Origin: Candidatus Pacearchaeota archaeon | GTDB lineage: Archaea; Nanobdellota; Nanobdellia; Pacearchaeales; GW2011-AR1 | Direction: 5' to 3' | Assembly (NCBI GenBank): GCA_026395815.1 | Contig: JAPLXZ010000010.1 | Span: forward strand, 6,659-70,658 | DNA: 64,000 nt | Shown here: piece after piece, positions 1 through 64,000 of the stretch | Position numbering within the stretch: the first letter of the stretch is position 1 | How the letters are laid out: the number at the start of each line of letters is the position of its first letter | Made by a program: the position numbers and the translations under genes | The notes under the pieces: generated by a model | Seen by the model: the letters and a program-made list of their open reading frames with translations, nothing else | Told to the model about the DNA's origin: nothing | Database searches by the model: none

Positions 1-201
1 AATATCCCCTTTGCTAGAGAGATCTAATGCTCCAACAAGATTCATCATTGTACTCTTTCCACTGCCCGAAGGTCCTACAATAGCAATAAAATCTCCCCTT
101 TTAATTTCTAAATTTACGTCACAAAGAGCTTTTATTTCGGTGTTTCCTAATCTATAATACCTGCATACATCTTTCAATTCGATTATGTTTTCGTTTTTCA
201 T
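1..201 (-). CDS. ABC transporter ATP-binding protein, N-terminal fragment (gene runs off the window start)
   Basis: Reverse-strand translation from the ATG at 201..199 reads MKNENIIELKDVCRYYRLGNTEIKALCDVNLEIKRGDFIAIVGPSGSGKSTMMNLVGALD. It has the Walker A motif GPSGSGKST and a MacB/LolD-like N-terminus. It is absent from the ORF track because it has no stop in the window. Confidence 0.85.
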   Translation of the reverse strand, partial: MKNENIIELKDVCRYYRLGNTEIKALCDVNLEIKRGDFIAIVGPSGSGKSTMMNLVGALDLSSKGDI

Positions 202-308
202 ATTATCATTCTCAGAATTCGTTCTGAGGTCACGCCACCCCTCTTTTATTTCTTTGATAGGTCTTTATTTAAATCTATCGATTATATTTAAAAGGAAATC
301 TACAAAGT

Positions 309-316
309 TTTATAAA
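309..316 (+). promoter_or_regulatory. TATA-like box upstream of rpoN
   Basis: tttataaa lies about 22-29 nt upstream of the ATG at 338. This spacing fits an archaeal TATA box driving a leaderless or near-leaderless mRNA. Confidence 0.35.
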
Positions 317-337
317 CCAAGAATAAGAAATAATAAC

Positions 338-535
338 ATGATAATTCCAGTAAGATGTTTTTCATGTGGAAAGCCCATAGGTCAACTTTGGGATGAATAT
401 AAGAAAAAAATTGCTAATGGAGAAAACTCTAAAAAAGCCTTAGATGATTTAGGTTTAGAAAGACCCTGTTGCAGAGCTATGTTCTTGGGACAAACCGATT
501 TAATCGAACTCGTTGGGAAATTTAAGAAGAGTTAA
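338..535 (+). CDS. rpoN: DNA-directed RNA polymerase subunit N (Rpo10/RpoN)
   Basis: The conserved protein starts at the internal ATG 338: MIIPVRCFSCGKPIGQLWDEYKKK...LGLERPCCRAMFLGQTDL. This is the CxxC...CC zinc pattern and ~65 aa size typical of Rpo10. The upstream 51 codons of track ORF 185..535 are low-complexity and overlap promoter-like sequence. Confidence 0.9.
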   Translation: MIIPVRCFSCGKPIGQLWDEYKKKIANGENSKKALDDLGLERPCCRAMFLGQTDLIELVGKFKKS

Positions 536-792
536 TATTTCATCTTCCATCTATTTACATAACTACAATTCTTGCATATTATTGATTTAATTTTATTTCT
601 TATTCTTATTCTTGAATTTTTATAAGGCATCAGGCATTTTTTGCAAAATTTTTTCTTTAATTTTTTTAATTGAATGTTATGACTCATTGCAATTTTCTTT
701 ATTTTTTTGACTTCTTTAGGAGATTTTTCTTTTGCATTCTCAAAAAATTCTGCAATTTCCTTTTCAGTTTCCTCCCCTGAAGATTTTTTCAT
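532..792 (-). CDS. rnp4: RNase P protein component 4 (Rpp21/Rpr2 family)
   Basis: The 86 aa product has a Lys/Glu-rich N-terminal helix region followed by a 4-Cys zinc ribbon (FCKKC...CKNCSYVNRW), which is the Rpp21 architecture. It lies tail-to-tail with rpoN. Confidence 0.7.
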   Translation of the reverse strand: MKKSSGEETEKEIAEFFENAKEKSPKEVKKIKKIAMSHNIQLKKLKKKFCKKCLMPYKNSRIRIRNKIKSIICKNCSYVNRWKMKY

Positions 793-837
793 AAAATAAT
801 CAAAGATTTAGACTATAAAAATTTTTTAAAAATCAAA

Positions 838-951
838 GAAGACAGCTTGATGATTTGGCACCTTGTCGGGTACTAACGTCATCAACATAGGAAGCTTAAC
901 TTCTGTGTTCGGAAAGGGAACAGGTGTTTCCAACCTATTATGGCCGTCTTC
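838..951 (-). rRNA. 5S ribosomal RNA (stand-alone, not linked to 16S/23S in this window)
   Basis: The reverse complement reads GAAGACGGCCATAATAGGTTGGAAACACCTGTTCCCTTTCCGAACACAGAAGTTAAGCTTCC...CAAGCTGTCTTC. It contains the universal 5S core CCGAAC...GAAGTTAAGC, and the termini pair (GAAGACGG/CTGTCTTC). Ends are good to within a few nt. Confidence 0.9.
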
Positions 952-971
952 AAAATTCTTTATTTTTGCTT

Positions 972-980
972 ATTTATAAA
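972..980 (-). promoter_or_regulatory. TATA-like box upstream of 5S rRNA
   Basis: On the minus strand tttataaat sits about 20-29 nt upstream of the inferred 5S 5' end (951). Confidence 0.35.
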
Positions 981-993
981 GCTTTTTATGAAG

Positions 994-1124
994 TGCGGAA
1001 GAAAGGATTTGAACCTTTGCAGGCACTAAGCCACAACGTTTCTCAGAAGCTTGCTTGCATATGGATTACTCCACAAACATTCTTCGCCTTAGCGTTGCCC
1101 ATTTGACCACTCTGGCACTCCCGC
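994..1124 (-). tRNA. tRNA-Leu (type II, long variable arm) with a ~47-nt intron at the canonical 37/38 position; anticodon reads AAG
   Basis: The reverse complement is GCGGGAG TG CCAG AGTGGTCAAA TGG G CAACG CTAAGG[CGAAG...CTTCTGAGAA]A CGTTG TGGCTTAGTGCCTGC AAAGG TTCAAAT CCTTT CTTCCGC A. The acceptor stem pairs with one G-U, the T-arm is intact, and the variable arm forms GGC/GCC. Discriminator A indicates Leu. The intron is flanked by a bulge-helix-bulge-like geometry (GAAG:CTTC inner helix; CTAA/TGAG central helix with one mismatch). No CCA is encoded. Confidence 0.8.
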
Positions 1125-1147
1125 TTAATAAAATAATTCTATAGTCC

Positions 1148-1155
1148 TATAAAAA
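1148..1155 (-). promoter_or_regulatory. TATA-like box upstream of tRNA-Leu
   Basis: On the minus strand tttttata ends about 23 nt upstream of the tRNA 5' end (1124). Confidence 0.4.
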
Positions 1156-1158
1156 CCT

Positions 1159-1431
1159 TTATAGAAGACTAAAGATTCCTTTTTGAATCAGCAGAATTCC
1201 AGCGATTATACACACCACCCAATAAACAGGCAAGAATATCAAAAGAATAAAAATAATTCCTGCGAAGATATCAATCCAGCTGGCAAAATCCTTTAATTTG
1301 CCTATTCCTGCTTTTATCAATAAAATAATTCCAAAAATAATTAAGATTGGGAGGGGTAAACCATCATTACTTCCAAATATTAAAATTAATCCACCTATTA
1401 GGTCAATTCCACCAAGTAATTTAACCAGCAT
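1159..1431 (-). CDS. small hypothetical membrane protein (about 3 hydrophobic segments)
   Basis: The 90 aa ORF is almost entirely hydrophobic with Gly-rich helices (LLGGIDLIGGLILIFG..., ILIIFGIILLIKAGIG..., IFAGIIFILLIFLPVYWVVCIIAGILLI). I recognise no family motif. Confidence 0.45.
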   Translation of the reverse strand: MLVKLLGGIDLIGGLILIFGSNDGLPLPILIIFGIILLIKAGIGKLKDFASWIDIFAGIIFILLIFLPVYWVVCIIAGILLIQKGIFSLL

Positions 1432-1450
1432 GTTTTTTAAACCAACTTAC

Positions 1451-1460
1451 TATTTAAAAA
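1451..1460 (+). promoter_or_regulatory. TATA-like box upstream of the intron-containing tRNA
   Basis: tatttaaaaa begins 26 nt upstream of the tRNA 5' end (1477). Confidence 0.45.
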
Positions 1461-1476
1461 GGTATATCCCTTGACT

Positions 1477-1602
1477 GCGCCTGTAACTCAGTTTGGATTA
1501 GAGTGCGTCCCCCCTACGAAAAACCGCAGGTTTTTTGTCCTTCAAAAAGCTCTGCTTTTCGAAGTAAGGACGAAGTCGAAGGTTCAAATCCTTCCAGGCG
1601 CG
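1477..1602 (+). tRNA. tRNA with a 50-nt intron; best reading is tRNA-Arg (anticodon CCT) with the intron at 37/38
   Basis: GCGCCTG TA ACTC AGTTTGGATTA GAGT G CGTCC CCCCTA[CGAAAAACC...TTTTCGAAGTA]A GGACG AAGTC GAAGG TTCAAAT CCTTC CAGGCGC G. All four stems pair, and the mature length is 76 nt. The intron inner helix GAAAA:TTTTC is placed exactly where a BHB h' helix should be. The central helix CCCC/GAAG has two C-A mismatches, so the BHB is relaxed. A20 in the D-loop is consistent with Arg. The isotype call is tentative. Confidence 0.7.
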
Positions 1603-1641
1603 TTTAGTAAACTTTATAACCTTTTGATATAAAAATCATTT

Positions 1642-1881
1642 ATGAAAAAAAAAAATTTCCCAAAATATCTTCATTATTTCTCTTTTATATCCATTGGTGT
1701 ATTGATGGCTATTGGAACTTTAATCAAACTTGTTGGGTTTTATGATTTTTCTTCAGATTGGTTTTGGTTTCTTGCAGGAATTGGCTTAGCTGTTGAAGGA
1801 ATTATCTCTCTTATAAAACAAATAAAATTTGATAAAAAATACAAGATAATAGAGAAAACAGAAAAGTTCCCTGAACAATAA
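1642..1881 (+). CDS. small hypothetical membrane protein
   Basis: The 79 aa ORF has two hydrophobic segments (YLHYFSFISIGVLMAIGTLIKLVGF; WFWFLAGIGLAVEGIISLI). No recognisable motif. Confidence 0.4.
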   Translation: MKKKNFPKYLHYFSFISIGVLMAIGTLIKLVGFYDFSSDWFWFLAGIGLAVEGIISLIKQIKFDKKYKIIEKTEKFPEQ

Positions 1882-1885
1882 ATAT

Positions 1886-1894
1886 TTAAAAAAC
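1886..1894 (+). promoter_or_regulatory. TATA-like box upstream of tRNA-Gly
   Basis: tttaaaaaa lies about 23-31 nt upstream of the tRNA 5' end (1917). Confidence 0.35.
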
Positions 1895-1916
1895 TTCAAT
1901 TTAACATTAAAGTATA

Positions 1917-1987
1917 GCGCTGATAGTTCAGTGGCAGAATCTCTGCCTTCCAAGCAGATGACTCGGGTTCGAATCCCGATCAGCGCA
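1917..1987 (+). tRNA. tRNA-Gly (anticodon TCC), no intron
   Basis: GCGCTGA TA GTTC AGTGGCA GAAT C TCTGC CTTCCAA GCAGA TGAC TCGGG TTCGAAT CCCGA TCAGCGC A. This is a full 71-nt cloverleaf with anticodon loop CT-TCC-AA. Confidence 0.9.
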
Positions 1988-1995
1988 TTTAAAAA

Positions 1996-2907
1996 ATGAA
2001 AATAAACAAAGAAAAATTCAAAAATAAGATTATGGGCTTTCACGATAAGCATTATAAGTTACTACTCTTAATTTCATTAGTCTTACTGCTCTCTTCTTTT
2101 GCATACATGGGATATTTTTACTCAGTTAATCATGACTTTATTAACAAAGATACGTCCTTAACAGGAGGCACTTCTGTAACAATAAATGAAAAAATTAATA
2201 TAGTAAATTTGAAAAACATCATTTCTAATCAACTCGATAATGTTAATATTCGTGAAATTTCAGATTTAATAACAAGAGAACAAATTGCTATAATCGTAGA
2301 AACAAAAAGCAATGAACAACAGACAAGAAATGTTCTTGAAGAGTATTTAGGACATGAATTAAATGAAAAAAACAGTAGTTTTGAGTTTACAGGCTCAACA
2401 TTAAGTGAAAGTTTCTATAAACAACTTTTAATCGCTATATTAATCTCCTTTTTACTTATGGCTATTGTTGTTTTCATACAATTCAAAATATTTATACCCT
2501 CAATAGCAGTAATTTTGTCTGCCTTTGCCGATATCCTTATGACTTTAGTGGTTGTAAATCTACTTGGAATTCAAATTTCAAGTGCGGGAATTGTGGCAAT
2601 TCTAATGCTTATAGGGTATAGCGTAGATACAGATATACTTCTCACTTCTAAGGTTTTGAAAGGAACTGATGGAACTGTAAATCACAGGATTTTTGAGTCT
2701 TTCAAAACAGGCATTACAATGACATTAACTTCTCTTTTTGCTGTCCTTCTTGCTTTGATTATTGTCGGCTCTTTTTCAGTGGTGTTATCTCAGATATTTA
2801 CAATAATGGTAATTGGCTTATCTTTTGATATATTCAATACATGGATAACAAATGTTTCAATAATTAAATGGTATGTTTTAAGAAAACAAAGAAAAAATGA
2901 AGATTAA
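1996..2907 (+). CDS. secF: protein-export membrane protein SecF
   Basis: The 303 aa product has an N-terminal TM segment, a periplasmic-type domain and a C-terminal 5-TM RND-like block (ILMLIGYSVDTDILLTSKVL...). It sits directly upstream of secD and overlaps it, which is the archaeal secF-secD order. The start could instead be Met13 at 2032. Confidence 0.85.
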   Translation: MKINKEKFKNKIMGFHDKHYKLLLLISLVLLLSSFAYMGYFYSVNHDFINKDTSLTGGTSVTINEKINIVNLKNIISNQLDNVNIREISDLITREQIAIIVETKSNEQQTRNVLEEYLGHELNEKNSSFEFTGSTLSESFYKQLLIAILISFLLMAIVVFIQFKIFIPSIAVILSAFADILMTLVVVNLLGIQISSAGIVAILMLIGYSVDTDILLTSKVLKGTDGTVNHRIFESFKTGITMTLTSLFAVLLALIIVGSFSVVLSQIFTIMVIGLSFDIFNTWITNVSIIKWYVLRKQRKNED

Positions 2908-4423
2908 ATTTACTTGGAAGATTTGGCTTTGGATAATCTTTTTACTCTTATCTCTCTTGTCTATTTTTTATAACCCAAATTATTTTTTGCAGAAAGGAGT
3001 TATCATAACTAGCATTGAACAAAATTCAACTGCATTTGAACAAGGACTAAGAACAGGGCAGATAATCACAGGGATAGACAATCAGCCCGTTGAAAATATT
3101 AAAGATTTTTCTAATATAATGGAAGGAAAATTTAATTCAAATGAAACAATAAAAACAACCATAACAACAAAAGATGAAGAATATGTCTTTTATTCCAATC
3201 AAACTCCAGATTTATTTGTTTCAGAAATTCCTAAAACAAATTTAAAATTAGGATTAGATTTAATTGGGGGTTCAAGGGCATTAATTGAAGCAGAAGATCA
3301 TAAACTAACTAAACAAGAAGTGAATGATTTAGCACAAATAATTGAAAATAGATTAAATGTTTTTGGTGTTTCTGATGTGAAGGTTATTCCAAGAGTGGAT
3401 TTATCAGGTGATAATAGATTAAGTATTGAAATTGCTGGTGCAACACCAAAAGACTTGGAAGAATTAATCTCCAAACAGGGAAAATTCGAAGCGAGAATAG
3501 GAAATGAAACTGTTTTTATCGGAGGAGAAAAAGATATAACTTCTGTTGCAAGATCTGGACAAGAATCAGGGATCTATCAATGTGAACAAGCCCAAAGTGG
3601 ATATTTTTGTACTTTCAGATTTACAGTTTATTTAAGTGAAAAAGCTGCGCAAAGACAAGCCAATATAACAAGTAATTTAAGTGTTAATTCAACGTCACAA
3701 GGAAATTATCTTTCTGAAAAATTAAATTTATATTTAGATGATAAATTTTATAGCAGTTTATTGATTAGTGAAAACTTAAAAGGAAGAGCAGAAACACAAA
3801 TTCAAATTTCTGGTTCTGGAAGCGGTCCTACAAAAACAGATGCATACAATGCAGCAGAAGAAGAAATGAACAAATTGCAAACAGTTTTAATTACAGGAAG
3901 TTTACCATTCAAACTAAAAATCGTCAAATTAGATACAATCTCCCCAACATTAGGAAAAAATTTTACAAAATACATTCTTATTGCAGGCGCCGTAGCTCTT
4001 CTTTCAGTAGTAATTATAATTTTTATCAAATATAGAAAAATTAAGATTTCAATTCCCCCATTAATAATTTGTACATCAGAAATAATCATAACCTTAGGTA
4101 TAGCAGCTCTAATGAAATGGGATTTGGATTTGCCAAGCATAGCAGGAATTCTTGCTGCAATTGGTACAGGAGTTGATGATCAGATAGTTATGTTAGACGA
4201 AGCAGAACATAAAGAGTTTTTAAGTATCAAACAAAGGATAAAGAGAGCTTTTGCAATAATACTTGGAGCATACTTTACTTCTGTTGCTTCATTATTGCCT
4301 CTTTGGTGGGCAGGAGCAGGATTATTAAGAGGGTTTGTATTTACAACAATAACTGGGATAACAATTGGGGTTTTGGTAACTCGTCCAGCATTTGCAGATA
4401 TTGTAAATATGATTGAACAGTAA
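2897..4423 (+). CDS. secD: protein-export membrane protein SecD
   Basis: The 508 aa product has an N-terminal TM segment, a large external domain (LGLDLIGGSRALIEAE) and a C-terminal TM bundle containing GTGVDDQIVMLDE. It overlaps secF by 11 nt. Confidence 0.85.
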   Translation: MKIKFTWKIWLWIIFLLLSLLSIFYNPNYFLQKGVIITSIEQNSTAFEQGLRTGQIITGIDNQPVENIKDFSNIMEGKFNSNETIKTTITTKDEEYVFYSNQTPDLFVSEIPKTNLKLGLDLIGGSRALIEAEDHKLTKQEVNDLAQIIENRLNVFGVSDVKVIPRVDLSGDNRLSIEIAGATPKDLEELISKQGKFEARIGNETVFIGGEKDITSVARSGQESGIYQCEQAQSGYFCTFRFTVYLSEKAAQRQANITSNLSVNSTSQGNYLSEKLNLYLDDKFYSSLLISENLKGRAETQIQISGSGSGPTKTDAYNAAEEEMNKLQTVLITGSLPFKLKIVKLDTISPTLGKNFTKYILIAGAVALLSVVIIIFIKYRKIKISIPPLIICTSEIIITLGIAALMKWDLDLPSIAGILAAIGTGVDDQIVMLDEAEHKEFLSIKQRIKRAFAIILGAYFTSVASLLPLWWAGAGLLRGFVFTTITGITIGVLVTRPAFADIVNMIEQ

Positions 4424-4916
4424 TATGAAGCCACAATCTCATTTTCTTTTAGGGATTTTTTTTGTTCTTTTTTTGTTCTTTTTATTTCCACAGACACCTA
4501 TTTCTGGCTTGCTGATAATCTTCTTATCAAGTATACTAATAGATGTAGATCATTATCTGTATTATGTTTTTAAGAAAGGAGATAAGAGTATAATCAGAGC
4601 GTATAAATGGTTTACAGAAAATAGAAAAAAGGCACATCATTTAAGCAAAAAGGAAAAAAGAGAAATATCCTTTGGATTTCTTTTTCTGCATGGAGTTGAA
4701 ATCTTAATTGCCCTATATTTTCTTTATGTTTATGTTTCTGAAATATTTTTATATCTGCTTATTGGATTTGGTTTCCATCTTCTTGTGGATATAGTTTCAG
4801 AAGGGATTGAATGTGGAAAATTCAATAAGATTTCTATAATCTACAGTTTTTTATTGCATAAACGATTAAAATTCATTGATGATATTGATTTGGCCGTATT
4901 TGGCAAACATCTCTAA
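4413..4916 (+). CDS. hypothetical polytopic membrane protein (possibly a membrane-bound metal-dependent hydrolase type)
   Basis: The 167 aa product has four hydrophobic segments with His/Asp motifs at helix ends (ILIDVDHYLYY, FLFLHGVE, GFHLLVDIVSEG). The family assignment is weak. Confidence 0.45.
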   Translation: MNSNMKPQSHFLLGIFFVLFLFFLFPQTPISGLLIIFLSSILIDVDHYLYYVFKKGDKSIIRAYKWFTENRKKAHHLSKKEKREISFGFLFLHGVEILIALYFLYVYVSEIFLYLLIGFGFHLLVDIVSEGIECGKFNKISIIYSFLLHKRLKFIDDIDLAVFGKHL

Positions 4917-5902
4917 ACCTGGTTTATTCTATCGGGATTCTTGAAGAATATTCCATATAGAAATCCGATTCCATATGAAAAATGAGTTAACATCGTAATA
5001 AATGTTACAAAAAGAGTTGTTTTTATGTTCTCATGAATACTTGTAAAAAGAATAACTGAAAAATAGAGGAAGAATAAGTCCAGAAAAAGGATTCTCATTG
5101 CAATAGAGAAGATAGAGTCTACAATTCCAATAATAAATGCAATGCTGAAAAGACTTAACAAGGAAAAATATAATTTATCAAAGGAAAATTCTTCTTTTGA
5201 AAGCCAGGCAATATCCCTGCCGTAAATATACATTTGCCTGAGATGTTTCTTTATTGTATCTCGTCTATGATGATATACAACCACATTTCCAGCATAGAGG
5301 ATTTTATACCCTTCTTTTTTTATATCAAAACAGAATTTTGAGTCTTCTGCGGTTAAAAATCCAGAATTGTATTCAGGAGAGATTTCTTTTCTTGTTATAT
5401 AATTGCAGGAAGGCAATTCTTTTACAAACTGATTTTTTGCTTTTCTATATCGAATATAGGCAAATCCACTTGTCCAAAAATTAGCAAGGACATACCCAGA
5501 AATCTTTTCAACAAAATTTCCTTCAGGAGGAGTTAAGTTCGGCCCACCAACTAAGCCGATTTTTGAATCTTCGAAATATCCAACTGCATTTTTAAGCCAG
5601 TTCTTTTCAGGATAAGCATCAGAATCAATAAAAGCAAAAAAATTTCCTTTTGCTTTTTTCATGCCAAGATTCCTTTTAACAGAAGGTTTAACCTTTCCTG
5701 TTTTTATTATCTTTATTCTTTTATTGCTAAACTTTTTTGATTTTTTTTTATCAGATTCATCAGGAAGAACAAGAATCTCATAATTAGAATAATTTAGATT
5801 TAGACACTCTTTTAGGCATTTTTCAGTAAAAGAATCCATCTCCTTGCAAGGAATAATTATTGAAACCTTTTTATCAGACATAAAAATTACTTGGAGAATC
5901 AA
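4913..5902 (-). CDS. family 2 glycosyltransferase with C-terminal membrane segments
   Basis: GT-A N-terminus VSIIIPCKEMDSFTEKCLKECLNLNYSNYEILVLPDES and a DxD-type motif FIDSDAYPEKNWL, followed by about 3 C-terminal TM helices. The true start is probably Met8 (5881). Confidence 0.8.
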   Translation of the reverse strand: MILQVIFMSDKKVSIIIPCKEMDSFTEKCLKECLNLNYSNYEILVLPDESDKKKSKKFSNKRIKIIKTGKVKPSVKRNLGMKKAKGNFFAFIDSDAYPEKNWLKNAVGYFEDSKIGLVGGPNLTPPEGNFVEKISGYVLANFWTSGFAYIRYRKAKNQFVKELPSCNYITRKEISPEYNSGFLTAEDSKFCFDIKKEGYKILYAGNVVVYHHRRDTIKKHLRQMYIYGRDIAWLSKEEFSFDKLYFSLLSLFSIAFIIGIVDSIFSIAMRILFLDLFFLYFSVILFTSIHENIKTTLFVTFITMLTHFSYGIGFLYGIFFKNPDRINQV

Positions 5903-5991
5903 TTTAAATATTTATGTACAATTCCTTCAATTTAATGAACCATAATCTTTCAGATATAAATATTTAAAAAAAACTGATTTTTCTCATTTTA

Positions 5992-6705
5992 ATGAAAGCA
6001 ATAGTCCTTGCAGCGGGTTTTGCAACTCGATTATATCCTTCGACATTAAATAAATCTAAATCTCTTTTAAAAGTGAATAATAAACTCGTAATAGATTACA
6101 TAATCGAAAAAATCCAGAAAATAAAGAATATAGATGAAATTATCTTAGTAACAAATAATAATTTTTATCAAGACTTTCTTAACTGGAAAAAAGATAGAGA
6201 AATTCTAACTATCTTAAATGATGGTGTTTCTAAATTAGAAGATAAATTAGGTGCTATTGGCGATTTATTATTTGCTATAAATAAAAGGGGAATAAATGAT
6301 AATCTTCTTGTTATTTCAGGAGATAATCTTTTTGATTATTCCTTAGAAGAGCCTTATGAAGTTTTTAGAAGAGAAGGGAAAGATTTATCTTTATTTTATG
6401 ATACAGGAAATTTTGAAGAAGCAAAACGATTTGGCGTGGCTCTAATTGAAAATAATTTCCTTGTGAATTTTGAAGAAAAACCACAAAATCCAAAATCCAC
6501 TTTTTGTTCATCAAGTACTTATTTTTTTAAGAAATCCACTATTCCACTAATAAAAGAATTTGCAAGTAAAGGGCTTGCAGATCAACCCGGTTTATTCTTG
6601 CAATATTTATACAAGAAAGTCCCAATTTTTGCATACGTTACCCAGGGCAAGTGGTTGGATATAGGAACTAAAGAATCTTTTGAGAAAGCGCAAAGAGAAT
6701 TTTAA
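5992..6705 (+). CDS. sugar-1-phosphate nucleotidylyltransferase (NDP-sugar pyrophosphorylase)
   Basis: N-terminal signature MKAIVLAAGFATRLYPSTLNKSKSLLKV (GxGTRL type), plus ISGDNLFD and EKP motifs. Confidence 0.8.
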   Translation: MKAIVLAAGFATRLYPSTLNKSKSLLKVNNKLVIDYIIEKIQKIKNIDEIILVTNNNFYQDFLNWKKDREILTILNDGVSKLEDKLGAIGDLLFAINKRGINDNLLVISGDNLFDYSLEEPYEVFRREGKDLSLFYDTGNFEEAKRFGVALIENNFLVNFEEKPQNPKSTFCSSSTYFFKKSTIPLIKEFASKGLADQPGLFLQYLYKKVPIFAYVTQGKWLDIGTKESFEKAQREF

Positions 6706-7760
6706 GTTTTTTTCAGATTTAGATCTAAACAACCAAAATTTTTTCTTTCCAAAACTGTTCGAACTTTTTCTCTATCTTCTTTAGATTTACAAACTAATTG
6801 TGCAGTTCCATCTCCTCCACTTCCCACTCCTTTTCCCCCAAGAATAAATTTTTGAATTTCAGGCATGGACAACATGGAATGTAAAACAGGAGCAGTTAAT
6901 TGTTCTGGACTTGAAGGAGCGAGATAATTGTCAAACTTCATCTGTGCTTCTTTCATTAAATTTCCTAACGTCTCTGCATCTCCGTTATTTATTGCCTGTT
7001 TGGCTTCAAAGACTATTCTCTTATTTATCATGCTAAAATATGTGTGTTTTTTTCTTTCAAAATCACTTCTTGGCCAAGGAAATCCTTCATTTAAATCAGA
7101 GAGTATTTTCATTGTATCTTTTCCTTTCTTTAAATTCACAATCAGAAGAAACATATCTCTTCCAATCGCTAATTCTTGCGCATCAACTCTATCACCATCA
7201 AAAGTCATTAAGACAGGTTCATTATAAGCACATGCTTGATCCATTCTTCCACATCTTGAAGGAGTTGTTGTTTCTCCAAGATATGCAAGTTCCATTATAC
7301 GTCTGTTTGTAAATCCAAGGTCATAAATTTCATTAAACGCCTTTGTGGTTAAAACACAAACAGAAGCAGAAGAAGATAAGCCACTTTTTATAGGTAAATC
7401 TGTTTTATAATTATCTATAATTATCCCGTGTTGATGGCATTGTCTATAACTAGAGATTATCTCATGAGCAACTCCTGCTACATAACTGAACAACCCGCCT
7501 TCTTCAGCAATTTTTAGTAATTCTTGTTCTTCAAGTTTAACTTCTAAGGATTCCTTAAATGGTTGAGAAATAAATTGAAAATTTTGGTTATTTATTTCCT
7601 TAACTGTTGCATAATTTCCCTGATTTGTTTGAGCAATAATTGTGTATCCTTTCTCTATTTTTGAATTTTGTCTCCTATGTCCACCTGCCCAGTCAGAATG
7701 CTCCCCAAAAAGGCACAATCTTCCAGGAACAAACAATTCAATCTCTTTTTCTTCTCCCAT
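6702..7760 (-). CDS. GHMP-family sugar kinase (galactokinase-like)
   Basis: VPGRLCLFGEHSDWAGG resembles the galactokinase signature. GLSSSASVCV is the GHMP ATP motif, and GGKGVGSGGDG lies near the C-terminus. It is convergent with the nucleotidyltransferase, with a 4-nt overlap. Confidence 0.8.
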   Translation of the reverse strand: MGEEKEIELFVPGRLCLFGEHSDWAGGHRRQNSKIEKGYTIIAQTNQGNYATVKEINNQNFQFISQPFKESLEVKLEEQELLKIAEEGGLFSYVAGVAHEIISSYRQCHQHGIIIDNYKTDLPIKSGLSSSASVCVLTTKAFNEIYDLGFTNRRIMELAYLGETTTPSRCGRMDQACAYNEPVLMTFDGDRVDAQELAIGRDMFLLIVNLKKGKDTMKILSDLNEGFPWPRSDFERKKHTYFSMINKRIVFEAKQAINNGDAETLGNLMKEAQMKFDNYLAPSSPEQLTAPVLHSMLSMPEIQKFILGGKGVGSGGDGTAQLVCKSKEDREKVRTVLERKNFGCLDLNLKKT

Positions 7761-7870
7761 TTTCGAACCACAATGTTTTATTTTATAAGTATTTATTCAC
7801 TGCAAAAGATGTTTAAAACAGAAGAGAATTCTTCCATAAGAAATAAAAACAGGGTAAAATTGTTTTTGAA

Positions 7871-9409
7871 ATGAAAGATTCTTCAGAATTGGAAATTAAT
7901 ACAAGCTTAACAAGAATAGCAAAATCTTCTATGATTGTTTTTATTGGAATTTTTTTGTCAAAGTTAGTAACGTATATTTATCGAATAGTGATTGCTAGAT
8001 ATTTTGGGCCAGAAGTTTATGGGATATTTTCTCTTGCATTTATTGTTCTTGGTTTTTTTACTGCTTTTTCTACAGTGGGGTTAATAGACGGTCTTGGACG
8101 ATTCCTTTCTTTTTATAGAGGAAAAAAACAGTCAGATAAAATAAAATATCTTTTTAGAAAAATAACAATAATCCTAATGATTTCCTGTTCTATATCCGGA
8201 ATACTCCTATTCTTGTTTTCTAGATTTATTTCAGTAACAATCTTTCATAATGAAACAATGATTATCTTTTTGAAAGCATTTAGTATCCTTATTCCATTGA
8301 CTATCTTAACACACATATTTCTTACGAGTATAAGAGCATTTGAAAAAGTTGGATGGTACTCTTTTATTTGGAATATATTGCAAAATGTAGTGAAACTGTC
8401 TGTACTGGGGGTATTAATCTTTTTTGGAATGAAAGAAAATGCCATTATCTTTTCTTATATTCTTGGAGTTTTATCCATGCTTATGGTTTCTTATCTTGTT
8501 TGTAAATATAGTGTTAAAGAAGTATTTGGACTTTCTAATTTAAAAAAAGAAACTAAAATTGAAATAACTCGAGAAGTGTTCTCTTATTCATGGCCATTTA
8601 TGTTTTCCGGTATCATAACCACTATCTTCTATTGGACAGATTCTTCATTAATAGGTTATTTTATGAATCCTACAGAAGTTGGGCTCTATAATGCAGCATA
8701 CCCTTTAATGAGCTTGATAACTCTTATTCCTGTTATGTTTTCTCAATTATTCTTCCCCCTAATAACAAAATATTTCTCTCAAAAAAAACATTCTTTAATA
8801 AAAGAAGTGAGTAAACAAGTAGGAAAGTGGATATTCATTTTTGGATTGCCCATTTTTATAATTCTAATCTTGTTTCCAGGAGCGATTATAAATCTCTTCT
8901 TTGGAAGAGAGTACATTGCAGTGCAGAATGTTTTAAGAATTCTTGCTATAGGAGGAATGTTCTCAGCTTTTACATTTCTTCTTACAGATTTAATGTCAAT
9001 GGCAGGCAAGTCCAAACTGATTTTTTTTAACATTTTAGTTACTTCCATAATAAATGTTATTCTGGATATCATTTTGATAAAGAGATATGGGATTGAGGGA
9101 GCTGCAATTGCAACAACAAGCGTATTGATTATCTGGACTTTGGCACTTTTTATAGAAGTGAAACATTATGTTCATTTTGTTCCATTAAGAAAAAAGATGA
9201 TGCGAATTTTCTTTGTATCCTTAATACCAACAGCAGTTTTATTAATCATAAAACAACTAGTCCCTATTAATACACTAAGCTTAATCCTGTTAGGAATATT
9301 TTTTGTATTGTTCTATTTTTTACTTGTTTTTTTAACAAGCCTAGACAAAAATGATTTTTTTGTATTAAAAATGATAAAAGGAAAATTTTCATCTTCTTCT
9401 GGAGTTTAA
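7871..9409 (+). CDS. polysaccharide/oligosaccharide flippase (Wzx, MOP superfamily)
   Basis: The 512 aa product has about 12-14 hydrophobic helices throughout, with the N-terminal pattern SMIVFIGIFLSKLVTYIYRIVIARYFGPEVYG typical of Wzx/polysaccharide biosynthesis proteins. Confidence 0.75.
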   Translation: MKDSSELEINTSLTRIAKSSMIVFIGIFLSKLVTYIYRIVIARYFGPEVYGIFSLAFIVLGFFTAFSTVGLIDGLGRFLSFYRGKKQSDKIKYLFRKITIILMISCSISGILLFLFSRFISVTIFHNETMIIFLKAFSILIPLTILTHIFLTSIRAFEKVGWYSFIWNILQNVVKLSVLGVLIFFGMKENAIIFSYILGVLSMLMVSYLVCKYSVKEVFGLSNLKKETKIEITREVFSYSWPFMFSGIITTIFYWTDSSLIGYFMNPTEVGLYNAAYPLMSLITLIPVMFSQLFFPLITKYFSQKKHSLIKEVSKQVGKWIFIFGLPIFIILILFPGAIINLFFGREYIAVQNVLRILAIGGMFSAFTFLLTDLMSMAGKSKLIFFNILVTSIINVILDIILIKRYGIEGAAIATTSVLIIWTLALFIEVKHYVHFVPLRKKMMRIFFVSLIPTAVLLIIKQLVPINTLSLILLGIFFVLFYFLLVFLTSLDKNDFFVLKMIKGKFSSSSGV

Positions 9410-10801
9410 TCCATCAATAAGATTATTGCATCTTTCCCTAAACTCACGCAGGTCTTTCAATTCCAATTGGTACGGCTTAATAAAATAAGTATGGTAATTT
9501 GTTTGGTACATCTCATCAGAGAGATATAACTCTTCTGGTTTTAGATTAACAAGTAGATTATCTTTTAATGCTTGTTCAAAAACCCTAGATCCAGGAAAAG
9601 GAACAATATTTGTGAGGTGAACTCTGTCAACGTCAATCTCTTGTATCATCTTATAAGTATCCTCGAGGGTTTCACGAGTTTCTTCAGGCATTCCCATGAT
9701 AAAAAACGCTCTGGTGTATACCTGTTCATATTTTTTAAGGCATTTAACGGTTTCAAAGATTTTCTCTCTGCTTAATCTTTTTCCCATTATTTCATTTCTA
9801 ATATAATCAGAACCACTTTCTATTGGTAAAGCAATTCTGGTTAGTCCTGCAGAAACCATAGATTCTAGAATCTCTTTGTCTAATGTTCTTATTGAAACTC
9901 CGTTATGCGTTTCAAATTGAATATTTAATCCTCTTCTTTTGATTTCATTGCATATTTCAATTATTCTTCTTTTGCTTATTGTAAGATTATCATCCATAAA
10001 TCCAAAATGGCTTTGATGATACCTATCATAAACAAATTCTATCTCGTCTATAACATTTTTAGGAGACCTTGGTCTCCACCCCTTTCCCATAATTTCTCCT
10101 TCTGAACAAAAATTGCAATCATAAGGACAACTTCTGCTTGAGATTATTGGAATTTCCATGTCCATTTTAAGTTTTTTTGGATTATGCCATTTGGAAGTAT
10201 CTTCAAAATAAGCCTTTAAGTTTATTAGGTCATATGCTGGAAAAGGAAGAGAATCTAAGTCTCTAATGAACCGTGTTTTAGGATTTATTACAACTCTTCC
10301 ATCTTGTCTAAAAGCAAAACCATCTATATCCTCGAAATTATAATCTTTTCTTTCTATTTTTTCAATTAATTGCATTAAGGTGTCTTCCCCCTCTCCTAAA
10401 ACAAGCCAGTCAATAGAAGGACAATTAGTTAAAATTTCATTAGGATACATAGAAGCATGTGCACCACCCATTACAACAGGAATTTCTGGAAAACTATTTT
10501 TAGTAACTTTTGAAAATTTTAAAACATCTAAAAAATTTCCGGAAATCAATCCACCAAAACCAATCAAATCTGGTTTGAATTTAGAAATGGCATCTTTGAT
10601 TATGTAATCATAATCCTCGTTTTCAGGATCTCCTCTAGTTTCATATAAAAATTCTTTCTGAAATGTTTTTAGATCTATTAATCTTACTTCTTCATTATTT
10701 CTCTGAAGAACTGCTCCAAGATACATCTCACCAGAAGGCAGATAGAACTCTCGATTATAGAATGTACGCGGCACAGGGGGGTTGATTAATAGTGTTCTCA
10801 T
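9389..10801 (-). CDS. cobalamin-binding-domain radical SAM enzyme (class B type)
   Basis: rSAM cluster SRSCPYDCNFCSE. N-terminal B12-domain-type motifs VVMGGAHASMYP and VLGEGEDTL. Paralog of 49719..51134. Confidence 0.85.
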   Translation of the reverse strand: MRTLLINPPVPRTFYNREFYLPSGEMYLGAVLQRNNEEVRLIDLKTFQKEFLYETRGDPENEDYDYIIKDAISKFKPDLIGFGGLISGNFLDVLKFSKVTKNSFPEIPVVMGGAHASMYPNEILTNCPSIDWLVLGEGEDTLMQLIEKIERKDYNFEDIDGFAFRQDGRVVINPKTRFIRDLDSLPFPAYDLINLKAYFEDTSKWHNPKKLKMDMEIPIISSRSCPYDCNFCSEGEIMGKGWRPRSPKNVIDEIEFVYDRYHQSHFGFMDDNLTISKRRIIEICNEIKRRGLNIQFETHNGVSIRTLDKEILESMVSAGLTRIALPIESGSDYIRNEIMGKRLSREKIFETVKCLKKYEQVYTRAFFIMGMPEETRETLEDTYKMIQEIDVDRVHLTNIVPFPGSRVFEQALKDNLLVNLKPEELYLSDEMYQTNYHTYFIKPYQLELKDLREFRERCNNLIDGLNSRRR

Positions 10802-10804
10802 TTT

Positions 10805-12130
10805 CTATATATGACTTAATCCTCTCTCTCTTAATTTGGTCTGTATTTCAATATAATTATTGACCAATTCTCTTTGTGTGAATCCCTTTCCCCAAGGAGT
10901 TTCATTTTCATATTCAAAAGTCAAGGTTGGGATTTCATTGTCATACCTTCCAAAAAGATGCATGGTCTTGTCCCAATCAGTATTAACATTCTTAATTCCG
11001 AACTTTTTTGGATTACTATAAACTTCTGTTCCTGGCCTTACTGTGAATAATGAGAGATAAACCAAATCTGGCTGTGTTTCTTCTATAAAATCCCAGGTTT
11101 GTTTTACTATGTCCCTTGGTTCTCCAGGCAAACCAAGAATCATATAAGCTCTTGTTTCAATTCCATTTTCTTTTAAAATCTTAAGAGTTCTTCTTGCATC
11201 TTCAACTTGAATTTTTTTGTTTATCATGTCCAATGCTGTTTGAGAAACACTCTCTATTCCTAAACCAAGAGCAATACATCCTGCATCTTTTGCCATCTTT
11301 GCTATTTCAGGAGTGATTCCATCAACTCTTGTCTGCGCTCTCCATACAATTCCTGTGCTTGCTATTGCCTCAAGATAAGAGATGGCCTTTTCTTTGCTAA
11401 AAGGAATGCCAATTTCGTCAAGCATGTTTATTCCTTGAATGTCGTACTCTTTTTTTAAGTATTCAATTTCGTCCTTTATCTTTCCTGGAGAATTATACCT
11501 TGTTCCTTTATCAAACTGTTTCAAATTAGGCATAGCACAAAAAGCGCAATTAAATGGACAGCCTCGGCTAAAAAGGGTTGTTGTTCCCAACAATTCTTCA
11601 TATCCTTTTTTTGATTTTAAAGTCATTAATCCTTTTTTTGCAGTTGCAGATTTAGGAAGGTATTTTCTTCTTGAAAAAGGATATAGACTAATGTCTATTT
11701 TTGATTTCTGCTCATAGACCTTTTTCAAATCAGAATTTTGTAAATCATTTAAAACATCTATAATCGACTCTTCTCCCTCTCCTATAATTAATGAATCAAA
11801 TATCTTTGCAGATTCTTCAGGAAATTCAACGACATGGGGTCCTCCTGCTATATGTTTTGCTTTCGGATAATATTCTCGCAATCCTTTAACTAAAGATTTT
11901 TGTTCATTGTAATCTAGAGTGTAGACAGAATGCAGATATAAATCGCATTCTGGGATATGCTGTATTGCAAATTCTCTTTTTATCCCTCTTAAATCAATCA
12001 GCAAGGGATTTATCTTGTTTCCAAAGTGTTCTTCTAGTTCAGTTAGAATATAAAGTTGTGTATGGGGATCCCCCCTAAAAGGATCTTTAAGATAATCGCT
12101 GCTTGGATTAATGAAGCCAATGTTTAACAT
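10805..12130 (-). CDS. cobalamin-binding-domain radical SAM enzyme (class B type)
   Basis: rSAM cluster SRGCPFNCAFCAMP. N-terminal motifs HIAGGPHVVEFP and IIGEGEESI. Confidence 0.85.
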   Translation of the reverse strand: MLNIGFINPSSDYLKDPFRGDPHTQLYILTELEEHFGNKINPLLIDLRGIKREFAIQHIPECDLYLHSVYTLDYNEQKSLVKGLREYYPKAKHIAGGPHVVEFPEESAKIFDSLIIGEGEESIIDVLNDLQNSDLKKVYEQKSKIDISLYPFSRRKYLPKSATAKKGLMTLKSKKGYEELLGTTTLFSRGCPFNCAFCAMPNLKQFDKGTRYNSPGKIKDEIEYLKKEYDIQGINMLDEIGIPFSKEKAISYLEAIASTGIVWRAQTRVDGITPEIAKMAKDAGCIALGLGIESVSQTALDMINKKIQVEDARRTLKILKENGIETRAYMILGLPGEPRDIVKQTWDFIEETQPDLVYLSLFTVRPGTEVYSNPKKFGIKNVNTDWDKTMHLFGRYDNEIPTLTFEYENETPWGKGFTQRELVNNYIEIQTKLRERGLSHI

Positions 12131-12192
12131 TTTTTATGATATCAAAATTTACTTTTAAAGATTATGGATTTAGAATATAGATTCCCTATTTT

Positions 12193-13131
12193 TCATTTTA
12201 TATTTTCTTTATACCATTCTATTGTTCTTCTTATGCCTTCATCTAAGGAAACTTTTGGTTCCCAGCCAAAAACTCTTTTTGCTTTAGAGATATCAAGATG
12301 AACTCTTGTTTTTATTGTTGGCTTATCTAAGAGGAATTTTATTTCCAGATCTTTTCCAGAAATGTCCATTATCTTTTTAACAAGATTTCTGACCGAGATA
12401 GCTTCCCCACTTCCAATGTTTACCAACTCTAAGTTACTAGTCTGGTTTAGAGAAGTGTAAACAAAGTTGCATAAATCAGACACATGCAAAAGATCTCTTT
12501 CTTCTTCTCCCGTTCCCCAAACTTCAGCTTCTTTATCTTCTTTCATCACTTTTGTTATTGTAGCCCCAAAAACATGAGATTTTTCTAAATCATATTTATC
12601 ATAAGGGCCATAAATATTTGAATGTCTGAAGAGAGTATACTTTGTTCTGCCAAATTTTGAAAAGAATTTGCACATATCTTCAATGTACAATTTAGTTTTA
12701 GCAGATCCAAAATAAGCAGGAAAAATATCTCCTGAATCCTCTTCTTTCAAGGCTCTATCACTCGAAGGATATACTGTGGAAGAGCTTGGAAATATAAATT
12801 GACTAACATTATTGTCAAAAACAGCTCTTAATAATAAAGAATTCATAACGGCATTATCTGTAACATGAATATAAGGTCTTTCTTTAATTTCTTTTGCCCC
12901 CGAAGTTATTGCAGCCATTTGTATAACAACATCTTTCTCTCTAACAATCTCTTGTACCGAATTTTTATCAGTTAAATCACATCTTACTAATTTAATATTA
13001 GGAGTATAATAAGGATTTGAATTAAAAAAAGTCCCATAAATTTCAAATTCATCCTTTTCCGCTAAAAATTCTGTAACATTCCTTCCAATAAAACCTGTTG
13101 CTCCACAAACTAGAATACTTCTTTTTTTCAT
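12193..13131 (-). CDS. NAD(P)-dependent sugar epimerase/dehydratase/reductase (extended SDR)
   Basis: N-terminal Rossmann motif ILVCGATGFIGRN, ~310 aa extended-SDR length, and the C-terminal WEPKVSLDEGIRRTIEWY block typical of NDP-sugar epimerases/reductases. Confidence 0.8.
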   Translation of the reverse strand: MKKRSILVCGATGFIGRNVTEFLAEKDEFEIYGTFFNSNPYYTPNIKLVRCDLTDKNSVQEIVREKDVVIQMAAITSGAKEIKERPYIHVTDNAVMNSLLLRAVFDNNVSQFIFPSSSTVYPSSDRALKEEDSGDIFPAYFGSAKTKLYIEDMCKFFSKFGRTKYTLFRHSNIYGPYDKYDLEKSHVFGATITKVMKEDKEAEVWGTGEEERDLLHVSDLCNFVYTSLNQTSNLELVNIGSGEAISVRNLVKKIMDISGKDLEIKFLLDKPTIKTRVHLDISKAKRVFGWEPKVSLDEGIRRTIEWYKENIK

Positions 13132-13132
13132 A

Positions 13133-13822
13133 TCATTTTCCCCTATATTCTAAAGGACGTCCGTCAATAATCAAATCATCCAAATCTTTCTTTTTATAAG
13201 CATCATAAATCTTTTGAGCAACTTCACGGGGTTCCATTCCATATGTAAATTCTGCAGCTGTTTTTATTCTGGTAGGATATACTTCCATAACTTGGATATT
13301 TCTTGTTTTAGCTTCAATTCTTAAACTGCTTGAAAAGCCCCTTAAACCCCATTTTGAGGCAGAATGGACACTCCTAAACTTTTTTGGTTCCAAACCAACT
13401 ATCGAATTTATATTGATTATAGAGCCATAACCCCTATCTAAAAATAAAGGATATATCCTTCTCGCGAGTTTTATTGGAACAATCAAATTTACCTCTAAAT
13501 TTTCTAAGATATATTCATCATTTAGTTCTTCAATAGGTTTTCCACAGCAGGGTATTGCTGCATTATTTACTAATACAGATATATTTCTCTCTTTTGCTTG
13601 TGAACATAACGCTTCCAGAGTTTCTTCTTTTCTTAGATCTCCTAAAACAGTGTAAACATTTACTCCCCTTTGAACAAGTTCTTCTCCAGTTTTCTTAGTC
13701 TTTTCTTCATTCCTGCCATGAAGTATAATATCATATTTATTTTCTGCAAAAATTTCTGCTATAGCTTTTCCAAGCCCCTTGCTTGATGCAGTTATTAGAA
13801 CACATTCATTGTTTATATGCAT
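13133..13822 (-). CDS. short-chain dehydrogenase/reductase (classical SDR) with an atypical HxxxK site
   Basis: LITASSKGLGKAIA (TGxxxGxG-like), NNAAI and SVHSASKWGL. The start is placed at the ATG 13822 (MHINNECVLITASS), which avoids overlap with the upstream gene. The track ORF extends to 13885. Confidence 0.7.
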   Translation of the reverse strand: MHINNECVLITASSKGLGKAIAEIFAENKYDIILHGRNEEKTKKTGEELVQRGVNVYTVLGDLRKEETLEALCSQAKERNISVLVNNAAIPCCGKPIEELNDEYILENLEVNLIVPIKLARRIYPLFLDRGYGSIININSIVGLEPKKFRSVHSASKWGLRGFSSSLRIEAKTRNIQVMEVYPTRIKTAAEFTYGMEPREVAQKIYDAYKKKDLDDLIIDGRPLEYRGK

Positions 13823-13832
13823 TGATTCACTT

Positions 13833-14810
13833 TCAACTTTTGAAGACATCATATCTATCCCCGGCTGTTTCTTTATTTTCATCATACCATTTTATTGTTT
13901 TTTTTATACCCTCTTCTAAAGAAACACGAGGTTGCCACCCCATTTTTTTTGCCCTTGAAACATCCATAATCCTCTTTTTGTCTCCAGAAGGTTTTGAAGA
14001 ATCCCATATAACTTCTGGAGGATTTTTAACATTTACTAAAATAACATTTACAAGTTCTTTTATAGAATATCCTCTTCCACTTCCCAGATTTACTGGAATT
14101 CCCGGATTTTTTTCAAGAATCATTGCAATTCCTTCTGCTATATCCTCAGTATATACAAAATCTCGAATAGAACTTCCATCGCCCCAAACCATCAGAGGAT
14201 TTTCTCCATCTACAACCCGCTTAATCAATGAAGGCACAACCATTGCATTTACAGAATCAAAATTATCATAAGGGCCATAAGTATTTGCTGGTCGAGCAAT
14301 GTCTATTGTTTTCCAATTAAACTCTATTTTATATGCTTCTGCCTGTAACTCTCCCATTCTTTTTGCCCAGCCGCTAAACCAATCATTTTCTGAAGGCATT
14401 GTTTTCCAAACTTCATCTTCCATAAAGATTTCTGCAGGAGAATAGACTCCAAGAGTGCTTGTATATAGATATCTTTCAACATCTACTTTTTTAGCGGCTC
14501 TAAGAAGATTAGTGTCAAAAAGGATTATGGAATCAAAAAAACTTGCAGGCTTTTCTTTAGTTACCTTAGGATTGCCCTTAACACAAAGGAGATTGAATAC
14601 ATAATCCCTCCCATCGCATACTTTAAGGCAGTTTTCATAATCCCTTAAATCTGCTTTTACAAACTCTGCTTCCGGATTTGCTCTTGAAGAATCATCCAAA
14701 GAAGCGATTCTAATCTGTGCTCCTTCTTTAAGGAGAATATCAACAAGGGATTTACCAATCATTCCTGTTCCCCCTGCTACTAATATCTTTTTGTCAATAT
14801 AAAAACTCAT
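13833..14810 (-). CDS. NAD(P)-dependent sugar epimerase/reductase (GDP-fucose-synthase-like extended SDR)
   Basis: ILVAGGTGMIGKS Rossmann motif, 325 aa, and C-terminal GWQPRVSLEEGIKKTIKWY. Confidence 0.8.
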   Translation of the reverse strand: MSFYIDKKILVAGGTGMIGKSLVDILLKEGAQIRIASLDDSSRANPEAEFVKADLRDYENCLKVCDGRDYVFNLLCVKGNPKVTKEKPASFFDSIILFDTNLLRAAKKVDVERYLYTSTLGVYSPAEIFMEDEVWKTMPSENDWFSGWAKRMGELQAEAYKIEFNWKTIDIARPANTYGPYDNFDSVNAMVVPSLIKRVVDGENPLMVWGDGSSIRDFVYTEDIAEGIAMILEKNPGIPVNLGSGRGYSIKELVNVILVNVKNPPEVIWDSSKPSGDKKRIMDVSRAKKMGWQPRVSLEEGIKKTIKWYDENKETAGDRYDVFKS

Positions 14811-14934
14811 TTTTATCCATGATTTTAAGGATAGAATTTATTTATAAGATTATATATCTTTTTTTATATATTAGGAACAGATTATAATTATTATGTAGCA
14901 TAAGTATTCTTTTAAAGAAAACTTTAAAGGTTAT

Positions 14935-16617
14935 ATGATGGTAAAAAAGAATGCCAAAAAAGAAATCAAAATCAAGAAGATATTATTTGCAGAAACCTTA
15001 AATAAATATTATTTTCCTTATCAAAACTACTATCTTCCATTAAAACGATTCTGTAAAAAAATTATCCCCTTTGATATAAAATGGAACTATTATACTTATG
15101 GAAAAGAGGTTATGAATAACAAATTTTTAAAATTGATTGAAAAAGAAAAACCAGATTATGTATTTTTGTTTATAAGAGGTAGTGAATTTTACTTAGATAC
15201 TCTAATAAAAATAAGGAAAGTTTCTCCAAAAACAAAAGTATTTAATTTTTCTGGAGATGAAGATACTGCCTTTGAAATATTTTCAAGGTATCTTATCTTA
15301 TTTGTAGACTATGGATTAGTTTCTCCTGAAAGATATGTTCAACAATATTATAAAGACGGAATAAAAAATGTTTTTTTTATTATTGGTTCAAATAATAATT
15401 TTTTTAAACCGGCAAAATTAGAGAAAAAATATGATGTAACCTTTATAGGCATAGAAAAAGCAGATAGATACGAATTCATAAAGTTTCTTAAGGAAAATGG
15501 AATAAAGATTAATCTTTTTGGATGGGATTGGAGTAGATATCCAAAATTTAAGGATATATACCAGGGAGCACTAGACTCAGAAAAGATGGTGGAAGTTATA
15601 AACCAAAGCAAGATTAATCTGGCTTTCAGCAAATCTAACGACAGAACCCTACATGCCACAGGAAGAATTTATGACTTACTAGCTTGCAAAAGTTTTGTAT
15701 TAACTGAATATTGTAAAGATTATCTCAACCAATTCAAAGAAGGGAAAGATATAATCATGTTTAAGGATAAAGAGGATTTATTAAAAAAAATAAGATATTA
15801 CTTAATAAATGAAAAAGAAAGAGAGAAAATTGCAAATGCAGCATATAAAAAAATTATTAAAAATTATACCATTGATCTAATTTTTAAAAAAATCTTTCAG
15901 AAAATACAAGAAGAAGATAAAAAATTCACCCATAAAGATTTTCCAAAATTAAATAAAAAGATAATTGTTTTCTCTAAAAAAGATTTAGAATTGAATTCAA
16001 AAGAGCTTAAAGAGAAATTAGAGGGTTATGATTACATTGTTCTGTCAAAAGGAAAGTTTCAAAATTTGAAGTATAGGGAATATTTGCAAGCATATTCATT
16101 AGAAAAAACAAAAAAACCTCTAAGTTGCTGTAATTATTATGTTCATTCAAAAATTCTAGGGGATTATATTCGATTCTCTCCAGAAGGTGCACTTAAGGCA
16201 TTAGATAAAAAAAAGTTTTCTTCTCTTTTGAATATAAATCAATTTATGATAACAAAAGAATTCTTTTTAAAAAATATTGAAATTTTCAGAAATATCTTTG
16301 AAAACGGAGAAATAAATTTCATAACTAAAGAAAATACTGCTTTTGTTACTCTCCCATTAATAAGAATTAATAAATTTCCTTCTATGGACTATAAAAGCCT
16401 AAAAAAAGCTTTCACAGAATTTATATTCCTCTATCAATTGTTTTCTTTGAAACAACAAAAGAAGATATTTTCAAGTCTGTATTTATATGCTCTTTTATTC
16501 GAAATAATCAAAGGGAAAAAATTTATCTTAGACGCTATTATAGACACACTAAAAGATAAAGATAAAAAAGAAAAAATAAAAACTTACAAAAAAATGATAA
16601 CTCAAGACCAAAAATGA
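14935..16617 (+). CDS. CgeB-like/GT-B-type glycosyltransferase-family protein with a long C-terminal extension
   Basis: The central block YDVTFIGIEKADRYEFIKFL...INLAFSKSN...ATGRIYDLLACKSFVLTEYCKDYLNQFKEGKDIIMFKDKEDLLKKIRYYLINEKEREKIANAAYKKI resembles the CgeB/DUF3880-type glycosyltransferase C-terminal domain. Residues ~330-560 have no motif I recognise. Confidence 0.55.
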   Translation: MMVKKNAKKEIKIKKILFAETLNKYYFPYQNYYLPLKRFCKKIIPFDIKWNYYTYGKEVMNNKFLKLIEKEKPDYVFLFIRGSEFYLDTLIKIRKVSPKTKVFNFSGDEDTAFEIFSRYLILFVDYGLVSPERYVQQYYKDGIKNVFFIIGSNNNFFKPAKLEKKYDVTFIGIEKADRYEFIKFLKENGIKINLFGWDWSRYPKFKDIYQGALDSEKMVEVINQSKINLAFSKSNDRTLHATGRIYDLLACKSFVLTEYCKDYLNQFKEGKDIIMFKDKEDLLKKIRYYLINEKEREKIANAAYKKIIKNYTIDLIFKKIFQKIQEEDKKFTHKDFPKLNKKIIVFSKKDLELNSKELKEKLEGYDYIVLSKGKFQNLKYREYLQAYSLEKTKKPLSCCNYYVHSKILGDYIRFSPEGALKALDKKKFSSLLNINQFMITKEFFLKNIEIFRNIFENGEINFITKENTAFVTLPLIRINKFPSMDYKSLKKAFTEFIFLYQLFSLKQQKKIFSSLYLYALLFEIIKGKKFILDAIIDTLKDKDKKEKIKTYKKMITQDQK

Positions 16618-17066
16618 AAGATTACCAAGCAGTTGCAGTTTCAATAACAAATAGAAGAAGGGATTTATTTATCTTACAAAAAAAAGATGGAGGTTATTAT
16701 ATACCTCAATTTAGATTTAAGTGCTGTTTCTTTGGAGGGAGAGTAGAAGATGGAGAAGAAGAATATTCTGCATTAAGAAGGGAGTTATTGGAAGAATTAG
16801 ACCAAAAAATTGCAGAGAGAATTTACGAGAAATCCAAGAAGATAGTTCCCGATTACAAAATTATTGATGCATTAGGCAGAAATTGTACTTATTCTTTATA
16901 TGAATCAATATTGTCAACTAGATTATTAAAGAAAATAGCTTCTATGCCTGTTAAAGAAGGAGAAGCAGCTGTTTTAATCAAGAAAGAAGATATATTCAAA
17001 GCCCCATTCTTTTCAGATTTGAGAGAAGTATTAGAAGATTATCTCCTTAGACAAAAACATTCCTAA
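16614..17066 (+). CDS. NUDIX hydrolase
   Basis: Nudix box GGRVEDGEEEYSALRRELLEELD (Gx5Ex7REUxEExGU-like). Confidence 0.75.
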   Translation: MKDYQAVAVSITNRRRDLFILQKKDGGYYIPQFRFKCCFFGGRVEDGEEEYSALRRELLEELDQKIAERIYEKSKKIVPDYKIIDALGRNCTYSLYESILSTRLLKKIASMPVKEGEAAVLIKKEDIFKAPFFSDLREVLEDYLLRQKHS

Positions 17067-17070
17067 TCTT

Positions 17071-17973
17071 TTACTTTTTCTTTAGCAAATTTTTTGTCTT
17101 CTCAACAATTTTCTCAACTTTTGGAGTTCCATTTTCATACCTCTCGTAAGTTCCAGTTGGTCTATCTTCTGCTCCCAATGCTTCAACTCTATAACCTGTT
17201 TGTTTCATTAATTCGTATGCAATTGACTGAGAAGCTCCTGCAATTTCAAAATCAGAATCAATCACTAATCCTAACTTAGATTCCTTTAATGGTTTAATCA
17301 TTCTATCTAGGCTAAGTGGTTTTAGCCATAAGATATGAGAAAGATTACATTTTATATTCTTTTTTTCTAATTCTTTTGCCGCTTCTATCATATTAAATCT
17401 CGAAGCAGAAATTCCATAAAGAGTAATGTCTGCATTAGGAAGAATTATGTCCTCTAACTCTTTTGTTTGGTTAAAACTGTGTCTATGTTCGCTTACATAC
17501 ATAGGACAATCATCTTTCATGAACTCATCCCAAATCTCTTGATATTCTCCAGGAGTCATAGGAGAACATACTTTAATTCCGGGAACATGCATGAAATAAC
17601 TATGTGATATTGCTGAATGAGTTGGACCGGCTCCCTTTCCTTCTGTAGACAAAGCCCTTATGAATATTGGAGTTCCATACCCAAATAAGTATTTTGTTTT
17701 AGCAGCATAATCTACAATAAAACTGGAGTTTAGATTAATAAAGTCCTGAAATCTGATTACAAATATTGGTCTTCTTCCAACTAATGCTGCTCCAGCAACA
17801 ATTCCAGAACCAGCAACATCTATCATAGGTAATTCTATTATATTCTCGCAATCTGGAACAGTGTGGTTTACCCAGCCAACAGCAGTTAAACACTGCCCCA
17901 TTATAAGTCCATTGTTTTCTTCTAAATGTTTTTTTGTTATTTCTTTTATTGTTTCTGCAAGTGTTCTTTCCAT
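17071..17973 (-). CDS. TPP-dependent enzyme, E1 beta/transketolase-like subunit (pyrimidine-binding plus C-terminal domain)
   Basis: ELPMIDVAGSGIVAGAALVGRRPIFVIRFQDFINLNSSFIVDYAAK matches the Pyr-binding domain pattern of E1 beta subunits. The 300 aa length includes a C-terminal transketolase-type domain. Confidence 0.8.
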   Translation of the reverse strand: MERTLAETIKEITKKHLEENNGLIMGQCLTAVGWVNHTVPDCENIIELPMIDVAGSGIVAGAALVGRRPIFVIRFQDFINLNSSFIVDYAAKTKYLFGYGTPIFIRALSTEGKGAGPTHSAISHSYFMHVPGIKVCSPMTPGEYQEIWDEFMKDDCPMYVSEHRHSFNQTKELEDIILPNADITLYGISASRFNMIEAAKELEKKNIKCNLSHILWLKPLSLDRMIKPLKESKLGLVIDSDFEIAGASQSIAYELMKQTGYRVEALGAEDRPTGTYERYENGTPKVEKIVEKTKNLLKKK

Positions 17974-18800
17974 AATTTTTCAACCTCCACCCCATTTAGT
18001 TGTTCTGTCCTGTAAATTTTGTGTTCAAGCCCGTTTTTAATTAATTCCTCTCTAAAGATTTCTAATCTGTCTTTTTCTGGTTTACCATCTTCTCCTGTTC
18101 CTGTATGCCATCTATGTCTGCAAGTTCTGCAATTAAGGAATGCAGGCAGATTATTTCTAAATTCCTTTACATATTCTGCTATCACAAAAGGATCATCAGG
18201 AATATTTGCAGAAGGCATGCCAATAGCTTTTGTTGCATCTGTAAGTTCCCAACTTCTTCTTTCAGATTTTTTTGTTAATATTGAAAGATTATTGTCTTCA
18301 CACACAAAAAAGACAGGAAGCTTGTGAGTAACAGCAAAGCCCATAGCTGTAAAAACATAATCCTCTTCAGCAGCACCATCTCCAAAAACACAAAGAACCT
18401 TCTTAGAAGGATCTCCTAAAGCAGCCCCAACAGCTATAGGAACATTTTCTCCTATAAGCCCATGATGCCCAATCATCCCAATGCCTAAATCTTGTATTCC
18501 TGGAGAGCCTCCTCTTCCCCTGTTACATCCAGAATCTTTTCCTAATAACTCATCAATTAATTTTCCTATGTCTCCCCCATAAGCCAAATAAACTGAATGT
18601 CCTCTGTGTTGTGTGAATATTAAATCTGGCTTGTAGAAAACAGAAAGAGTTGATGATATTGCTTCTTGTCCAATTGAAAGATAAACCGGACATTTTATTT
18701 CTCCTTTATCAACAGCACTCATCACTTGGTTTTCAAACTTTCTGGTATAATCCATCTTTCTGTAAATATCCAAGAATTTTTTTTCATCTATTAAAACCAT
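17946..18800 (-). CDS. TPP-dependent enzyme, E1 alpha-like subunit
   Basis: TPP-binding motif VFGDGAAEEDYVFTAMGFAVTHKLPVFFVCEDNNLSI (GDG...EDNN, E1 type), with upstream SIGQEAISS...HRGH. It overlaps the beta-like gene by 28 nt. Confidence 0.8.
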   Translation of the reverse strand: MVLIDEKKFLDIYRKMDYTRKFENQVMSAVDKGEIKCPVYLSIGQEAISSTLSVFYKPDLIFTQHRGHSVYLAYGGDIGKLIDELLGKDSGCNRGRGGSPGIQDLGIGMIGHHGLIGENVPIAVGAALGDPSKKVLCVFGDGAAEEDYVFTAMGFAVTHKLPVFFVCEDNNLSILTKKSERRSWELTDATKAIGMPSANIPDDPFVIAEYVKEFRNNLPAFLNCRTCRHRWHTGTGEDGKPEKDRLEIFREELIKNGLEHKIYRTEQLNGVEVEKLWKEHLQKQ

Positions 18801-18854
18801 TTTTTTATTATATAAAACTGCCTTTTAAATTTTGTTGCAATAGACTAATAAATT

Positions 18855-20018
18855 CTATGGGAAGTCAACGCACATCGGGTCTTTTTCTCTAGTTTCCATT
18901 GCTAATTCTTCAATCTGCCTTGCATATTCTCCATAAGTGCATCTGCTACATTCTCTATCAGGATTAATTGACTTTAGATAATCTCTGTGTTTATCGCTTC
19001 CCCACATCTTTAGAATCTCTTTTGGGTCTGGATAATGACTGCATAATTTGAATCTCGGATCTACCTTGTGATCGATGCATGAATAAACATTTCCATCAGA
19101 ACATACTTGTATTACTAATGAAGAAGAAACACAATTTTTGAAAGTGTGCACAACTCTAAATTCAGGATCATATTTGTGCATTACAGTAAAAACTCTGAAT
19201 CCATCATTCTCTTCTAATTCATGACACTTTCTGAATAAATTTTGTATTTCATCTATCTTGTAGTTAACTGTCATAGCCGGCTCGAAATCCTTTCTCTCTA
19301 AATCAGCAGGACGAGCATGAAAATCTCTTACTCCTATTTCTTTTGCAAGCTCACAAGCCTTATATATCTCATGCCAATTTGTAGGAGTAATCAGGAATTT
19401 ATATGCAATATCTATTTTTGAATTTGTTCTTTCTTTTGTTTTTACTAATAATCTTAAATTTCTGATTACCTTATCAAAATAATCAACATCATGTACTTCT
19501 TTAAAAGTTTCACGAGTTCCAGCATCTACAGAAACCCCTATCCATCTGCAATTCATCATTTCTTCTGCAATCTTTTCATTTATCAAACTGCCGTTTGTTA
19601 TAACAGAACTTTTCATTCCTTTTGAAGCGATATAAGAAGGAAGAGTCCACGCATTTTTGTTCATCAAAGGCTCTCCACCACCACCAAGGCAGACTCCTCT
19701 AACACCCCAATCAGCGCAAAAATCAAGCAGTTTTTCTAAATGTTCTTTTGTCATTAATTTCTTGTCTGCAGGAACTTCATCAGGATTTATTGTAAGATAC
19801 CTTTGAGCATTGCAATGTTTGCATTTAAAATTGCACAAATGCGATGGGTCTAATGCCATCTCAATTGGAGGAGGAAGATCTTTTCTTTTTCCTTGAAACC
19901 ATTCTGCGATTGGAACATAATGACTATCAAACAAAATTAGTCCTTTGGAAGAATTAAAAGAATTATATCTGCTTTTATCACTCCATTCTATTCCTATTGG
20001 TTTATGGTCGTCCCTCAT
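18855..20018 (-). CDS. radical SAM enzyme with a C-terminal Cys-rich (SPASM/twitch-like) region
   Basis: Cluster motif SHLCNFKCKHCNA, GGGGEPLM, and C-terminal cysteines VCSDGNVYSCIDH...CSH...CSRCTYGEY. Confidence 0.8.
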   Translation of the reverse strand: MRDDHKPIGIEWSDKSRYNSFNSSKGLILFDSHYVPIAEWFQGKRKDLPPPIEMALDPSHLCNFKCKHCNAQRYLTINPDEVPADKKLMTKEHLEKLLDFCADWGVRGVCLGGGGEPLMNKNAWTLPSYIASKGMKSSVITNGSLINEKIAEEMMNCRWIGVSVDAGTRETFKEVHDVDYFDKVIRNLRLLVKTKERTNSKIDIAYKFLITPTNWHEIYKACELAKEIGVRDFHARPADLERKDFEPAMTVNYKIDEIQNLFRKCHELEENDGFRVFTVMHKYDPEFRVVHTFKNCVSSSLVIQVCSDGNVYSCIDHKVDPRFKLCSHYPDPKEILKMWGSDKHRDYLKSINPDRECSRCTYGEYARQIEELAMETREKDPMCVDFP

Positions 20019-20178
20019 TTTGTATAACCTTCAAGACAGAAAATGATATTTAAATTTTTTGTAGGTGGAATATATACTATAATTAATTTAATAGAAATTG
20101 GAAGCACTAAATAAATATTCTGCAATCTGTATATTAAGACTACACAAAACTTATATACTATTTTGAAGAAAAAATTTG

Positions 20179-21156
20179 ATGGTTAAGAGTTTAATAACTG
20201 GTATTGGTGGATTTGTAGCGAGTCATTTAGCAGATTTACTTCTTGACAGAAAAGAGGAAGTACATGGAACATACAGATGGGCAGAAGATTTGAATAAAAT
20301 AGATCATGTAAGAGAAAAAATAAACCTTGTTCCATGTGATTTATTGGATGTTAGTGCATGTGTAAGGGCAATTAGAGACTCTAAGCCGGATTATATTTTT
20401 CATTTAGCAGCTCAAAGTTATGTTAGCGACAGTTATGATAATCCAATAATAACAGTCCAGGCAAATACAATTGGAACAGTAGATTTGCTTGAAGCGATTA
20501 GAATTGTAAAACAAGAGGATTCAACTTACAATCCTGTAGTTCATGTATGCAGCACTTCAGAAGTTTATGGGCTTGTGAAAAAAGAAGACTTGCCGATTAA
20601 AGAAACTCAGGCACTTAATCCAGGAAATCCTTATGCTGTAGGAAAACTTGGAGGAGATATGGCTTCATTAGTCTATTGGACTAATTTTGGAATAAAAACA
20701 ATAAGAACAAGAGCATTCACTCATACAGGACCAAGAAGAACAATGATGTCTGCAGAATGTAATTTTGCAAAACAAATCGCTTTGATTGAAAAAGGAAAAC
20801 AAAAACCTATAATCCATCACGGAAACCTCGATAGTGTGAGAACCTGGACAGATGTTAGAGATATGGCTGAGGCATATTATCTTCTTGTGAGAAAATGCAA
20901 ACCAGGAGAAGTATATAATATCGGTGGGGATACTACAAAAACTATTGGTGAAATGTTGGATTATCTTATCTCATTGAGTCCCATGAAAGAAACGATAAAA
21001 AAATTCCAGGATCCAAAACTAATGCGGCCCTATGATGTTTCTTTGCAAATTCCAGACTGTTCAAAATTCAAAAAAGAAACAGGCTGGGAACCAAAAATCA
21101 CATTTGAAAAAACAATGCAGGATTTATTGAACTGGTGGAGACAAACAGCAGATTAG
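20179..21156 (+). CDS. NDP-sugar dehydratase/reductase (extended SDR, Gmd/Rmd-like)
   Basis: ITGIGGFVASHLADLLL Rossmann motif and the catalytic PYAVGKLGG (YxxxK). The track ORF starts at TTG 20176, and the ATG at 20179 is the likelier start. Confidence 0.8.
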   Translation: MVKSLITGIGGFVASHLADLLLDRKEEVHGTYRWAEDLNKIDHVREKINLVPCDLLDVSACVRAIRDSKPDYIFHLAAQSYVSDSYDNPIITVQANTIGTVDLLEAIRIVKQEDSTYNPVVHVCSTSEVYGLVKKEDLPIKETQALNPGNPYAVGKLGGDMASLVYWTNFGIKTIRTRAFTHTGPRRTMMSAECNFAKQIALIEKGKQKPIIHHGNLDSVRTWTDVRDMAEAYYLLVRKCKPGEVYNIGGDTTKTIGEMLDYLISLSPMKETIKKFQDPKLMRPYDVSLQIPDCSKFKKETGWEPKITFEKTMQDLLNWWRQTAD

Positions 21157-21210
21157 ATATTTTACAATTTTATAATTTACATAAATTTTTTTGTGAGAAT
21201 AATCCACAGA

Positions 21211-21921
21211 ATGTTTAAGCTTTTTATTAATACAGGAGGGTTAGGAAAAAGACTTTATTCTTTAACAAAGGATATTCCAAAGCCAATGATAATAGTAAAA
21301 GGAAAGCCCATGCTTCATCATCTTGTTGATTGGGCCAAGAAGTATGATGTTTCAGAGATAGTTATGATGAATGGGTATAAAGCAGAAAAGATTATTGAAT
21401 ACTTTAGGAATGGAGAAAATTTTGGAATAGCAATAAAACATTCAAACGAACCATATCCATTAGGAAGCGGAGGTCCATTAAGATATGCGAGAAATAATAT
21501 TACAGGGACCTTTGCCTATATGTCTGGAGATTTAATTTGTGAAGTCGATTTAAAAGAGATGTATAATATTCATACAAAAAATAATGCAGATATGACTGTC
21601 ACTTTGCATAAATCTTCTCATCCCGAGGATTCAGATATTCTTCAGGTTGATGAAAATAATCAAATAATAAGATTTGTTTCAAAACACGAGAATCATGATA
21701 ATGTCGGAGATTTGGGAAATGCTGGCTTATGCATAATGGAACCGAAAATTATAAAGTTGATGGAAGAAGAGGTTTTCAATTTTGAAAATTACCTATACCC
21801 AAGAGTACTAAATGCAAAACTAAAAATGATGGGATATATTACTGAAGAGCGAATCAAAGATATTGGGACATCAGAAAGATTAAGAGAAATTGAAGAATCT
21901 GATTTTGGAGTTGTGAAATGA
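21211..21921 (+). CDS. sugar-1-phosphate nucleotidylyltransferase (HddC/mannose-1-P guanylyltransferase-like)
   Basis: MFKLFINTGGLGKRLYSLTKDIPKPMIIV (GxGxRL signature), plus GSGGPL and SGDLICEVD. The track ORF begins at GTG 21193. The ATG 21211 places the Gly loop at the usual distance from the N-terminus. Confidence 0.8.
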   Translation: MFKLFINTGGLGKRLYSLTKDIPKPMIIVKGKPMLHHLVDWAKKYDVSEIVMMNGYKAEKIIEYFRNGENFGIAIKHSNEPYPLGSGGPLRYARNNITGTFAYMSGDLICEVDLKEMYNIHTKNNADMTVTLHKSSHPEDSDILQVDENNQIIRFVSKHENHDNVGDLGNAGLCIMEPKIIKLMEEEVFNFENYLYPRVLNAKLKMMGYITEERIKDIGTSERLREIEESDFGVVK

Positions 21922-22937
21922 AATTTTATGGAAAAAGTCCTGTTAGAATTAGTTTATGTAACGGAGGAGATACAGATTATTATGTAAATGCACTTGGCTG
22001 GACAAATCTTATAAATGCTACCCTGAGTTCTGGAACTTATTTTTGTGAAATAGAAAAAAAAGAGCAAAGTTTTATAGATTATTCTTACAAAAACAATTTC
22101 CTAAAAAAAGAGATTCATAAGAAGATTACAGATTTGGAGAATAAAGAAGAAGATTTAAGTTTAATCACTGAAACAGTAAAAGAAATAGCCCCCTCATTCA
22201 AAGGGAATATAAAAATAATAACTAATGTTCCAGAAAAGAGTGGATTAGGTGGCTCTTCTTCTTTAGTTGTTTCTTTAATAAAAGCATTGATTAAATCAAC
22301 AAATGCCAAAAATGTTACTCCAGAGCAAATAGCGTGGTTAGCTTATAAAATAGAAAGGATAAGTGCAGGAATTAAAGGAGGATATCAAGATCAGTGGGCC
22401 GCAGCTTTTTCAGGAGGAGTTAATTATCTTGAATTTAGAAAGAATAAAGTGTTCATAGAACCTCTATGGCTTTCTGAAAAATTAATGAAAAAACTTGAAG
22501 ATAATCTTATCCTTTTTTTTATAGAACCAAGAAAAGGAGATAGCGGAAATATACACAGAGAGATGGAGAATAAGATAAAAAACAAAAAAAAGGAAGATAT
22601 GAAAACAATGTTAGAAAAAAGGGGAAACGTAACTAAAACCAGAGAAGCTTTGTTAAAAGGAGATATAAAGAAATTTTCAGAATTGCTTGATACAGAACAT
22701 AAAAATAAATTAAAGTTAGTTAAAAATTTACTGAGTCCAAAAATAAAGAACATTTATTCTGCAGCATTAGCTAATGGAGCAACAACCGGAAAAATAAGCG
22801 GGGCTGGCTCAGGAGGATGTGTATTTTTTATATACGAACAAAAAGACAAAATATTTTTTATAAAAAAAATGAATGATTTAGGGTGTATATATCTCCCTCT
22901 TAAATTACAAAGGCTCAATTCTATGGGAGAAATCTGA
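21918..22937 (+). CDS. GHMP-family sugar kinase (HddA-like sugar-phosphate/anomeric kinase)
   Basis: The N-terminus SPVRISLCNGGDTDYY is of the HddA/fucokinase type. GLGGSSSLVVSLIKAL is the GHMP motif, and ISGAGSGGCVFF is also present. It has a 4-nt start/stop overlap with the nucleotidyltransferase. Confidence 0.8.
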   Translation: MKFYGKSPVRISLCNGGDTDYYVNALGWTNLINATLSSGTYFCEIEKKEQSFIDYSYKNNFLKKEIHKKITDLENKEEDLSLITETVKEIAPSFKGNIKIITNVPEKSGLGGSSSLVVSLIKALIKSTNAKNVTPEQIAWLAYKIERISAGIKGGYQDQWAAAFSGGVNYLEFRKNKVFIEPLWLSEKLMKKLEDNLILFFIEPRKGDSGNIHREMENKIKNKKKEDMKTMLEKRGNVTKTREALLKGDIKKFSELLDTEHKNKLKLVKNLLSPKIKNIYSAALANGATTGKISGAGSGGCVFFIYEQKDKIFFIKKMNDLGCIYLPLKLQRLNSMGEI

Positions 22938-23800
22938 TGATATCAATTGTTCTTAGTTCTTTTCACACCTCAAAATTATTGAAAAAAGCTATTGATGCTG
23001 TTCTGGGAAATAAAATCAAAGAAAAATATGAACTGGTTGTAATAGATTCTGATAAAAACATAAGAGAAATAATAAAACAATCAGACAAAAAATACAGCAA
23101 GATAAAATTTTTTGATGATAAAGGAAAAGGGAAAAGTTATTCGTTGAATCTTATATTTAAAATGCTGAAAGGAGATATCTGGATTTTCAGTGAGGGAGAT
23201 TCTTTCATAGCTAACAACTCTATAAATGAAATAATTGAATCATTCAGGGACGAGTCTGTTGGATGTGTTTCAGGAAGGCCGATCTCATTAAATTCAAGGA
23301 AGAAAATACTGGGCTATTGGTCGCACCTGTTGTTTGATGCAGCCCATAAAATAAGAAAAGAATTGGATGCTAAAGAATTATTTTTAGAATGTTCTGGTTA
23401 TTTATTTGCTTTTAGAGATAATATCACGAAAAATATCCCCCTAAATGTCGCAGATGATTCTATAATTCCATATTTAGTTACAAAAAAAGGTTATAAAGTA
23501 AAATATGCAGAAAAAGCAGTTGTTTATGTAGGAAATCCTCAAGAGATTAGAACTTTCATAAATCAAAAAGTAGATGCTGCAAAGGCACATGAAGCACTTG
23601 AAGACTATGCTCCTTTTTTTCCAAAAGTTAAATCATTTACTAATGAAGTAAAAAAAGGAACTTTTTTGGCCCTTGCTTATCCTAAAAATGCAAAAGAATT
23701 TTCTTGGACAATCTTACTATTTTTTACCCGGCTCTATATATGGATAAAAGTAAAGTGGGAAGAGAAAATTATTAAGAAGAAAAGGAAAGGTTTTCTTTAG
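22937..23800 (+). CDS. family 2 glycosyltransferase
   Basis: MISIVLSSFHTSKLLKKAIDAVL...YELVVIDSD and SEGDSFI (DxD-like). Paralog of the partial gene at 63357. It has an ATGA start/stop overlap with the upstream kinase. Confidence 0.7.
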   Translation: MISIVLSSFHTSKLLKKAIDAVLGNKIKEKYELVVIDSDKNIREIIKQSDKKYSKIKFFDDKGKGKSYSLNLIFKMLKGDIWIFSEGDSFIANNSINEIIESFRDESVGCVSGRPISLNSRKKILGYWSHLLFDAAHKIRKELDAKELFLECSGYLFAFRDNITKNIPLNVADDSIIPYLVTKKGYKVKYAEKAVVYVGNPQEIRTFINQKVDAAKAHEALEDYAPFFPKVKSFTNEVKKGTFLALAYPKNAKEFSWTILLFFTRLYIWIKVKWEEKIIKKKRKGFL

Positions 23801-24953
23801 TTTTTACAACTGAATCATAAAATTTTTCCAAATCAAAAATTAATTTTCTATTCAATGAAAAATTCTTTTGAGCTTTTTTTATGTCTCTTCTCATATTTTT
23901 ATAGTCTTTTTTTAATAAAATTTCCCTAATCCTGTCTAAATCTTCATAATTTATACTAAATCCAATATTATTTTCTTTGATTATTTTAGACATAAATTCA
24001 CTTTGCTTAAAACAGATTGTAGGAATTCCCGCCTCTATATAATCAAAAAGTCGATTGCCCATAGCTGTCTTTAAATGCAGAGGATTCATTATATCTATAA
24101 AATGATAATCCAGAATAATTCCATAATCATATCTACTTATTTCTTTCTTTAATTTATCAACATTTAATCTTTCATGAAAGTGGAAATATTTATTATTTTT
24201 TTCCTCATTACAATAAATTTCATTCTCTTTTTCGTCCTGACATCTTCCATAAACATGGACATGTATTTTTTGCGAGGTTATCTTTCTTATTGTTTTTATA
24301 AAAGGGACATGAAAAATTGTATCTCTTGGAGGATATGCAGCATGAACAAGGTGGATATTTGTTTTTTTAACCTCTCTTTTAAGGTTTATATTCTGATTCC
24401 ATTCATCTAAACACCCTGGTAGCAAGGCCAAATCAGGAACTCTTACCTTATATTTCAGCAGATTAAGTTCATCCTTAGGTCCCTTGTGTAAAATCCCATC
24501 TGTTTTTCCAAAACCTATTCTTTCAAAAAATTCCTGAAAAGATTCTTTTATTCCTAAGTCCTTAATAGAAAATTTTCTCCCGTAAAATCCCCAGATGTCA
24601 TATGCAAAATATATTTTTGGCCTTTTTTTTGTTATGTGCATGAAGATTAGTGTAAAGAAATCAGGTCCAGTTATTTGAAATAAATAAGGATTCAGTTTTC
24701 TTATGCTTTTGATGAATTCCTTTCCTTCTCTGCTAGATAATTTTTTTAGGATAAGGAGCATATTTTTTGGATTGATTTTATGGCTCAATTCAAATATAAA
24801 AAATTTATCAAAAACATCCTTATATTTTTCTTTGTCAACTTTTGAAAAAGAAACCAATACTGTTTCATAATTTCCTGTAGCTTTCAAAACTTTTGCTATC
24901 TTTACATTAATCATATTAGGAACATATTCAACAAAAACAATCTGTTTTTTCAT
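23772..24953 (-). CDS. uncharacterised GT-B-like glycosyltransferase-family protein
   Basis: 393 aa. The C-terminal GNRLFDYIEAGIPTICFK resembles a GT-B nucleotide-sugar-binding helix. It is a clear paralog of 52575..53825 (shared N-terminus KKQIVFxE...). I cannot name the family. Confidence 0.5.
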   Translation of the reverse strand: MKKQIVFVEYVPNMINVKIAKVLKATGNYETVLVSFSKVDKEKYKDVFDKFFIFELSHKINPKNMLLILKKLSSREGKEFIKSIRKLNPYLFQITGPDFFTLIFMHITKKRPKIYFAYDIWGFYGRKFSIKDLGIKESFQEFFERIGFGKTDGILHKGPKDELNLLKYKVRVPDLALLPGCLDEWNQNINLKREVKKTNIHLVHAAYPPRDTIFHVPFIKTIRKITSQKIHVHVYGRCQDEKENEIYCNEEKNNKYFHFHERLNVDKLKKEISRYDYGIILDYHFIDIMNPLHLKTAMGNRLFDYIEAGIPTICFKQSEFMSKIIKENNIGFSINYEDLDRIREILLKKDYKNMRRDIKKAQKNFSLNRKLIFDLEKFYDSVVKTKENLSFSS

Positions 24954-25112
24954 GAAAATTAGTATGTTAACTCTCTTTTAAAATTAATTATGATTATGTT
25001 TTATATAACGTCCTAAAAAATCATTTACCAAATATATACAAATAATCCCTTGCTAACCTTAATAATCTTTATAAACAGCTTATTCATCGAATGTTTTAGC
25101 CACTTGTATAAA

Positions 25113-25874
25113 ATGTCAGAATTTAATCTATTAGAATCCGCAGGATTGCCCCAAAAAAAGAAAAGAGACAGAGAAGGAGTTATAACTCAAGAAGATAGAG
25201 AAATTGCAGGAAAACTTGCTTTTGATTTCTATGATGGAGATAGGAGATATGGCTATGGCGGATACATTTATGATGGAAGATGGAAAAAGGTTGCAGAATC
25301 GGCAAAAGAAAGATATAAACTAAATCCAAATTCAAAAGTTTTAATTGACAGATGCCATAAAGGGTTTTTAGTTCATGATTTAAAACAATTAATTCCAGAA
25401 ATTACAGTTTATGGAATGCATCCAAAGGAATATGCAATAAATCATGCAATGGAAGGATTTGGAAGATGGTTCCTGCTTAATTCTAAAGAAAGAAATGAGG
25501 ATCCAAGAATAGATATTGACCCAAGATTAATTGAAGAAAAAGCAAGAGATGAAACATCGCCTTTTTTGATTCAGGCTGATTCAAGAGAAATGCCTTTTGG
25601 TGATAATTATTTTGATTGTGTAATTTCCATAGAGAACGCATGCTCCTTTCCAGAAGAAGAATGCAGGCAGATTGTAAGAGAAATAGTAAGAGTAAGCAAA
25701 CTTTCTTCTCATCATTGCTACATCCAGAATGACTCATGGGAAAATGAAGAACAGAAAAAGAAACTATTGAACTGGAGCAAACTATGCAAAACATTCCTGG
25801 ATATGGATCAATGGAAAAAACTTTATGAAGAGGAGTATTATCATGGAGATTTCGGATTCACAATCATCGAATAG
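25113..25874 (+). CDS. class I methyltransferase-fold protein with degenerate SAM-binding motifs
   Basis: It is homologous to 42052..42708 over its full length (FDGDRRYGYGGYIYDGRW vs FDGERKHGYGGYNYHPRFW). However, motif I reads LIDRCHKGFLV instead of LDVGCGKGFML. The start is placed at the ATG 25113 (MSEFNLLES); the track ORF starts at TTG 25050. Confidence 0.65.
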   Translation: MSEFNLLESAGLPQKKKRDREGVITQEDREIAGKLAFDFYDGDRRYGYGGYIYDGRWKKVAESAKERYKLNPNSKVLIDRCHKGFLVHDLKQLIPEITVYGMHPKEYAINHAMEGFGRWFLLNSKERNEDPRIDIDPRLIEEKARDETSPFLIQADSREMPFGDNYFDCVISIENACSFPEEECRQIVREIVRVSKLSSHHCYIQNDSWENEEQKKKLLNWSKLCKTFLDMDQWKKLYEEEYYHGDFGFTIIE

Positions 25875-27666
25875 AGAGTTAAAAGAGTATTGTCGAGAAT
25901 TAAGAAAAAAAATAAACCTAAATAATAAAATTCTTCTAATTAATTGCCCACAATTTAACTTGGACAGTTTTGATTTGGAAACAGCAAAAAATAGGGGTTA
26001 TTACGCATATCCGCCAACAGGATTACAATATCTTGCTTCAGCAATAGATAAGAAGAATTTAGAAGTGAGGATTCTCGATTTAAATTTTGAATTTTTGAAA
26101 AAAGTTCAGACAGATGAATCATTTAATCCTAAGAATTGGACGAACATATTGAAAGATTACATTAAAGAATATGAAGCATCAATTGTAGGGATTTCGGATT
26201 TTTATTGGGTTGATTTTCCAGCATTCAAAGAAGCCTCCCAATTCTTAAGAAAATCTAAGGATAAACCAATAATCCTGGCAGGAGGAGATTATGCAACACA
26301 TCACGCAGAAGAATTTTTGCAGGACGATTTATGCGATTTCGTCTGCCAAAGAGAATCAGAGAACAAAATAAATTTTTTATTGAACAGCCTTTATGACAAA
26401 AAAGGAAACACAAAGCCAACCCCCGGAATATTATTTATTCACAAGGGAAAATTAGAAGAAAGTAAAGGAGAAAGAGACTTGGTTGAATTGAAAGGGAATT
26501 TGATAGATAGTCATAAAATGATAAAAACTGAAGAATACTGCAAAGTCGGTTCTTTATGTCCTTTCTCCAGAATGGTTGGGAAGGATATTCCTTATGCAAC
26601 TTTAATACTTAATAGAGGATGCAGAGGGAATTGCAAGTTCTGCGGAGTTAGAGATTATATGGGAATAGGAGTAAGAAGCAGAAGCACAAAAGATGTTTTG
26701 GATGAGATAGAATATCTGTACAAAGAAAGAGGAGTAAGGCATATTGATTGGCTTGATGATGATTTTACAAGATATAACGAAAAAACTTTGGAACTGTTGC
26801 AAGGAATTATTGATAGAAAAATAAAAATTAGCTGGTCAATAAATAACGGAATTATAGCATCAGGAGTTGATGAACAATTAATGACCCAAATGAGAGATTC
26901 TGGATGTGTTGGTTTTCATGTTGGTGTTGAATCAGGAAATCCAAGTATACTAAAAGATATTAGAAAACTTGGAACAACCAAATCTTTTTTAGATTTTTCC
27001 AGAATCTCACAAAAATTTCCAGAAATGTTCATAATCGATAATTACATTTTAGGATTTCCAGGAGAAACCTTTGAACAAATAATGAATACCTTCAGATTTA
27101 GCCAAGAAATGAATATGGATTGGTCAAGTTATTCAATCTATCAACCAAATAGAGGGATTGATTTTGAAAAAAACTCTTCTGGCAAAGAAGAAAGAATAAT
27201 CGAGGATTTTGTTCCTTCAAAGTATACTGAAAAAACCAGATTAGAAAGAAAAGAAAATGTTCTTGAAGGAAAAGGAATATTCGGTCTTTTTGACAAAGAG
27301 GTTCCATCAAGAGAACAATTGAAAGAAATTTGGTTTGGTTTTGATTTAATAAGAAATCTTATACTAAACAAAAATTTAAAACCAGATGGAAATCCAGAAA
27401 AATTTGTAAGATGGATAAATTCTCTTCAGGATAGATATCCTCTACAGCCACAGTTATCTTTATTTAACGCTCTAACAAGCAGGCTAATTGGAGATGAAGA
27501 ACAAACAGAATCCCAATATGAATTGACTAAGAGAAATTTAAGAGATGAATATTGGAAAAGAAGATTCAATCAGTTTGGATTAACAGATGTTTTGGATAAT
27601 TTTCCAGGAAATCAACATCAAACAAGAGAGGCTTTGGAATATTTAAAAAAAGAAAATGAAAAATGA
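25825..27666 (+). CDS. cobalamin-binding-domain radical SAM enzyme (class B type), 613 aa
   Basis: rSAM cluster NRGCRGNCKFCGV and N-terminal ILAGGDYATHHA. It has a long C-terminal extension. It overlaps the upstream gene by 32-50 nt depending on the start codon. Confidence 0.8.
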   Translation: MKRSIIMEISDSQSSNRELKEYCRELRKKINLNNKILLINCPQFNLDSFDLETAKNRGYYAYPPTGLQYLASAIDKKNLEVRILDLNFEFLKKVQTDESFNPKNWTNILKDYIKEYEASIVGISDFYWVDFPAFKEASQFLRKSKDKPIILAGGDYATHHAEEFLQDDLCDFVCQRESENKINFLLNSLYDKKGNTKPTPGILFIHKGKLEESKGERDLVELKGNLIDSHKMIKTEEYCKVGSLCPFSRMVGKDIPYATLILNRGCRGNCKFCGVRDYMGIGVRSRSTKDVLDEIEYLYKERGVRHIDWLDDDFTRYNEKTLELLQGIIDRKIKISWSINNGIIASGVDEQLMTQMRDSGCVGFHVGVESGNPSILKDIRKLGTTKSFLDFSRISQKFPEMFIIDNYILGFPGETFEQIMNTFRFSQEMNMDWSSYSIYQPNRGIDFEKNSSGKEERIIEDFVPSKYTEKTRLERKENVLEGKGIFGLFDKEVPSREQLKEIWFGFDLIRNLILNKNLKPDGNPEKFVRWINSLQDRYPLQPQLSLFNALTSRLIGDEEQTESQYELTKRNLRDEYWKRRFNQFGLTDVLDNFPGNQHQTREALEYLKKENEK

Positions 27667-28510
27667 AAAAAATATTTTGATAATCGGAGCATCAGGGCTT
27701 ATAGGAGAGCATACCTACAATCTTCTTAAATCAGAAGGAAAAGAAGTAATAGGAACATATAATAAAAACAAAAGAGAAGGATTAATTCACTTTAATCTTG
27801 TTGATTCTTCTTTATCTTCTCTGCCATTAGAAAAAATCAGTCATGCATTAATTTGCTCTGCAATAACTAATCTTGATGAATGTAAGAAAAATCCAGAACA
27901 TTCTCATGAAGTAAATGTTAAGGGAATTGAAAGAATAATATCCGATCTAATACAAAGGGAAATACTTCCGATTTTTATTTCTTCAGGAGCAATATTTGAT
28001 GGAATTAAAGGAGGTTACAAAGAAGACAGCGAGAGAAACCCAATAAGTTTGTATGGTAAGCAAAAAGTAGAAGTTGAAAATTTCATAACCTCCAATACAG
28101 AAGATTATTTGATAATAAGGCCAGGAAAAATCTGCGATTTTCATAAACTATTCTCAGATTGGTTTGAAAGATATAAGAAAGGAGATACAATTCTCTGTGC
28201 TAACGATGAAAAGCAATCTTTTACAAGTCCAAAAGATATAGCAAGAGCTATAGACTTGCTGATAGAAAAAAATTCCAGAGGAATTTATCATCTAAATCAA
28301 CCCAATTCTTGCAGTAGATTTGAATTAGCCACTAAATTCTTTGAAGATTTTGGAATTCAAGATGCAAAAATAAAAGGTTGTTCTTTAGATGATTTTGGAG
28401 GAGAAAAAAGAGCAAAATGTTCATTTATGGATGCCAGTAAATTTATCCAAGAAACAGGATTTGAATTTACGAGCATAAAAGAGTATTACAAATCAATCGA
28501 TACAATATAA
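27656..28510 (+). CDS. NDP-4-keto-sugar reductase (RmlD-like SDR)
   Basis: ILIIGASGLIGEH Rossmann motif and catalytic LYGKQKVEVE (YxxxK), at an RmlD-like ~284 aa length. It overlaps the upstream rSAM gene by 11 nt. Confidence 0.7.
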   Translation: MKNEKNILIIGASGLIGEHTYNLLKSEGKEVIGTYNKNKREGLIHFNLVDSSLSSLPLEKISHALICSAITNLDECKKNPEHSHEVNVKGIERIISDLIQREILPIFISSGAIFDGIKGGYKEDSERNPISLYGKQKVEVENFITSNTEDYLIIRPGKICDFHKLFSDWFERYKKGDTILCANDEKQSFTSPKDIARAIDLLIEKNSRGIYHLNQPNSCSRFELATKFFEDFGIQDAKIKGCSLDDFGGEKRAKCSFMDASKFIQETGFEFTSIKEYYKSIDTI

Positions 28511-28545
28511 ATAAATTTAAGAACAATTTTAAATAAAACACTAAA

Positions 28546-30567
28546 ATGGAAAAAAAGAGTATTTATGTTGCACAATTTGGGACAGGTTCTAATATAAACC
28601 TATTGCCATTAGCTGCAGGCCAGTTGGTGTCTCGATTGAAACAGGAAAAAGAATTGCTTGAAGATTGTTCTTTAGAGGAAATAATTTTTAGAAGAGATAA
28701 TCCACAAAAATTAGTCTCAAAAATGAAACCCGTTTTAACTGCAGGATTTTCCTGTTTTTTATGGAACACTAATCACAGTCTTGCTGTTGGGAATGAAGTA
28801 AAAAAAAGATTTCCAAAATCTTTAATTGTTTTTGGCGGGCCTTCAATTCCCAAAGAATCAGCATTGAGCTACGAATTTTTTGAAAAAAATCCTTTTATAG
28901 ATGTAATATGCATTGATGAAGGAGAAGAAGTTTTTGCACAATTATGCAAAGCGCAGTTAGAAGGAAAGCCTTTTGATTCTATTCCAGGAATAATATACAG
29001 AGACAAAAAAAATAGGAAACTTATTGAAAACCCGCTTAAAGGACACTTGGACTTAAGCAAACTCCCTTCTCCTTATGTTGACGGAACATTTGATGAATTT
29101 TACGCAAAGCACGGTTCAGAATTTTCAGGAGCAATCATAGAAACAAACCGTGGCTGCCCTTACAAATGTTCTTATTGTACATGGGGAAACCAGCCTTTTC
29201 ATCAGCTAAGAGAAAAGACAAATGAAACAGTAAGAAAGGAAATTGAATGGATAGGCAAGAATAAGGTAAATTACATTGCGATGGCTGATGCAAATTTTGG
29301 AATAAGAGCAAGAGATATTGATTTTGCGAAAATGCTTGCAGAATGCAAAGAAAAATACGGAGTTCCAAATTTTATATCCGTAAGTTGGGTAAAAAACTCT
29401 TCAAAAAAAGTTTTGGAAATCGCAGATATATTAAAAAAAGCAGATGTTGGATTTAAGATAACTCTCTCTTTGCAGAGCCTCAACCCAGAAGTTGTAAAAG
29501 CAATAAATAGAGTAAACATAAAACAGGAAGATTACGATAGGATTAAAGATGCATACAGAAAAGAGAATATGTATTCTTACACAGAATTAATTTTTGGCCT
29601 GCCAATGGAAAGCTATGAATCTTATATTTCCGGAATAGAAAACTCTCTCAGTGAAAGCATTTTAGATCAACTGTATGTTTATCCTCTTTTTCTTTTTCCA
29701 AATACTCAAATAGGCTCTAAAGAGAGCAGAGAAAAATACGGAATAAAATCAAGAAAGGTTGAATGTGTCTACACAAAAAGCAAAGTATCAAATGAAATAA
29801 AAGAAGAAGTTGAAATAGTAACAGGAAATAATGCAATGCCAGAAGACAGATGGAGAGATGCATTTACTGTAGGATATCATACAATCGCCTTGCATGATGA
29901 CAGATTAGCATTTTTTATATTTCATTACCTAAAAAGAGAGTTTGGAGTAAAGATAACAGATTTGGAAACTTATGCAAGGGAGATGTCTGCCAAAGAAAAC
30001 GAAAATCTGCCAATAATAAGAAGTTCTTTTTTAAGATTGGAAAATCTTGCAAGAGATATTCAAGATAAATCAATAGATTATCTAATACGACCAAGAACTT
30101 ATGGAAATATTCCATTTGACCCACCAGAAGGAACATTCTTGGAACTTATGCTTGACAAATCAAAATTCTATTCTGAATTTTTTGAAATAACTAAATCTTA
30201 CTTAAAATCAAAATCCAGATTATTTGTTAAGAGTAAATTAAAGGATTTGTTTAAATTTCAGGAAGCAGTAATTGCAAACTTAGATGGCAAAAAAGAAGAT
30301 TCCGTAGAATTGCAATATGACTGGATAAGTTATTTTTCTCCTTCTTTTCATCTTCCAAGAAAAGAGTTAGAATACTCTCCATCAAGATTAACAATTGTAG
30401 ATGCAAATCCAAGTCATGGAAATTCTCAGGAATTTTTAAAGAATCATTTTGATGTTAGAGGAGTTCCTTGCTTTAATCCGATTTATAATTCTAATGGAGA
30501 ATTAGTATTTCCTCCTGTTCAAATGCAACATTTAAAAATCCCTACTTCATGGAGTGAAAATGGATAA
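28546..30567 (+). CDS. cobalamin-binding-domain radical SAM enzyme (class B type), 673 aa
   Basis: rSAM cluster NRGCPYKCSYCTWG, with N-terminal IVFGGPSIPKE and ICIDEGEEVF. It has a ~250 aa C-terminal extension. Confidence 0.8.
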   Translation: MEKKSIYVAQFGTGSNINLLPLAAGQLVSRLKQEKELLEDCSLEEIIFRRDNPQKLVSKMKPVLTAGFSCFLWNTNHSLAVGNEVKKRFPKSLIVFGGPSIPKESALSYEFFEKNPFIDVICIDEGEEVFAQLCKAQLEGKPFDSIPGIIYRDKKNRKLIENPLKGHLDLSKLPSPYVDGTFDEFYAKHGSEFSGAIIETNRGCPYKCSYCTWGNQPFHQLREKTNETVRKEIEWIGKNKVNYIAMADANFGIRARDIDFAKMLAECKEKYGVPNFISVSWVKNSSKKVLEIADILKKADVGFKITLSLQSLNPEVVKAINRVNIKQEDYDRIKDAYRKENMYSYTELIFGLPMESYESYISGIENSLSESILDQLYVYPLFLFPNTQIGSKESREKYGIKSRKVECVYTKSKVSNEIKEEVEIVTGNNAMPEDRWRDAFTVGYHTIALHDDRLAFFIFHYLKREFGVKITDLETYAREMSAKENENLPIIRSSFLRLENLARDIQDKSIDYLIRPRTYGNIPFDPPEGTFLELMLDKSKFYSEFFEITKSYLKSKSRLFVKSKLKDLFKFQEAVIANLDGKKEDSVELQYDWISYFSPSFHLPRKELEYSPSRLTIVDANPSHGNSQEFLKNHFDVRGVPCFNPIYNSNGELVFPPVQMQHLKIPTSWSENG

Positions 30568-31948
30568 GCAATTAATGGAATTATTAAAAAAATACAATAA
30601 GAGAGGCTCTTGGTATACAGATTATCCTCCTTTAGGCTTATGGGAACAGAAAGTTTCTGATGAAGAATATAAAACTGCTCTGACAGAATTTTCAGTTAGT
30701 TCAGGGGATAAACCTGTTTTTTTATACATTCACTATCCATTCTGTCCAAAACAATGTTATTATTGCATGTGCTTTTCAGAAGTATCTCGAAGCCATAAAA
30801 AAAGTCAGGAATTCTTAAATCATAATGGTCGTGAAGTAGATATGCTAAATAAGCTTTTTGAAAAAAATTCTTTTAAGCCAAATATAAGAAAAATTCATTA
30901 TGGCGGAGGTTCTCCTTCCTGGCTTAATCAGGAAGAGTTTGATATTCTTGATGAACAAGTCAGTAGACTAGCAGATAAATCCAACCTGGAAGAGATAGCA
31001 ATAGAAGTAGATCCAAGAACAGTAACTCCAGAAATGATGAGGCATTATCATGAAAAAGGAATTAATAGAATTTCTTTTGGAGTTCAGGATTTTGATCCAG
31101 AAGTTCAAAAAGCAATTAATAGGATTCAGCCTTATGAAATGGTTGAAAGATTAATGAGTCCAGAAATGAGGAAACTTTTCAATAGAGGCTTTAATTTTGA
31201 TATTATTTATGGAATGCCTAAACAGACTGTAGAATCTTTTAGAAAAACAATCCAGCAATGTATTGAGCTTTCTCCTGACAGGCTTGGAGTTTGCATATTG
31301 GGGTGGAGACCAGATATTTTCAAGCATCAGCAAAAGATTAACGAATCAGATCTCCCAAATTTTGAAGAATCAACTGAAATGCAATTAGAATCTATGGAGA
31401 TGCTTTTAGCTGCAGGATATGAAAGAATAGGAATAGACCATTATGCAAAGCCAGACGAGGATTTAGCTGTAACAAAAAGGCAAGACAAGCTTCATCGTAG
31501 CGCAATGGGATACAATCCAGGAGATTGTGTTGATATGATTGGGCTTGGGCCTTCTGCGATGAATAGAATGCAGAATTATTATTTCCAAAAGGAATACAAC
31601 ATTAGGAGGTACAATGAGTTGGTTGATGCAGGCAAATTTCCAGTCTTTAGAGGTTATAAGCTAAACAAAGATGAACAAATCAGAAGAGATATAATGGAAA
31701 AGATAATCTGTTATGATAGAATAGACTTTGATGAAATAGAAAAGAGATATGGAATCAATTTTAAAGAGCATTTTGAATATGAACTTAATTCATTTGGAGA
31801 GCTTATTCAGGATGGGATTATAGAACTTTCTGACAGGGAACTGACAGTTACTCCAACAGGAACATTATTCCATCGCCATGTTTGTACTGTTTTCGACGAA
31901 CTTTTGAGAAAAGGAAAAGGTTACAAACATGCAAGAGATAGTGCATAA
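30554..31948 (+). CDS. HemN-type radical SAM enzyme (oxygen-independent coproporphyrinogen oxidase family / class C rSAM)
   Basis: YNKRGSWYTDYPP resembles the HemN N-terminal GPRYTSYP-type motif. LYIHYPFCPKQCYYCMC is the cluster motif, and YGGGSPS is present. The 464 aa length is HemN-like. It overlaps the upstream rSAM gene by 14 nt. Confidence 0.85.
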   Translation: MKMDKQLMELLKKYNKRGSWYTDYPPLGLWEQKVSDEEYKTALTEFSVSSGDKPVFLYIHYPFCPKQCYYCMCFSEVSRSHKKSQEFLNHNGREVDMLNKLFEKNSFKPNIRKIHYGGGSPSWLNQEEFDILDEQVSRLADKSNLEEIAIEVDPRTVTPEMMRHYHEKGINRISFGVQDFDPEVQKAINRIQPYEMVERLMSPEMRKLFNRGFNFDIIYGMPKQTVESFRKTIQQCIELSPDRLGVCILGWRPDIFKHQQKINESDLPNFEESTEMQLESMEMLLAAGYERIGIDHYAKPDEDLAVTKRQDKLHRSAMGYNPGDCVDMIGLGPSAMNRMQNYYFQKEYNIRRYNELVDAGKFPVFRGYKLNKDEQIRRDIMEKIICYDRIDFDEIEKRYGINFKEHFEYELNSFGELIQDGIIELSDRELTVTPTGTLFHRHVCTVFDELLRKGKGYKHARDSA

Positions 31949-31980
31949 AAATTTAAAAAGAGCGTTTTATAATTATAAAA

Positions 31981-32520
31981 ATGAGAAAAAAGGCGTTAAT
32001 AATGACTTGGGAAGGATATCAAGATCAAGAAGTAATCTATCCGTTTTACAGATTGTTAGAAGATGATTTTGAAGTTGATGTATCTGCTTCTACTCCAGGA
32101 GAGATTCATGGGATTCTTGGAACTAAGATGACTGCAACTAAATCCCTAGATGAAATAAATCCTGAAGATTATGATTTATTGATTCTCCCAGGAGGTGTTA
32201 AGGCTCTTGAAAAATTAAGACAAGAACCGAGAGCATTAGCTTTCATAAATTTCTGGGATTCTAAAGGAAAAATAATCGGTAGCACTTGTCACGGTGCTCA
32301 ATTGATGATATCTGCAAAAATTGTTCAAGGCAGAAAAATTTCAGGCTATTATAGCATCAAAGATGACATTACAAACGCAGGAGCAGAATATGTAGATGCT
32401 CCTTTCGTAATAGACAAAAACATAGTATCGAGTCCGCATTATAAGCACATGGGGAAATGGATGAAAGAAACAATACGTTTGTTTAATGAACAAAATGATA
32501 AAGGAAATAAAGGTTTCTAA
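31981..32520 (+). CDS. DJ-1/PfpI family protein
   Basis: LILPGG...IGSTCHGAQLMISAKIV (nucleophile-elbow Cys-His), at the PfpI-like length of 179 aa. Confidence 0.8.
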   Translation: MRKKALIMTWEGYQDQEVIYPFYRLLEDDFEVDVSASTPGEIHGILGTKMTATKSLDEINPEDYDLLILPGGVKALEKLRQEPRALAFINFWDSKGKIIGSTCHGAQLMISAKIVQGRKISGYYSIKDDITNAGAEYVDAPFVIDKNIVSSPHYKHMGKWMKETIRLFNEQNDKGNKGF

Positions 32521-35041
32521 TATAGATAAAGAAAAAGTTTTGGAACATAGTTGTCCTAAAGACCCCAGCTTAGAGAATATGAATTTTGAAGGAATTGTAG
32601 TAAATAAGCCATGGGGTTATGAATATCTTATGTTTCAAAATAAGGAAGTTTCTATCTGGCTTTTGTATATAAAAAAAGGGCATTCAACTTCCACACATTG
32701 CCATCCGAATAAAAAAACTTCTCTTTTGTTAATATCAGGAAATGCATGCTGTTCAACTTTAAATGAAAAATTTGAACTTAGAGAAAAAGACGCTCTTATA
32801 TTCGACAAAGGAGTTTTTCACAAAACAGAAGCCCTTTCTGAAAATGGAATTTTTGTTTTAGAAACAGAAACTCCTTCAGACAAAACAGATTTATTCAGAC
32901 TTAAAGATGATTACAAAAGAGAATTGAAAGCCTATACAGAAAGGAAGAATATTACTAACAAGACTTATAACTATCATTATTTATTTCTGGATAACCAAAA
33001 AGATTCAACAAATATTTTTGGGAAATACAAATTTTATCTGAGAAAGTTCAGCACAACCGAGCAGTTTTTAAACGAAATGAATTCGATTGACGCAGATATA
33101 GCAATTGTTATTGAAGGAGAAATATTCCTTCCTGATAAGACAATCGGCAAGTCCGATGTTGTGAATGTCAATGATTTGAAAAAAGGAAAATTAATCTCTC
33201 CGTCTAAATTACTATTTTTATACGAAAGAAAAAATTCAATAAAACTTTCTGATTATGTAGTCTCTTTTTTAGACAAAAGAAAAATTAATAATGTCTTTTT
33301 AGTCTCAGGAGGAAATATTATGCATCTTTTAGAATCAGTAAGAGTCAACAAAAATATGAATTACTTTTGTACTCATCATGAGCAGGCAGCTGCAATGGCT
33401 GCAGAAGGCTATTCTAAAATGAAGAATGATATAGGACTTGCTATGGTTACAAGCGGACCAGGTGGAACAAATGCAATAACAGGGGTTGCAGGAGCATGGA
33501 TGGATTCAAATCCAGTTCTGATAATCTCAGGGCAGTCATATTCAAGTCAGACTATTGGAGATTCAGGATTAAGGCAATTGGGAGTTCAGGAAATAAATAT
33601 TGTAGATCTTGTAAGGCCAATAACAAAATATGCAGTTATGGTTAAAGATCCGAATAAAATAAAGTATCATCTTGAAAAAGCAACATATCTGGCAACTCAT
33701 GGAAGGCCAGGACCAGTTTGGATAGACATCCCCATCAATATACAAATGTCAATGATTGAAGAAAAAGATTTAGACTCATTCAAGATTTCAAAAGAAGATG
33801 AAATCAAATACTCAGATTTAAAAGAAAAAGTAAGAGAAACAATTGAATTGATAAAAAATTCAAAAAGACCAATAATTCTTTTGGGAAATGGAGTAAGATT
33901 AGGGAAATCCGAAAAAGAATTCTACCAGTTAATAGAAAAACTTCCGTTTCCAATAGTTACCTCAAGAAATGCGAATGATTTGATTTGGAACGACAATAAA
34001 TTGTATGTTGGAAGAGTTGGCTCTTTTGGACAAAGATATGCTAATTTTGCAATTCAAAATTCTGATTTGCTTTTGAGTCTTGGTTCTAGAATAGCTCTTG
34101 CAGTAACAGGCTGGGCATACAAAGATTTTGCAAGAGAAGCTAAAAAAATAGTAGTGGACATAGATCCTGCAGAATTAAAAAAACCAATAATAAAACCAGA
34201 CATTCCAATCAACTGCGACATAAAAGAATTTATCTTGGAATTTTTGAATCAATTGAAAGAATCAGACATTCCGGATATTTCAGAATGGAAAGAAAAAATA
34301 GATTACTGGAAAAATAAATATCTTTTGCCAAAAGATGAAGAGAAAGAAAACTTTGTGGACATTTATTCTTTCATAGATCAACTATCAGAAGAGCTAAATG
34401 ATAAAGATATAGTAATCACAGATATGGGAATGAGTTTTCAGTGCACTATGCAAAAATTCAAATTAAAAAAAGGACAAAGACTTTTCAGTTCCTCGGCTTT
34501 GGCATCAATGGGTTTTGGGCTTCCAGGAGCTATAGGCGCTTGTGTAGCGAATAATAAAAAGAGAATTATTTGCATAGCAGGGGATGGAGGTTTGCAAATG
34601 AACATACAAGAACTTCAGACAGTCTTCCATAACAAATTTCCAATAAAGATTTTTATTATAAATAATAAAGGCTATTCTTCAATGAGAGAAACTCAAACTG
34701 CTTACTTTAGCGGATACATAGCATCTGAATCGAGCAGTGGAGTTAGCATGCCGAATTTTATAAAAATTGCAGAAGCGTATGGATTGAAAACAAAAAGGAT
34801 AGAAAACCAAAAAAATCTGAAAGAAGATTTAAAGGAAGTTCTTGATTATAATGGCCCAATCGTTTGTGATATTAACATATCGGATAAGCAGCAAGTTTAT
34901 CCAAAGCAAGGAAATTATGTGAGACCAGATGGAAAGCCTATTCCAAGGCCAATAGAAGATATGAGTCCTTTCATGGACAGAGAAGAATTCAAGAAAGATA
35001 TGATTATTGATACAATCCTATTCGACACTTACAAAGAATAG
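32486..35041 (+). CDS. fusion protein: N-terminal cupin domain plus acetolactate-synthase-like TPP-dependent enzyme
   Basis: Cupin: NKPWGYEYLMF...GHSTSTHCHPNKKTSLLLISG...VFHKTEA. From about residue 260 it is ALS/YerE-like: VSGGNIMHLLES...HHEQAAAMAAEGY...VTSGPGGTNAITGVAGAWMDSNPVLIISGQ and the TPP motif IAGDGGLQMNIQELQTV...IINNKGY. The start is uncertain (32486, 32495 or 32579). Confidence 0.8.
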   Translation: MNKMIKEIKVSNIDKEKVLEHSCPKDPSLENMNFEGIVVNKPWGYEYLMFQNKEVSIWLLYIKKGHSTSTHCHPNKKTSLLLISGNACCSTLNEKFELREKDALIFDKGVFHKTEALSENGIFVLETETPSDKTDLFRLKDDYKRELKAYTERKNITNKTYNYHYLFLDNQKDSTNIFGKYKFYLRKFSTTEQFLNEMNSIDADIAIVIEGEIFLPDKTIGKSDVVNVNDLKKGKLISPSKLLFLYERKNSIKLSDYVVSFLDKRKINNVFLVSGGNIMHLLESVRVNKNMNYFCTHHEQAAAMAAEGYSKMKNDIGLAMVTSGPGGTNAITGVAGAWMDSNPVLIISGQSYSSQTIGDSGLRQLGVQEINIVDLVRPITKYAVMVKDPNKIKYHLEKATYLATHGRPGPVWIDIPINIQMSMIEEKDLDSFKISKEDEIKYSDLKEKVRETIELIKNSKRPIILLGNGVRLGKSEKEFYQLIEKLPFPIVTSRNANDLIWNDNKLYVGRVGSFGQRYANFAIQNSDLLLSLGSRIALAVTGWAYKDFAREAKKIVVDIDPAELKKPIIKPDIPINCDIKEFILEFLNQLKESDIPDISEWKEKIDYWKNKYLLPKDEEKENFVDIYSFIDQLSEELNDKDIVITDMGMSFQCTMQKFKLKKGQRLFSSSALASMGFGLPGAIGACVANNKKRIICIAGDGGLQMNIQELQTVFHNKFPIKIFIINNKGYSSMRETQTAYFSGYIASESSSGVSMPNFIKIAEAYGLKTKRIENQKNLKEDLKEVLDYNGPIVCDINISDKQQVYPKQGNYVRPDGKPIPRPIEDMSPFMDREEFKKDMIIDTILFDTYKE

Positions 35042-35090
35042 GAATAATCTTCCCTTTAAATTTGATTATATTCCATATATCTTATATGCT

Positions 35091-35098
35091 TATAAATA
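35091..35098 (+). promoter_or_regulatory. TATA-like box for the first tandem rSAM gene
   Basis: tataaata begins 26 nt upstream of the ATG 35117. A C8 tract (35100..35107) and a T7 tract (35110..35116) follow it. Confidence 0.45.
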
Positions 35099-35099
35099 T

Positions 35100-35107
35100 C
35101 CCCCCCC
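35100..35107. repeat. poly-C (8 nt) homopolymer between TATA-like box and start codon
   Basis: Read directly: tataaatat-cccccccc-tg-ttttttt-ATG. Confidence 0.95.
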
Positions 35108-35116
35108 TGTTTTTTT

Positions 35117-36703
35117 ATGAAAATTTTGATAATCGTTCCTAAATATACTCTCTCAACTGAAAGAGATTATCTTTTCCCCTTAGGACTAGCTTACATTTCT
35201 TCTACACTGAAAAGAGAAAAATATTCGGTTGATTGTTTGAATTTAAACCAATTAAAAGGAACAGTAGAAGATATTATTTCTTCTCACCTAAATAATAACA
35301 TTTATGAATACGTGCTTACAGGAGGAAATTCCATGATGTTCTCTCAATTTCAAAAAATAATCCAAATAACAAGAAAAAAATCCTCTTCTAAAATAATAAT
35401 TGGCGGTCCTATTATTACAAGTGAGCCAGAACTAATGCTTAATTCCTTCAATCCTGATTTTGCAGTTATTGGAGAAGGGGAGGAAACCATAGTAGAACTA
35501 ATAAATGTTATAGAAAAGAAAAAGAATTTAAAACAAATTAAAGGAATAATCTATAAAGATAAAGAGAAAGTTATAATAACAGAAAACAGAGAACCAATAA
35601 AAGACTTGGAAAAAATTCCGTATCCTGATTTTGACGGTTTTGGTTTTGAAGAGCATTTGAAAAATATGCACAATTTAAATTTTCAGTCGAACGATTTTCC
35701 AAGAAATTATCCAATTCTAATGAGTAGGGGTTGTCCTAATAATTGTACTTTTTGTTGGCATGGAACTCGATACAGGTCAAGGTCAATTAAAGACGTAATG
35801 AAAGAAATAGAATGGGCAATTAGTAAATTTAAGATAAATCATCTTCAAATTTATGACGATTGTTTAGGGGCAGATAAGGAACAATTAAAAGAATTTTGTA
35901 AAGAAATTAAGAAGTTGTCTAAGAAAACAGGGATTCATTTAACATGGAATTGTCAGTTTTTAACAGGTAGTGTAGAAACCCAGATATTAAAAATGATGAA
36001 AGATGCAGGTTGCGAAGCAATAAGTTATGGATTTGAAAGTTTTTCTCCAACTGTTCTTAAAAGTATGAGAAAGCCAATAACTCCTGAACAAATTGATTTT
36101 GCATTAAAGGAAACTTTAAAGGCTAAAATAGCTGTACAAGCGAATTTTATATTTGGAGACCCTGCAGAAACAAAAGAAACTGCAAAAGAAACCTTGGATT
36201 ACTGGAAAAAGAATGCTAACACACAAATAAATCTCTTTTTTGTTCAACCTTATCCTGGAAGCGACTTGTATAAATATTGCATTGAAAAAGGAATAATTAA
36301 GGATAGATTAGATTATATTCAAAATAGAATGAGTCCAGATGCAAGAATTAATATGACTAAAGAAATGAGTGATAAGGAGATTCATGATTTGGGCGATGAG
36401 ATTTTAATTTTATTTAGCAAATATGCAAAATTTGTAAGGCCAATTTCTATGAAGAAAACGAATTCAAACATCTATGCATTTAAGGTAAAGTGTCCTTATT
36501 GTCATGAAGAAATAGTGTATAAGAATTATTTTATTCCTAATCCATTTATGTATGGGTTTCATTTAGTTTGTCGTAATTGTCATATGCAATTTGTCTTAGT
36601 AGGAGCAATTCAAAGAATTGCTTATAGATTTTATTCAAAAACAAGAAGTATAAGAGATAAATATGTCTCCATTAAACTTAAATTAGGAAGAATGTTTGTT
36701 TAA
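35117..36703 (+). CDS. cobalamin-binding-domain radical SAM enzyme with C-terminal 4-Cys zinc ribbon (tandem copy 1)
   Basis: rSAM cluster SRGCPNNCTFCWH, N-terminal IIIGGPIITSEPE and VIGEGEETI, and C-terminal CPYCHEE...CRNCHMQF. Confidence 0.85.
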   Translation: MKILIIVPKYTLSTERDYLFPLGLAYISSTLKREKYSVDCLNLNQLKGTVEDIISSHLNNNIYEYVLTGGNSMMFSQFQKIIQITRKKSSSKIIIGGPIITSEPELMLNSFNPDFAVIGEGEETIVELINVIEKKKNLKQIKGIIYKDKEKVIITENREPIKDLEKIPYPDFDGFGFEEHLKNMHNLNFQSNDFPRNYPILMSRGCPNNCTFCWHGTRYRSRSIKDVMKEIEWAISKFKINHLQIYDDCLGADKEQLKEFCKEIKKLSKKTGIHLTWNCQFLTGSVETQILKMMKDAGCEAISYGFESFSPTVLKSMRKPITPEQIDFALKETLKAKIAVQANFIFGDPAETKETAKETLDYWKKNANTQINLFFVQPYPGSDLYKYCIEKGIIKDRLDYIQNRMSPDARINMTKEMSDKEIHDLGDEILILFSKYAKFVRPISMKKTNSNIYAFKVKCPYCHEEIVYKNYFIPNPFMYGFHLVCRNCHMQFVLVGAIQRIAYRFYSKTRSIRDKYVSIKLKLGRMFV

Positions 36704-36726
36704 TCATAGATTTTTATCATTATATT

Positions 36727-36734
36727 TATAAATA
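36727..36734 (+). promoter_or_regulatory. TATA-like box for the second tandem rSAM gene
   Basis: tataaata begins 27 nt upstream of the ATG 36754, the same spacing as for copy 1. Confidence 0.45.
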
Positions 36735-36753
36735 TTTATCTATCCTCATTTTT

Positions 36754-38355
36754 ATGAAAATTTTGATAATCGTTCCAAAGTACAATCTTTCAACAAAGAA
36801 AGATTACACTTACAATTTTCCATTTGGTTTAGGTTATATTTCTTCCACACTAAAAAAAGCAGGATATGTAGTTGATTGTATAAATTTAAATCATATAAAC
36901 GGAAATGTAGAAGAAATCATATCTTCTTATCTAAGGAATAAGAATTACGAATATATCCTTACTGGAGGAAATGCCTTGCTTTTTTCACAGTTTCAAAAAA
37001 TAATCCAGACAATAAGGAAGAACTCATCTTCCAAAATAGTGCTTGGAGGTCCGATTATAACAAGTGAGCCAGAATTAATGTTCTCTTCTCTTATTCCTGA
37101 TTTTGCAGTTCATGGAGAAGGTGAAGAGACAATTCTAAATTTATTAAGAACAATAGAAAAAGGCAAAGAAATCAGCAAAGTAAAAGGGATAGTCTATCAG
37201 AACAAGGATAAGATTGTGATAACACCTGTTAGAGAGCCAATAAAGGACATAGAAAAAATACCTTATCCTGATTTTGATGGATTCGATTTTCAAAAACAGT
37301 TAGAAAATCTGCACTGTAATGATAGTTGGAATTTTCAAGCACAGGATTTTCCAAGAACTTACCCTCTTCTAGGAAGCCGGGGTTGTCCGTTTAATTGCAC
37401 TTTTTGCTGGCATTCAGAGAGATATCGAGCAAGGTCAATCAAGGACATAATGAAAGAGATAGAATGGGCAATTAACAAATTTAAGATAAACAATCTTGTT
37501 ATTTATGATGATTGTTTTGGAGCAGATAAAAAGAGAGTAAGAGAATTCTGCAAGGAAATAAAAAAATTGTTCAAGAAAACAGGAGTTTCTCTTATCTGGA
37601 ATTCTCAGTATATAGTTAGCAATGTTGATGCGGAAATATTAAAAGTTATGAAAGATGCTGGCTGTGAAATGGTCGGATATGGATTTGAAAGTTTTTCTCC
37701 AATTGTTCTTCGAAGCATGAGAAAACCCATAACCCCCAAGCAGATTGATTTTGCACTTAAAGAAACTTTAAAAGTTAACATGGGCGTGCAAGGAAATTTT
37801 ATCTTCGGAGATCCTGTAGAAACCAAAGAAACTGCAAAAGAAACCTTAGACTATTGGAAAAAAAATGCTCAAGCCCAAATAACTCTTGGTTTTGTTCAGC
37901 CATATCCTGGAAGCGACTTGTACAAATATTGCCTGAAAAAAGGGATGATAAAAGACAAACTTGCCTATATCCAAAATCAGATGGGTTCAGATTCGAGAAT
38001 TAATATGACTGAAAAAATGAGCGATAAGGAAATTCAGGAATTAAGTGATTCCCTTTTAGTTTTGTTCAGCAGATACGCAAAATTTGTAAAGCCAATTTCT
38101 ATGAAAAAAATGAAGAAAAATGTTTATGCATTCGAGATAAAATGCCCTTACTGCTATAAAAAACTACTCTATAAAAATTGCTTTATTCCAAATAAGTTTA
38201 CATATGGTTTTCATTTAACTTGCCGTAATTGCCATATGAGATTTGTTTTAGTCAGTGCAATCCAAAAAATAGCATATAGATTTTATTCTGGAACAAGAAA
38301 AATAAGGAACAGATATGTTTCAATTAAAACCAAAATTAGAAGAATGTCTGTTTAA
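36754..38355 (+). CDS. cobalamin-binding-domain radical SAM enzyme with C-terminal 4-Cys zinc ribbon (tandem copy 2)
   Basis: rSAM cluster SRGCPFNCTFCWH, N-terminal VLGGPIITSEPE and VHGEGEETI, and C-terminal CPYCYKK...CRNCHMRF. It is collinear with copy 1 along its whole length. Confidence 0.85.
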   Translation: MKILIIVPKYNLSTKKDYTYNFPFGLGYISSTLKKAGYVVDCINLNHINGNVEEIISSYLRNKNYEYILTGGNALLFSQFQKIIQTIRKNSSSKIVLGGPIITSEPELMFSSLIPDFAVHGEGEETILNLLRTIEKGKEISKVKGIVYQNKDKIVITPVREPIKDIEKIPYPDFDGFDFQKQLENLHCNDSWNFQAQDFPRTYPLLGSRGCPFNCTFCWHSERYRARSIKDIMKEIEWAINKFKINNLVIYDDCFGADKKRVREFCKEIKKLFKKTGVSLIWNSQYIVSNVDAEILKVMKDAGCEMVGYGFESFSPIVLRSMRKPITPKQIDFALKETLKVNMGVQGNFIFGDPVETKETAKETLDYWKKNAQAQITLGFVQPYPGSDLYKYCLKKGMIKDKLAYIQNQMGSDSRINMTEKMSDKEIQELSDSLLVLFSRYAKFVKPISMKKMKKNVYAFEIKCPYCYKKLLYKNCFIPNKFTYGFHLTCRNCHMRFVLVSAIQKIAYRFYSGTRKIRNRYVSIKTKIRRMSV

Positions 38356-38379
38356 ATTTTTTTATATCTTTTAGATTTT

Positions 38380-39396
38380 CTACCAGCAATAAAAATCTTC
38401 TTCACAAAAATTATTTAAAATAATTTTGTAATCTTTCCTTATAGCCCTTATGACTTTAGGAAGCCTTTCTTTATCGTCTCTTTTATGATATGCAGACAGA
38501 GATAACACTGGTTTAAACTTCTTTATTGTTTTGCTTGCCCCTATTAGCAATTTATCTTCAAATCCTTCAACATCCATTTTTATGAAGTCTACTCTTTTGA
38601 TTTTGTTTTTTGCTACAAAATCATCTAATTTTACTATTTCAATCTTCTCGGATTTTTGTCCTGCTACTTCTCCTATTTTGGCTCCACCATCAACTCCTCC
38701 AGAAAAAGAGATATTTCCAGAACTGTTTTCATCACCTAATGCTTTTCTGACAACAACAATTCTGTCTTGCATTTTATTCAATTTTATATTTTCTTCTAGA
38801 ACATTAGCTGTGTTGGGAACAGGTTCAAATGCATATACTCTTTTTGCTCCCATGTAAACTGCAAGCAAAGAGAAATCTCCCATATAAGAACCAGCATCAA
38901 TAATTATTTTATTCTTCATATTTTTTTCAGAAACATTATACTGGTTTGTGTACATAATTTGCTTTATTCCAAGAATTGTATCCCACATTAAATAATGGCT
39001 TTTTAAAATGAAATAAAAAGTCTTGTCTTTAAGAAAAACTTCTATTCTCACAACTTTTTTCAATTTGTTCATCGAAGCAACTATAGGAGAAAGCAATGGC
39101 AAGCACATTCCCCTGCTTACTCTTGGTTCAATATTCTTTAGCTTTCTCATAATTCCTGTGAAAAGAATCTTGCTTAGTTTTGTTTTGCTCATGCCTTTCC
39201 AAGGCAAGTTTATTATCTGTCTGATTGAATTGTACTCCATAATCCTGAACACCCTGTCTATTTTCTTAAGAGCAATAGAAATTCTTTCTCCCTCTTTTGT
39301 AATAAGATCAATTTTTTCTATTTGGAACCCTGCTCTCTCAGGCATTTTATTTTCTTTTGATTCCTGTTTCATTCTTCGTCGTATAAATCCCTCCAT
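38380..39396 (-). CDS. FkbM-family methyltransferase with an N-terminal extension
   Basis: IIIDAGSYMGDFSLLAVYMGAKRVYAFEPVPNTANVLEENIKLN (motif I plus the FkbM-type FEP block) and VDFIKMDVEGFE. The ~150 aa N-terminal region has no recognisable motif. Confidence 0.7.
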   Translation of the reverse strand: MEGFIRRRMKQESKENKMPERAGFQIEKIDLITKEGERISIALKKIDRVFRIMEYNSIRQIINLPWKGMSKTKLSKILFTGIMRKLKNIEPRVSRGMCLPLLSPIVASMNKLKKVVRIEVFLKDKTFYFILKSHYLMWDTILGIKQIMYTNQYNVSEKNMKNKIIIDAGSYMGDFSLLAVYMGAKRVYAFEPVPNTANVLEENIKLNKMQDRIVVVRKALGDENSSGNISFSGGVDGGAKIGEVAGQKSEKIEIVKLDDFVAKNKIKRVDFIKMDVEGFEDKLLIGASKTIKKFKPVLSLSAYHKRDDKERLPKVIRAIRKDYKIILNNFCEEDFYCW

Positions 39397-39893
39397 TCTA
39401 TAATCATAACAGGCCTTTTCGATTCCTTTGCCTTATTATAAGCTTCTTCAACTTCATAAGCCGTTTTTGGAGTGTAAACAGGAAAGTCAACAAGATCTTT
39501 GAATGCTCTGCTGAAATCCTGCATATGTTGTATCCCAGGATTAAGGGGATTTCTGCTTCCAATTACAGCCCTTATAATTACAGAAGGAGCAAATTCTCCG
39601 AGAGAGAGTTGTTCTATTTTGCTTAAGTGATTTACAATTCCATCTAATGCGTTCAGCATAAAATCATGCCTTTCGAAAAAAACAACAGGATGATACCCTT
39701 CTAAAGCCATTCCTGTTGCAAGTCCTATCATAAGATTTTCTGCTACAGGGGTTTCTATCTTTTTTTCTTTAGGAACATCTTTTAATGTTCCATATCCCTG
39801 AGAACCAAAATTGACATTGTACCCAATGAATACAACATTTTCCTTTTCAGCAAGCATCTCCATGGATTTTTTAACAGCATCCTTGTATTTCAT
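39369..39893 (-). CDS. TPP-dependent enzyme, short E1 beta-like subunit (pyrimidine-binding domain only)
   Basis: IETPVAENLMIGLATGMALEGYHPVVFFERHDFMLNALDGIVNHLSK matches the Pyr-domain pattern. At 174 aa it lacks the C-terminal domain present in 17071..17973. Confidence 0.65.
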   Translation of the reverse strand: MKYKDAVKKSMEMLAEKENVVFIGYNVNFGSQGYGTLKDVPKEKKIETPVAENLMIGLATGMALEGYHPVVFFERHDFMLNALDGIVNHLSKIEQLSLGEFAPSVIIRAVIGSRNPLNPGIQHMQDFSRAFKDLVDFPVYTPKTAYEVEEAYNKAKESKRPVMIIEWRDLYDEE

Positions 39894-40537
39894 TAAAAAC
39901 TCGAACCCCCACTTTTAATTCCATTAAAATCAACAAACTTCCCTGTTCCAACATGAGGATAAGTAGGAGTGTAATGATATCTTCTTACACAGCTAGGCCA
40001 TTCTATTTCTGACTTTCCATATCTCTCATTCTTTGGAGTTTCTACAGAACGATTATTATCTTCAAGAATAAATGTACACGGAAGATCATGTCCATCAACA
40101 TATCTTACTGCTTCATAAAAATGTCCTTCATCTTCTGCACCATCCCCAACAAAACACCAAACATGCTGATTGCTCTTTTTTCTTTTTAATCCTAAAGCAA
40201 CTCCTGAAGCAATTGCAACCGTTCCTGCAACAATTGCAGATGTCAAGAAATTAACATTTTTATCAAAGAAATTCATTATGCTATTTCCTTCCATCATTAG
40301 CTTCTCTAATTTCTCAGGAGAACCTCCTGCAAGAAGATAATGGTAATGGAAACGATGAGTTGAAAAGATGTAATCACCTTGGTTGATCTCTCTGAATATT
40401 TCTATTAACTGCTCTTCATTTCCTCCAGAAAAATGAACAGGATAAGGAATCTTAGCGTCATCCCATAAATCAGCAATTCTTTTTTCAAAGCCGATTAATC
40501 CTTCCTTGGTTATTTTTATTTCCATTTTATTGTTCAT
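39893..40537 (-). CDS. TPP-dependent enzyme, short E1 alpha-like subunit
   Basis: TPP motif CFVGDGAEDEGHFYEAVRYVDGHDLPCTFILEDNNRSV. 214 aa. Its stop abuts the beta-like gene. Confidence 0.65.
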   Translation of the reverse strand: MNNKMEIKITKEGLIGFEKRIADLWDDAKIPYPVHFSGGNEEQLIEIFREINQGDYIFSTHRFHYHYLLAGGSPEKLEKLMMEGNSIMNFFDKNVNFLTSAIVAGTVAIASGVALGLKRKKSNQHVWCFVGDGAEDEGHFYEAVRYVDGHDLPCTFILEDNNRSVETPKNERYGKSEIEWPSCVRRYHYTPTYPHVGTGKFVDFNGIKSGGSSF

Positions 40538-41589
40538 AAAAAATTATCATGAGGATGAGAATTGGTTACTCTTTCAAGATACCTGTTTGAAGCATCTAAT
40601 CTGCAGCCTTTTCTGCATTCCCCCACACCCTGCTTTCTTAATTTTTTTAATATTTCTTTTCTTTTTTCCCCATTCCAAATTTCTTTAAAACTATGTTCAT
40701 ACAGATTTCCATAGGTAAATTCAGAGTTATCATGAAAAAGATTGCATGGGATGATATTCCCCTTTGCTTCTATTAAAGTAAAAAAAGAAAGCCCATAACA
40801 TTCATGATAGTCTCTTTCAAGGTCTAATCTTTCTGCTGTTGCTTTCCTGAATAGTATCTTAAAACCATCAGAGTTATATCTTTCCAATGTTCTTTCAAGT
40901 GCATTGTACTGCTCTCTGTCAATAGCAAGATTGTTGACGCTGTTTGGATGATGCGAATATGGTTTAATCTGAAGATTATCTACTCCCATGTCTTTTAATC
41001 TTCCTGCAAGAATCGCAGGCTGGTCCATGTTTTGATGAATCACCAAAAACTGAGCACCTATAGTTGTTTTTAGACCATTTTTATTTCTATACATAACTGT
41101 CTCCCTTATATTATCCATGACTCTTTCAAAATTTTCTGGCTTTGTTCCATGCACTCTTGCGTAATTTTCAGCACTTCCAGAATCAACACTAAATCTTATC
41201 CAGGAAAGATTTGGAAGACATTGTTCTATTTTTTTCGTTGTAAAAACTGACCCATTTGTTGTAATAGAAACATCTAAATCATACTCTTTTGCCTTTTGTG
41301 TAAACAGCCCTATATCTTTATGCATTAGTGGTTCTCCTTCTCCTGCAAACATGACTGACTTCACTCCGCATTCTGCCATTTCCTTTAAGGCTGAAGTCAT
41401 AACATCAGTGTCAATCATGTGTGTTCCATTTTTTAAAAAGTCTAATGCACAGAACACGCAATCGTTATTGCAATAATTAGTAGGGCCGATTTCAACATAT
41501 ACAGGATAACAGTCTCCTTTTTCTTTCCATTCAGCAACTCTGTCTGGATGATACATTAATTTGTGGCTGTCCACCTCTGGTTGTTCCAT
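40534..41589 (-). CDS. radical SAM enzyme (SPASM/twitch-like C-terminus)
   Basis: Cluster motif GPTNYCNNDCVFCALD preceded by YHPDRVAEWKEKG, then FAGEGEPLMH. C-terminal cysteines IIPCNLF...GECRKGCR. It overlaps the E1 alpha-like gene by 4 nt. Confidence 0.8.
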   Translation of the reverse strand: MEQPEVDSHKLMYHPDRVAEWKEKGDCYPVYVEIGPTNYCNNDCVFCALDFLKNGTHMIDTDVMTSALKEMAECGVKSVMFAGEGEPLMHKDIGLFTQKAKEYDLDVSITTNGSVFTTKKIEQCLPNLSWIRFSVDSGSAENYARVHGTKPENFERVMDNIRETVMYRNKNGLKTTIGAQFLVIHQNMDQPAILAGRLKDMGVDNLQIKPYSHHPNSVNNLAIDREQYNALERTLERYNSDGFKILFRKATAERLDLERDYHECYGLSFFTLIEAKGNIIPCNLFHDNSEFTYGNLYEHSFKEIWNGEKRKEILKKLRKQGVGECRKGCRLDASNRYLERVTNSHPHDNFL

Positions 41590-41649
41590 TATTCCCCATA
41601 AAAAAGATATGTTTAAAAAGATTTATGTAACAAAGATAGTTAGTACAAA

Positions 41650-42048
41650 ATGGGAAGCGTTGCTGCAGTAGTTTTAATGAATGAACAGAACAAACTTTTG
41701 CTTTATCTAAGAGATAACAAGCCTTCAATAGACTATCCAGATAATTGGGCCCTTTTGGGAGGGCATGTAGAAGGGAACGAGACTCCTACTGAAGCATTAA
41801 AAAGAGAACTTAGAGAAGAGATAGGACATGAATTAGTGAATCCAATATTCTTAGGATGTTTTGATGACAGGGTTGGAAATGTATGCTATATGTACAAAGA
41901 TAAGATTAATAAAAAGCTTGGTGAGATCGTCTTGACAGAAGGACAAAGATTAGGATATTTTACATTTGAAGAAGCACTTAGAAAAAAGATTCCAGCTCCA
42001 TTAAGAGATTTTTTTATGGAATACAAAGAAAGACTTTTTATGGAATAA
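41650..42048 (+). CDS. NUDIX hydrolase
   Basis: Nudix box GGHVEGNETPTEALKRELREEIGHE. Confidence 0.8.
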   Translation: MGSVAAVVLMNEQNKLLLYLRDNKPSIDYPDNWALLGGHVEGNETPTEALKRELREEIGHELVNPIFLGCFDDRVGNVCYMYKDKINKKLGEIVLTEGQRLGYFTFEEALRKKIPAPLRDFFMEYKERLFME

Positions 42049-42051
42049 ACT

Positions 42052-42708
42052 TTATGGGATAAGCCAATAGTAATCTCCAGTATACCCAACTTCTTGAAAA
42101 AGTTTTTCCCAATCTTCACAGCCCATAAGAGTTTTTGCCGTAAGATTCCATTTAAGCATTTTTTCTTTTTCTTCTTCATTCCTCCATGCATCTACAGTCA
42201 AAAATGCATTTTTTCCAACTCTTTGTATTTCTTTAATTGCATTTTTGCATTCTTTCAATGGAAGATTATGAGCTGTTGTGATAGAAATAGCCAAATCAAA
42301 TTCTTTATTTGCAAATTTCTCCAAGTTTTTTGCGTCTCCAACACTTAAAAAGGGTTTTATTTCCTCTTTTCCATTAGCAATTGCATATTCAGAAATATCA
42401 ATTCCTCTTACACTTATCCCTGGAATAACTCTTGTGAAATCATAAAGCATAAATCCTTTTCCGCATCCCACATCCAATATCTTACTGTTTTGAGTAAGGT
42501 GATAATAATTAGCCATATCTCTAACAACATCTGTCCAAAATCTTGGATGATAATTATATCCCCCATAACCATGCTTCCTCTCTCCGTCAAAGAATTCTTT
42601 TCCAAACTGTCTTGCAATGTTCTTGTCTTCTTCTGTTTTCTGAGTTGCTCTTTCGTCTGTATTCTTTTTGCTTGCAGGATATCTGTTCATTAAATTTACT
42701 TCTGCCAT
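42052..42708 (-). CDS. class I SAM-dependent methyltransferase
   Basis: Intact motif I ILDVGCGKGFMLYDF and post-I acidic residue RGIDISEYA. Paralog of 25113..25874. Confidence 0.8.
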   Translation of the reverse strand: MAEVNLMNRYPASKKNTDERATQKTEEDKNIARQFGKEFFDGERKHGYGGYNYHPRFWTDVVRDMANYYHLTQNSKILDVGCGKGFMLYDFTRVIPGISVRGIDISEYAIANGKEEIKPFLSVGDAKNLEKFANKEFDLAISITTAHNLPLKECKNAIKEIQRVGKNAFLTVDAWRNEEEKEKMLKWNLTAKTLMGCEDWEKLFQEVGYTGDYYWLIP

Positions 42709-43577
42709 TTTATTTTTTGTTTTTGAATGTAAAAACTCAATCCGCTTTTTATGTCTGTGAATCTGATTTTTGGAAAAATTTCTCCTAACAACTTGGTATC
42801 AAATCTCATCTCTCCAATTCTTTTTCCGCTGTCTTTTCTTTCTTCATATTCAACAGAAACTTTCCCGGAAAAAAGAAATTTTATAAGTTCTGCAATTTCT
42901 CCTATTGAATAGTTTTCTCCTGTTGCAACATTCACAGTTAAATCAGTTCTTTTATCAATACCCTCTTTTATTAGTTTGTGTAAGTCATCAACATAAAAAA
43001 AATCCCTTCTATCCAATCCGTTATTTGCTAAGATGATTTTTCCGTTTATAGCAGATTTAACCAATCGGTTTATTGTGCTTATTCCATCATCTCCATTTCC
43101 ATACATTCCGGATAATCTCAAAGTCAAAAGCGGAATCCCTTTGTTTGAACATGTTGATTTAAGGATAAATTCACTTGAAAGTTTTGATATTGCATAATGA
43201 TCATTCGGATTAGGCAATAATTTTTCATGAATAGGAAGAGTTGGATTTATCCCATAAACATCAGCGGTACTTAAAAAAATGAATTGTCCAGGCAAATTTT
43301 CCTTAATGAATCTAGAGATATTATCTGCCATTTTTATGTTCTTGGTCATCGATTCTAATGAATTCTCTTTTAATCTTGTTATAGAAGATGCCATTATCAC
43401 AACATCGTCGCTGTTGAATCTTGGAAGAGTTAAAGAAACCGAATTATAAAACAGAAGATTACAGTCTTGTGAAGAATATCCTTTAACATCAAAATCGCTA
43501 TCTGCTGAGAAATTCTTATATAAACTATTTCCGACAAATCCGCTTGCTCCAAGGATATGTACTCTTGTTTTGTTCAT
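42696..43577 (-). CDS. NAD(P)-dependent sugar epimerase/reductase (extended SDR)
   Basis: VHILGASGFVGNS Rossmann motif and catalytic HYAISKLSSE (YxxxK). Confidence 0.75.
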   Translation of the reverse strand: MNKTRVHILGASGFVGNSLYKNFSADSDFDVKGYSSQDCNLLFYNSVSLTLPRFNSDDVVIMASSITRLKENSLESMTKNIKMADNISRFIKENLPGQFIFLSTADVYGINPTLPIHEKLLPNPNDHYAISKLSSEFILKSTCSNKGIPLLTLRLSGMYGNGDDGISTINRLVKSAINGKIILANNGLDRRDFFYVDDLHKLIKEGIDKRTDLTVNVATGENYSIGEIAELIKFLFSGKVSVEYEERKDSGKRIGEMRFDTKLLGEIFPKIRFTDIKSGLSFYIQKQKIKWQK

Positions 43578-43584
43578 TTTAATT

Positions 43585-44634
43585 TTAAATTGGCCTCAAC
43601 CATCCGCATCTGTTGCATGCTTCAACAGTGCCTTGTTTTTTAATTGTTTCTCTGAAATTCTTAAACTTTTCTCCACTGATTATTTCATCTAGGGAACTCT
43701 TTTTTACATTTCCCATTGATATAGCAAGACAAGGAAAAACTTCTCCATCAGAATTAACATGTATACTTGACCAAGGAAATTTACAAGGTTTATAGATGGT
43801 TTTATCATGTTCTTCGTTATTGATATAACCAATATTTGGCAATGGCTGTTCAGATACAAGAGAGACTATTTCTGGATGAACAAAAGAGGCTCTCTTATTC
43901 TTTATATTGTATTTTCTTACTTCTTCTAACTGTTTTTCTATTTCTTCAAACTTTTTGTAAACATATGCATGTGACCTTTTAGATATCTCTTCGAAATTGA
44001 ACATACTATCTGCATGCTGAATCGGAGAGCCCTTTAGAAATTGAAAAGCATGTGTATCTACTCCAATTTTCCCAACTAAAAATTTGTATGTTTCAAAAAG
44101 TTTTTCTGCATTTTCATCTAAAATCATTGTTTTTACATCCAATAGTGCTTCAGATTTGATTTCATTTCTTTTTTTGACAAAATATTTCATCATTTCTTTG
44201 AGATGATTCCATTGTTCTTCTCTTAAATCTCTAGTTGTATTCCCTATATCATCAATGGAAATAGACAACACTTTAAATTTAGGAAAAGAAAGAAGATAAT
44301 CTATCTTTTTTTCTGTTAATAAAATTCCATTTGTTATAATGTTAGAATCAAATTTGTTTGAGATATAGGAAAAAACCTTATCAAAACCGGGAAAAACAAG
44401 TGGTTCACCTCCAGTAAGAGTTACTCTTGCATATTCTGGAAGCTCTTTAGTTAGGCTAATCCATCCTTCTGCATTAATAGCATTTTTTTTTGGTTTTCTA
44501 TCCTGAAAACAGAAACCACATTTTAAGTTGCATAGATTTGTAATAACAAAAACATATCTTGATGGAAGCATTCCAGGAGTATTGTAAATAACTTCTGTTA
44601 AAGATTCATGACTGCTGTGAAATTTAGTGTCCAT
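43585..44634 (-). CDS. radical SAM enzyme with SPASM-like C-terminal domain
   Basis: Cluster motif ITNLCNLKCGFCFQ, then LTGGEPLVFP. C-terminal cysteines CKFPW...GEVFPCLA...ACNRCGW. Confidence 0.8.
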   Translation of the reverse strand: MDTKFHSSHESLTEVIYNTPGMLPSRYVFVITNLCNLKCGFCFQDRKPKKNAINAEGWISLTKELPEYARVTLTGGEPLVFPGFDKVFSYISNKFDSNIITNGILLTEKKIDYLLSFPKFKVLSISIDDIGNTTRDLREEQWNHLKEMMKYFVKKRNEIKSEALLDVKTMILDENAEKLFETYKFLVGKIGVDTHAFQFLKGSPIQHADSMFNFEEISKRSHAYVYKKFEEIEKQLEEVRKYNIKNKRASFVHPEIVSLVSEQPLPNIGYINNEEHDKTIYKPCKFPWSSIHVNSDGEVFPCLAISMGNVKKSSLDEIISGEKFKNFRETIKKQGTVEACNRCGWLRPI

Positions 44635-46428
44635 TTATTCTCCTTTTAGAGATTGTTCTGCAGGTTTTACAATCATATTCTCAAGAAATTCTTCTCTTGA
44701 CAAAAGAGGTTTAGCATCTTCTATAGGTCTTCCAACTTTTAACATAGGGACTGTTCTTTGATCTGGAGAAATATTAACATCACACAAAACAGGGCCATCA
44801 TATCTTAAAGCATTTTTTAATTTGCTAGCTAATTGTTTATTGTTTTTTATTCTTTCAGTTTTTAATCCATAGGCATTTCCAATTTTAACAAAATCAGGAA
44901 CAGGAATCCCATTTTCCATATCTGATGCTTCATATCTTGAATTAAGCCAATCATCCTGAGTTTGTTGTATCATTCCATATCCCTTGTTATTAAATACAAA
45001 TATCTTTATTGGCAGATTATGGTATTTTATCGTAGCTAATTCCTGTATGTTCATCTGAATTCCCCCATCTCCAATTATGCATACTACTGGTCTTTTGTCA
45101 TTAGCAAAACACGCCCCAATGCTTTCAGGCAAGGAATTACCCATAGGAGAATGATTAAATGCACTAAACAAAGTTTGTTTCTTTCTGAATCTATATCCCC
45201 CCATAGTTTGTGCAAGATTACCCCCAGCATCAGTTATTATGATATCTCCTTCAAGAGATTCTTTTGACAACACTTCCAAAAAAGCATAGGAATCCACATA
45301 ATCTGTTTTAGCAGATTCTTTATAAGGAGGATATTTATCTTTCCATTCTTTAATTCTGTCTAACCATCCCGAAAGATTTTTTTCTTTTACGTTTCTCACG
45401 TCTTGAAGTGCCATAAAAAAATCTTTAACATCTGCATTAATTGATACATCCCACTTTAATTCACTTCCCCTGAATTTTTCTAATTCAGTATTGTCTATGT
45501 CTAAAATAACTTTTTTTGCTTCTCTTGCAAACATATTCAAAGGGGTTCCTGTATGATGTGTATCCATTCTAGTTCCAAGAGCTAAGACTAAATCAGAATT
45601 TTGGATTGCAAAATTTCCATATCTTTGAGAAGTAATACCAAATCCACCTGCATTTAATTCATTATCTTCTAAAAATAAGTCTCTTGTTGCCCATGTTAAT
45701 GCAACTGGAATTTTAAGATTTCTAACAAATTTCATAGCTTCCTCTTCACATCCACTGAGTTTTACTCCTGCTCCCAAAACAATAATAGGCCTTTCAGAAT
45801 TATTAATCAACTCAACACATTGCATTGCTTGTTCTTTTATTTTTGCATAATCTACAGAAATTTTTTCTGGAATATAAGAAGGTAATCTATCTGGATTAAT
45901 ATCTGCTCTTTGAATGTCATCAGGAATATCTACTAAAACAGGGCCGGGTCTTCCAGATTTTGCAATATGAGCTGCTTTTTCTAATTCATACCTTAGCATT
46001 TTGGGATTGTCAACTAAAACAGAATATTTTGTGACTGGTTTGTATATCTTGCTTATCGGAGTTTCCTGAAACCCAATCTGCCTAACTCCTTTATCTCCTC
46101 TTAATCGATTTGTAGCAACTTGCCCCGTTATATTCAATATGGGTATAGAATCATAATAAGAACAGCAAGTTCCTGTTAAAAGATTTGTAGCTCCTGGACC
46201 AGAAGTTGTTACAGTTACTCCAATATTCTTTGTTATCCTTGAATATCCATCTGCAGCCATTGCAGCTGCTTGCTCGTGTTGAGTGCATATATATTCTATA
46301 TCTTTTCTTTTTCCTATAGAATCAAAAGTGTGAACAATCGCACCTCCTGTTATTCCAAAAATATGTTTAACTCCTAGATTGACTAAAAATTCTGCAATGT
46401 AATCTGAAGCCTTCATTTTATCTCTCAT
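44635..46428 (-). CDS. acetolactate-synthase-like TPP-dependent enzyme (stand-alone)
   Basis: ITGGAIVHTFDS...QHEQAAAMAADGY...TTSGPGATNLLTGTCCSYYDSIPILNITGQ and the TPP motif IIGDGGIQMNIQELATI...FNNKGYG. Collinear with the C-terminal ~590 aa of 32486..35041. Confidence 0.85.
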   Translation of the reverse strand: MRDKMKASDYIAEFLVNLGVKHIFGITGGAIVHTFDSIGKRKDIEYICTQHEQAAAMAADGYSRITKNIGVTVTTSGPGATNLLTGTCCSYYDSIPILNITGQVATNRLRGDKGVRQIGFQETPISKIYKPVTKYSVLVDNPKMLRYELEKAAHIAKSGRPGPVLVDIPDDIQRADINPDRLPSYIPEKISVDYAKIKEQAMQCVELINNSERPIIVLGAGVKLSGCEEEAMKFVRNLKIPVALTWATRDLFLEDNELNAGGFGITSQRYGNFAIQNSDLVLALGTRMDTHHTGTPLNMFAREAKKVILDIDNTELEKFRGSELKWDVSINADVKDFFMALQDVRNVKEKNLSGWLDRIKEWKDKYPPYKESAKTDYVDSYAFLEVLSKESLEGDIIITDAGGNLAQTMGGYRFRKKQTLFSAFNHSPMGNSLPESIGACFANDKRPVVCIIGDGGIQMNIQELATIKYHNLPIKIFVFNNKGYGMIQQTQDDWLNSRYEASDMENGIPVPDFVKIGNAYGLKTERIKNNKQLASKLKNALRYDGPVLCDVNISPDQRTVPMLKVGRPIEDAKPLLSREEFLENMIVKPAEQSLKGE

Positions 46429-46468
46429 AACCTATAACTTATAAGTTTTATTGTTCTAAAAAATAGAT

Positions 46469-47293
46469 TTATCCTCTATGTCTTCTTAATTTGAACATGT
46501 TCTTGTCTGTTTTTAACTCTCTTGCTAATTCCTCTCCTTCTTTCCATTTATCATAAACAACTGAAAAATTCCTGCCACCAGCCACTTCTCTTCCCTGTTC
46601 ACAAAGCCATTCAATACAATCGAAGATATCATCCATGCTAGTTCCTTTTTTAGTTTTCAAAAATTCTTTTGTTATCCTATATCTTTCATCAGAAGGATTA
46701 ACATTTTCTAAAATAAGTTTATGGGTTTTTGTTCTTGTCCAGCCAGGCCCAACTATGAATGCATTAATATCTTTATTTTCAACATCTAAAAACTCACACA
46801 TCTTTGCTAACAATATCTTTGCAACATTATAAGCAGAAAAATTAACTACAGCAGCATTACTGCCTCCCCCTCCAGCAAAATAAACAATATTTGATACTCT
46901 TTTTTTATTCCTAAATGGATAAAGTTCATGCAGAACTCTAAGTTGTTCAATTGAATTAACATGTACTGATTTGCTCCATTCATCAAAATCACCCCCAAAA
47001 AAAGAAGTTAATGGAAGAGGATTAGAAGGACATGAAATAAATGTGTCCCATTCTAAACCAGATTGTCTAAACGTCTTTACAAATTCACTGATACTTTTTT
47101 TATCGGAAATATCACAATAAAAAGGATAACAACCTTTGGTTTCTGTTAATTTACTTTTACTTAATGAATTTTCAGATCTGTAAGTTCCAATAACAACATC
47201 TCCTCTTTTGGAATATCTTTCTGCTAATGCTGTTCCAATATCGCTTGTTAAGGAGATTATAGAGATTACTCTTTTCCCTTGGAAATTGCCCAT
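46469..47293 (-). CDS. SDR-family oxidoreductase (atypical glycine motif)
   Basis: ISLTSDIGTALA stands in place of TGxxxGxG, and the catalytic FSAYNVAKILL (YxxxK) is present. 274 aa. Confidence 0.6.
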   Translation of the reverse strand: MGNFQGKRVISIISLTSDIGTALAERYSKRGDVVIGTYRSENSLSKSKLTETKGCYPFYCDISDKKSISEFVKTFRQSGLEWDTFISCPSNPLPLTSFFGGDFDEWSKSVHVNSIEQLRVLHELYPFRNKKRVSNIVYFAGGGGSNAAVVNFSAYNVAKILLAKMCEFLDVENKDINAFIVGPGWTRTKTHKLILENVNPSDERYRITKEFLKTKKGTSMDDIFDCIEWLCEQGREVAGGRNFSVVYDKWKEGEELARELKTDKNMFKLRRHRG

Positions 47294-47377
47294 TTAATCT
47301 TAGCAGATAACTAATTTATAAAGATTATTGTAGATTATGCAAATGATTATAAATAAATTATTTCTAAGCATATAGAA

Positions 47378-48562
47378 ATGAGAAGATTTTCTGATGCAGC
47401 AAACAGGCTTGAAGGCCAAAAGATGTTCCAAATTCTTGCAAAGACAAAAGAATTAGAGAGGCAAGGAAAAACAATTTTACATTTCGAGATAGGAGATCCG
47501 GATTTTAACACTCCAAGAAATATTGTGGATGCCGCTTATGATTCTTTAAGAAAAGGAGAAACCCACTACGCTTCTTCTTCAGGTTTATTTGAATTTAAAG
47601 TTGCGGCAGCAGAAGTGACAGAAAAGTCAAGAGGTTTTAAACCAGACTTAAATCAAATTTTAGTAACTCCTGGAGCAAATGTTCAAGTATATTACGCTGT
47701 AGCATGTACCACAAATCCAGGAGAAGAAGTTATAATTCCAGATCCCTCTTTTGTTTCTTACAAATCAGTAATCAATTTCTTAGGAGCAAAACCAGTTAGT
47801 ATCGCCCTTCTTGAAAAAAATGATTTTAGGTTAAATCCAAAAGATGTAGAAAAAGCAGTCACAGATAAAACAAGGATGATTATAATAAACTCTCCCCACA
47901 ATCCTACAGGTGCAGTTATGAAAGAAGAAGAGATAGCAGAGATTTATGATATATCAAAAAAACATGACTTTTATCTTCTAAGCGATGAGATTTACGCAAG
48001 GATGATATATGATGATTCTGAAATAAAATTTCATTCTCCAAGTGCATATGATCATTGTAAGGAAAGAGTCATATTAAGCAATAGTTTTAGTAAGTCGTAT
48101 GCAATGACTGGCTGGAGAATAGGCGGAGTTACTGCACCATCTGATTTAACAGAAAAAATGACCTTGCTTTTGGAGTCAACAACTTCTTGTGTCTCTCCTT
48201 TTATACAAAAAGCAGGAATTGAAGCTCTCAAAGGAAGTCAAGAACCAATTAAAGCAATGGTTAGAGAATTTAAAAAAAGAAGAGATTTGATGGTAGAAAA
48301 GTTGAATGCTATTCCAGGAATAAATTGCTTAAAGCCAAAAGGGGCATTTTATGTATTTCCAAACATCAGAACAACAGGATTAACAAGCCAAGAATTTACT
48401 GATTTTATGTTAGAAGAAGCAGGGGTTGCTGTTTGTCCTGGAAATTATTTTGGAGATTCTGGAGAGGGATATGTTAGATTGTGTTATGCAAACTCCCTTG
48501 AAAATATTGAAAGAGCAACAGAAAGAATGAAAGATGCTTTAGAAAACAAGACTTATCAATGA
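47378..48562 (+). CDS. class I/II (aspartate-aminotransferase-type) PLP-dependent aminotransferase
   Basis: NSPHNPTGAV and SNSFSKSYAMTGWRIGG (PLP-lysine motif), with the C-terminal YVRLCYA. Confidence 0.85.
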   Translation: MRRFSDAANRLEGQKMFQILAKTKELERQGKTILHFEIGDPDFNTPRNIVDAAYDSLRKGETHYASSSGLFEFKVAAAEVTEKSRGFKPDLNQILVTPGANVQVYYAVACTTNPGEEVIIPDPSFVSYKSVINFLGAKPVSIALLEKNDFRLNPKDVEKAVTDKTRMIIINSPHNPTGAVMKEEEIAEIYDISKKHDFYLLSDEIYARMIYDDSEIKFHSPSAYDHCKERVILSNSFSKSYAMTGWRIGGVTAPSDLTEKMTLLLESTTSCVSPFIQKAGIEALKGSQEPIKAMVREFKKRRDLMVEKLNAIPGINCLKPKGAFYVFPNIRTTGLTSQEFTDFMLEEAGVAVCPGNYFGDSGEGYVRLCYANSLENIERATERMKDALENKTYQ

Positions 48563-48624
48563 GGATTCCTCTATAAAATAACACAGTAATCTTTATAAAT
48601 AAAAATCAGAATATTAACCTTATC

Positions 48625-49713
48625 ATGGTAGATATAGAAAAAAAATATGGTTCTTTGAAAATTTTTTGGCATCCTGATAAACTTCGTTCTCTTTTAGAAG
48701 GAAAAATTACTGCTCCGATTTATGTCAGGATTAAACCAACAAATAAATGCGATCACCATTGTTATTATTGTTCTTATGATCCTAAAGTTAAAACAATTTT
48801 GTCTCAGAGATTTAAAAGGAATGATGAGATACCCAAAGAAAAGATGATGGAGATTCTTTCTGATTTTAGAGATATGGGAGTTAAAGCAGTTACTTTTTCT
48901 GGAGGAGGCGAGCCTCTGATTTATCCACACATCTCAGAAACCCTGCAAAAAACCTTGGATTATGGTATAAATCTTTCAATAATTACAAATGGTCAAAATT
49001 TAAATCAAGAAAGAGCAGAAATTTTAACACAAGCAAAATGGGTTAGAGTTTCTTTAGATTCATCAGACCCAGAAACATTTAAGGAAATAAGGCGTGTTCC
49101 TACCCAAAGATTTCATGAACTCATTTCAAATTTAAGAAATTTTGCTAGAATAAAAAATCCTAAATGCGAATTCGGAATAAATTTTGTTGTTAATGAAAAA
49201 AATTTTAGAACGGTTTATGATTCTATAAATCTCTTTAAAGAAATTGGACTTAATCATGTTAAAGTAACTCCTACTGTTTATCCTCTTTCTGCTTCTGATT
49301 TCTTTGAATATCACAAAACTATGCTTGATTCAGTAATGAGGCAGATAGAAAAAGCAAGAAAAGATTTTAGTTCAAAAGATTTTACAGTTTATGATACTTA
49401 TGAAAATGACTTTAGTGTAGCTAATGTATTTGAAAGAAGCTATGCAAGTTGTCCAATAATGCAAACAGTACCTGTTATTGGTGCAGACAGCACTGTTTAT
49501 TTTTGCCATGATAAAACTTATTCAAACAACGGGATGCTTGGCTCTTTAAAAGACAGATCTTTCAAGGATTTATGGTTTAGTGAAGAGGCAGCAAAAATAT
49601 TCAAGACTTTCAATCCGCAAGAAGGATGCAAGCATCATTGTACCAATGATTTGAGGAACAAGTTGATTATTGACACCATGGCTTGTTATGGTGAGCATGT
49701 AAATTTTATCTAA
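48625..49713 (+). CDS. radical SAM enzyme (SPASM/twitch-like C-terminus)
   Basis: Cluster motif KPTNKCDHHCYYCSYD preceded by WHPDKLRSLLEGK, then FSGGGEPLIYP. C-terminal cysteines CPIMQ...YFCHD...GCKHHC. It belongs to the same subfamily by eye as 40534..41589 and 18855..20018. Confidence 0.8.
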   Translation: MVDIEKKYGSLKIFWHPDKLRSLLEGKITAPIYVRIKPTNKCDHHCYYCSYDPKVKTILSQRFKRNDEIPKEKMMEILSDFRDMGVKAVTFSGGGEPLIYPHISETLQKTLDYGINLSIITNGQNLNQERAEILTQAKWVRVSLDSSDPETFKEIRRVPTQRFHELISNLRNFARIKNPKCEFGINFVVNEKNFRTVYDSINLFKEIGLNHVKVTPTVYPLSASDFFEYHKTMLDSVMRQIEKARKDFSSKDFTVYDTYENDFSVANVFERSYASCPIMQTVPVIGADSTVYFCHDKTYSNNGMLGSLKDRSFKDLWFSEEAAKIFKTFNPQEGCKHHCTNDLRNKLIIDTMACYGEHVNFI

Positions 49714-49718
49714 TCAAT

Positions 49719-51134
49719 ATGAAAAGAGTCTGTTTAATTAATCCTCCCTCACCAGATTTCTTGGATTTTAAGGAAAAGATAGTTCCGATAAGTTTAATCT
49801 ATTTAGGTTCTGTTTTGAAGGAAAACAATGTTGAAATAAGAATTTTAGATATAAATAATGACCTTATAACTTTAGGAAAAACTAATAATCTATCAGTTGA
49901 AGAGTATCTAAATCACTTTACAGAAGACTTAGAAAAATTTGACCCGGATTTAATTGGTATAACAGTTCTTTTTTCTGGAAGATTTAAAAAAGCGATAAAA
50001 ATTACTCAAAAATTAAAAAAAGATCTCACTAAAGATGTACCAATAATCTTTGGAGGAATTCATCCAACAATTTTTCCTAAAGAAATCTTGGAAAATTATC
50101 CTGAAGTTGATTATGTTTGTATTGGAGAAGGGGAAACAACTTTATTGGATTTAGTCAATGGAAGAAATCCAGAAAAGATAGATGGGCTTGCATCAAGATT
50201 AAATGGAAAAATCCACGTGAATCCAAAAACAAGATTTATAGAAGATTTAGATTCCTTGCCTCTTTTGGATTATGGATTAATAAATTTAAAAGATTATTAT
50301 TTCGATACTTCTAAATGGGATAATCCAAAAAATCTCTCCTTAAATAATCCAGTTCCGATATTAACAAGTCGTAGTTGCCCTCAAAATTGCACATTTTGTT
50401 CAATGCATTTAGTTCACGGTCGTGGATGGAGAGCTAGATCTGCAAAAAATGTGGCAGATGAACTTGAGACGTTAGTTAAGGAGTATGATCATCATTTTTT
50501 CACTTTTATTGATGACAATATGACCCTGAACAAGAAAAGAACTATAGAAATATGCGACGGAATAATAAAAAGAAAATTAGATATCCAATTCACAACTGTA
50601 AATGGATTAGCAATAAAAAGCCTTGATAGAGAAGTTACAGAGAAGTTAATTGAAGCGGGCTTAATCAGGCTGTATGTAGCTCCAGAACACGGTTCTCCTT
50701 ATATAAGAAATAATTGCATGGGCAAGAATTTGAGCCAAGAAACAATATACAAATTCTTTGATATGATAAAAGATTACAAGGATCTTTATGTGAGAGCTTT
50801 TTTTGTTGTGGGTTATCCACAGGAGACTAAAGAAACTTTCAAAGAAACAGAAGATATGATTGTTAGAATAAGAGACTCTTTAGATGATGTTGCTCTTTTT
50901 AATGCTGTTCCGTATCCAGGAACAAAACTTTTCGATTATTGCAAGGAAAAAAATCTTTTATTAATTCCTACAGAAAATCTTCAGGATATGGAAAATTTTT
51001 CAAATTATAATTATAGCGATAATGCGTTCATAAAACCCACCAATATGACAATTGAAGAATTGCAGGAATTTAGAAATAGATGCATGAGTCTTGTTAAGAG
51101 AAGACCAAAATCCTATGATAAAACTTTTTCTTAA
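49719..51134 (+). CDS. cobalamin-binding-domain radical SAM enzyme (class B type)
   Basis: rSAM cluster SRSCPQNCTFCSM, with IIFGGIHPTIFP and CIGEGETTL. Paralog of 9389..10801 (shared NPKTRFIxDLDSLP...YDLINLK). Confidence 0.85.
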   Translation: MKRVCLINPPSPDFLDFKEKIVPISLIYLGSVLKENNVEIRILDINNDLITLGKTNNLSVEEYLNHFTEDLEKFDPDLIGITVLFSGRFKKAIKITQKLKKDLTKDVPIIFGGIHPTIFPKEILENYPEVDYVCIGEGETTLLDLVNGRNPEKIDGLASRLNGKIHVNPKTRFIEDLDSLPLLDYGLINLKDYYFDTSKWDNPKNLSLNNPVPILTSRSCPQNCTFCSMHLVHGRGWRARSAKNVADELETLVKEYDHHFFTFIDDNMTLNKKRTIEICDGIIKRKLDIQFTTVNGLAIKSLDREVTEKLIEAGLIRLYVAPEHGSPYIRNNCMGKNLSQETIYKFFDMIKDYKDLYVRAFFVVGYPQETKETFKETEDMIVRIRDSLDDVALFNAVPYPGTKLFDYCKEKNLLLIPTENLQDMENFSNYNYSDNAFIKPTNMTIEELQEFRNRCMSLVKRRPKSYDKTFS

Positions 51135-51159
51135 GATTTTTCCCCTTTTCTTTAGTATC

Positions 51160-52578
51160 TTAAGGATTTGCAGTTGCTAATGTTTCTTTTCTGATTTGAT
51201 TTAATCTTTCTTCTGTTATGTCAAGCATATGGCAGATCTTTTTGATTTTTTCAGGACTTGAAAAATTTATCCTGTCCCATTCATATGCACGCAAAACCCT
51301 TAGGTCCTGATGTCTAAATTCATCACTTTTAATCCATCCATCTGACCACAAATGCTTGCTAAAATCAAAGCCTTCCCTAAGAAGCCCTTTTTCCTTTGCC
51401 ATTCTGTACAATTCTGTATTCGGAAGAGGAGTAGCAATAAAGAATCTGCAATAGTCAGCATTTAGTTCTTGTGCATATCTGAATGTCTGCCTTATCTCTT
51501 CCCATGTTTCTCCAGGAAAACCTACTATGAAATTAACAGCGAGATCAATACCCCTTTCTTTTATTTTTCCTATTGTCTCTTTAGCTTTACTTAAATCAAC
51601 AGGTTTATGTATAATTTCGTTTAAGACTCTTTGATTTCCGCTTTCAATTGCTATTCCTAAGTATGCACATCCGCTTTCTTTCATTAAGTCAAGCATTTCA
51701 TCATCTAATTTGAAAACTGCCGTAGCAGGGTTATTCCATTTTAAATTGTATTTTCTTTCAATCATAGTTTTAAATAATTCTTTAGCCCTTTCTTTATTTA
51801 CAGTTAAATTGTCGTCGTCAAATGAAAGGGCTTTTATTCCATAATCTTCAATCATCCATTCAATTTCTCTTGAAATATTTTCTAAATTCCTAAATCTTAC
51901 TTTTTTTCCAGATATAGAACCGACCTCACAAAATGAGCAATTGAACGGGCAGCCTCTTGATGTAACAATCCTGGCATAAGGCATGTCTCTTGGTCTGTCT
52001 ACACTTTCCCTTTGAATTTGAGTTGCATATTTCATAAAATCAACTAAATGGTAAGAAGGAAATGGAAGTGAATCTAAATCCTGAATAAAATCTGTTCTTC
52101 CTCTTTCAATTACTTTTCCATTTTCTTTATACCAAACTCCTTTTTCAGGAAAATTTCCTTTTCCGTCCAAAAATTCGCACAATTCTCTAAATGCATATTC
52201 TCCTTCCCCAACAACTTCATAGTCCACATTTGGGTCGCTTATTATTGGATAAGGATTCGACATTGCACCAACTCCTCCCACAACTATTTTGATATCAGGA
52301 AGAGTTTTTTTTGCAATTTTAGCAGCGATTAATCCAGATTCAGCATATTCATTTGTTGTTATTGATATTCCTAAGATATTTGGAGAACTTTCTCTTATTC
52401 TTTCTGAAAACTGTTCTCTTGACAGATTATCTATGTTTGCATCAATTATTTCTACATATTTTTTATCCTGAATCATTGAAGCTAAAATCCCTATGTTGTA
52501 TGGATGAGAAAACCATTTTGTTCTGCTCATTGATTCTGCCCACTCAAAATTAGGATACATCAAACTTACTTTTTTCAT
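51160..52578 (-). CDS. cobalamin-binding-domain radical SAM enzyme (class B type)
   Basis: rSAM cluster SRGCPFNCSFCEV, with IVVGGVGAMSNP and VVGEGEYAF. Confidence 0.85.
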   Translation of the reverse strand: MKKVSLMYPNFEWAESMSRTKWFSHPYNIGILASMIQDKKYVEIIDANIDNLSREQFSERIRESSPNILGISITTNEYAESGLIAAKIAKKTLPDIKIVVGGVGAMSNPYPIISDPNVDYEVVGEGEYAFRELCEFLDGKGNFPEKGVWYKENGKVIERGRTDFIQDLDSLPFPSYHLVDFMKYATQIQRESVDRPRDMPYARIVTSRGCPFNCSFCEVGSISGKKVRFRNLENISREIEWMIEDYGIKALSFDDDNLTVNKERAKELFKTMIERKYNLKWNNPATAVFKLDDEMLDLMKESGCAYLGIAIESGNQRVLNEIIHKPVDLSKAKETIGKIKERGIDLAVNFIVGFPGETWEEIRQTFRYAQELNADYCRFFIATPLPNTELYRMAKEKGLLREGFDFSKHLWSDGWIKSDEFRHQDLRVLRAYEWDRINFSSPEKIKKICHMLDITEERLNQIRKETLATANP

Positions 52579-53825
52579 AATTTTATTTCTCCTCTTTCTT
52601 TATAAGAATTATTGTGTTTTTTTCTCACTTTTTCAATAAAACTTTCTAATCTCGGAAATTGCTTTTCCATAAGAAAATCTTCCCTTGCTTTTATTATTTT
52701 CTTTTCCCATAGAGGATAGTTCAGTTTTTTTAATCGTTCTTTAAGATTTTTTTCTCTGAAAGGCAACTGAAGATTATAGTGTTTCATTAGTCTATTAATC
52801 ATAGTTGATTTTTCTTCGTATATGCAAGGAATCCCTGCTTCTAAGTATGAACTAATTTTGTTTCCAATTGAATAAATGGGGTAGTTTCCTTGTATTTTAA
52901 CTGAACTTAAAAGAAGACCAAAATCATATTTTGAAATTTCTTTTATTATTTCCTGAGGCCCAAGAGGAGGATGCACATGAAAATACTTAGATTGTAATAA
53001 TTCCTTTCCTTGTTCTGTACTTGAATCTACAAAAGAAGTTTTTGTTGCAGTATTCAATGTAGCATATATATGAATATGAATCCCCTGATTTATAATAGAC
53101 TTAAATTGTTCAAACAAATAATTATCTTCTCTTAAACCAATAGAACCAACAGAACCTATGTACACTGTATGAATCTCTTTGTCTTTTTTTGAAAGCTTAT
53201 CTTTATTTATAGGAACTAAAAAGTCCTTAAGGCAGTAAGAATAAAAATTGAGCTTTTCATTCTTCACTTTGAAACCTTTTCCGAATATTTCTTCACTTAG
53301 ATAGTCTAATTGTCCTTCTCCTCCTGTACAGAGAATTCCATCGCTTTTCTCAAAACAAAATTTTTCTGCTTTTAATTCAAATTCAGGGATTTTATGGACT
53401 TCTGTCATTATTTTTTTTGAAGGAGAAGCTTTTGATGATCTAACATCATATGTAAAATAAACAACAGGATATTTCTTAAAAAGAATCTTAGTCCATTTAC
53501 ACGGCCAGCTTGGAGTTGCCCTTGCAAAGATTATATAAGGTCTTAATTTTAATATTTGAATCCATGCTTTAAACATGCTTTTCATTCTTCTCATTACAGA
53601 TGATAAAATGGGCAAAATGTTCTTAGGTTCAATCTTAAAAAAAACAAGATTAAAGGAAATTATTTCATCAAAAGCATCCTTATAGAACCTATCTGAAGAT
53701 TTATCGCTTTCTAGAATTCTTATTGAAACAGTGTAATAGCCTTTTTTTTTAAGCATTCTAGCCATCTTGTAGACCATGATTGTTGGCCAAGGTTCTAAGA
53801 ATACTATTTGCTTTTTTTCTTCCAT
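52575..53825 (-). CDS. uncharacterised GT-B-like glycosyltransferase-family protein
   Basis: 416 aa paralog of 23772..24953, with shared N-terminus KKQIVFLE and C-terminal GNKISSYLEAGIPCIY. It overlaps the downstream rSAM gene by 4 nt. Confidence 0.5.
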   Translation of the reverse strand: MEEKKQIVFLEPWPTIMVYKMARMLKKKGYYTVSIRILESDKSSDRFYKDAFDEIISFNLVFFKIEPKNILPILSSVMRRMKSMFKAWIQILKLRPYIIFARATPSWPCKWTKILFKKYPVVYFTYDVRSSKASPSKKIMTEVHKIPEFELKAEKFCFEKSDGILCTGGEGQLDYLSEEIFGKGFKVKNEKLNFYSYCLKDFLVPINKDKLSKKDKEIHTVYIGSVGSIGLREDNYLFEQFKSIINQGIHIHIYATLNTATKTSFVDSSTEQGKELLQSKYFHVHPPLGPQEIIKEISKYDFGLLLSSVKIQGNYPIYSIGNKISSYLEAGIPCIYEEKSTMINRLMKHYNLQLPFREKNLKERLKKLNYPLWEKKIIKAREDFLMEKQFPRLESFIEKVRKKHNNSYKERGEIKL

Positions 53826-53924
53826 CTTAGTTATTTCTATTAAAACATTTTTAAACTTTGCTTAGAAATTCTATTCTTTCTCTATTATAATTAATTTTAT
53901 AAGGAGATTACAGTCTATTTTTCA

Positions 53925-61930: not shown

Positions 61931-63301
61931 ATGAAATTTTTATTCATAAGCAAACCTCTTTTTATGGAACCATTGGGAATAATGTATCTTTCTTCTACAA
62001 TAAAAAAAATGGGACATGAGACAGATTTAGCAATTACAACAGAAAATTTAGAAAGAAAAATGGAATCTTTCAATCCAGATTTTGTAGGGTATAGCATAAT
62101 TACAGGAGATCAGGATTTTTATAGCAAGATTAATAAAGATTTAAAATCAAAATTTAATTTTTTTTCAATTGCAGGAGGACCTCATCCTACTTTCTTCCCA
62201 GAATTTTTGGAAGATTCTTCTTTTGACGCAATTTGCATAGGAGAAGGGGAAAAAGCAATACAGCAATTTCTGGATAAACCTTTATCATTAGAAACGCCAA
62301 ATTTCTGGTTTAAAAAAGATAGAGAAATTATTGCCAAAAATCCAGTTCAATCGTTTATAAGTTCTTTAGATGATATTCCTTTTCCTGACAGAGAAATTAT
62401 TTCCAAATGCTTTCAAATTCAGGAAACACCAATAAGCCATTTTATTGCCTCAAGAGGTTGCCCATTTAATTGTTCATATTGCTTTAATGAACCATTTTCA
62501 GAGTTATATAAAGGAAAAGGAAAAAGAGTAAGATTTAGAACAGTCGACAATCTTTTAGAGGAAATAAAATCTGTTGTTGATGTTCATCCAACAAAACTCG
62601 TTTATTTCCAGGATGATACTTTCACCTTGAATAATGCCTGGTTAAATGAATTTACTGAAAAATATCCTCAAGCAACTAAATTACCTTTTCATTGTCATGT
62701 TAGAGCTAATACTTTAAATGAAGAAAAAGTTGAATCTCTTAGAAGAGCCGGATGTTATAGTGTTCATTTTGCTGCAGAAACAGGAAACGACGAATTAAGA
62801 AATCAAATTCTCAACAGGGGGATGAAGAAAGAACAGATTATCTCTGCAGCTGAATCCCTGAGAAAACAGGGAATAAAATATATTATGCAGAATATGATTG
62901 GTATTCCTGGTGGGAATTTAGAAAATGATTTGGAGACATTGGAATTAAATATTGCTTGTAAGCCGGATTATTCATGGGTTTCTATTTTTCAACCTTATCC
63001 CGGAACAAAATTAGGGGAATTATGCAAAGAGAAAGGATATTATACAGGGGATTTTAAGGACCTTGACAATAATTTTTTTGATTCAAGCAGATTAAATTTT
63101 TCTGAAGAATATAAATCCCAACTATCGCATTTACAGAGATTATTTGCAATTTTTGTAGAATATCCGGAGGTGTATCAACTTGGACTTTTATCTCCCATGA
63201 TTAATGCTCCGCAAGATGAAGAAACAAAAAAGATATATCAAAATGCATATAAAGAATTCAGAAAAAAAGGAGATGGGAGGGCTTATGGTTTTGATTTATA
63301 A
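61931..63301 (+). CDS. cobalamin-binding-domain radical SAM enzyme (class B type)
   Basis: rSAM cluster SRGCPFNCSYCFN, with SIAGGPHPTFFP and CIGEGEKAI. Confidence 0.85.
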   Translation: MKFLFISKPLFMEPLGIMYLSSTIKKMGHETDLAITTENLERKMESFNPDFVGYSIITGDQDFYSKINKDLKSKFNFFSIAGGPHPTFFPEFLEDSSFDAICIGEGEKAIQQFLDKPLSLETPNFWFKKDREIIAKNPVQSFISSLDDIPFPDREIISKCFQIQETPISHFIASRGCPFNCSYCFNEPFSELYKGKGKRVRFRTVDNLLEEIKSVVDVHPTKLVYFQDDTFTLNNAWLNEFTEKYPQATKLPFHCHVRANTLNEEKVESLRRAGCYSVHFAAETGNDELRNQILNRGMKKEQIISAAESLRKQGIKYIMQNMIGIPGGNLENDLETLELNIACKPDYSWVSIFQPYPGTKLGELCKEKGYYTGDFKDLDNNFFDSSRLNFSEEYKSQLSHLQRLFAIFVEYPEVYQLGLLSPMINAPQDEETKKIYQNAYKEFRKKGDGRAYGFDL

Positions 63302-63356
63302 TTTTAAGAAAAGATCCCATTCAACTTAGTTTAAATTTAAATTTCCTAGAATATAC

Positions 63357-64000
63357 ATGATTTCAATTGTGATTACTGCGTTTAAAGAATCGAAAACAAT
63401 TAGAATGGCAATTGAATCTTTTTTAAGCCAGAAAATTAATGAGAAATATGAACTAATTGTTTCTGCTCCAGATAAAGAAACACAGGAAATTGTTAAGAGA
63501 TACAAAAAAGTAAAGTTGTTCAAGGATTCTGGAAAAGGAAAAGCCCATGCTCTTAATTTAATCTTTAAAGATATTAAAAAAGGGATAATAATCCTAACTG
63601 ACGGAGACGTTTATGTATCTGAAAATTCAGTTAATGAACTTTTGAAAAAATTTGAAAATCTCGAGATTGGATGCGTAGCTGGAAGGCCTGTTCCAATAGA
63701 AGATAAAAGAACAAAATATGGCTATTGGGCAAATTTTCTTTTTGATTCTGCTCACAGACTAAGACAAAAATTGATTCAAGAAGGAAAATTTTTTCAATCT
63801 TCTGGTTATTTATACGCAATTAAAACTCAAATTGTTGCAGAAATTCCTTTAAATGTTGCAGATGACGCAATTATCCCCCATATGATTTCAAACAGGGGAT
63901 ATAAAATTGCTTATGCTGAAAAAGCACTGGTCTTTGTAAAGAATGTTAATAATTGGAAAGACTGGGTGAGTCAAAAAGTCAGAACGAGCAGAGCTCATGA
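63357..64000 (+). CDS. family 2 glycosyltransferase, 5' partial (continues beyond the window end)
   Basis: From ATG 63357 it reads MISIVITAFKESKTIRMAIESFLSQKINEKYELIVSAPD...LTDGDVYV...GCVAGRPVP...LNVADDAIIPHM. The frame stays open to the window end. Paralog of 22937..23800. It is absent from the track because it has no stop. Confidence 0.75.
   Translation, partial: MISIVITAFKESKTIRMAIESFLSQKINEKYELIVSAPDKETQEIVKRYKKVKLFKDSGKGKAHALNLIFKDIKKGIIILTDGDVYVSENSVNELLKKFENLEIGCVAGRPVPIEDKRTKYGYWANFLFDSAHRLRQKLIQEGKFFQSSGYLYAIKTQIVAEIPLNVADDAIIPHMISNRGYKIAYAEKALVFVKNVNNWKDWVSQKVRTSRAH

What the first reader, a model, noticed from the sequence alone, without database searches (positions are those of the whole stretch)
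16614..20018. Recurrent module rSAM - E1alpha-like - E1beta-like (+ adjacent NUDIX), copy 1
Seen: on the minus strand an rSAM gene (18855..20018) is followed by overlapping E1alpha-like (17946..18800) and E1beta-like (17071..17973) TPP-enzyme genes. A NUDIX gene (16614..17066) abuts on the opposite strand. The same four gene types recur at 39369..42048. Established: split pyruvate-dehydrogenase-E1-like pairs occur in secondary-metabolite sugar pathways. AviB1/AviB2 in the avilamycin cluster have been proposed to attach a two-carbon branch. Inference: the rSAM plus split TPP enzyme may act as a functional unit performing radical chemistry and two-carbon (acyl/hydroxyethyl) transfer on an NDP-sugar. 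The NUDIX could edit or recycle the nucleotide-sugar pool. To my knowledge this gene triad has not been characterised.
Basis: partly seen in the sequence, partly recalled or inferred. Interest (0 to 1): 0.7.

Follow-up and report, generated by a model that had tools for sequence, protein, structure and literature searches.

The report
Radical SAM–thiamine enzyme sugar cassette
A radical-SAM enzyme sits beside a stripped-down, pyruvate-dehydrogenase-like thiamine enzyme in the surface-sugar gene island of a tiny archaeon; the second, shorter copy belongs to an uncharacterised three-gene cassette that also occurs in bacteria and in hundreds of phage contigs.

Summary
The window is a roughly 60-kb glycan island of a Pacearchaeota (DPANN) archaeon.

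The two "copies" are 25-36% identical and behave differently elsewhere.

Copy 2 (rSAM2, 214-aa E1alpha-like, 174-aa E1beta-like) is a conserved cassette:
- All 10 cellular loci carrying this short pair have a twitch/SPASM radical SAM gene within 2.5 kb.
- Of 80 viral loci found from the alpha subunit, 51 have the radical SAM gene next door, often between beta and alpha.
- Of 80 viral loci found from the radical SAM gene, 78 have the pair within 3 kb.
- The remaining viral loci carry a Zn-alcohol dehydrogenase instead, and never both (Fisher p=9e-7 after dereplication).

Copy 1 joins two separate modules. A1/B1-type pairs normally travel with B12-radical SAM, SDR, GHMP kinase and DJ-1/AHAS-like genes; only 4 of 47 loci have a twitch radical SAM within 10 kb.

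The rSAM1 model resembles DesII and BlsE most. No E2 or E3 genes appear anywhere.

Best reading: the radical SAM enzyme supplies a keto-sugar and the thiamine enzyme adds a two-carbon branch. NUDIX is a recurrent accessory, not part of the core. The chemistry is inferred, not shown.

The parts
18855..20018 (-). rSAM1: twitch-type radical SAM enzyme. CX3CX2C at C62/C66/C69; C-terminal cysteines C296, C314, C357 and C360 are invariant.
   Evidence: Pfam. Family alignments. AlphaFold model pLDDT 90.6. Foldseek top hits DesII (E 4.7e-15) and BlsE. Orthologues are 60-74% identical in DPANN archaea and one Paceibacterota genome.
17946..18800 (-). A1: 284-aa E1alpha-like thiamine-diphosphate subunit (PP domain, GDGA...CEDN motif).
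   Evidence: Pfam E1_dh 1.8e-23. TIGR03182 scores 139.6 bits against a cut-off of 393.85. It aligns to human PDH E1alpha only over residues 9-177. It is 100% identical to P0121, a Candidatus Pacearchaeota protein. Family alignment.
17071..17973 (-). B1: 300-aa E1beta-like subunit (Pyr domain plus a weak Transketolase_C domain). Overlaps A1 by 28 nt.
   Evidence: It co-occurs with A1-type genes in 45 of 47 related loci.
16614..17066 (+). N1: NUDIX hydrolase convergent on B1 (4-nt gap) and overlapping the upstream glycosyltransferase-like gene by 4 nt.
   Evidence: Pfam 1.4e-7. Nudix box GRVEDGEEEYSALRRELLEELD. The same E1a> E1b> NUDIX< arrangement, with 37-39% identity, occurs in L030, L031 and L033.
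14935..16617 (+). 560-aa Glyco_trans_1_2 (CgeB-like) protein, the most constant neighbour of rSAM1 orthologues.
   Evidence: Pfam 4.1e-26. Homologues of 39-55% identity lie within 10 kb of rSAM1 orthologues in 10 of 14 distinct loci.
20176..22937 (+). GDP-mannose-4,6-dehydratase-like SDR (20176-21156), nucleotidyltransferase (21193-21921) and GHMP sugar kinase (21918-22937). They are divergent from rSAM1 and are candidate suppliers of an NDP-4-keto sugar.
   Evidence: Pfam GDP_Man_Dehyd 1.2e-72, NTP_transferase 6.8e-22, GHMP_kinases_N and _C. GHMP kinase (27 of 47), nucleotidyltransferase (17 of 47) and SDR (43 of 47) genes recur near A1-type pairs.
13133..13885 (-). adh_short ketoreductase candidate near copy 1.
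   Evidence: Pfam 2e-40. It is related to the FabG-like reductase of the cyanophage sugar island.
40534..41589 (-). rSAM2: radical SAM/SPASM enzyme carrying the YHPDRVAEW pre-motif. Overlaps A2 by 4 nt.
   Evidence: Pfam. Orthologues of 51-61% identity lie beside or near A2/B2 in L015, L102, L008 and L010. Subfamily alignment.
39893..40537 (-). A2: 214-aa minimal E1alpha-like subunit (PP domain only).
   Evidence: Pfam E1_dh 1.2e-16 and DXP_synthase_N 1.1e-6. 1114 homologues. More than 547 viral relatives. The profile's nearest solved structure is human PDH E1alpha, 1.6e-15. PHROG 34187, 'unknown function'.
39369..39893 (-). B2: 174-aa minimal E1beta-like subunit (Pyr domain only, no Transketolase_C domain).
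   Evidence: It keeps the TPVAE glutamate region, by alignment to 1ik6.
41650..42048 (+). N2: NUDIX hydrolase with a perfect Nudix box, divergent from rSAM2.
   Evidence: N2-type genes lie directly upstream of rSAM1 orthologues in L010, L013 and L017, and in the L015 operon.
38380..39396 (-). FkbM-family methyltransferase overlapping B2 by 28 nt.
   Evidence: Pfam 3.8e-20. In L153 an FkbM domain fused to a GT2 domain directly follows the viral cassette. L105 and L116 show only weak FkbM-type labels (18-26 bits) 2.4-4.0 kb from the cassette.
42052..47293 (-). Upstream genes on the same strand: SAM methyltransferase, SDR epimerase, rSAM3 (SPASM, 43585-44634), a YerE/AHAS-like TPP enzyme abutting it (44635-46428, 0-nt gap), and adh_short (46469-47293).
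   Evidence: Pfam. Spacing.
47378..49713 (+). Class I/II aminotransferase followed by rSAM4 (48625-49713). rSAM4 is the window protein closest to the phage-cassette radical SAM enzymes.
   Evidence: Pfam. rSAM4 is related to rSAM1 and rSAM2 at E 7e-33 and 1e-35. Phage radical SAM proteins score 260-350 bits against it. Aminotransferase-rSAM2 orthologue pairs occur in L010 and L015.
31981..38355 (+). DJ-1/PfpI (31981-32520), an 851-aa AHAS-like TPP enzyme (32486-35041) and two tandem B12-radical SAM paralogues (35117-36703, 36754-38355). These are the usual partners of A1/B1-type pairs elsewhere.
   Evidence: Pfam. DJ-1 occurs in 24 of 47, AHAS-like in 20 of 47 and B12-radical SAM in 39 of 47 A1-type loci.
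9389..12130 (-). Two B12-binding radical SAM genes about 5 kb from copy 1.
   Evidence: Pfam.

Best explanation
**Setting**
The window is a surface-glycan biosynthesis island of a Pacearchaeota (DPANN) archaeon. Both E1-like pairs are E2-independent thiamine-diphosphate (ThDP) carboligases derived from 2-oxoacid-dehydrogenase E1. They work on activated sugars, most likely NDP-heptose or NDP-6-deoxyhexose.

**Proposed route (all steps inferred)**
1. A sugar is activated by the GHMP kinase and the nucleotidyltransferase, and made ready by SDR enzymes.
2. The twitch-type radical SAM enzyme makes a ring or side-chain carbonyl without NAD. It has a DesII/BlsE-like fold and one auxiliary [4Fe-4S] site. 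The reaction would be either radical dehydrogenation (as in BtrN) or DesII-type elimination after transamination.
3. The alpha2beta2 ThDP enzyme decarboxylates pyruvate and adds the two-carbon acyl-anion equivalent to that carbonyl, as proposed for AviB1/AviB2 and Pau11/Pau12. The product is a C-acetyl- or hydroxyethyl-branched sugar.
4. SDR reduction, O- and C-methylation (FkbM-type and B12-radical SAM enzymes) and glycosyl transfer follow.

**What is shown**
- Copy 2 (rSAM2-A2-B2-FkbM) belongs to a conserved radical SAM + minimal-E1 cassette.
- Copy 1 is a local juxtaposition of two modules:
  - an A1/B1 module, whose usual partners are B12-radical SAM, SDR, GHMP kinase, aminotransferase and DJ-1/AHAS-like genes, with N1;
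  - an rSAM1 module, whose usual partners are the 560-aa glycosyltransferase-like gene, B12-radical SAM, sometimes NUDIX, and a ThDP enzyme of varying type.
- Also shown: gene content, neighbourhood conservation, the radical SAM/Zn-ADH alternation, and fold similarity.

**What is inferred**
The substrate, the two-carbon donor, the order of steps and the product.
For: **Not a PDH E1**
- Curated E1 models are missed by wide margins: A1 139.6 of 393.85 bits; B1 85 of 321; A2 80 of 393.85; B2 64 of 321.
- A2 and B2 lack the C-terminal parts, and B2 has no Transketolase_C domain.
- No E2/E3 or lipoyl family appears in any scanned window ORF.
- None appears in 10 Pfam-annotated related loci.
- No E3 disulfide motif occurs in 10,867 ORFs of the fetched loci.

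**Sugar setting**
- SDR/GMD-like, nucleotidyltransferase, GHMP kinase, glycosyltransferase and flippase genes surround both pairs.
- An RfaE heptose kinase/adenylyltransferase lies between the radical SAM genes upstream of the pair in L103.
- Cyanophages P-TIM68 and S-SM2 place the fused enzyme among GmhA, RfaE-type, epimerase and glycosyltransferase genes.
- A GMD-like SDR lies inside the cassette in L153. TylC3-type sugar C-methyltransferase domains flank it in L116.

**Functional link between the radical SAM enzyme and the minimal E1**
- All 10 cellular A2/B2 loci have a twitch radical SAM gene within 2.5 kb; in 6 it is directly adjacent. They span Pacearchaeota, Woesearchaeota, Nanoarchaeota, Phycisphaerae and Omnitrophica.
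- 51 of 80 viral loci found from A2 have one within 3 kb; 44 have the order beta-rSAM-alpha.
- 78 of 80 viral loci found from the radical SAM side have the pair within 3 kb, covering all 11 clusters at 80% identity.
- Internal control: for A1/B1-type pairs only 4 of 47 loci have one within 10 kb.

**Carbonyl-forming role**
- In viral loci the pair is accompanied by either the radical SAM gene (51) or a Zn-ADH (28), with both in 0 and neither in 1.
- Dereplicated, that is 8 versus 17 clusters, p=9e-7.
- The two partner types interleave on a rough NJ tree.
- The two versions share accessory proteins.
- The best structural matches of the rSAM1 model are DesII (TM 0.63-0.67) and BlsE (TM 0.63/0.73), both acting on nucleotide-linked sugars.
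- Four invariant C-terminal cysteines fit an auxiliary cluster, as in radical SAM dehydrogenases (PMC2996862).

**Precedent for two-carbon branching**
- AviB1/AviB2, Pau11/Pau12 and YerE, followed by a ketoreductase (PMC4753412).

**Co-expression**
- Start/stop overlaps run through rSAM2-A2-B2-FkbM.
Against: - No enzyme of these families has been assayed, so substrate, donor and product are guesses.
- The radical SAM/Zn-ADH alternation could mean two versions of the cassette making different products rather than one function done two ways. The NJ tree has no support values.
- Fused alpha-beta forms work without any radical SAM enzyme, and no rSAM-E1 fusions were seen among the listed homologues. 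The radical SAM enzyme is therefore not intrinsically required by the ThDP enzyme.
- A2 also matches DXP_synthase_N weakly. The fused viral forms sit next to a carbohydrate kinase in 18 of 25 loci. Both fit a sugar-phosphate substrate.
- Twitch radical SAM enzymes acting on sugars are also known (from my own knowledge) as epimerases and dehydratases.
- For copy 1, the rSAM1-A1 adjacency is essentially unique to this genome. L078 is the one partial parallel.
- Neighbour labelling used BLAST/phmmer against window proteins, so divergent NUDIX or radical SAM genes may be undercounted.
- Only the L123/L134 and L199 contig types, one 735-kb uncultured phage and two cyanophages were verified as phage.
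Confidence: 0.5

Rival explanations
1. Sugar-phosphate chain extension. The minimal E1-like enzyme works like DXP synthase or transketolase on a free aldose or ketose phosphate (for example in the sedoheptulose/heptose pathway), before nucleotide activation. This would make a 1-deoxy-ketose or a sugar two carbons longer. The radical SAM enzyme or Zn-ADH would adjust the oxidation state of that product.
For: - A2 and its viral relatives hit DXP_synthase_N (1.1e-6 to 2.8e-7).
- DXS structures appear among the profile hits.
- Fused forms sit beside a carbohydrate kinase in 18 of 25 loci, and beside GmhA and RfaE-type genes in cyanophages.
- A GHMP kinase plus nucleotidyltransferase would allow activation after the carbon skeleton is built.
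- NUDIX genes could release sugar phosphates from NDP-sugars.
Against: - E1 matches are much stronger than DXS or transketolase matches: 1.6e-15 against 6e-5.
- The closest structural relatives of the radical SAM model act on nucleotide-linked sugars.
- NDP-sugar 4,6-dehydratase-like and NDP-hexose C-methyltransferase-type genes lie inside or beside the cassette.
- The minimal phage cassettes (trio plus glycosyltransferase) carry no kinase or nucleotidyltransferase.
Confidence: 0.2
2. For copy 1 only, the rSAM1-A1/B1 adjacency has no specific functional meaning. It is a by-product of packing many radical SAM and TPP genes into one shuffled glycan island, and the two modules serve different steps or different sugars.
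For: - About 15 of the roughly 53 genes in the window are radical SAM genes and four loci encode TPP enzymes.
- A1/B1-type pairs have a twitch radical SAM gene within 3 kb in 1 of 47 loci and within 10 kb in 4 of 47.
- rSAM1 orthologues pair with A2/B2-type, transketolase-like or AHAS-like enzymes, never with an A1 type, in the 14 loci examined.
- There is a 54-nt AT-rich gap with a TATA-like string between rSAM1 and A1.
Against: - 10 of 14 rSAM1 loci have some TPP enzyme within 10 kb, so rSAM1 seems to need one and A1/B1 may fill that role here.
- L078 has an A1/B1-type pair followed by an rSAM1-like gene.
- The chance of both window pairs being flanked by a twitch radical SAM gene is 0.005-0.02.
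Confidence: 0.35
3. Protein-level partnership. The radical SAM enzyme does not act on the sugar. Instead it matures the ThDP enzyme (a post-translational modification), or exchanges electrons with it in a PFOR-like manner, or its substrate radical couples directly with the ThDP enamine.
For: - In phages the radical SAM gene is sandwiched between the beta and alpha genes with overlapping stop and start codons.
- The top NCBIfam hit is a 'maturase' family, TIGR04317, though far below its cut-off.
- Auxiliary-cluster cysteines are present.
Against: - Fused alpha-beta enzymes exist without any radical SAM gene and have a Zn-ADH instead. This fits a small-molecule redox role.
- The closest folds are small-molecule sugar enzymes.
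- No rSAM-E1 fusion proteins were seen.
- The alternative gene order alpha-beta-rSAM is equally common.
Confidence: 0.07
4. The pairs are ordinary pyruvate or acetoin dehydrogenase E1 components whose E2/E3 partners are encoded elsewhere.
For: The best-scoring named families and solved structures are PDH/BCKDH E1 alpha and beta.
Against: - Scores are 3- to 6-fold below the curated cut-offs.
- The alpha and beta subunits are truncated.
- They are always embedded in glycan or phage structural contexts.
- No E2/E3 genes occur in any locus.
- They are found in phages and in DPANN archaea.
Confidence: 0.02

Closest known systems
AviB1/AviB2 (avilamycin) and Pau11/Pau12 (paulomycin) E1alpha/beta-like pairs
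   Same: A split PDH-E1-like pair without an E2, located in a deoxysugar pathway. These pairs are proposed to install a C-acetyl branch from pyruvate on a keto-sugar, and a ketoreductase follows (PMC4753412). The window likewise has SDR and adh_short genes nearby.
   Different: Their sequences were not on hand, so relatedness was not tested. A2/B2 are much smaller (214 + 174 aa). The systems here are archaeal, phage or uncultured-bacterial surface-glycan systems. They are coupled to twitch radical SAM (A2/B2) or B12-radical SAM (A1/B1) genes. The Avi and Pau proteins themselves are only 'proposed' catalysts.
YerE (yersiniose) AHAS-like ThDP flavoenzyme
   Same: A ThDP-dependent two-carbon branching enzyme acting on an NDP-4-keto sugar (PMC4753412). 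The window also encodes two AHAS-like enzymes (44635-46428 and 32486-35041), one of them abutting a SPASM radical SAM gene.
   Different: It has a different ThDP fold arrangement (a single chain with N, M and C domains). It is not homologous in architecture to the A/B pairs.
DesII (dTDP-4-amino-4,6-dideoxy-D-glucose ammonia-lyase) and BlsE (cytosylglucuronate decarboxylase)
   Same: These are the best structural matches to the rSAM1 model. Both are radical SAM enzymes acting on nucleotide-linked sugars. DesII yields a keto-sugar. Aminotransferase-radical SAM gene pairs in the window and in L010/L015 echo DesI/DesII.
   Different: Identity is only 14-20%. The curated family scores are far below cut-off: TIGR04426 45 of 450 bits and TIGR04466 34-48 of 400 bits. 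The family here has its own N-terminal pre-motif and a C-terminal four-cysteine site.
BtrN-type radical SAM dehydrogenases (twitch domain)
   Same: They oxidise a secondary alcohol to a ketone without NAD, using an auxiliary [4Fe-4S] cluster (PMC2996862). From my own knowledge, the same step in related aminoglycoside pathways is done by an NAD-dependent Zn-ADH. That parallels the radical SAM/Zn-ADH alternation seen here.
   Different: BtrN was not among the listed sequence or structure hits. The dehydrogenase activity of the present family is inferred only.
2-oxoacid dehydrogenase E1 (alpha2beta2), DXP synthase, transketolase
   Same: They share the PP and Pyr ThDP-binding domains. The GDG...(E/D)N Mg-ThDP motif and the Pyr-domain glutamate region are kept.
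   Different: There is no E2/E3. The alpha subunit is truncated after the PP domain, and B2 has no C-terminal domain. The proteins are far below the family cut-offs.
PHROG 34187 / 'transketolase central region-containing protein' of cyanophages P-TIM68 and S-SM2
   Same: These belong to the same family as A2+B2 (52-56% identity to the alpha part), here fused into one chain.
   Different: The function is listed as unknown. The fused forms have a Zn-ADH, a FabG-like reductase and a sugar kinase as neighbours instead of a radical SAM gene.

Membership tests
2-oxoacid (pyruvate/acetoin/BCKA) dehydrogenase E1 alpha2beta2 | ThDP-binding PP domain with the GDG-X(25-30)-N motif, and a Pyr domain with the activating glutamate | tested here: met
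   E1_dh and Transket_pyr hits. GDGAAEEDY...CEDN in the A1 family and GDGAEDEGH...EDNN in the A2 family. TPVAE in B2 aligns to the TPLNE of 1ik6.
2-oxoacid (pyruvate/acetoin/BCKA) dehydrogenase E1 alpha2beta2 | Score above the curated family cut-off | tested here: not met
   TIGR03182: A1 139.6 and A2 80.1 against a cut-off of 393.85. NF006667: B1 85.2 and B2 64.3 against 321.
2-oxoacid (pyruvate/acetoin/BCKA) dehydrogenase E1 alpha2beta2 | Full-length alpha (about 330-400 aa), and beta with the C-terminal domain that docks E2 | tested here: not met
   A1 is 284 aa and A2 214 aa, against 365-410 aa in solved E1alpha chains. B2 has no Transketolase_C domain; B1 has a weak one, 7e-8.
2-oxoacid (pyruvate/acetoin/BCKA) dehydrogenase E1 alpha2beta2 | Lipoyl-E2 and E3 partner genes | tested here: not met
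   None among the window ORFs scanned. None in 10 Pfam-annotated related loci. No E3 motif in 10,867 ORFs. The rest of the genome could not be examined.
AviB1/AviB2-type sugar C-branching E1-like pair | Split E1alpha/beta-like pair inside an NDP-sugar pathway that has a 4,6-dehydratase and a ketoreductase | tested here: met
   GMD-like gene at 20176-21156, other SDRs, adh_short at 13133-13885 and 46469-47293. SDR genes occur in 43 of 47 related loci.
AviB1/AviB2-type sugar C-branching E1-like pair | Sequence clustering with AviB1/AviB2 or Pau11/Pau12 | not tested
None appeared by name among the listed homologues.
AviB1/AviB2-type sugar C-branching E1-like pair | Pyruvate-dependent C-acetylation of an NDP-keto-sugar | not testable with these tools
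   This needs enzymology. Even for AviB and Pau the activity is only proposed (PMC4753412).
DesII / BlsE radical SAM enzymes acting on nucleotide-linked sugars | Radical SAM core with CX3CX2C and overall fold similarity | tested here: met
   C62/C66/C69. Foldseek: DesII E 4.7e-15, TM 0.63-0.67; BlsE E 7.4e-13, TM 0.63/0.73.
DesII / BlsE radical SAM enzymes acting on nucleotide-linked sugars | Score above the curated equivalog cut-off | tested here: not met
   TIGR04426 (DesII): rSAM2 scores 45.2 against 450. TIGR04466 (BlsE): 34.3 and 47.6 against 400.
Twitch/SPASM radical SAM enzymes (auxiliary-cluster dehydrogenases such as BtrN and anSME) | C-terminal cysteine set for an auxiliary [4Fe-4S] cluster | tested here: met
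   C296, C314, C357 and C360 (rSAM1 numbering) are invariant across 16 diverse members. The Pfam SPASM domain is found in rSAM2 (9e-11), rSAM4 and rSAM3. It is not detected in rSAM1.
Twitch/SPASM radical SAM enzymes (auxiliary-cluster dehydrogenases such as BtrN and anSME) | Alcohol-to-carbonyl oxidation activity | not testable with these tools
   Only indirect support: perfect alternation with a Zn-ADH beside the same ThDP enzyme family.
NUDIX hydrolases | Nudix box GX5EX7REUXEEXGU | tested here: met
   N2 has GHVEGNETPTEALKRELREEIG. N1 has GRVEDGEEEYSALRRELLEELD, with the last G replaced by D. Pfam NUDIX 1.8e-14 and 1.4e-7. No specific NUDIX equivalog cut-off was reached.

The most novel reading that the evidence does not exclude
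The radical SAM enzyme and the minimal ThDP enzyme act as one catalytic unit. Either a radical SAM-generated sugar radical is captured directly by the ThDP-bound enamine (radical acyl transfer), or the ThDP enzyme's pyruvate oxidation feeds the electron that the radical SAM cluster needs. That would be a self-contained, NAD- and flavodoxin-independent C-C bond-forming machine. Phages would carry it to build an unusual branched sugar on their virions or on the host surface.
Probability: 0.07. Interest if true: 0.95.

Novelty: new variant of a known kind. Interest (0 to 1): 0.68.

Why it matters
- **A lead for sugar branching.** ThDP-dependent two-carbon branching of sugars has been proposed for antibiotic pathways for about 20 years, but the E1-like pairs are still poorly characterised. 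This work defines a very small (214 + 174 aa), highly conserved and abundant version. It has a fixed partner and a natural either/or substitute (Zn-ADH), which gives a direct experimental handle on what each enzyme does.
- **Neglected organisms.** The cassette lies in the surface-glycan islands of DPANN archaea and candidate-phyla bacteria, whose cell-surface chemistry is almost unknown.
- **Phages.** It occurs in hundreds of phage contigs. In one large group it lies between the major head protein and the tail genes, next to a glycosyltransferase. That suggests virions or hosts decorated with an undescribed sugar. PHROG 34187 would gain a function.
- **Gene-context methods.** Of two look-alike gene triads in one window, one is a conserved cassette and the other a local juxtaposition.

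Tried and rejected
- **Recent duplication of a four-gene module.** Rejected: identities are 25-36% and the architectures differ.
- **Phosphonate pathway** (TPP decarboxylase + Fe-ADH + B12-radical SAM + nucleotidyltransferase, as seen around some A1-type pairs). Rejected: no PEP mutase was found, and the TPP enzyme is E1-type, not the phosphonopyruvate-decarboxylase type.
- **Thiamine-thiazole logic** (DXS + ThiH). Rejected: no ThiH-family hit, and the context is glycan throughout.
- **Viperin- or MoaA-like nucleotide chemistry for the radical SAM enzyme.** These are weaker structural and sequence matches than DesII and BlsE. Not excluded, but not favoured.
- **A universal fourth cassette gene in phages.** BLAST among the small flanking ORFs found only partial sharing: L116/L153/S-SM2 gp195, and L105/S-SM2 gp199. 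Most of these ORFs have no Pfam family.
- **Close A2-type genes on plasmids of cultured bacteria.** Only distant canonical E1 genes were found, at 36% identity or less.
- **rSAM1-type and A1-type genes in viral contigs.** Only 3 and 1-2 relatives respectively.
- **Literature search for a characterised radical SAM + ThDP sugar system.** Nothing relevant was found.
- **Sigma-70 promoter scan.** Not run, because the organism is archaeal (RNA polymerase subunit N at 185-535). The intergenic regions were read by eye only.

Full report
**Observation**

- Copy 1: rSAM1 (18855-20018, -), the E1alpha-like A1 (17946-18800, -), the E1beta-like B1 (17071-17973, -) and the NUDIX gene N1 (16614-17066, +).
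- Copy 2: rSAM2 with a SPASM domain (40534-41589, -), A2 (39893-40537, -), B2 (39369-39893, -) and N2 (41650-42048, +).
- Copy 2 is translationally coupled through four genes: rSAM2/A2 overlap by 4 nt, A2/B2 by 1 nt, and B2/FkbM methyltransferase by 28 nt.
- In copy 1, A1/B1 overlap by 28 nt, but rSAM1 and A1 are separated by 54 nt.
- With four twitch-type radical SAM genes among about 53 genes, the chance that both pairs are flanked by one is 0.005-0.02.

The two sets are not repeats.
- They are 25-36% identical.
- A2 (214 aa) and B2 (174 aa, no Transketolase_C domain) are minimal forms, whereas A1 is 284 aa and B1 300 aa.

**Setting**

- The DNA has 29-35% G+C.
- A1 and A2 are 100% identical to proteins of a Candidatus Pacearchaeota MAG on a 166-kb contig.
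- An archaeal RNA polymerase subunit N lies at 185-535.
- From about 4.9 kb to the end, nearly every gene belongs to glycan synthesis:
  - ten B12-binding radical SAM genes, one HemN-like gene and four twitch/SPASM radical SAM genes;
  - four TPP enzymes (A1/B1, A2/B2 and two AHAS-like);
  - SDR epimerases/dehydratases, including a GDP-mannose-4,6-dehydratase-like gene;
  - two GHMP-kinase/nucleotidyltransferase pairs;
  - methyltransferases, glycosyltransferases and a flippase;
  - two large surface proteins of more than 1000 aa.
- No E2, E3 or lipoyl protein is present.

**Are the E1-like pairs real dehydrogenase E1s? No.**

- Their nearest named families and solved structures are PDH/BCKDH E1 alpha and beta.
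- Their scores are 3-6 times below the curated cut-offs.
- A1 aligns to human E1alpha only over residues 9-177.
- A2 stops shortly after the PP domain. B2 is a bare Pyr domain.
- None of ten Pfam-annotated related loci contains E2 or E3.
- A motif scan of 10,867 ORFs from all fetched loci found no E3 redox-disulfide motif. It found only chance lipoyl-like pentapeptides.

**Neighbourhood of copy-1 genes in other genomes**

*rSAM1*
- rSAM1 belongs to a very conserved family, 60-74% identical, in DPANN archaea and one Paceibacterota genome. Two members carry inteins.
- In 14 distinct loci:
  - its most constant neighbour is a homologue of the 560-aa Glyco_trans_1_2 gene at 14935-16617 (10 of 14);
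  - a B12-radical SAM gene is usually adjacent;
  - an N2-type NUDIX gene lies directly upstream in three loci.
- A TPP enzyme lies within 10 kb in 10 of the 14 loci, but its type varies:
  - A2/B2-type in six;
  - transketolase-like split pair in two;
  - AHAS-like in two.

*A1/B1*
- A1/B1 belong to a different, widespread family: 1890 homologues, and 290 relatives in the metagenome scan.
- In 47 loci with at least 8 kb of flank, genes found within 10 kb were:

| Gene type | Loci (of 47) |
|---|---|
| E1beta | 45 |
| SDR | 43 |
| B12-radical SAM | 39 |
| GHMP kinase | 27 |
| DJ-1/PfpI | 24 |
| Class I/II aminotransferase | 22 |
| AHAS-like TPP enzyme | 20 |
| Nucleotidyltransferase | 17 |
| NUDIX | 10 |
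| Twitch radical SAM | 4 (1 within 3 kb) |

- A typical order is NTP-transferase, GHMP kinase, SDR, (aminotransferase), E1a, E1b, DJ-1, AHAS, SDR, SDR, B12-rSAM, B12-rSAM.
- All of these genes exist in the window but are dispersed. An example is DJ-1/AHAS/two B12-radical SAM genes at 31981-38355.
- The arrangement E1a> E1b> NUDIX<, as in the window, recurs in L030, L031 and L033.
- Copy 1 is therefore best read as two modules that happen to abut here:
  - glycosyltransferase-like gene plus rSAM1;
  - A1/B1 plus N1.
- One caveat is that rSAM1 nearly always has some TPP enzyme nearby.

**Neighbourhood of copy-2 genes in other genomes**

*Cellular loci*
- The short pair has 1114 homologues at high identity.
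- In all ten cellular loci examined, a twitch/SPASM radical SAM gene lies within 2.5 kb, and in six it is directly adjacent.
- The ten loci are the window, L008, L010, L013, L014, L015, L018, L102 (Phycisphaerae), L103 (Pacearchaeota) and L104 (Omnitrophica).
- L015 reproduces rSAM2-A2-B2 at 61%, 66% and 51% identity.

*Viral contigs, starting from the alpha subunit*
- IMG/VR viral contigs hold more than 547 relatives of A2.
- In 44 of the 80 best loci the order is E1beta, radical SAM, E1alpha on one strand with overlapping stops and starts.

*Viral contigs, starting from the radical SAM family*
- 78 of 80 viral loci have the pair within 3 kb.
- All 11 clusters at 80% identity are covered.
- The two exceptions are cut by contig ends. 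A second common order is E1a-E1b-rSAM.

*Verified phage contexts*
- In L134/L123 the cassette lies between the major head protein and the tape-measure gene. The order is head protein, a 593-aa double GT2 glycosyltransferase, a 254-aa ORF, beta, radical SAM, alpha.
- In L199 it follows RecE/RecT/RusA and precedes a glycosyltransferase-like gene.
- The alpha and beta parts match PHROG 34187, annotated 'unknown function'.
- A 735-kb uncultured phage has the radical SAM and alpha genes adjacent.

**The Zn-ADH alternation**

- Twenty-five of the 80 viral loci encode alpha and beta fused in one chain of about 395 aa. Cyanophages P-TIM68 and S-SM2 do the same.
- In those cyanophages the gene lies among a Zn-ADH, a FabG-like reductase, a carbohydrate kinase, RfaE-type and GmhA heptose genes, epimerases and glycosyltransferases.
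- Partner counts across all 80 loci:

| Partner within 3 kb | Loci |
|---|---|
| Radical SAM, no Zn-ADH | 51 |
| Zn-ADH, no radical SAM | 28 |
| Both | 0 |
| Neither | 1 |

- After dereplication at 80% identity the split is 8 against 17 clusters, with none mixed (Fisher p=9e-7).
- On a rough NJ tree of the alpha domain the two partner types interleave, for example L110/L116, L178 within a radical SAM group, and L177 beside a Zn-ADH group. This suggests several switches (no support values).
- The two versions also share accessory ORFs.
- The simplest reading is that the radical SAM enzyme and the Zn-ADH do the same job for the ThDP enzyme.

**What the radical SAM enzyme looks like**

- The rSAM1 model is confident (pLDDT 90.6).
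- Its best structural matches are DesII (E 4.7e-15, TM 0.63-0.67) and BlsE (TM 0.63/0.73). Both act on nucleotide-linked sugars.
- They rank ahead of peptide-modifying SPASM enzymes, MoaA and viperin.
- rSAM1, rSAM2, rSAM4 and the phage and bacterial cassette enzymes form one subfamily.
- Radical SAM dehydrogenases such as BtrN use an auxiliary cluster of this kind to oxidise an alcohol to a ketone (PMC2996862).
- Aminotransferase-radical SAM gene pairs also allow a DesI/DesII-like route to a keto-deoxy sugar. They occur in the window (47378-49713) and, with rSAM2 orthologues, in L010 and L015.

**Mechanism proposed**

- Shown: E2-independent E1-derived ThDP enzymes; a nucleotide-sugar or heptose context; the cassette conservation; the alternation with Zn-ADH; the fold similarity.
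- Inferred:
  - the radical SAM enzyme (or the Zn-ADH) creates a carbonyl on an activated sugar;
  - the ThDP enzyme adds a two-carbon unit from pyruvate, as proposed for AviB1/AviB2, Pau11/Pau12 and YerE (PMC4753412);
  - reductases, methyltransferases and glycosyltransferases finish the sugar.
- Sugar-specific neighbours support a sugar substrate:
  - a GMD-like SDR inside the L153 cassette;
  - TylC3-type C-methyltransferase domains and an FkbM+GT2 fusion;
  - RfaE in L103.
- The main rival is a DXS/transketolase-like reaction on sugar phosphates.
- A protein-level partnership between the two enzymes is unlikely but not excluded.

**NUDIX**

- Both genes have credible Nudix boxes.
- NUDIX genes recur near rSAM1 orthologues and near A1/B1 pairs. 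They were not seen in viral cassettes.
- NUDIX is an accessory, plausibly an NDP-sugar hydrolase. Nothing here tests that.

**Novelty**

- No paper in the searchable library describes a radical SAM + ThDP sugar system.
- The phage family is annotated as unknown. Cultured carriers seem limited to two cyanophages with the fused, radical SAM-free form.
- The parts are of known kinds. New here are the minimal E1 architecture, its fixed coupling to a twitch radical SAM enzyme, the Zn-ADH alternative and the phage distribution.

**Limits**

- Neighbour labelling relied on similarity to window proteins.
- The viral status of several large contigs was not verified.
- Trees are crude.
- The rest of the archaeal genome was not available.

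Noticed in passing
window 43585-47293 (-): A third radical SAM-TPP pairing. A SPASM radical SAM gene (43585-44634) abuts a 597-aa AHAS/YerE-like TPP enzyme (44635-46428) with no gap, and an adh_short reductase gene (46469-47293) lies upstream on the same strand (40-nt gap). They are on the same strand as the copy-2 cassette.
   Followed up: partly
window 31981-38355 (+); loci L024-L101: A DJ-1/PfpI gene is followed by an 851-aa AHAS-like enzyme whose 250-aa N-terminal extension shows a weak cupin match, then by two tandem paralogous B12-radical SAM genes. DJ-1 plus AHAS is the commonest immediate neighbour of A1/B1-type pairs in metagenomes (24 and 20 of 47 loci). A conserved cassette with two ThDP enzymes and unknown product.
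   Followed up: partly
window 47378-51134 (+); L010 2466-4612; L015 5106-7548: A class I/II aminotransferase lies directly upstream of a twitch radical SAM gene (rSAM4 in the window; rSAM2 orthologues in L010 and L015). This is reminiscent of the DesI/DesII transaminate-then-radical-deaminate logic.
   Followed up: partly
IMG/VR loci L105-L259; L134 4709-14720; L199 1286-7871: Hundreds of phage contigs carry the minimal E1 pair plus a radical SAM gene. In one group the cassette sits between the major head protein and the tail genes, next to a 593-aa double glycosyltransferase. In another it sits after RecE/RecT/RusA. This suggests virion or host-surface glycosylation with an unusual sugar.
   Followed up: partly
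L185 (P-TIM68 160722-175279), L186 (S-SM2 142451-157008): The T4-like cyanophages P-TIM68 and S-SM2 encode the alpha-beta fusion, annotated 'transketolase central region-containing protein'. It sits in an island with a Zn-ADH, a FabG-like reductase, a sugar kinase, an RfaE adenylyltransferase domain, GmhA (annotated only in P-TIM68), epimerases and glycosyltransferases.
   Followed up: partly
L107 7145-9268; protein P0043: Inteins (Hint/Intein_splicing domains) are inserted near the cluster-binding region of a phage cassette radical SAM enzyme and of an rSAM1 homologue.
   Followed up: no
window 9389-12130, 25825-30567, 35117-38355, 49719-52578, 61931-63301: Ten B12-binding radical SAM genes and a HemN-like gene (30554-31948) in 64 kb. 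This is an unusually high density for a small-genome DPANN archaeon, which presumably must import cobalamin.
   Followed up: no
window 55171-61583 (+): Two adjacent ORFs of 1075 and 1055 aa, one with a Laminin_G_3 domain and the other with FG-GAP/Big_7 domains. They are candidate secreted or surface proteins, and possibly the glycosylation targets of the island.
   Followed up: no
window 1996-4423 (+); L103 13528-16105: SecF/SecD genes flank the glycan island both in the window and in another Pacearchaeota contig that carries the A2/B2 cassette. This suggests conserved placement of the island.
   Followed up: no
L001 9754-11520; L003 12238-14002; L104 7324-9047: A third kind of split ThDP enzyme (Transketolase_N of about 257-284 aa, plus Transket_pyr/Transketolase_C of about 309-323 aa). 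It accompanies a B12-radical SAM gene in a Paceibacterota genome, an uncultured (Logan) contig carrying an rSAM1 homologue, and an Omnitrophica glycan locus.
   Followed up: no
window 23772-24953 (-), 52575-53825 (-): Two ORFs of about 400 aa inside the island have no Pfam family. Homologues of at least one of them, labelled 'unk', recur near rSAM1/rSAM2 orthologues in L010, L013, L015, L016 and L017.
   Followed up: no

What the first reader, a model, noticed from the sequence alone, without database searches (positions are those of the whole stretch)
32486..35041. Cupin fused to an acetolactate-synthase/YerE-like TPP enzyme
Seen: a single 851-aa ORF joins an N-terminal cupin (GHSTSTHCHPNKKTSLLLISG...FHKTEA) through a ~100-aa linker to a complete ALS-like TPP enzyme. 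That enzyme has the GDGGLQMN TPP motif. A stand-alone paralog of the TPP part lies at 44635..46428. Established: YerE of Yersinia is an ALS-like TPP enzyme that adds a two-carbon branch to a CDP-4-keto sugar during yersiniose synthesis. Cupin-fold enzymes include NDP-keto-sugar 3,4-ketoisomerases and 3,5-epimerases (FdtA, RmlC). Inference: the fusion could channel an isomerised keto-sugar straight into C-C bond formation. I am not aware of a described fusion of this kind.
Basis: partly seen in the sequence, partly recalled or inferred. Interest (0 to 1): 0.6.

Follow-up and report, generated by a model that had tools for sequence, protein, structure and literature searches.

The report
Double-cupin fused to sugar-branching thiamine enzyme
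This archaeal gene really does join a two-barrel cupin module to a thiamine-dependent carbon-carbon ligase of the kind that adds side branches to activated sugars. The same cupin module recurs across many microbial phyla beside or fused to such ligases and a DJ-1-type protein, which points to an unstudied extra step in making branched surface sugars.

Summary
The 851-aa ORF at 32486..35041 is real, has no stops, and is conserved. More than 118 full-length homologs (45-93% identity) exist in independent assemblies.

The supposed ~100-aa linker is a folded second beta-barrel. The N-terminus is therefore a ~250-aa bicupin-like module joined directly to the thiamine (ThDP) enzyme.

The ThDP part is not a branched-chain amino-acid acetolactate synthase (ALS). 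It scores below every ALS cut-off, and the 704-kb genome has no ilvC or ALS small subunit. It falls in a well-supported clade with JanthE, a characterised YerE-like ketone-accepting carboligase.

The cupin is not RmlC/FdtA-like. It is a distinct family with weak type-II phosphomannose-isomerase affinity. It has invariant His71, His73 and His112, and an invariant Lys76 where cupins normally carry the metal-binding Glu.

Across 80 species loci the module takes several forms:
- fused to the ALS-like ThDP enzyme (38 loci);
- a separate gene directly upstream of it (20 loci);
- next to or fused with E1-type ThDP pairs;
- fused to DJ-1 or to a GDP-fucose-synthase-like domain.

A DJ-1/PfpI gene lies within 6 kb in 65 of the 80 loci. 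NDP-sugar genes surround them.

Verdict: a real, widespread and undescribed variant of acyl-branched-sugar biosynthesis. The cupin's exact reaction is unresolved.

The parts
32486..35041 (+). Bicupin::ThDP-carboligase fusion gene (851 aa from the first ATG; probable true start Met4 at 32495)
   Evidence: Open frame with conserved full-length homologs, all of which start MIK.
32486..32935 (+). Barrel 1 of the cupin module (residues 1-150), carrying all invariant residues: K41-P-W-G-Y-E46, T68, S69, H71 (32696-32698), H73 (32702-32704), K76 (32711-32713), F111, H112 (32819-32821), T114, E126, E128, P130, K133, D135, R138, D141, Y143, R145, Y150
   Evidence: Alignments A1/A2. AF2 model. PF01050 hit in 28/30 members and Cupin_2 in 23/30. 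H71/H73/H112 align with the three His iron ligands (as I recall them) of bacterial cysteine dioxygenase. K76 aligns with the canonical cupin Glu in two other cupin alignments.
32936..33235 (+). It is folded but poorly conserved and has no candidate catalytic residues.
   Evidence: AF2 pLDDT is 88-97 across 150-250. The best Foldseek matches are bicupins. It is present in the stand-alone ~250-aa forms too.
33242..33553 (+). ThDP enzyme N-terminal (pyrimidine-binding) domain, with the invariant catalytic Glu299 in HHEQAA
33833..34234 (+). ThDP enzyme central domain
34424..34873 (+). ThDP enzyme C-terminal diphosphate-binding domain with GDGGLQMN...NNKGY (G699, D700, G701 ... N727)
34874..35038 (+). 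Conserved C-terminal tail (RPDGxxxPRPIEDMxPFxxREEF), shared with the paralog and with JanthE
31981..32520 (+). DJ-1/PfpI (PH1704-type) gene with an intact Cys-His (STCHGAQ). It overlaps the fusion's start and is the most conserved partner of the cupin module.
   Evidence: A homolog is present in 65/80 species loci and is fused to the cupin in L071.
44635..46428 (-). Stand-alone paralog of the ThDP part (597 aa, 44% identity), also JanthE-like
39369..40537 (-). Miniaturised E1alpha-like/E1beta-like ThDP pair, a second type of sugar-branching ThDP enzyme in the same island
   Evidence: In other genomes E1-type pairs are the partners of the stand-alone cupin.
17071..18800 (-). Full-size E1alpha/E1beta-like pair, highly similar (374 and 428 bits) to the pairs that neighbour stand-alone cupins elsewhere
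20176..22937 (+). NDP-sugar supply genes: 4,6-dehydratase-like SDR, HddC/mannose-1-P guanylyltransferase-like nucleotidyltransferase, and HddA-like GHMP kinase
   Evidence: All score below equivalog cut-offs, so the exact sugar is not fixed.
27656..31948 (+). RmlD-like reductase, 673-aa B12-radical-SAM enzyme and HemN-like radical-SAM enzyme directly upstream. The order RmlD-like / B12-rSAM / HemN-like / DJ-1 / fusion is the same in a Pacearchaeota relative (L005).

Best explanation
The gene encodes a two-module enzyme of an NDP-sugar branching pathway.

Shown:
- The C-terminal 600 aa are a complete ThDP-dependent carboligase with intact catalytic residues.
- This carboligase belongs to the clade that contains JanthE, a YerE-like ketone-accepting enzyme.
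- The N-terminal 250 aa are a folded double-cupin of a distinct, unnamed family.
- That cupin family is linked to ThDP sugar-branching enzymes by repeated gene fusion, gene fission and adjacency.
- A PfpI-type DJ-1 protein is a third near-constant partner.

Inferred:
- The ThDP module decarboxylates a 2-oxo acid (pyruvate or a longer one) and adds the acyl-anion equivalent to the carbonyl of an NDP-4-keto-6-deoxy sugar, here probably a GDP-linked hexose or heptose. This makes a tertiary-alcohol acyl branch.
- Barrel 1 of the cupin uses its invariant His71/His73/Lys76/His112 pocket, with or without a metal, to enolise an alpha-hydroxy-ketone. My preferred reading is that it repositions or epimerises the keto-sugar acceptor just before ligation.
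- The cupin would therefore work like a keto-isomerase or epimerase without belonging to the RmlC/FdtA family.
For: ThDP module:
- Three ThDP domains are present.
- Glu299 and the GDG...NN motif are invariant.
- Best solved relatives are JanthE at 403 bits, PpYerE at 305 and AHAS at 270.
- In an ML tree of 80 sequences, all cupin-associated ThDP enzymes plus JanthE form one clade (SH-aLRT 99) that excludes PpYerE and E. coli AHAS I.
- JanthE's own locus is a textbook branched-sugar cluster: nucleotidyltransferase, 4,6-dehydratase, a 441-aa DegT-family protein, JanthE, reductase, and a DmpF/DmpG-like pair. This matches the published scheme (PMC9306805; PMC12247030).

Not an ALS:
- ALS models score below their cut-offs.
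- The genome has no ilvC or ilvN.

Cupin module:
- AF2 gives pLDDT 94.4 and pTM 0.91 for residues 1-250, and pTM 0.79 for the full length with no flexible linker.
- There are about 30 invariant residues, all in barrel 1.

Functional linkage across 80 species loci:
- 38 loci have the cupin fused to the ALS-like ThDP enzyme.
- 20 have a separate ~250-aa cupin gene with the ThDP gene starting -29 to +57 nt from the cupin stop, broken exactly at the fusion junction.
- Of 19 loci without an ALS-like ThDP enzyme, 17 have an E1beta-like and 14 an E1alpha-like gene.
- 2 loci have cupin::E1alpha fusions, 1 has DJ-1::cupin, and 3 have GDP-fucose-synthase-like::cupin (415 bits to NF047922).
- DJ-1 is present in 65/80 loci.

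Sugar context:
- CDP-glucose-type genes occur in candidate phyla radiation (CPR) bacteria.
- GDP-heptose or GDP-mannose-type genes occur in DPANN archaea (tiny-genome archaea such as Pacearchaeota and Woesearchaeota) and in the window.
Against: - No biochemical data exist for any cupin-bearing member.
- The acceptor sugar and the donor acid are not identified.
- The window's NDP-sugar genes all score below equivalog cut-offs.
- Whether the cupin acts before or after ligation is not resolved. Gene order is DJ-1-cupin-ThDP in ALS-type loci but E1alpha-E1beta-DJ-1-cupin in E1-type loci.
- The cupin shows no sequence or fold affinity to the known NDP-keto-sugar cupins.
- JanthE works in a cluster with no cupin or DJ-1, so the module is not needed for the ligation itself. 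My prediction that JanthE would have a cupin neighbour failed.
- PpYerE falls outside the clade on a long branch next to the single AHAS outgroup, so 'YerE-like' in the strict sense rests on JanthE.
- In one Nitrospinaceae locus (L002) no nucleotidyltransferase or dehydratase lies within 10 kb.
Confidence: 0.6

Rival explanations
1. The cupin acts after ligation. It isomerises or rearranges the alpha-hydroxy-ketone made by the ThDP enzyme (carbonyl transposition or an acyloin-type alkyl shift), possibly followed by reduction. This is the same logic as acetolactate synthase then ketol-acid reductoisomerase, or DXS then DXR.
For: - ThDP ligases always produce alpha-hydroxy-ketones.
- In E1-type loci the order is E1alpha-E1beta-DJ-1-cupin.
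- In anammox bacteria the cupin is fused to a GDP-fucose-synthase-like SDR domain, i.e. next to a potential reductase.
- The module partners with two unrelated ThDP folds whose shared feature is the product type.
- An earlier agent proposed the same idea for the Fcl::bicupin. That is a lead only.
Against: - A tertiary carbinol has no alpha-proton, so simple enediol isomerisation is impossible. An alkyl shift has no precedent in cupins.
- In ALS-type loci the gene order is DJ-1, cupin, then ThDP.
- There is no direct evidence either way.
Confidence: 0.2
2. The cupin acts on the 2-oxo-acid donor, not the sugar. It would bind an alpha-keto acid at a metal and isomerise, tautomerise or decarboxylate it before the ThDP module uses it.
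For: - Foldseek hits include BacB and AerE, bicupin isomerases solved with a 2-oxo acid bound (e.g. 5zbf, 4-hydroxyphenylpyruvate-bound AerE), and oxalate decarboxylase.
- Many loci carry donor-supply genes next to the cupin and ThDP genes: HpcH aldolase in 6 loci and Ldh_2 dehydrogenase in 16 loci.
- YerE-like enzymes differ mainly in donor preference.
Against: - Foldseek TM-scores are only ~0.4 and reflect the generic bicupin fold.
- E1-type sugar-branching enzymes are reported to use only pyruvate, yet they also pair with the cupin.
- Fusion to a GDP-fucose-synthase-like domain points to an NDP-sugar ligand.
- The window has neither an aldolase nor Ldh_2.
Confidence: 0.1
3. The bicupin is non-catalytic. 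It would be an NDP-sugar-binding, regulatory or oligomerisation module, playing the role the ACT-domain small subunit plays for acetolactate synthase.
For: - The canonical metal-binding Glu is replaced by Lys76.
- No regulatory small subunit exists in the genome.
- JanthE functions without the module.
Against: - About 30 invariant residues, including three His, a Lys and several acidic residues, are concentrated in one barrel across archaea and many bacterial phyla at only 31-37% overall identity. That is the pattern of an active site.
- The module also occurs with E1-type enzymes, DJ-1 and an SDR, which does not fit a dedicated regulator of one enzyme.
Confidence: 0.07
4. It is an ordinary branched-chain amino-acid acetolactate synthase with an accessory domain, or the fusion is an assembly or frameshift artefact.
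For: - Sources name homologs 'acetolactate synthase large subunit'.
- The best NCBIfam hits are ALS models.
Against: - All ALS models score below their cut-offs (434.8 against 538.35 for TIGR00118).
- ilvC and ilvN are absent while the controls ring in 14/14 and 13/14 genomes.
- The context is a glycan island.
- More than 118 full-length homologs and 38 species loci carry the same fusion.
- The full-length AF2 model is compact.
Confidence: 0.03

Closest known systems
JanthE (Janthinobacterium sp. HH01; PDB 8RPH/8RPI/8RPJ), a YerE-like ThDP-dependent aldehyde-ketone carboligase
   Same: Closest solved relative of the ThDP part (403 bits, aligned over residues 2-590 of 601). It lies in the same well-supported clade, has the same three-domain layout and shares the C-terminal tail. 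Its gene lies in an NDP-deoxy-keto-sugar branching cluster.
   Different: JanthE is a 610-aa stand-alone protein with a CDG motif instead of GDG. Its cluster has no cupin and no DJ-1. It has a 441-aa DegT-family protein between the dehydratase and the ligase, where the cupin loci have DJ-1 plus cupin.
YerE / ErwE / MMAR_2332 pathway for acyl-branched sugars (yersiniose, erwiniose, caryophyllose)
   Same: The overall logic is shared: nucleotidyltransferase, 4,6-dehydratase, ThDP ligase adding an acyl unit from a 2-oxo acid to a keto-sugar, reductase, sometimes an aldolase that builds the donor, then a glycosyltransferase. All of these gene types occur around the cupin-ThDP genes.
   Different: The published schemes contain no cupin and no DJ-1/PfpI (0 mentions). 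PpYerE falls outside the clade holding the fusion. The window adds many B12-radical-SAM and SPASM radical-SAM enzymes.
E1alpha/beta-like (alphaKADH2) sugar-branching ThDP enzymes (KbDH-alpha/beta; also, from a finding retrieved, AviB1/B2 and Pau11/12)
   Same: This is the second ThDP enzyme type known to branch deoxy-keto sugars. In 17 of 19 cupin loci that lack an ALS-like enzyme such a pair is present, and in two loci the cupin is fused to the E1alpha-like subunit. The window holds two such pairs.
   Different: It is a different ThDP fold family from the one fused here. No cupin partner is mentioned in the two papers I read.
Type II phosphomannose isomerase cupin domain (Pfam PF01050, C-terminus of ManC/AlgA-type enzymes)
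   Same: It is the only specific cupin family that the module hits consistently (28/30 members, best E 1.4e-7). There is a weak TIGR01479 C-terminal hit. From my own knowledge of that family, the motifs are similar (KPWGYE; S-x-H-x-H; E-x-E-x-P...D-L-x-R-x-x-D-x-Y-x-R).
   Different: The window protein scores below the gathering threshold (18.2 against 23.6). The canonical Glu position holds Lys76. A second barrel is appended. The context is NDP-sugars and ThDP enzymes, not a GMP domain.
RmlC / FdtA / QdtA NDP-4-keto-sugar epimerases and 3,4-ketoisomerases
   Same: They share the cupin fold, and enolisation next to a sugar ketone is plausibly analogous chemistry. They also share the position in the pathway, right after a 4,6-dehydratase.
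   Different: No member hits PF00908 or PF05523. None is in the Foldseek top 50. The known enzymes are, from my knowledge, single-barrel, metal-free proteins of ~140-190 aa. This is resemblance in proposed function only, not membership.
Bicupin enzymes (oxalate decarboxylase OxdC, quercetinase YxaG, BacB, AerE) and bacterial 3-His cysteine dioxygenase
   Same: The bicupins are the best Foldseek matches (E ~1e-10) and have two-barrel architecture. H71/H73/H112 align with the three His ligands of B. subtilis cysteine dioxygenase (2.3 A rmsd over 116 columns for 3eqe).
   Different: TM-scores are only ~0.4 at 11-18% identity. Only barrel 1 has conserved residues. Many carriers are, from my knowledge, anaerobes and the clusters are full of radical-SAM enzymes, which argues against O2-dependent chemistry (inference).

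Membership tests
YerE/JanthE-like ThDP carboligases (decarboxylase superfamily) | TPP_enzyme_N, TPP_enzyme_M and TPP_enzyme_C domains with the catalytic Glu and the GDG...NN diphosphate-Mg motif | tested here: met
   (129, 109 and 107 bits). (E299, G699, G701 and N727 invariant; D700 >=90%).
YerE/JanthE-like ThDP carboligases (decarboxylase superfamily) | Closer to characterised YerE-like enzymes than to acetohydroxyacid synthases | tested here: met
   Bit scores are JanthE 403 > PpYerE 305 > AHAS <=270. The fusion shares a clade with JanthE at SH-aLRT 99.
YerE/JanthE-like ThDP carboligases (decarboxylase superfamily) | Monophyly with YerE proper | tested here: inconclusive
   PpYerE sits outside the clade, joined to the single AHAS outgroup by long branches (flagged by the tree tool). 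YpYerE itself was not available.
YerE/JanthE-like ThDP carboligases (decarboxylase superfamily) | Gene neighbourhood with NDP-sugar nucleotidyltransferase, 4,6-dehydratase and glycosyltransferases | tested here: met
   Window. Relatives. One exception is L002.
YerE/JanthE-like ThDP carboligases (decarboxylase superfamily) | Catalyses addition of a 2-oxo-acid-derived acyl anion to a non-activated ketone (deoxy-keto sugar) | not testable with these tools
   Needs an enzyme assay.
Biosynthetic acetolactate synthase large subunit (IlvB/G/I) | Reaches the curated equivalog score | tested here: not met
   TIGR00118 scores 434.8 against a cut-off of 538.35. All other ALS equivalogs are further below.
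Biosynthetic acetolactate synthase large subunit (IlvB/G/I) | Genome also encodes the ALS small subunit and the next pathway enzyme IlvC | tested here: not met
   There are 0 matches for TIGR00119 and TIGR00465 in the 704-kb, 85%-complete genome, while controls are positive in 13/14 and 14/14 genomes.
Cupin superfamily | Double-stranded beta-helix (jelly-roll barrel) fold | tested here: met
   The AF2 model has pLDDT 94.4. 867 PDB matches at E<=0.001; all 50 listed are cupins.
Cupin superfamily | Canonical metal motif G(X)5HXH(X)3-4E(X)6G plus the motif-2 His | tested here: inconclusive
   G65(X)5-H71-x-H73 and H112 are invariant, but the Glu position is an invariant Lys76. A 3-His metal site or a metal-free His/Lys site both remain possible.
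RmlC / FdtA-type NDP-keto-sugar cupins | Sequence membership (PF00908 dTDP_sugar_isom or PF05523 FdtA) | tested here: not met
   0 of 30 members hit either family at E<=1.
RmlC / FdtA-type NDP-keto-sugar cupins | Closest structural neighbours are RmlC/FdtA/QdtA structures | tested here: not met
   None appears in the Foldseek top 50.
Type II phosphomannose isomerase cupin (PF01050) | Reaches the Pfam gathering score | tested here: not met
   The window module scores 18.2 bits against 23.6. 28/30 relatives hit at E<=1, best 1.4e-7. The relationship is distant and is not membership.
DJ-1/PfpI (partner gene 31981..32520) | PF01965 above cut-off and a Cys-His nucleophile elbow | tested here: met
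   138.5 bits. STCHGAQ aligns with SICHGPQ of PH1704.

The most novel reading that the evidence does not exclude
The bicupin (with DJ-1/PfpI) catalyses a reaction not yet known in nucleotide-sugar biosynthesis, on the alpha-hydroxy-ketone made or used by the ThDP ligase. One example would be a metal-assisted acyloin or alpha-ketol rearrangement that moves the new branch or changes ring size, the sugar counterpart of ketol-acid reductoisomerase or DXR. If so, the cupin/DJ-1/ThDP triad defines a new class of rearranged branched sugars on the surfaces of DPANN archaea, CPR bacteria, anammox bacteria and Bacteroidota.
Probability: 0.2. Interest if true: 0.8.

Novelty: new variant of a known kind. 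Interest (0 to 1): 0.6.

Why it matters
ThDP-dependent sugar branching is currently described as aldolase, ThDP ligase and reductase acting on a deoxy-keto sugar. These data show that a large part of the family travels with two further conserved proteins, a dedicated bicupin and a PfpI-type DJ-1. The cupin profile matched 453 clusters at E<=1e-30 and relatives in 160 species across more than 20 phyla. The same two proteins also accompany the unrelated E1-type sugar-branching enzymes. The link is made by fusions in four different combinations.

This gives three things:
1. A testable prediction of a missing step in acyl-branched-sugar biosynthesis.
2. A functional handle on an unnamed cupin family. 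Pfam finds nothing in the stand-alone proteins at E<=0.001.
3. Context for JanthE, a biocatalyst whose physiological substrates are reported as unknown.

It also shows that organisms with very small genomes (704 kb here) invest heavily in elaborate surface-sugar chemistry.

Tried and rejected
I relied on independent assemblies instead.
2. Sequence search of the cupin against PDB, both as a single sequence and as a profile, gave only marginal hits (best E 0.0092). No solved close relative exists.
3. Foldseek could not assign a specific cupin subfamily. It returned generic bicupin matches with TM ~0.4.
4. I predicted that JanthE, which nests inside the 'stand-alone ThDP after cupin' clade, would have cupin and DJ-1 neighbours. 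It does not. The module is therefore not obligatory for this clade.
5. I considered that the conserved cassette might be unrelated to sugars, because the Nitrospinaceae locus L002 shows no NDP-sugar genes within 10 kb. I rejected this as the general case because nucleotidyltransferase and dehydratase genes flank the module in most other loci, and the module is fused to a GDP-fucose-synthase-like domain.
6. I considered an O2-dependent 3-His dioxygenase role, prompted by the cysteine-dioxygenase and PCO_ADO hits. I judged it unlikely because, from my knowledge, many carriers are anaerobes and the clusters are rich in radical-SAM enzymes. This is inference only.
7. Literature searches for any cupin plus ThDP sugar-branching description found nothing relevant.
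8. Model coordinates are not exposed to the Python box, so I could not measure active-site geometry or the distance between the cupin pocket and the ThDP site.

Full report
OBSERVATION

The ORF 32486..35041 (+) is open for 851 codons, and the reverse strand is closed. Pfam finds TPP_enzyme_N (253-356), TPP_enzyme_M (450-583) and TPP_enzyme_C (647-796), all well above threshold. It also gives a sub-threshold Cupin_2 hit at 60-119.

The frame is not an artefact:
- A 93%-identical 851-aa protein comes from a different assembly.
- More than 118 proteins of 835-872 aa cover 95-100% of the query at 45-70% identity.
- The own-genome search shows no internal stop.

All homologs begin MIK, so Met4 (32495) is the likely start. 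The upstream DJ-1 gene ends at 32520, which gives a 26-nt overlap.

ANATOMY

AlphaFold2 on an alignment of 30 N-terminal regions gives a very confident model of residues 1-250 (pLDDT 94.4, pTM 0.91).

The best Foldseek matches are bicupins (oxalate decarboxylase, quercetinase, BacB, AerE; E ~1e-10, TM ~0.4). Single-barrel thiol dioxygenases and phosphomannose isomerases rank lower. No RmlC or FdtA structure is in the top 50.

The full-length model (pLDDT 87, pTM 0.79) runs from the last cupin strand (240-247) into the first ThDP helix (254) with no disordered segment.

Conservation is strongly asymmetric. About 30 invariant residues lie in barrel 1: K41-P-W-G-Y-E46, T68, S69, H71, H73, K76, F111, H112, T114, E126, E128, P130, K133, D135, R138, D141, Y143, R145 and Y150. 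Barrel 2 has almost none.

H71, H73 and H112 align with the three His ligands (as I recall them) of bacterial cysteine dioxygenase. In two other cupin alignments the invariant K76 sits where the canonical metal-binding Glu should be. The pocket is therefore either a 3-His metal site or a metal-free His/Lys acid-base site. I cannot tell which.

WHICH CUPIN?

Scanning all 30 members against Pfam at E<=1 gives these counts:
- PF01050 (type-II phosphomannose-isomerase cupin): 28 of 30, best E 1.4e-7;
- Cupin_2: 23 of 30;
- RmlC (PF00908): 0;
- FdtA (PF05523): 0.

The window copy is below the PF01050 gathering score. Two stand-alone relatives checked have no Pfam family at all at E<=0.001. Profile search of the PDB finds nothing better than E 0.009. 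This is a distinct, unnamed cupin family with only a distant PMI-II affinity.

WHICH ThDP ENZYME?

Every NCBIfam ALS model matches but scores below its cut-off. The 704-kb, 85%-complete genome has no ilvC and no ALS small subunit, while the controls ring.

The best solved relatives are JanthE (8RPH, 403 bits), then PpYerE (5AHK, 305 bits), then AHAS (<=270 bits). The paralog gives the same order. JanthE is a YerE-like ketone-accepting carboligase whose physiological substrates are reported as unknown (PMC12188165).

I built a maximum-likelihood tree of 80 ThDP domains: 36 fused, 19 stand-alone after a cupin, 19 second paralogs, 3 other locus copies, JanthE, PpYerE and E. coli AHAS I. All cupin-associated enzymes plus JanthE fall in one clade (SH-aLRT 99). 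JanthE nests inside the Bacteroidota 'stand-alone after cupin' group (support 100). PpYerE lies outside on a long branch next to the outgroup, so that placement is unsafe.

JanthE's own locus reads: nucleotidyltransferase / 4,6-dehydratase / 441-aa DegT-family protein / JanthE / reductase / DmpF-like / DmpG-like / SDR / GT2. This matches the published erwiniose-type scheme (PMC9306805; PMC12247030). It has no cupin and no DJ-1, so a prediction I made failed. The ligation chemistry evidently does not need the module.

ROSETTA-STONE NETWORK

A scan of one genome per species with the cupin alignment found relatives in 160 species, and the best 80 loci were analysed. They span:
- DPANN archaea and Methanosarcinales;
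- many CPR lineages;
- Elusimicrobiota, Nitrospirota, Nitrospinota, Chloroflexota, Bacteroidota, Myxococcota and Pseudomonadota;
- the anammox genera Brocadia and Scalindua.

ORF analysis and tblastn with the window's proteins give these classes:

| Form of the cupin module | Loci |
|---|---|
| Fused to an ALS-like ThDP enzyme (830-925 aa) | 38 |
| Separate 242-267-aa gene, ThDP gene starts -29 to +57 nt from its stop | 20 |
| Separate gene, ALS-like ThDP enzyme elsewhere in the locus | 2 |
| Separate gene, no ALS-like enzyme within 6 kb | 13 |
| GDP-fucose-synthase-like::cupin (415 bits to NF047922) | 3 |
| cupin::E1alpha-like | 2 |
| DJ-1::cupin | 1 |
| L032: 864-aa ORF, probably also a fusion (TPP hit overruns the ORF end) | 1 |

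Further points:
- About half of the fused genes are followed by a second stand-alone paralog.
- The split forms break exactly at the fusion junction ...ERKN|SIKLSDY....
- Among the 19 loci without an ALS-like enzyme, 17 have an E1beta-like and 14 an E1alpha-like gene.
- The fusions to E1alpha, DJ-1 and the SDR were confirmed by Pfam.

E1-type pairs are the second enzyme class known to branch deoxy-keto sugars. The module therefore follows the reaction type, not one protein fold.

Unbiased clustering of all neighbours in 83 loci ranks the partners as follows: ThDP enzyme 78, DJ-1/PfpI 60, NDP-sugar SDR 51, HAD_2 hydrolase 42, DegT 28, nucleotidyltransferase 28, B12-radical-SAM 27, Ldh_2 16. By tblastn, DJ-1 is present in 65 of the 80 species loci.

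An HMM search of 1.84 billion representatives finds 453 clusters at E<=1e-30 and 1964 at E<=0.001. Most are ~250-aa stand-alone proteins. Database names are generic: 'thiamine pyrophosphate-binding protein', 'acetolactate synthase large subunit', 'NAD-dependent epimerase/dehydratase'.

SUGAR CONTEXT

- Compact CPR cassettes read: GT2 / glucose-1-P cytidylyltransferase-like / CDP-glucose-4,6-dehydratase-like / second cytidylyltransferase-like / DJ-1 / cupin / ThDP / Ldh_2 / SDR / methyltransferase.
- Bacteroidota cassettes add an HpcH aldolase and a HAD hydrolase.
- DPANN E1-type loci carry an HddC-HddA fusion, a GmhB-like phosphatase and a GDP-mannose-dehydratase-like gene.
- The window has a 4,6-dehydratase-like SDR, an HddC/mannose-1-P-guanylyltransferase-like gene and an HddA-like kinase at 20176-22937. 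It also has two E1-like pairs, two JanthE-like enzymes, a NUDIX gene, methyltransferases and at least nine radical-SAM enzymes.
- The order RmlD-like / 673-aa B12-rSAM / HemN-like / DJ-1 / fusion is the same in a Pacearchaeota relative (L005).

MECHANISM

Shown:
- An intact ThDP carboligase of the JanthE clade.
- A folded, strongly conserved bicupin.
- Repeated fusion, fission and adjacency tying the bicupin, DJ-1/PfpI and either type of sugar-branching ThDP enzyme to NDP-sugar genes.

Inferred:
- The ThDP module adds an acyl-anion equivalent from a 2-oxo acid to an NDP-4-keto-6-deoxy sugar.
- Barrel 1 enolises an alpha-hydroxy-ketone.

I favour action on the acceptor before ligation (~35-40%). 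The reasons are that DJ-1 and cupin sit between the dehydratase and the ligase in ALS-type cassettes, and that they occupy the place where JanthE's cluster has a DegT-family protein.

Action on the ligation product (~20%) and on the donor acid (~10%) remain open. So does a non-catalytic role (~7%). The DJ-1 partner has an intact Cys-His elbow. Its role is unknown.

COMPARISON AND NOVELTY

The pathway type is known (YerE, ErwE, MMAR_2332, JanthE, alphaKADH2 pairs). The cupin and DJ-1 components, and this fusion, are not in the literature I could search.

Earlier notes of this scan independently flagged the DJ-1 overlap here and Fcl::bicupin fusions in other genomes. I re-derived the Fcl::cupin fusion from Brocadia loci.

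I class the finding as a new variant of a known kind, with interest 0.6.

Noticed in passing
L086 (Janthinobacterium sp. HH01, AMWD01000002.1) 6805-15782: JanthE's physiological substrates are reported as unknown. Its locus is an erwiniose-type cluster: nucleotidyltransferase, 4,6-dehydratase, 441-aa DegT-family protein (the size I recall for E1/RfbH-type 3-dehydrases), JanthE, reductase, acylating acetaldehyde dehydrogenase and a DmpG-like 4-hydroxy-2-oxovalerate aldolase. This suggests an NDP-3,6-dideoxy-4-keto sugar acceptor and 4-hydroxy-2-oxopentanoate as donor.
   Followed up: partly
L067 5264-6982; L083 5894-7528; L071 5479-6666; L041/L050/L055 (Brocadia) e.g. L050 4942-6672: Other fusions of the same bicupin module: cupin::E1alpha-like ThDP subunit (572 and 544 aa), DJ-1::cupin (395 aa) and GDP-L-fucose-synthase-like::cupin (576 aa). 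The last is also named in Kuenenia stuttgartiensis records.
   Followed up: partly
e.g. L040 11172-11828; L082 10386-11027; L050 7610-8386: A ~218-aa HAD_2 hydrolase is the fourth most conserved neighbour (42 of 83 loci, across all architecture classes). It is absent from the 64-kb window. Its role is unexplained; from my knowledge of the HAD_2 family, a phosphatase or a beta-phosphoglucomutase-like mutase are both possible.
   Followed up: no
L004 5942-7771; L011, L014, L016, L019-L022, L024, L026, L027, L030, L038, L040, L045, L047, L049, L056, L068: In about half of the fused loci a second, stand-alone JanthE-like ThDP gene follows the fusion directly, and a DJ-1 gene follows that in most of them. 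These second copies form their own clade (SH-aLRT 98). The window's paralog at 44635 is instead 10 kb away and branches at the base of the whole clade.
   Followed up: partly
window 31981-32520 / 32486-32520: The DJ-1/PfpI gene's last 26-35 nt overlap the start of the fusion gene in a different frame. In split loci the cupin and ThDP genes also overlap or abut (-29 to +57 nt), which suggests co-translation of the trio.
   Followed up: yes
L002 (Nitrospinaceae) 462-14169: Here the fusion lies with DJ-1, several radical-SAM enzymes (B12-type and HemN-like), NUDIX, methyltransferases, an SDR and a PhyH dioxygenase. No nucleotidyltransferase, 4,6-dehydratase or glycosyltransferase lies within 10 kb. 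This is the one context that does not obviously look like a sugar cluster.
   Followed up: no
L032 5911-8514: The cupin ORF (864 aa) ends 9 nt before the end of the in-frame ThDP match. It looks like the same fusion with a small coordinate or frame discrepancy at the 3' end. I did not examine it.
   Followed up: no
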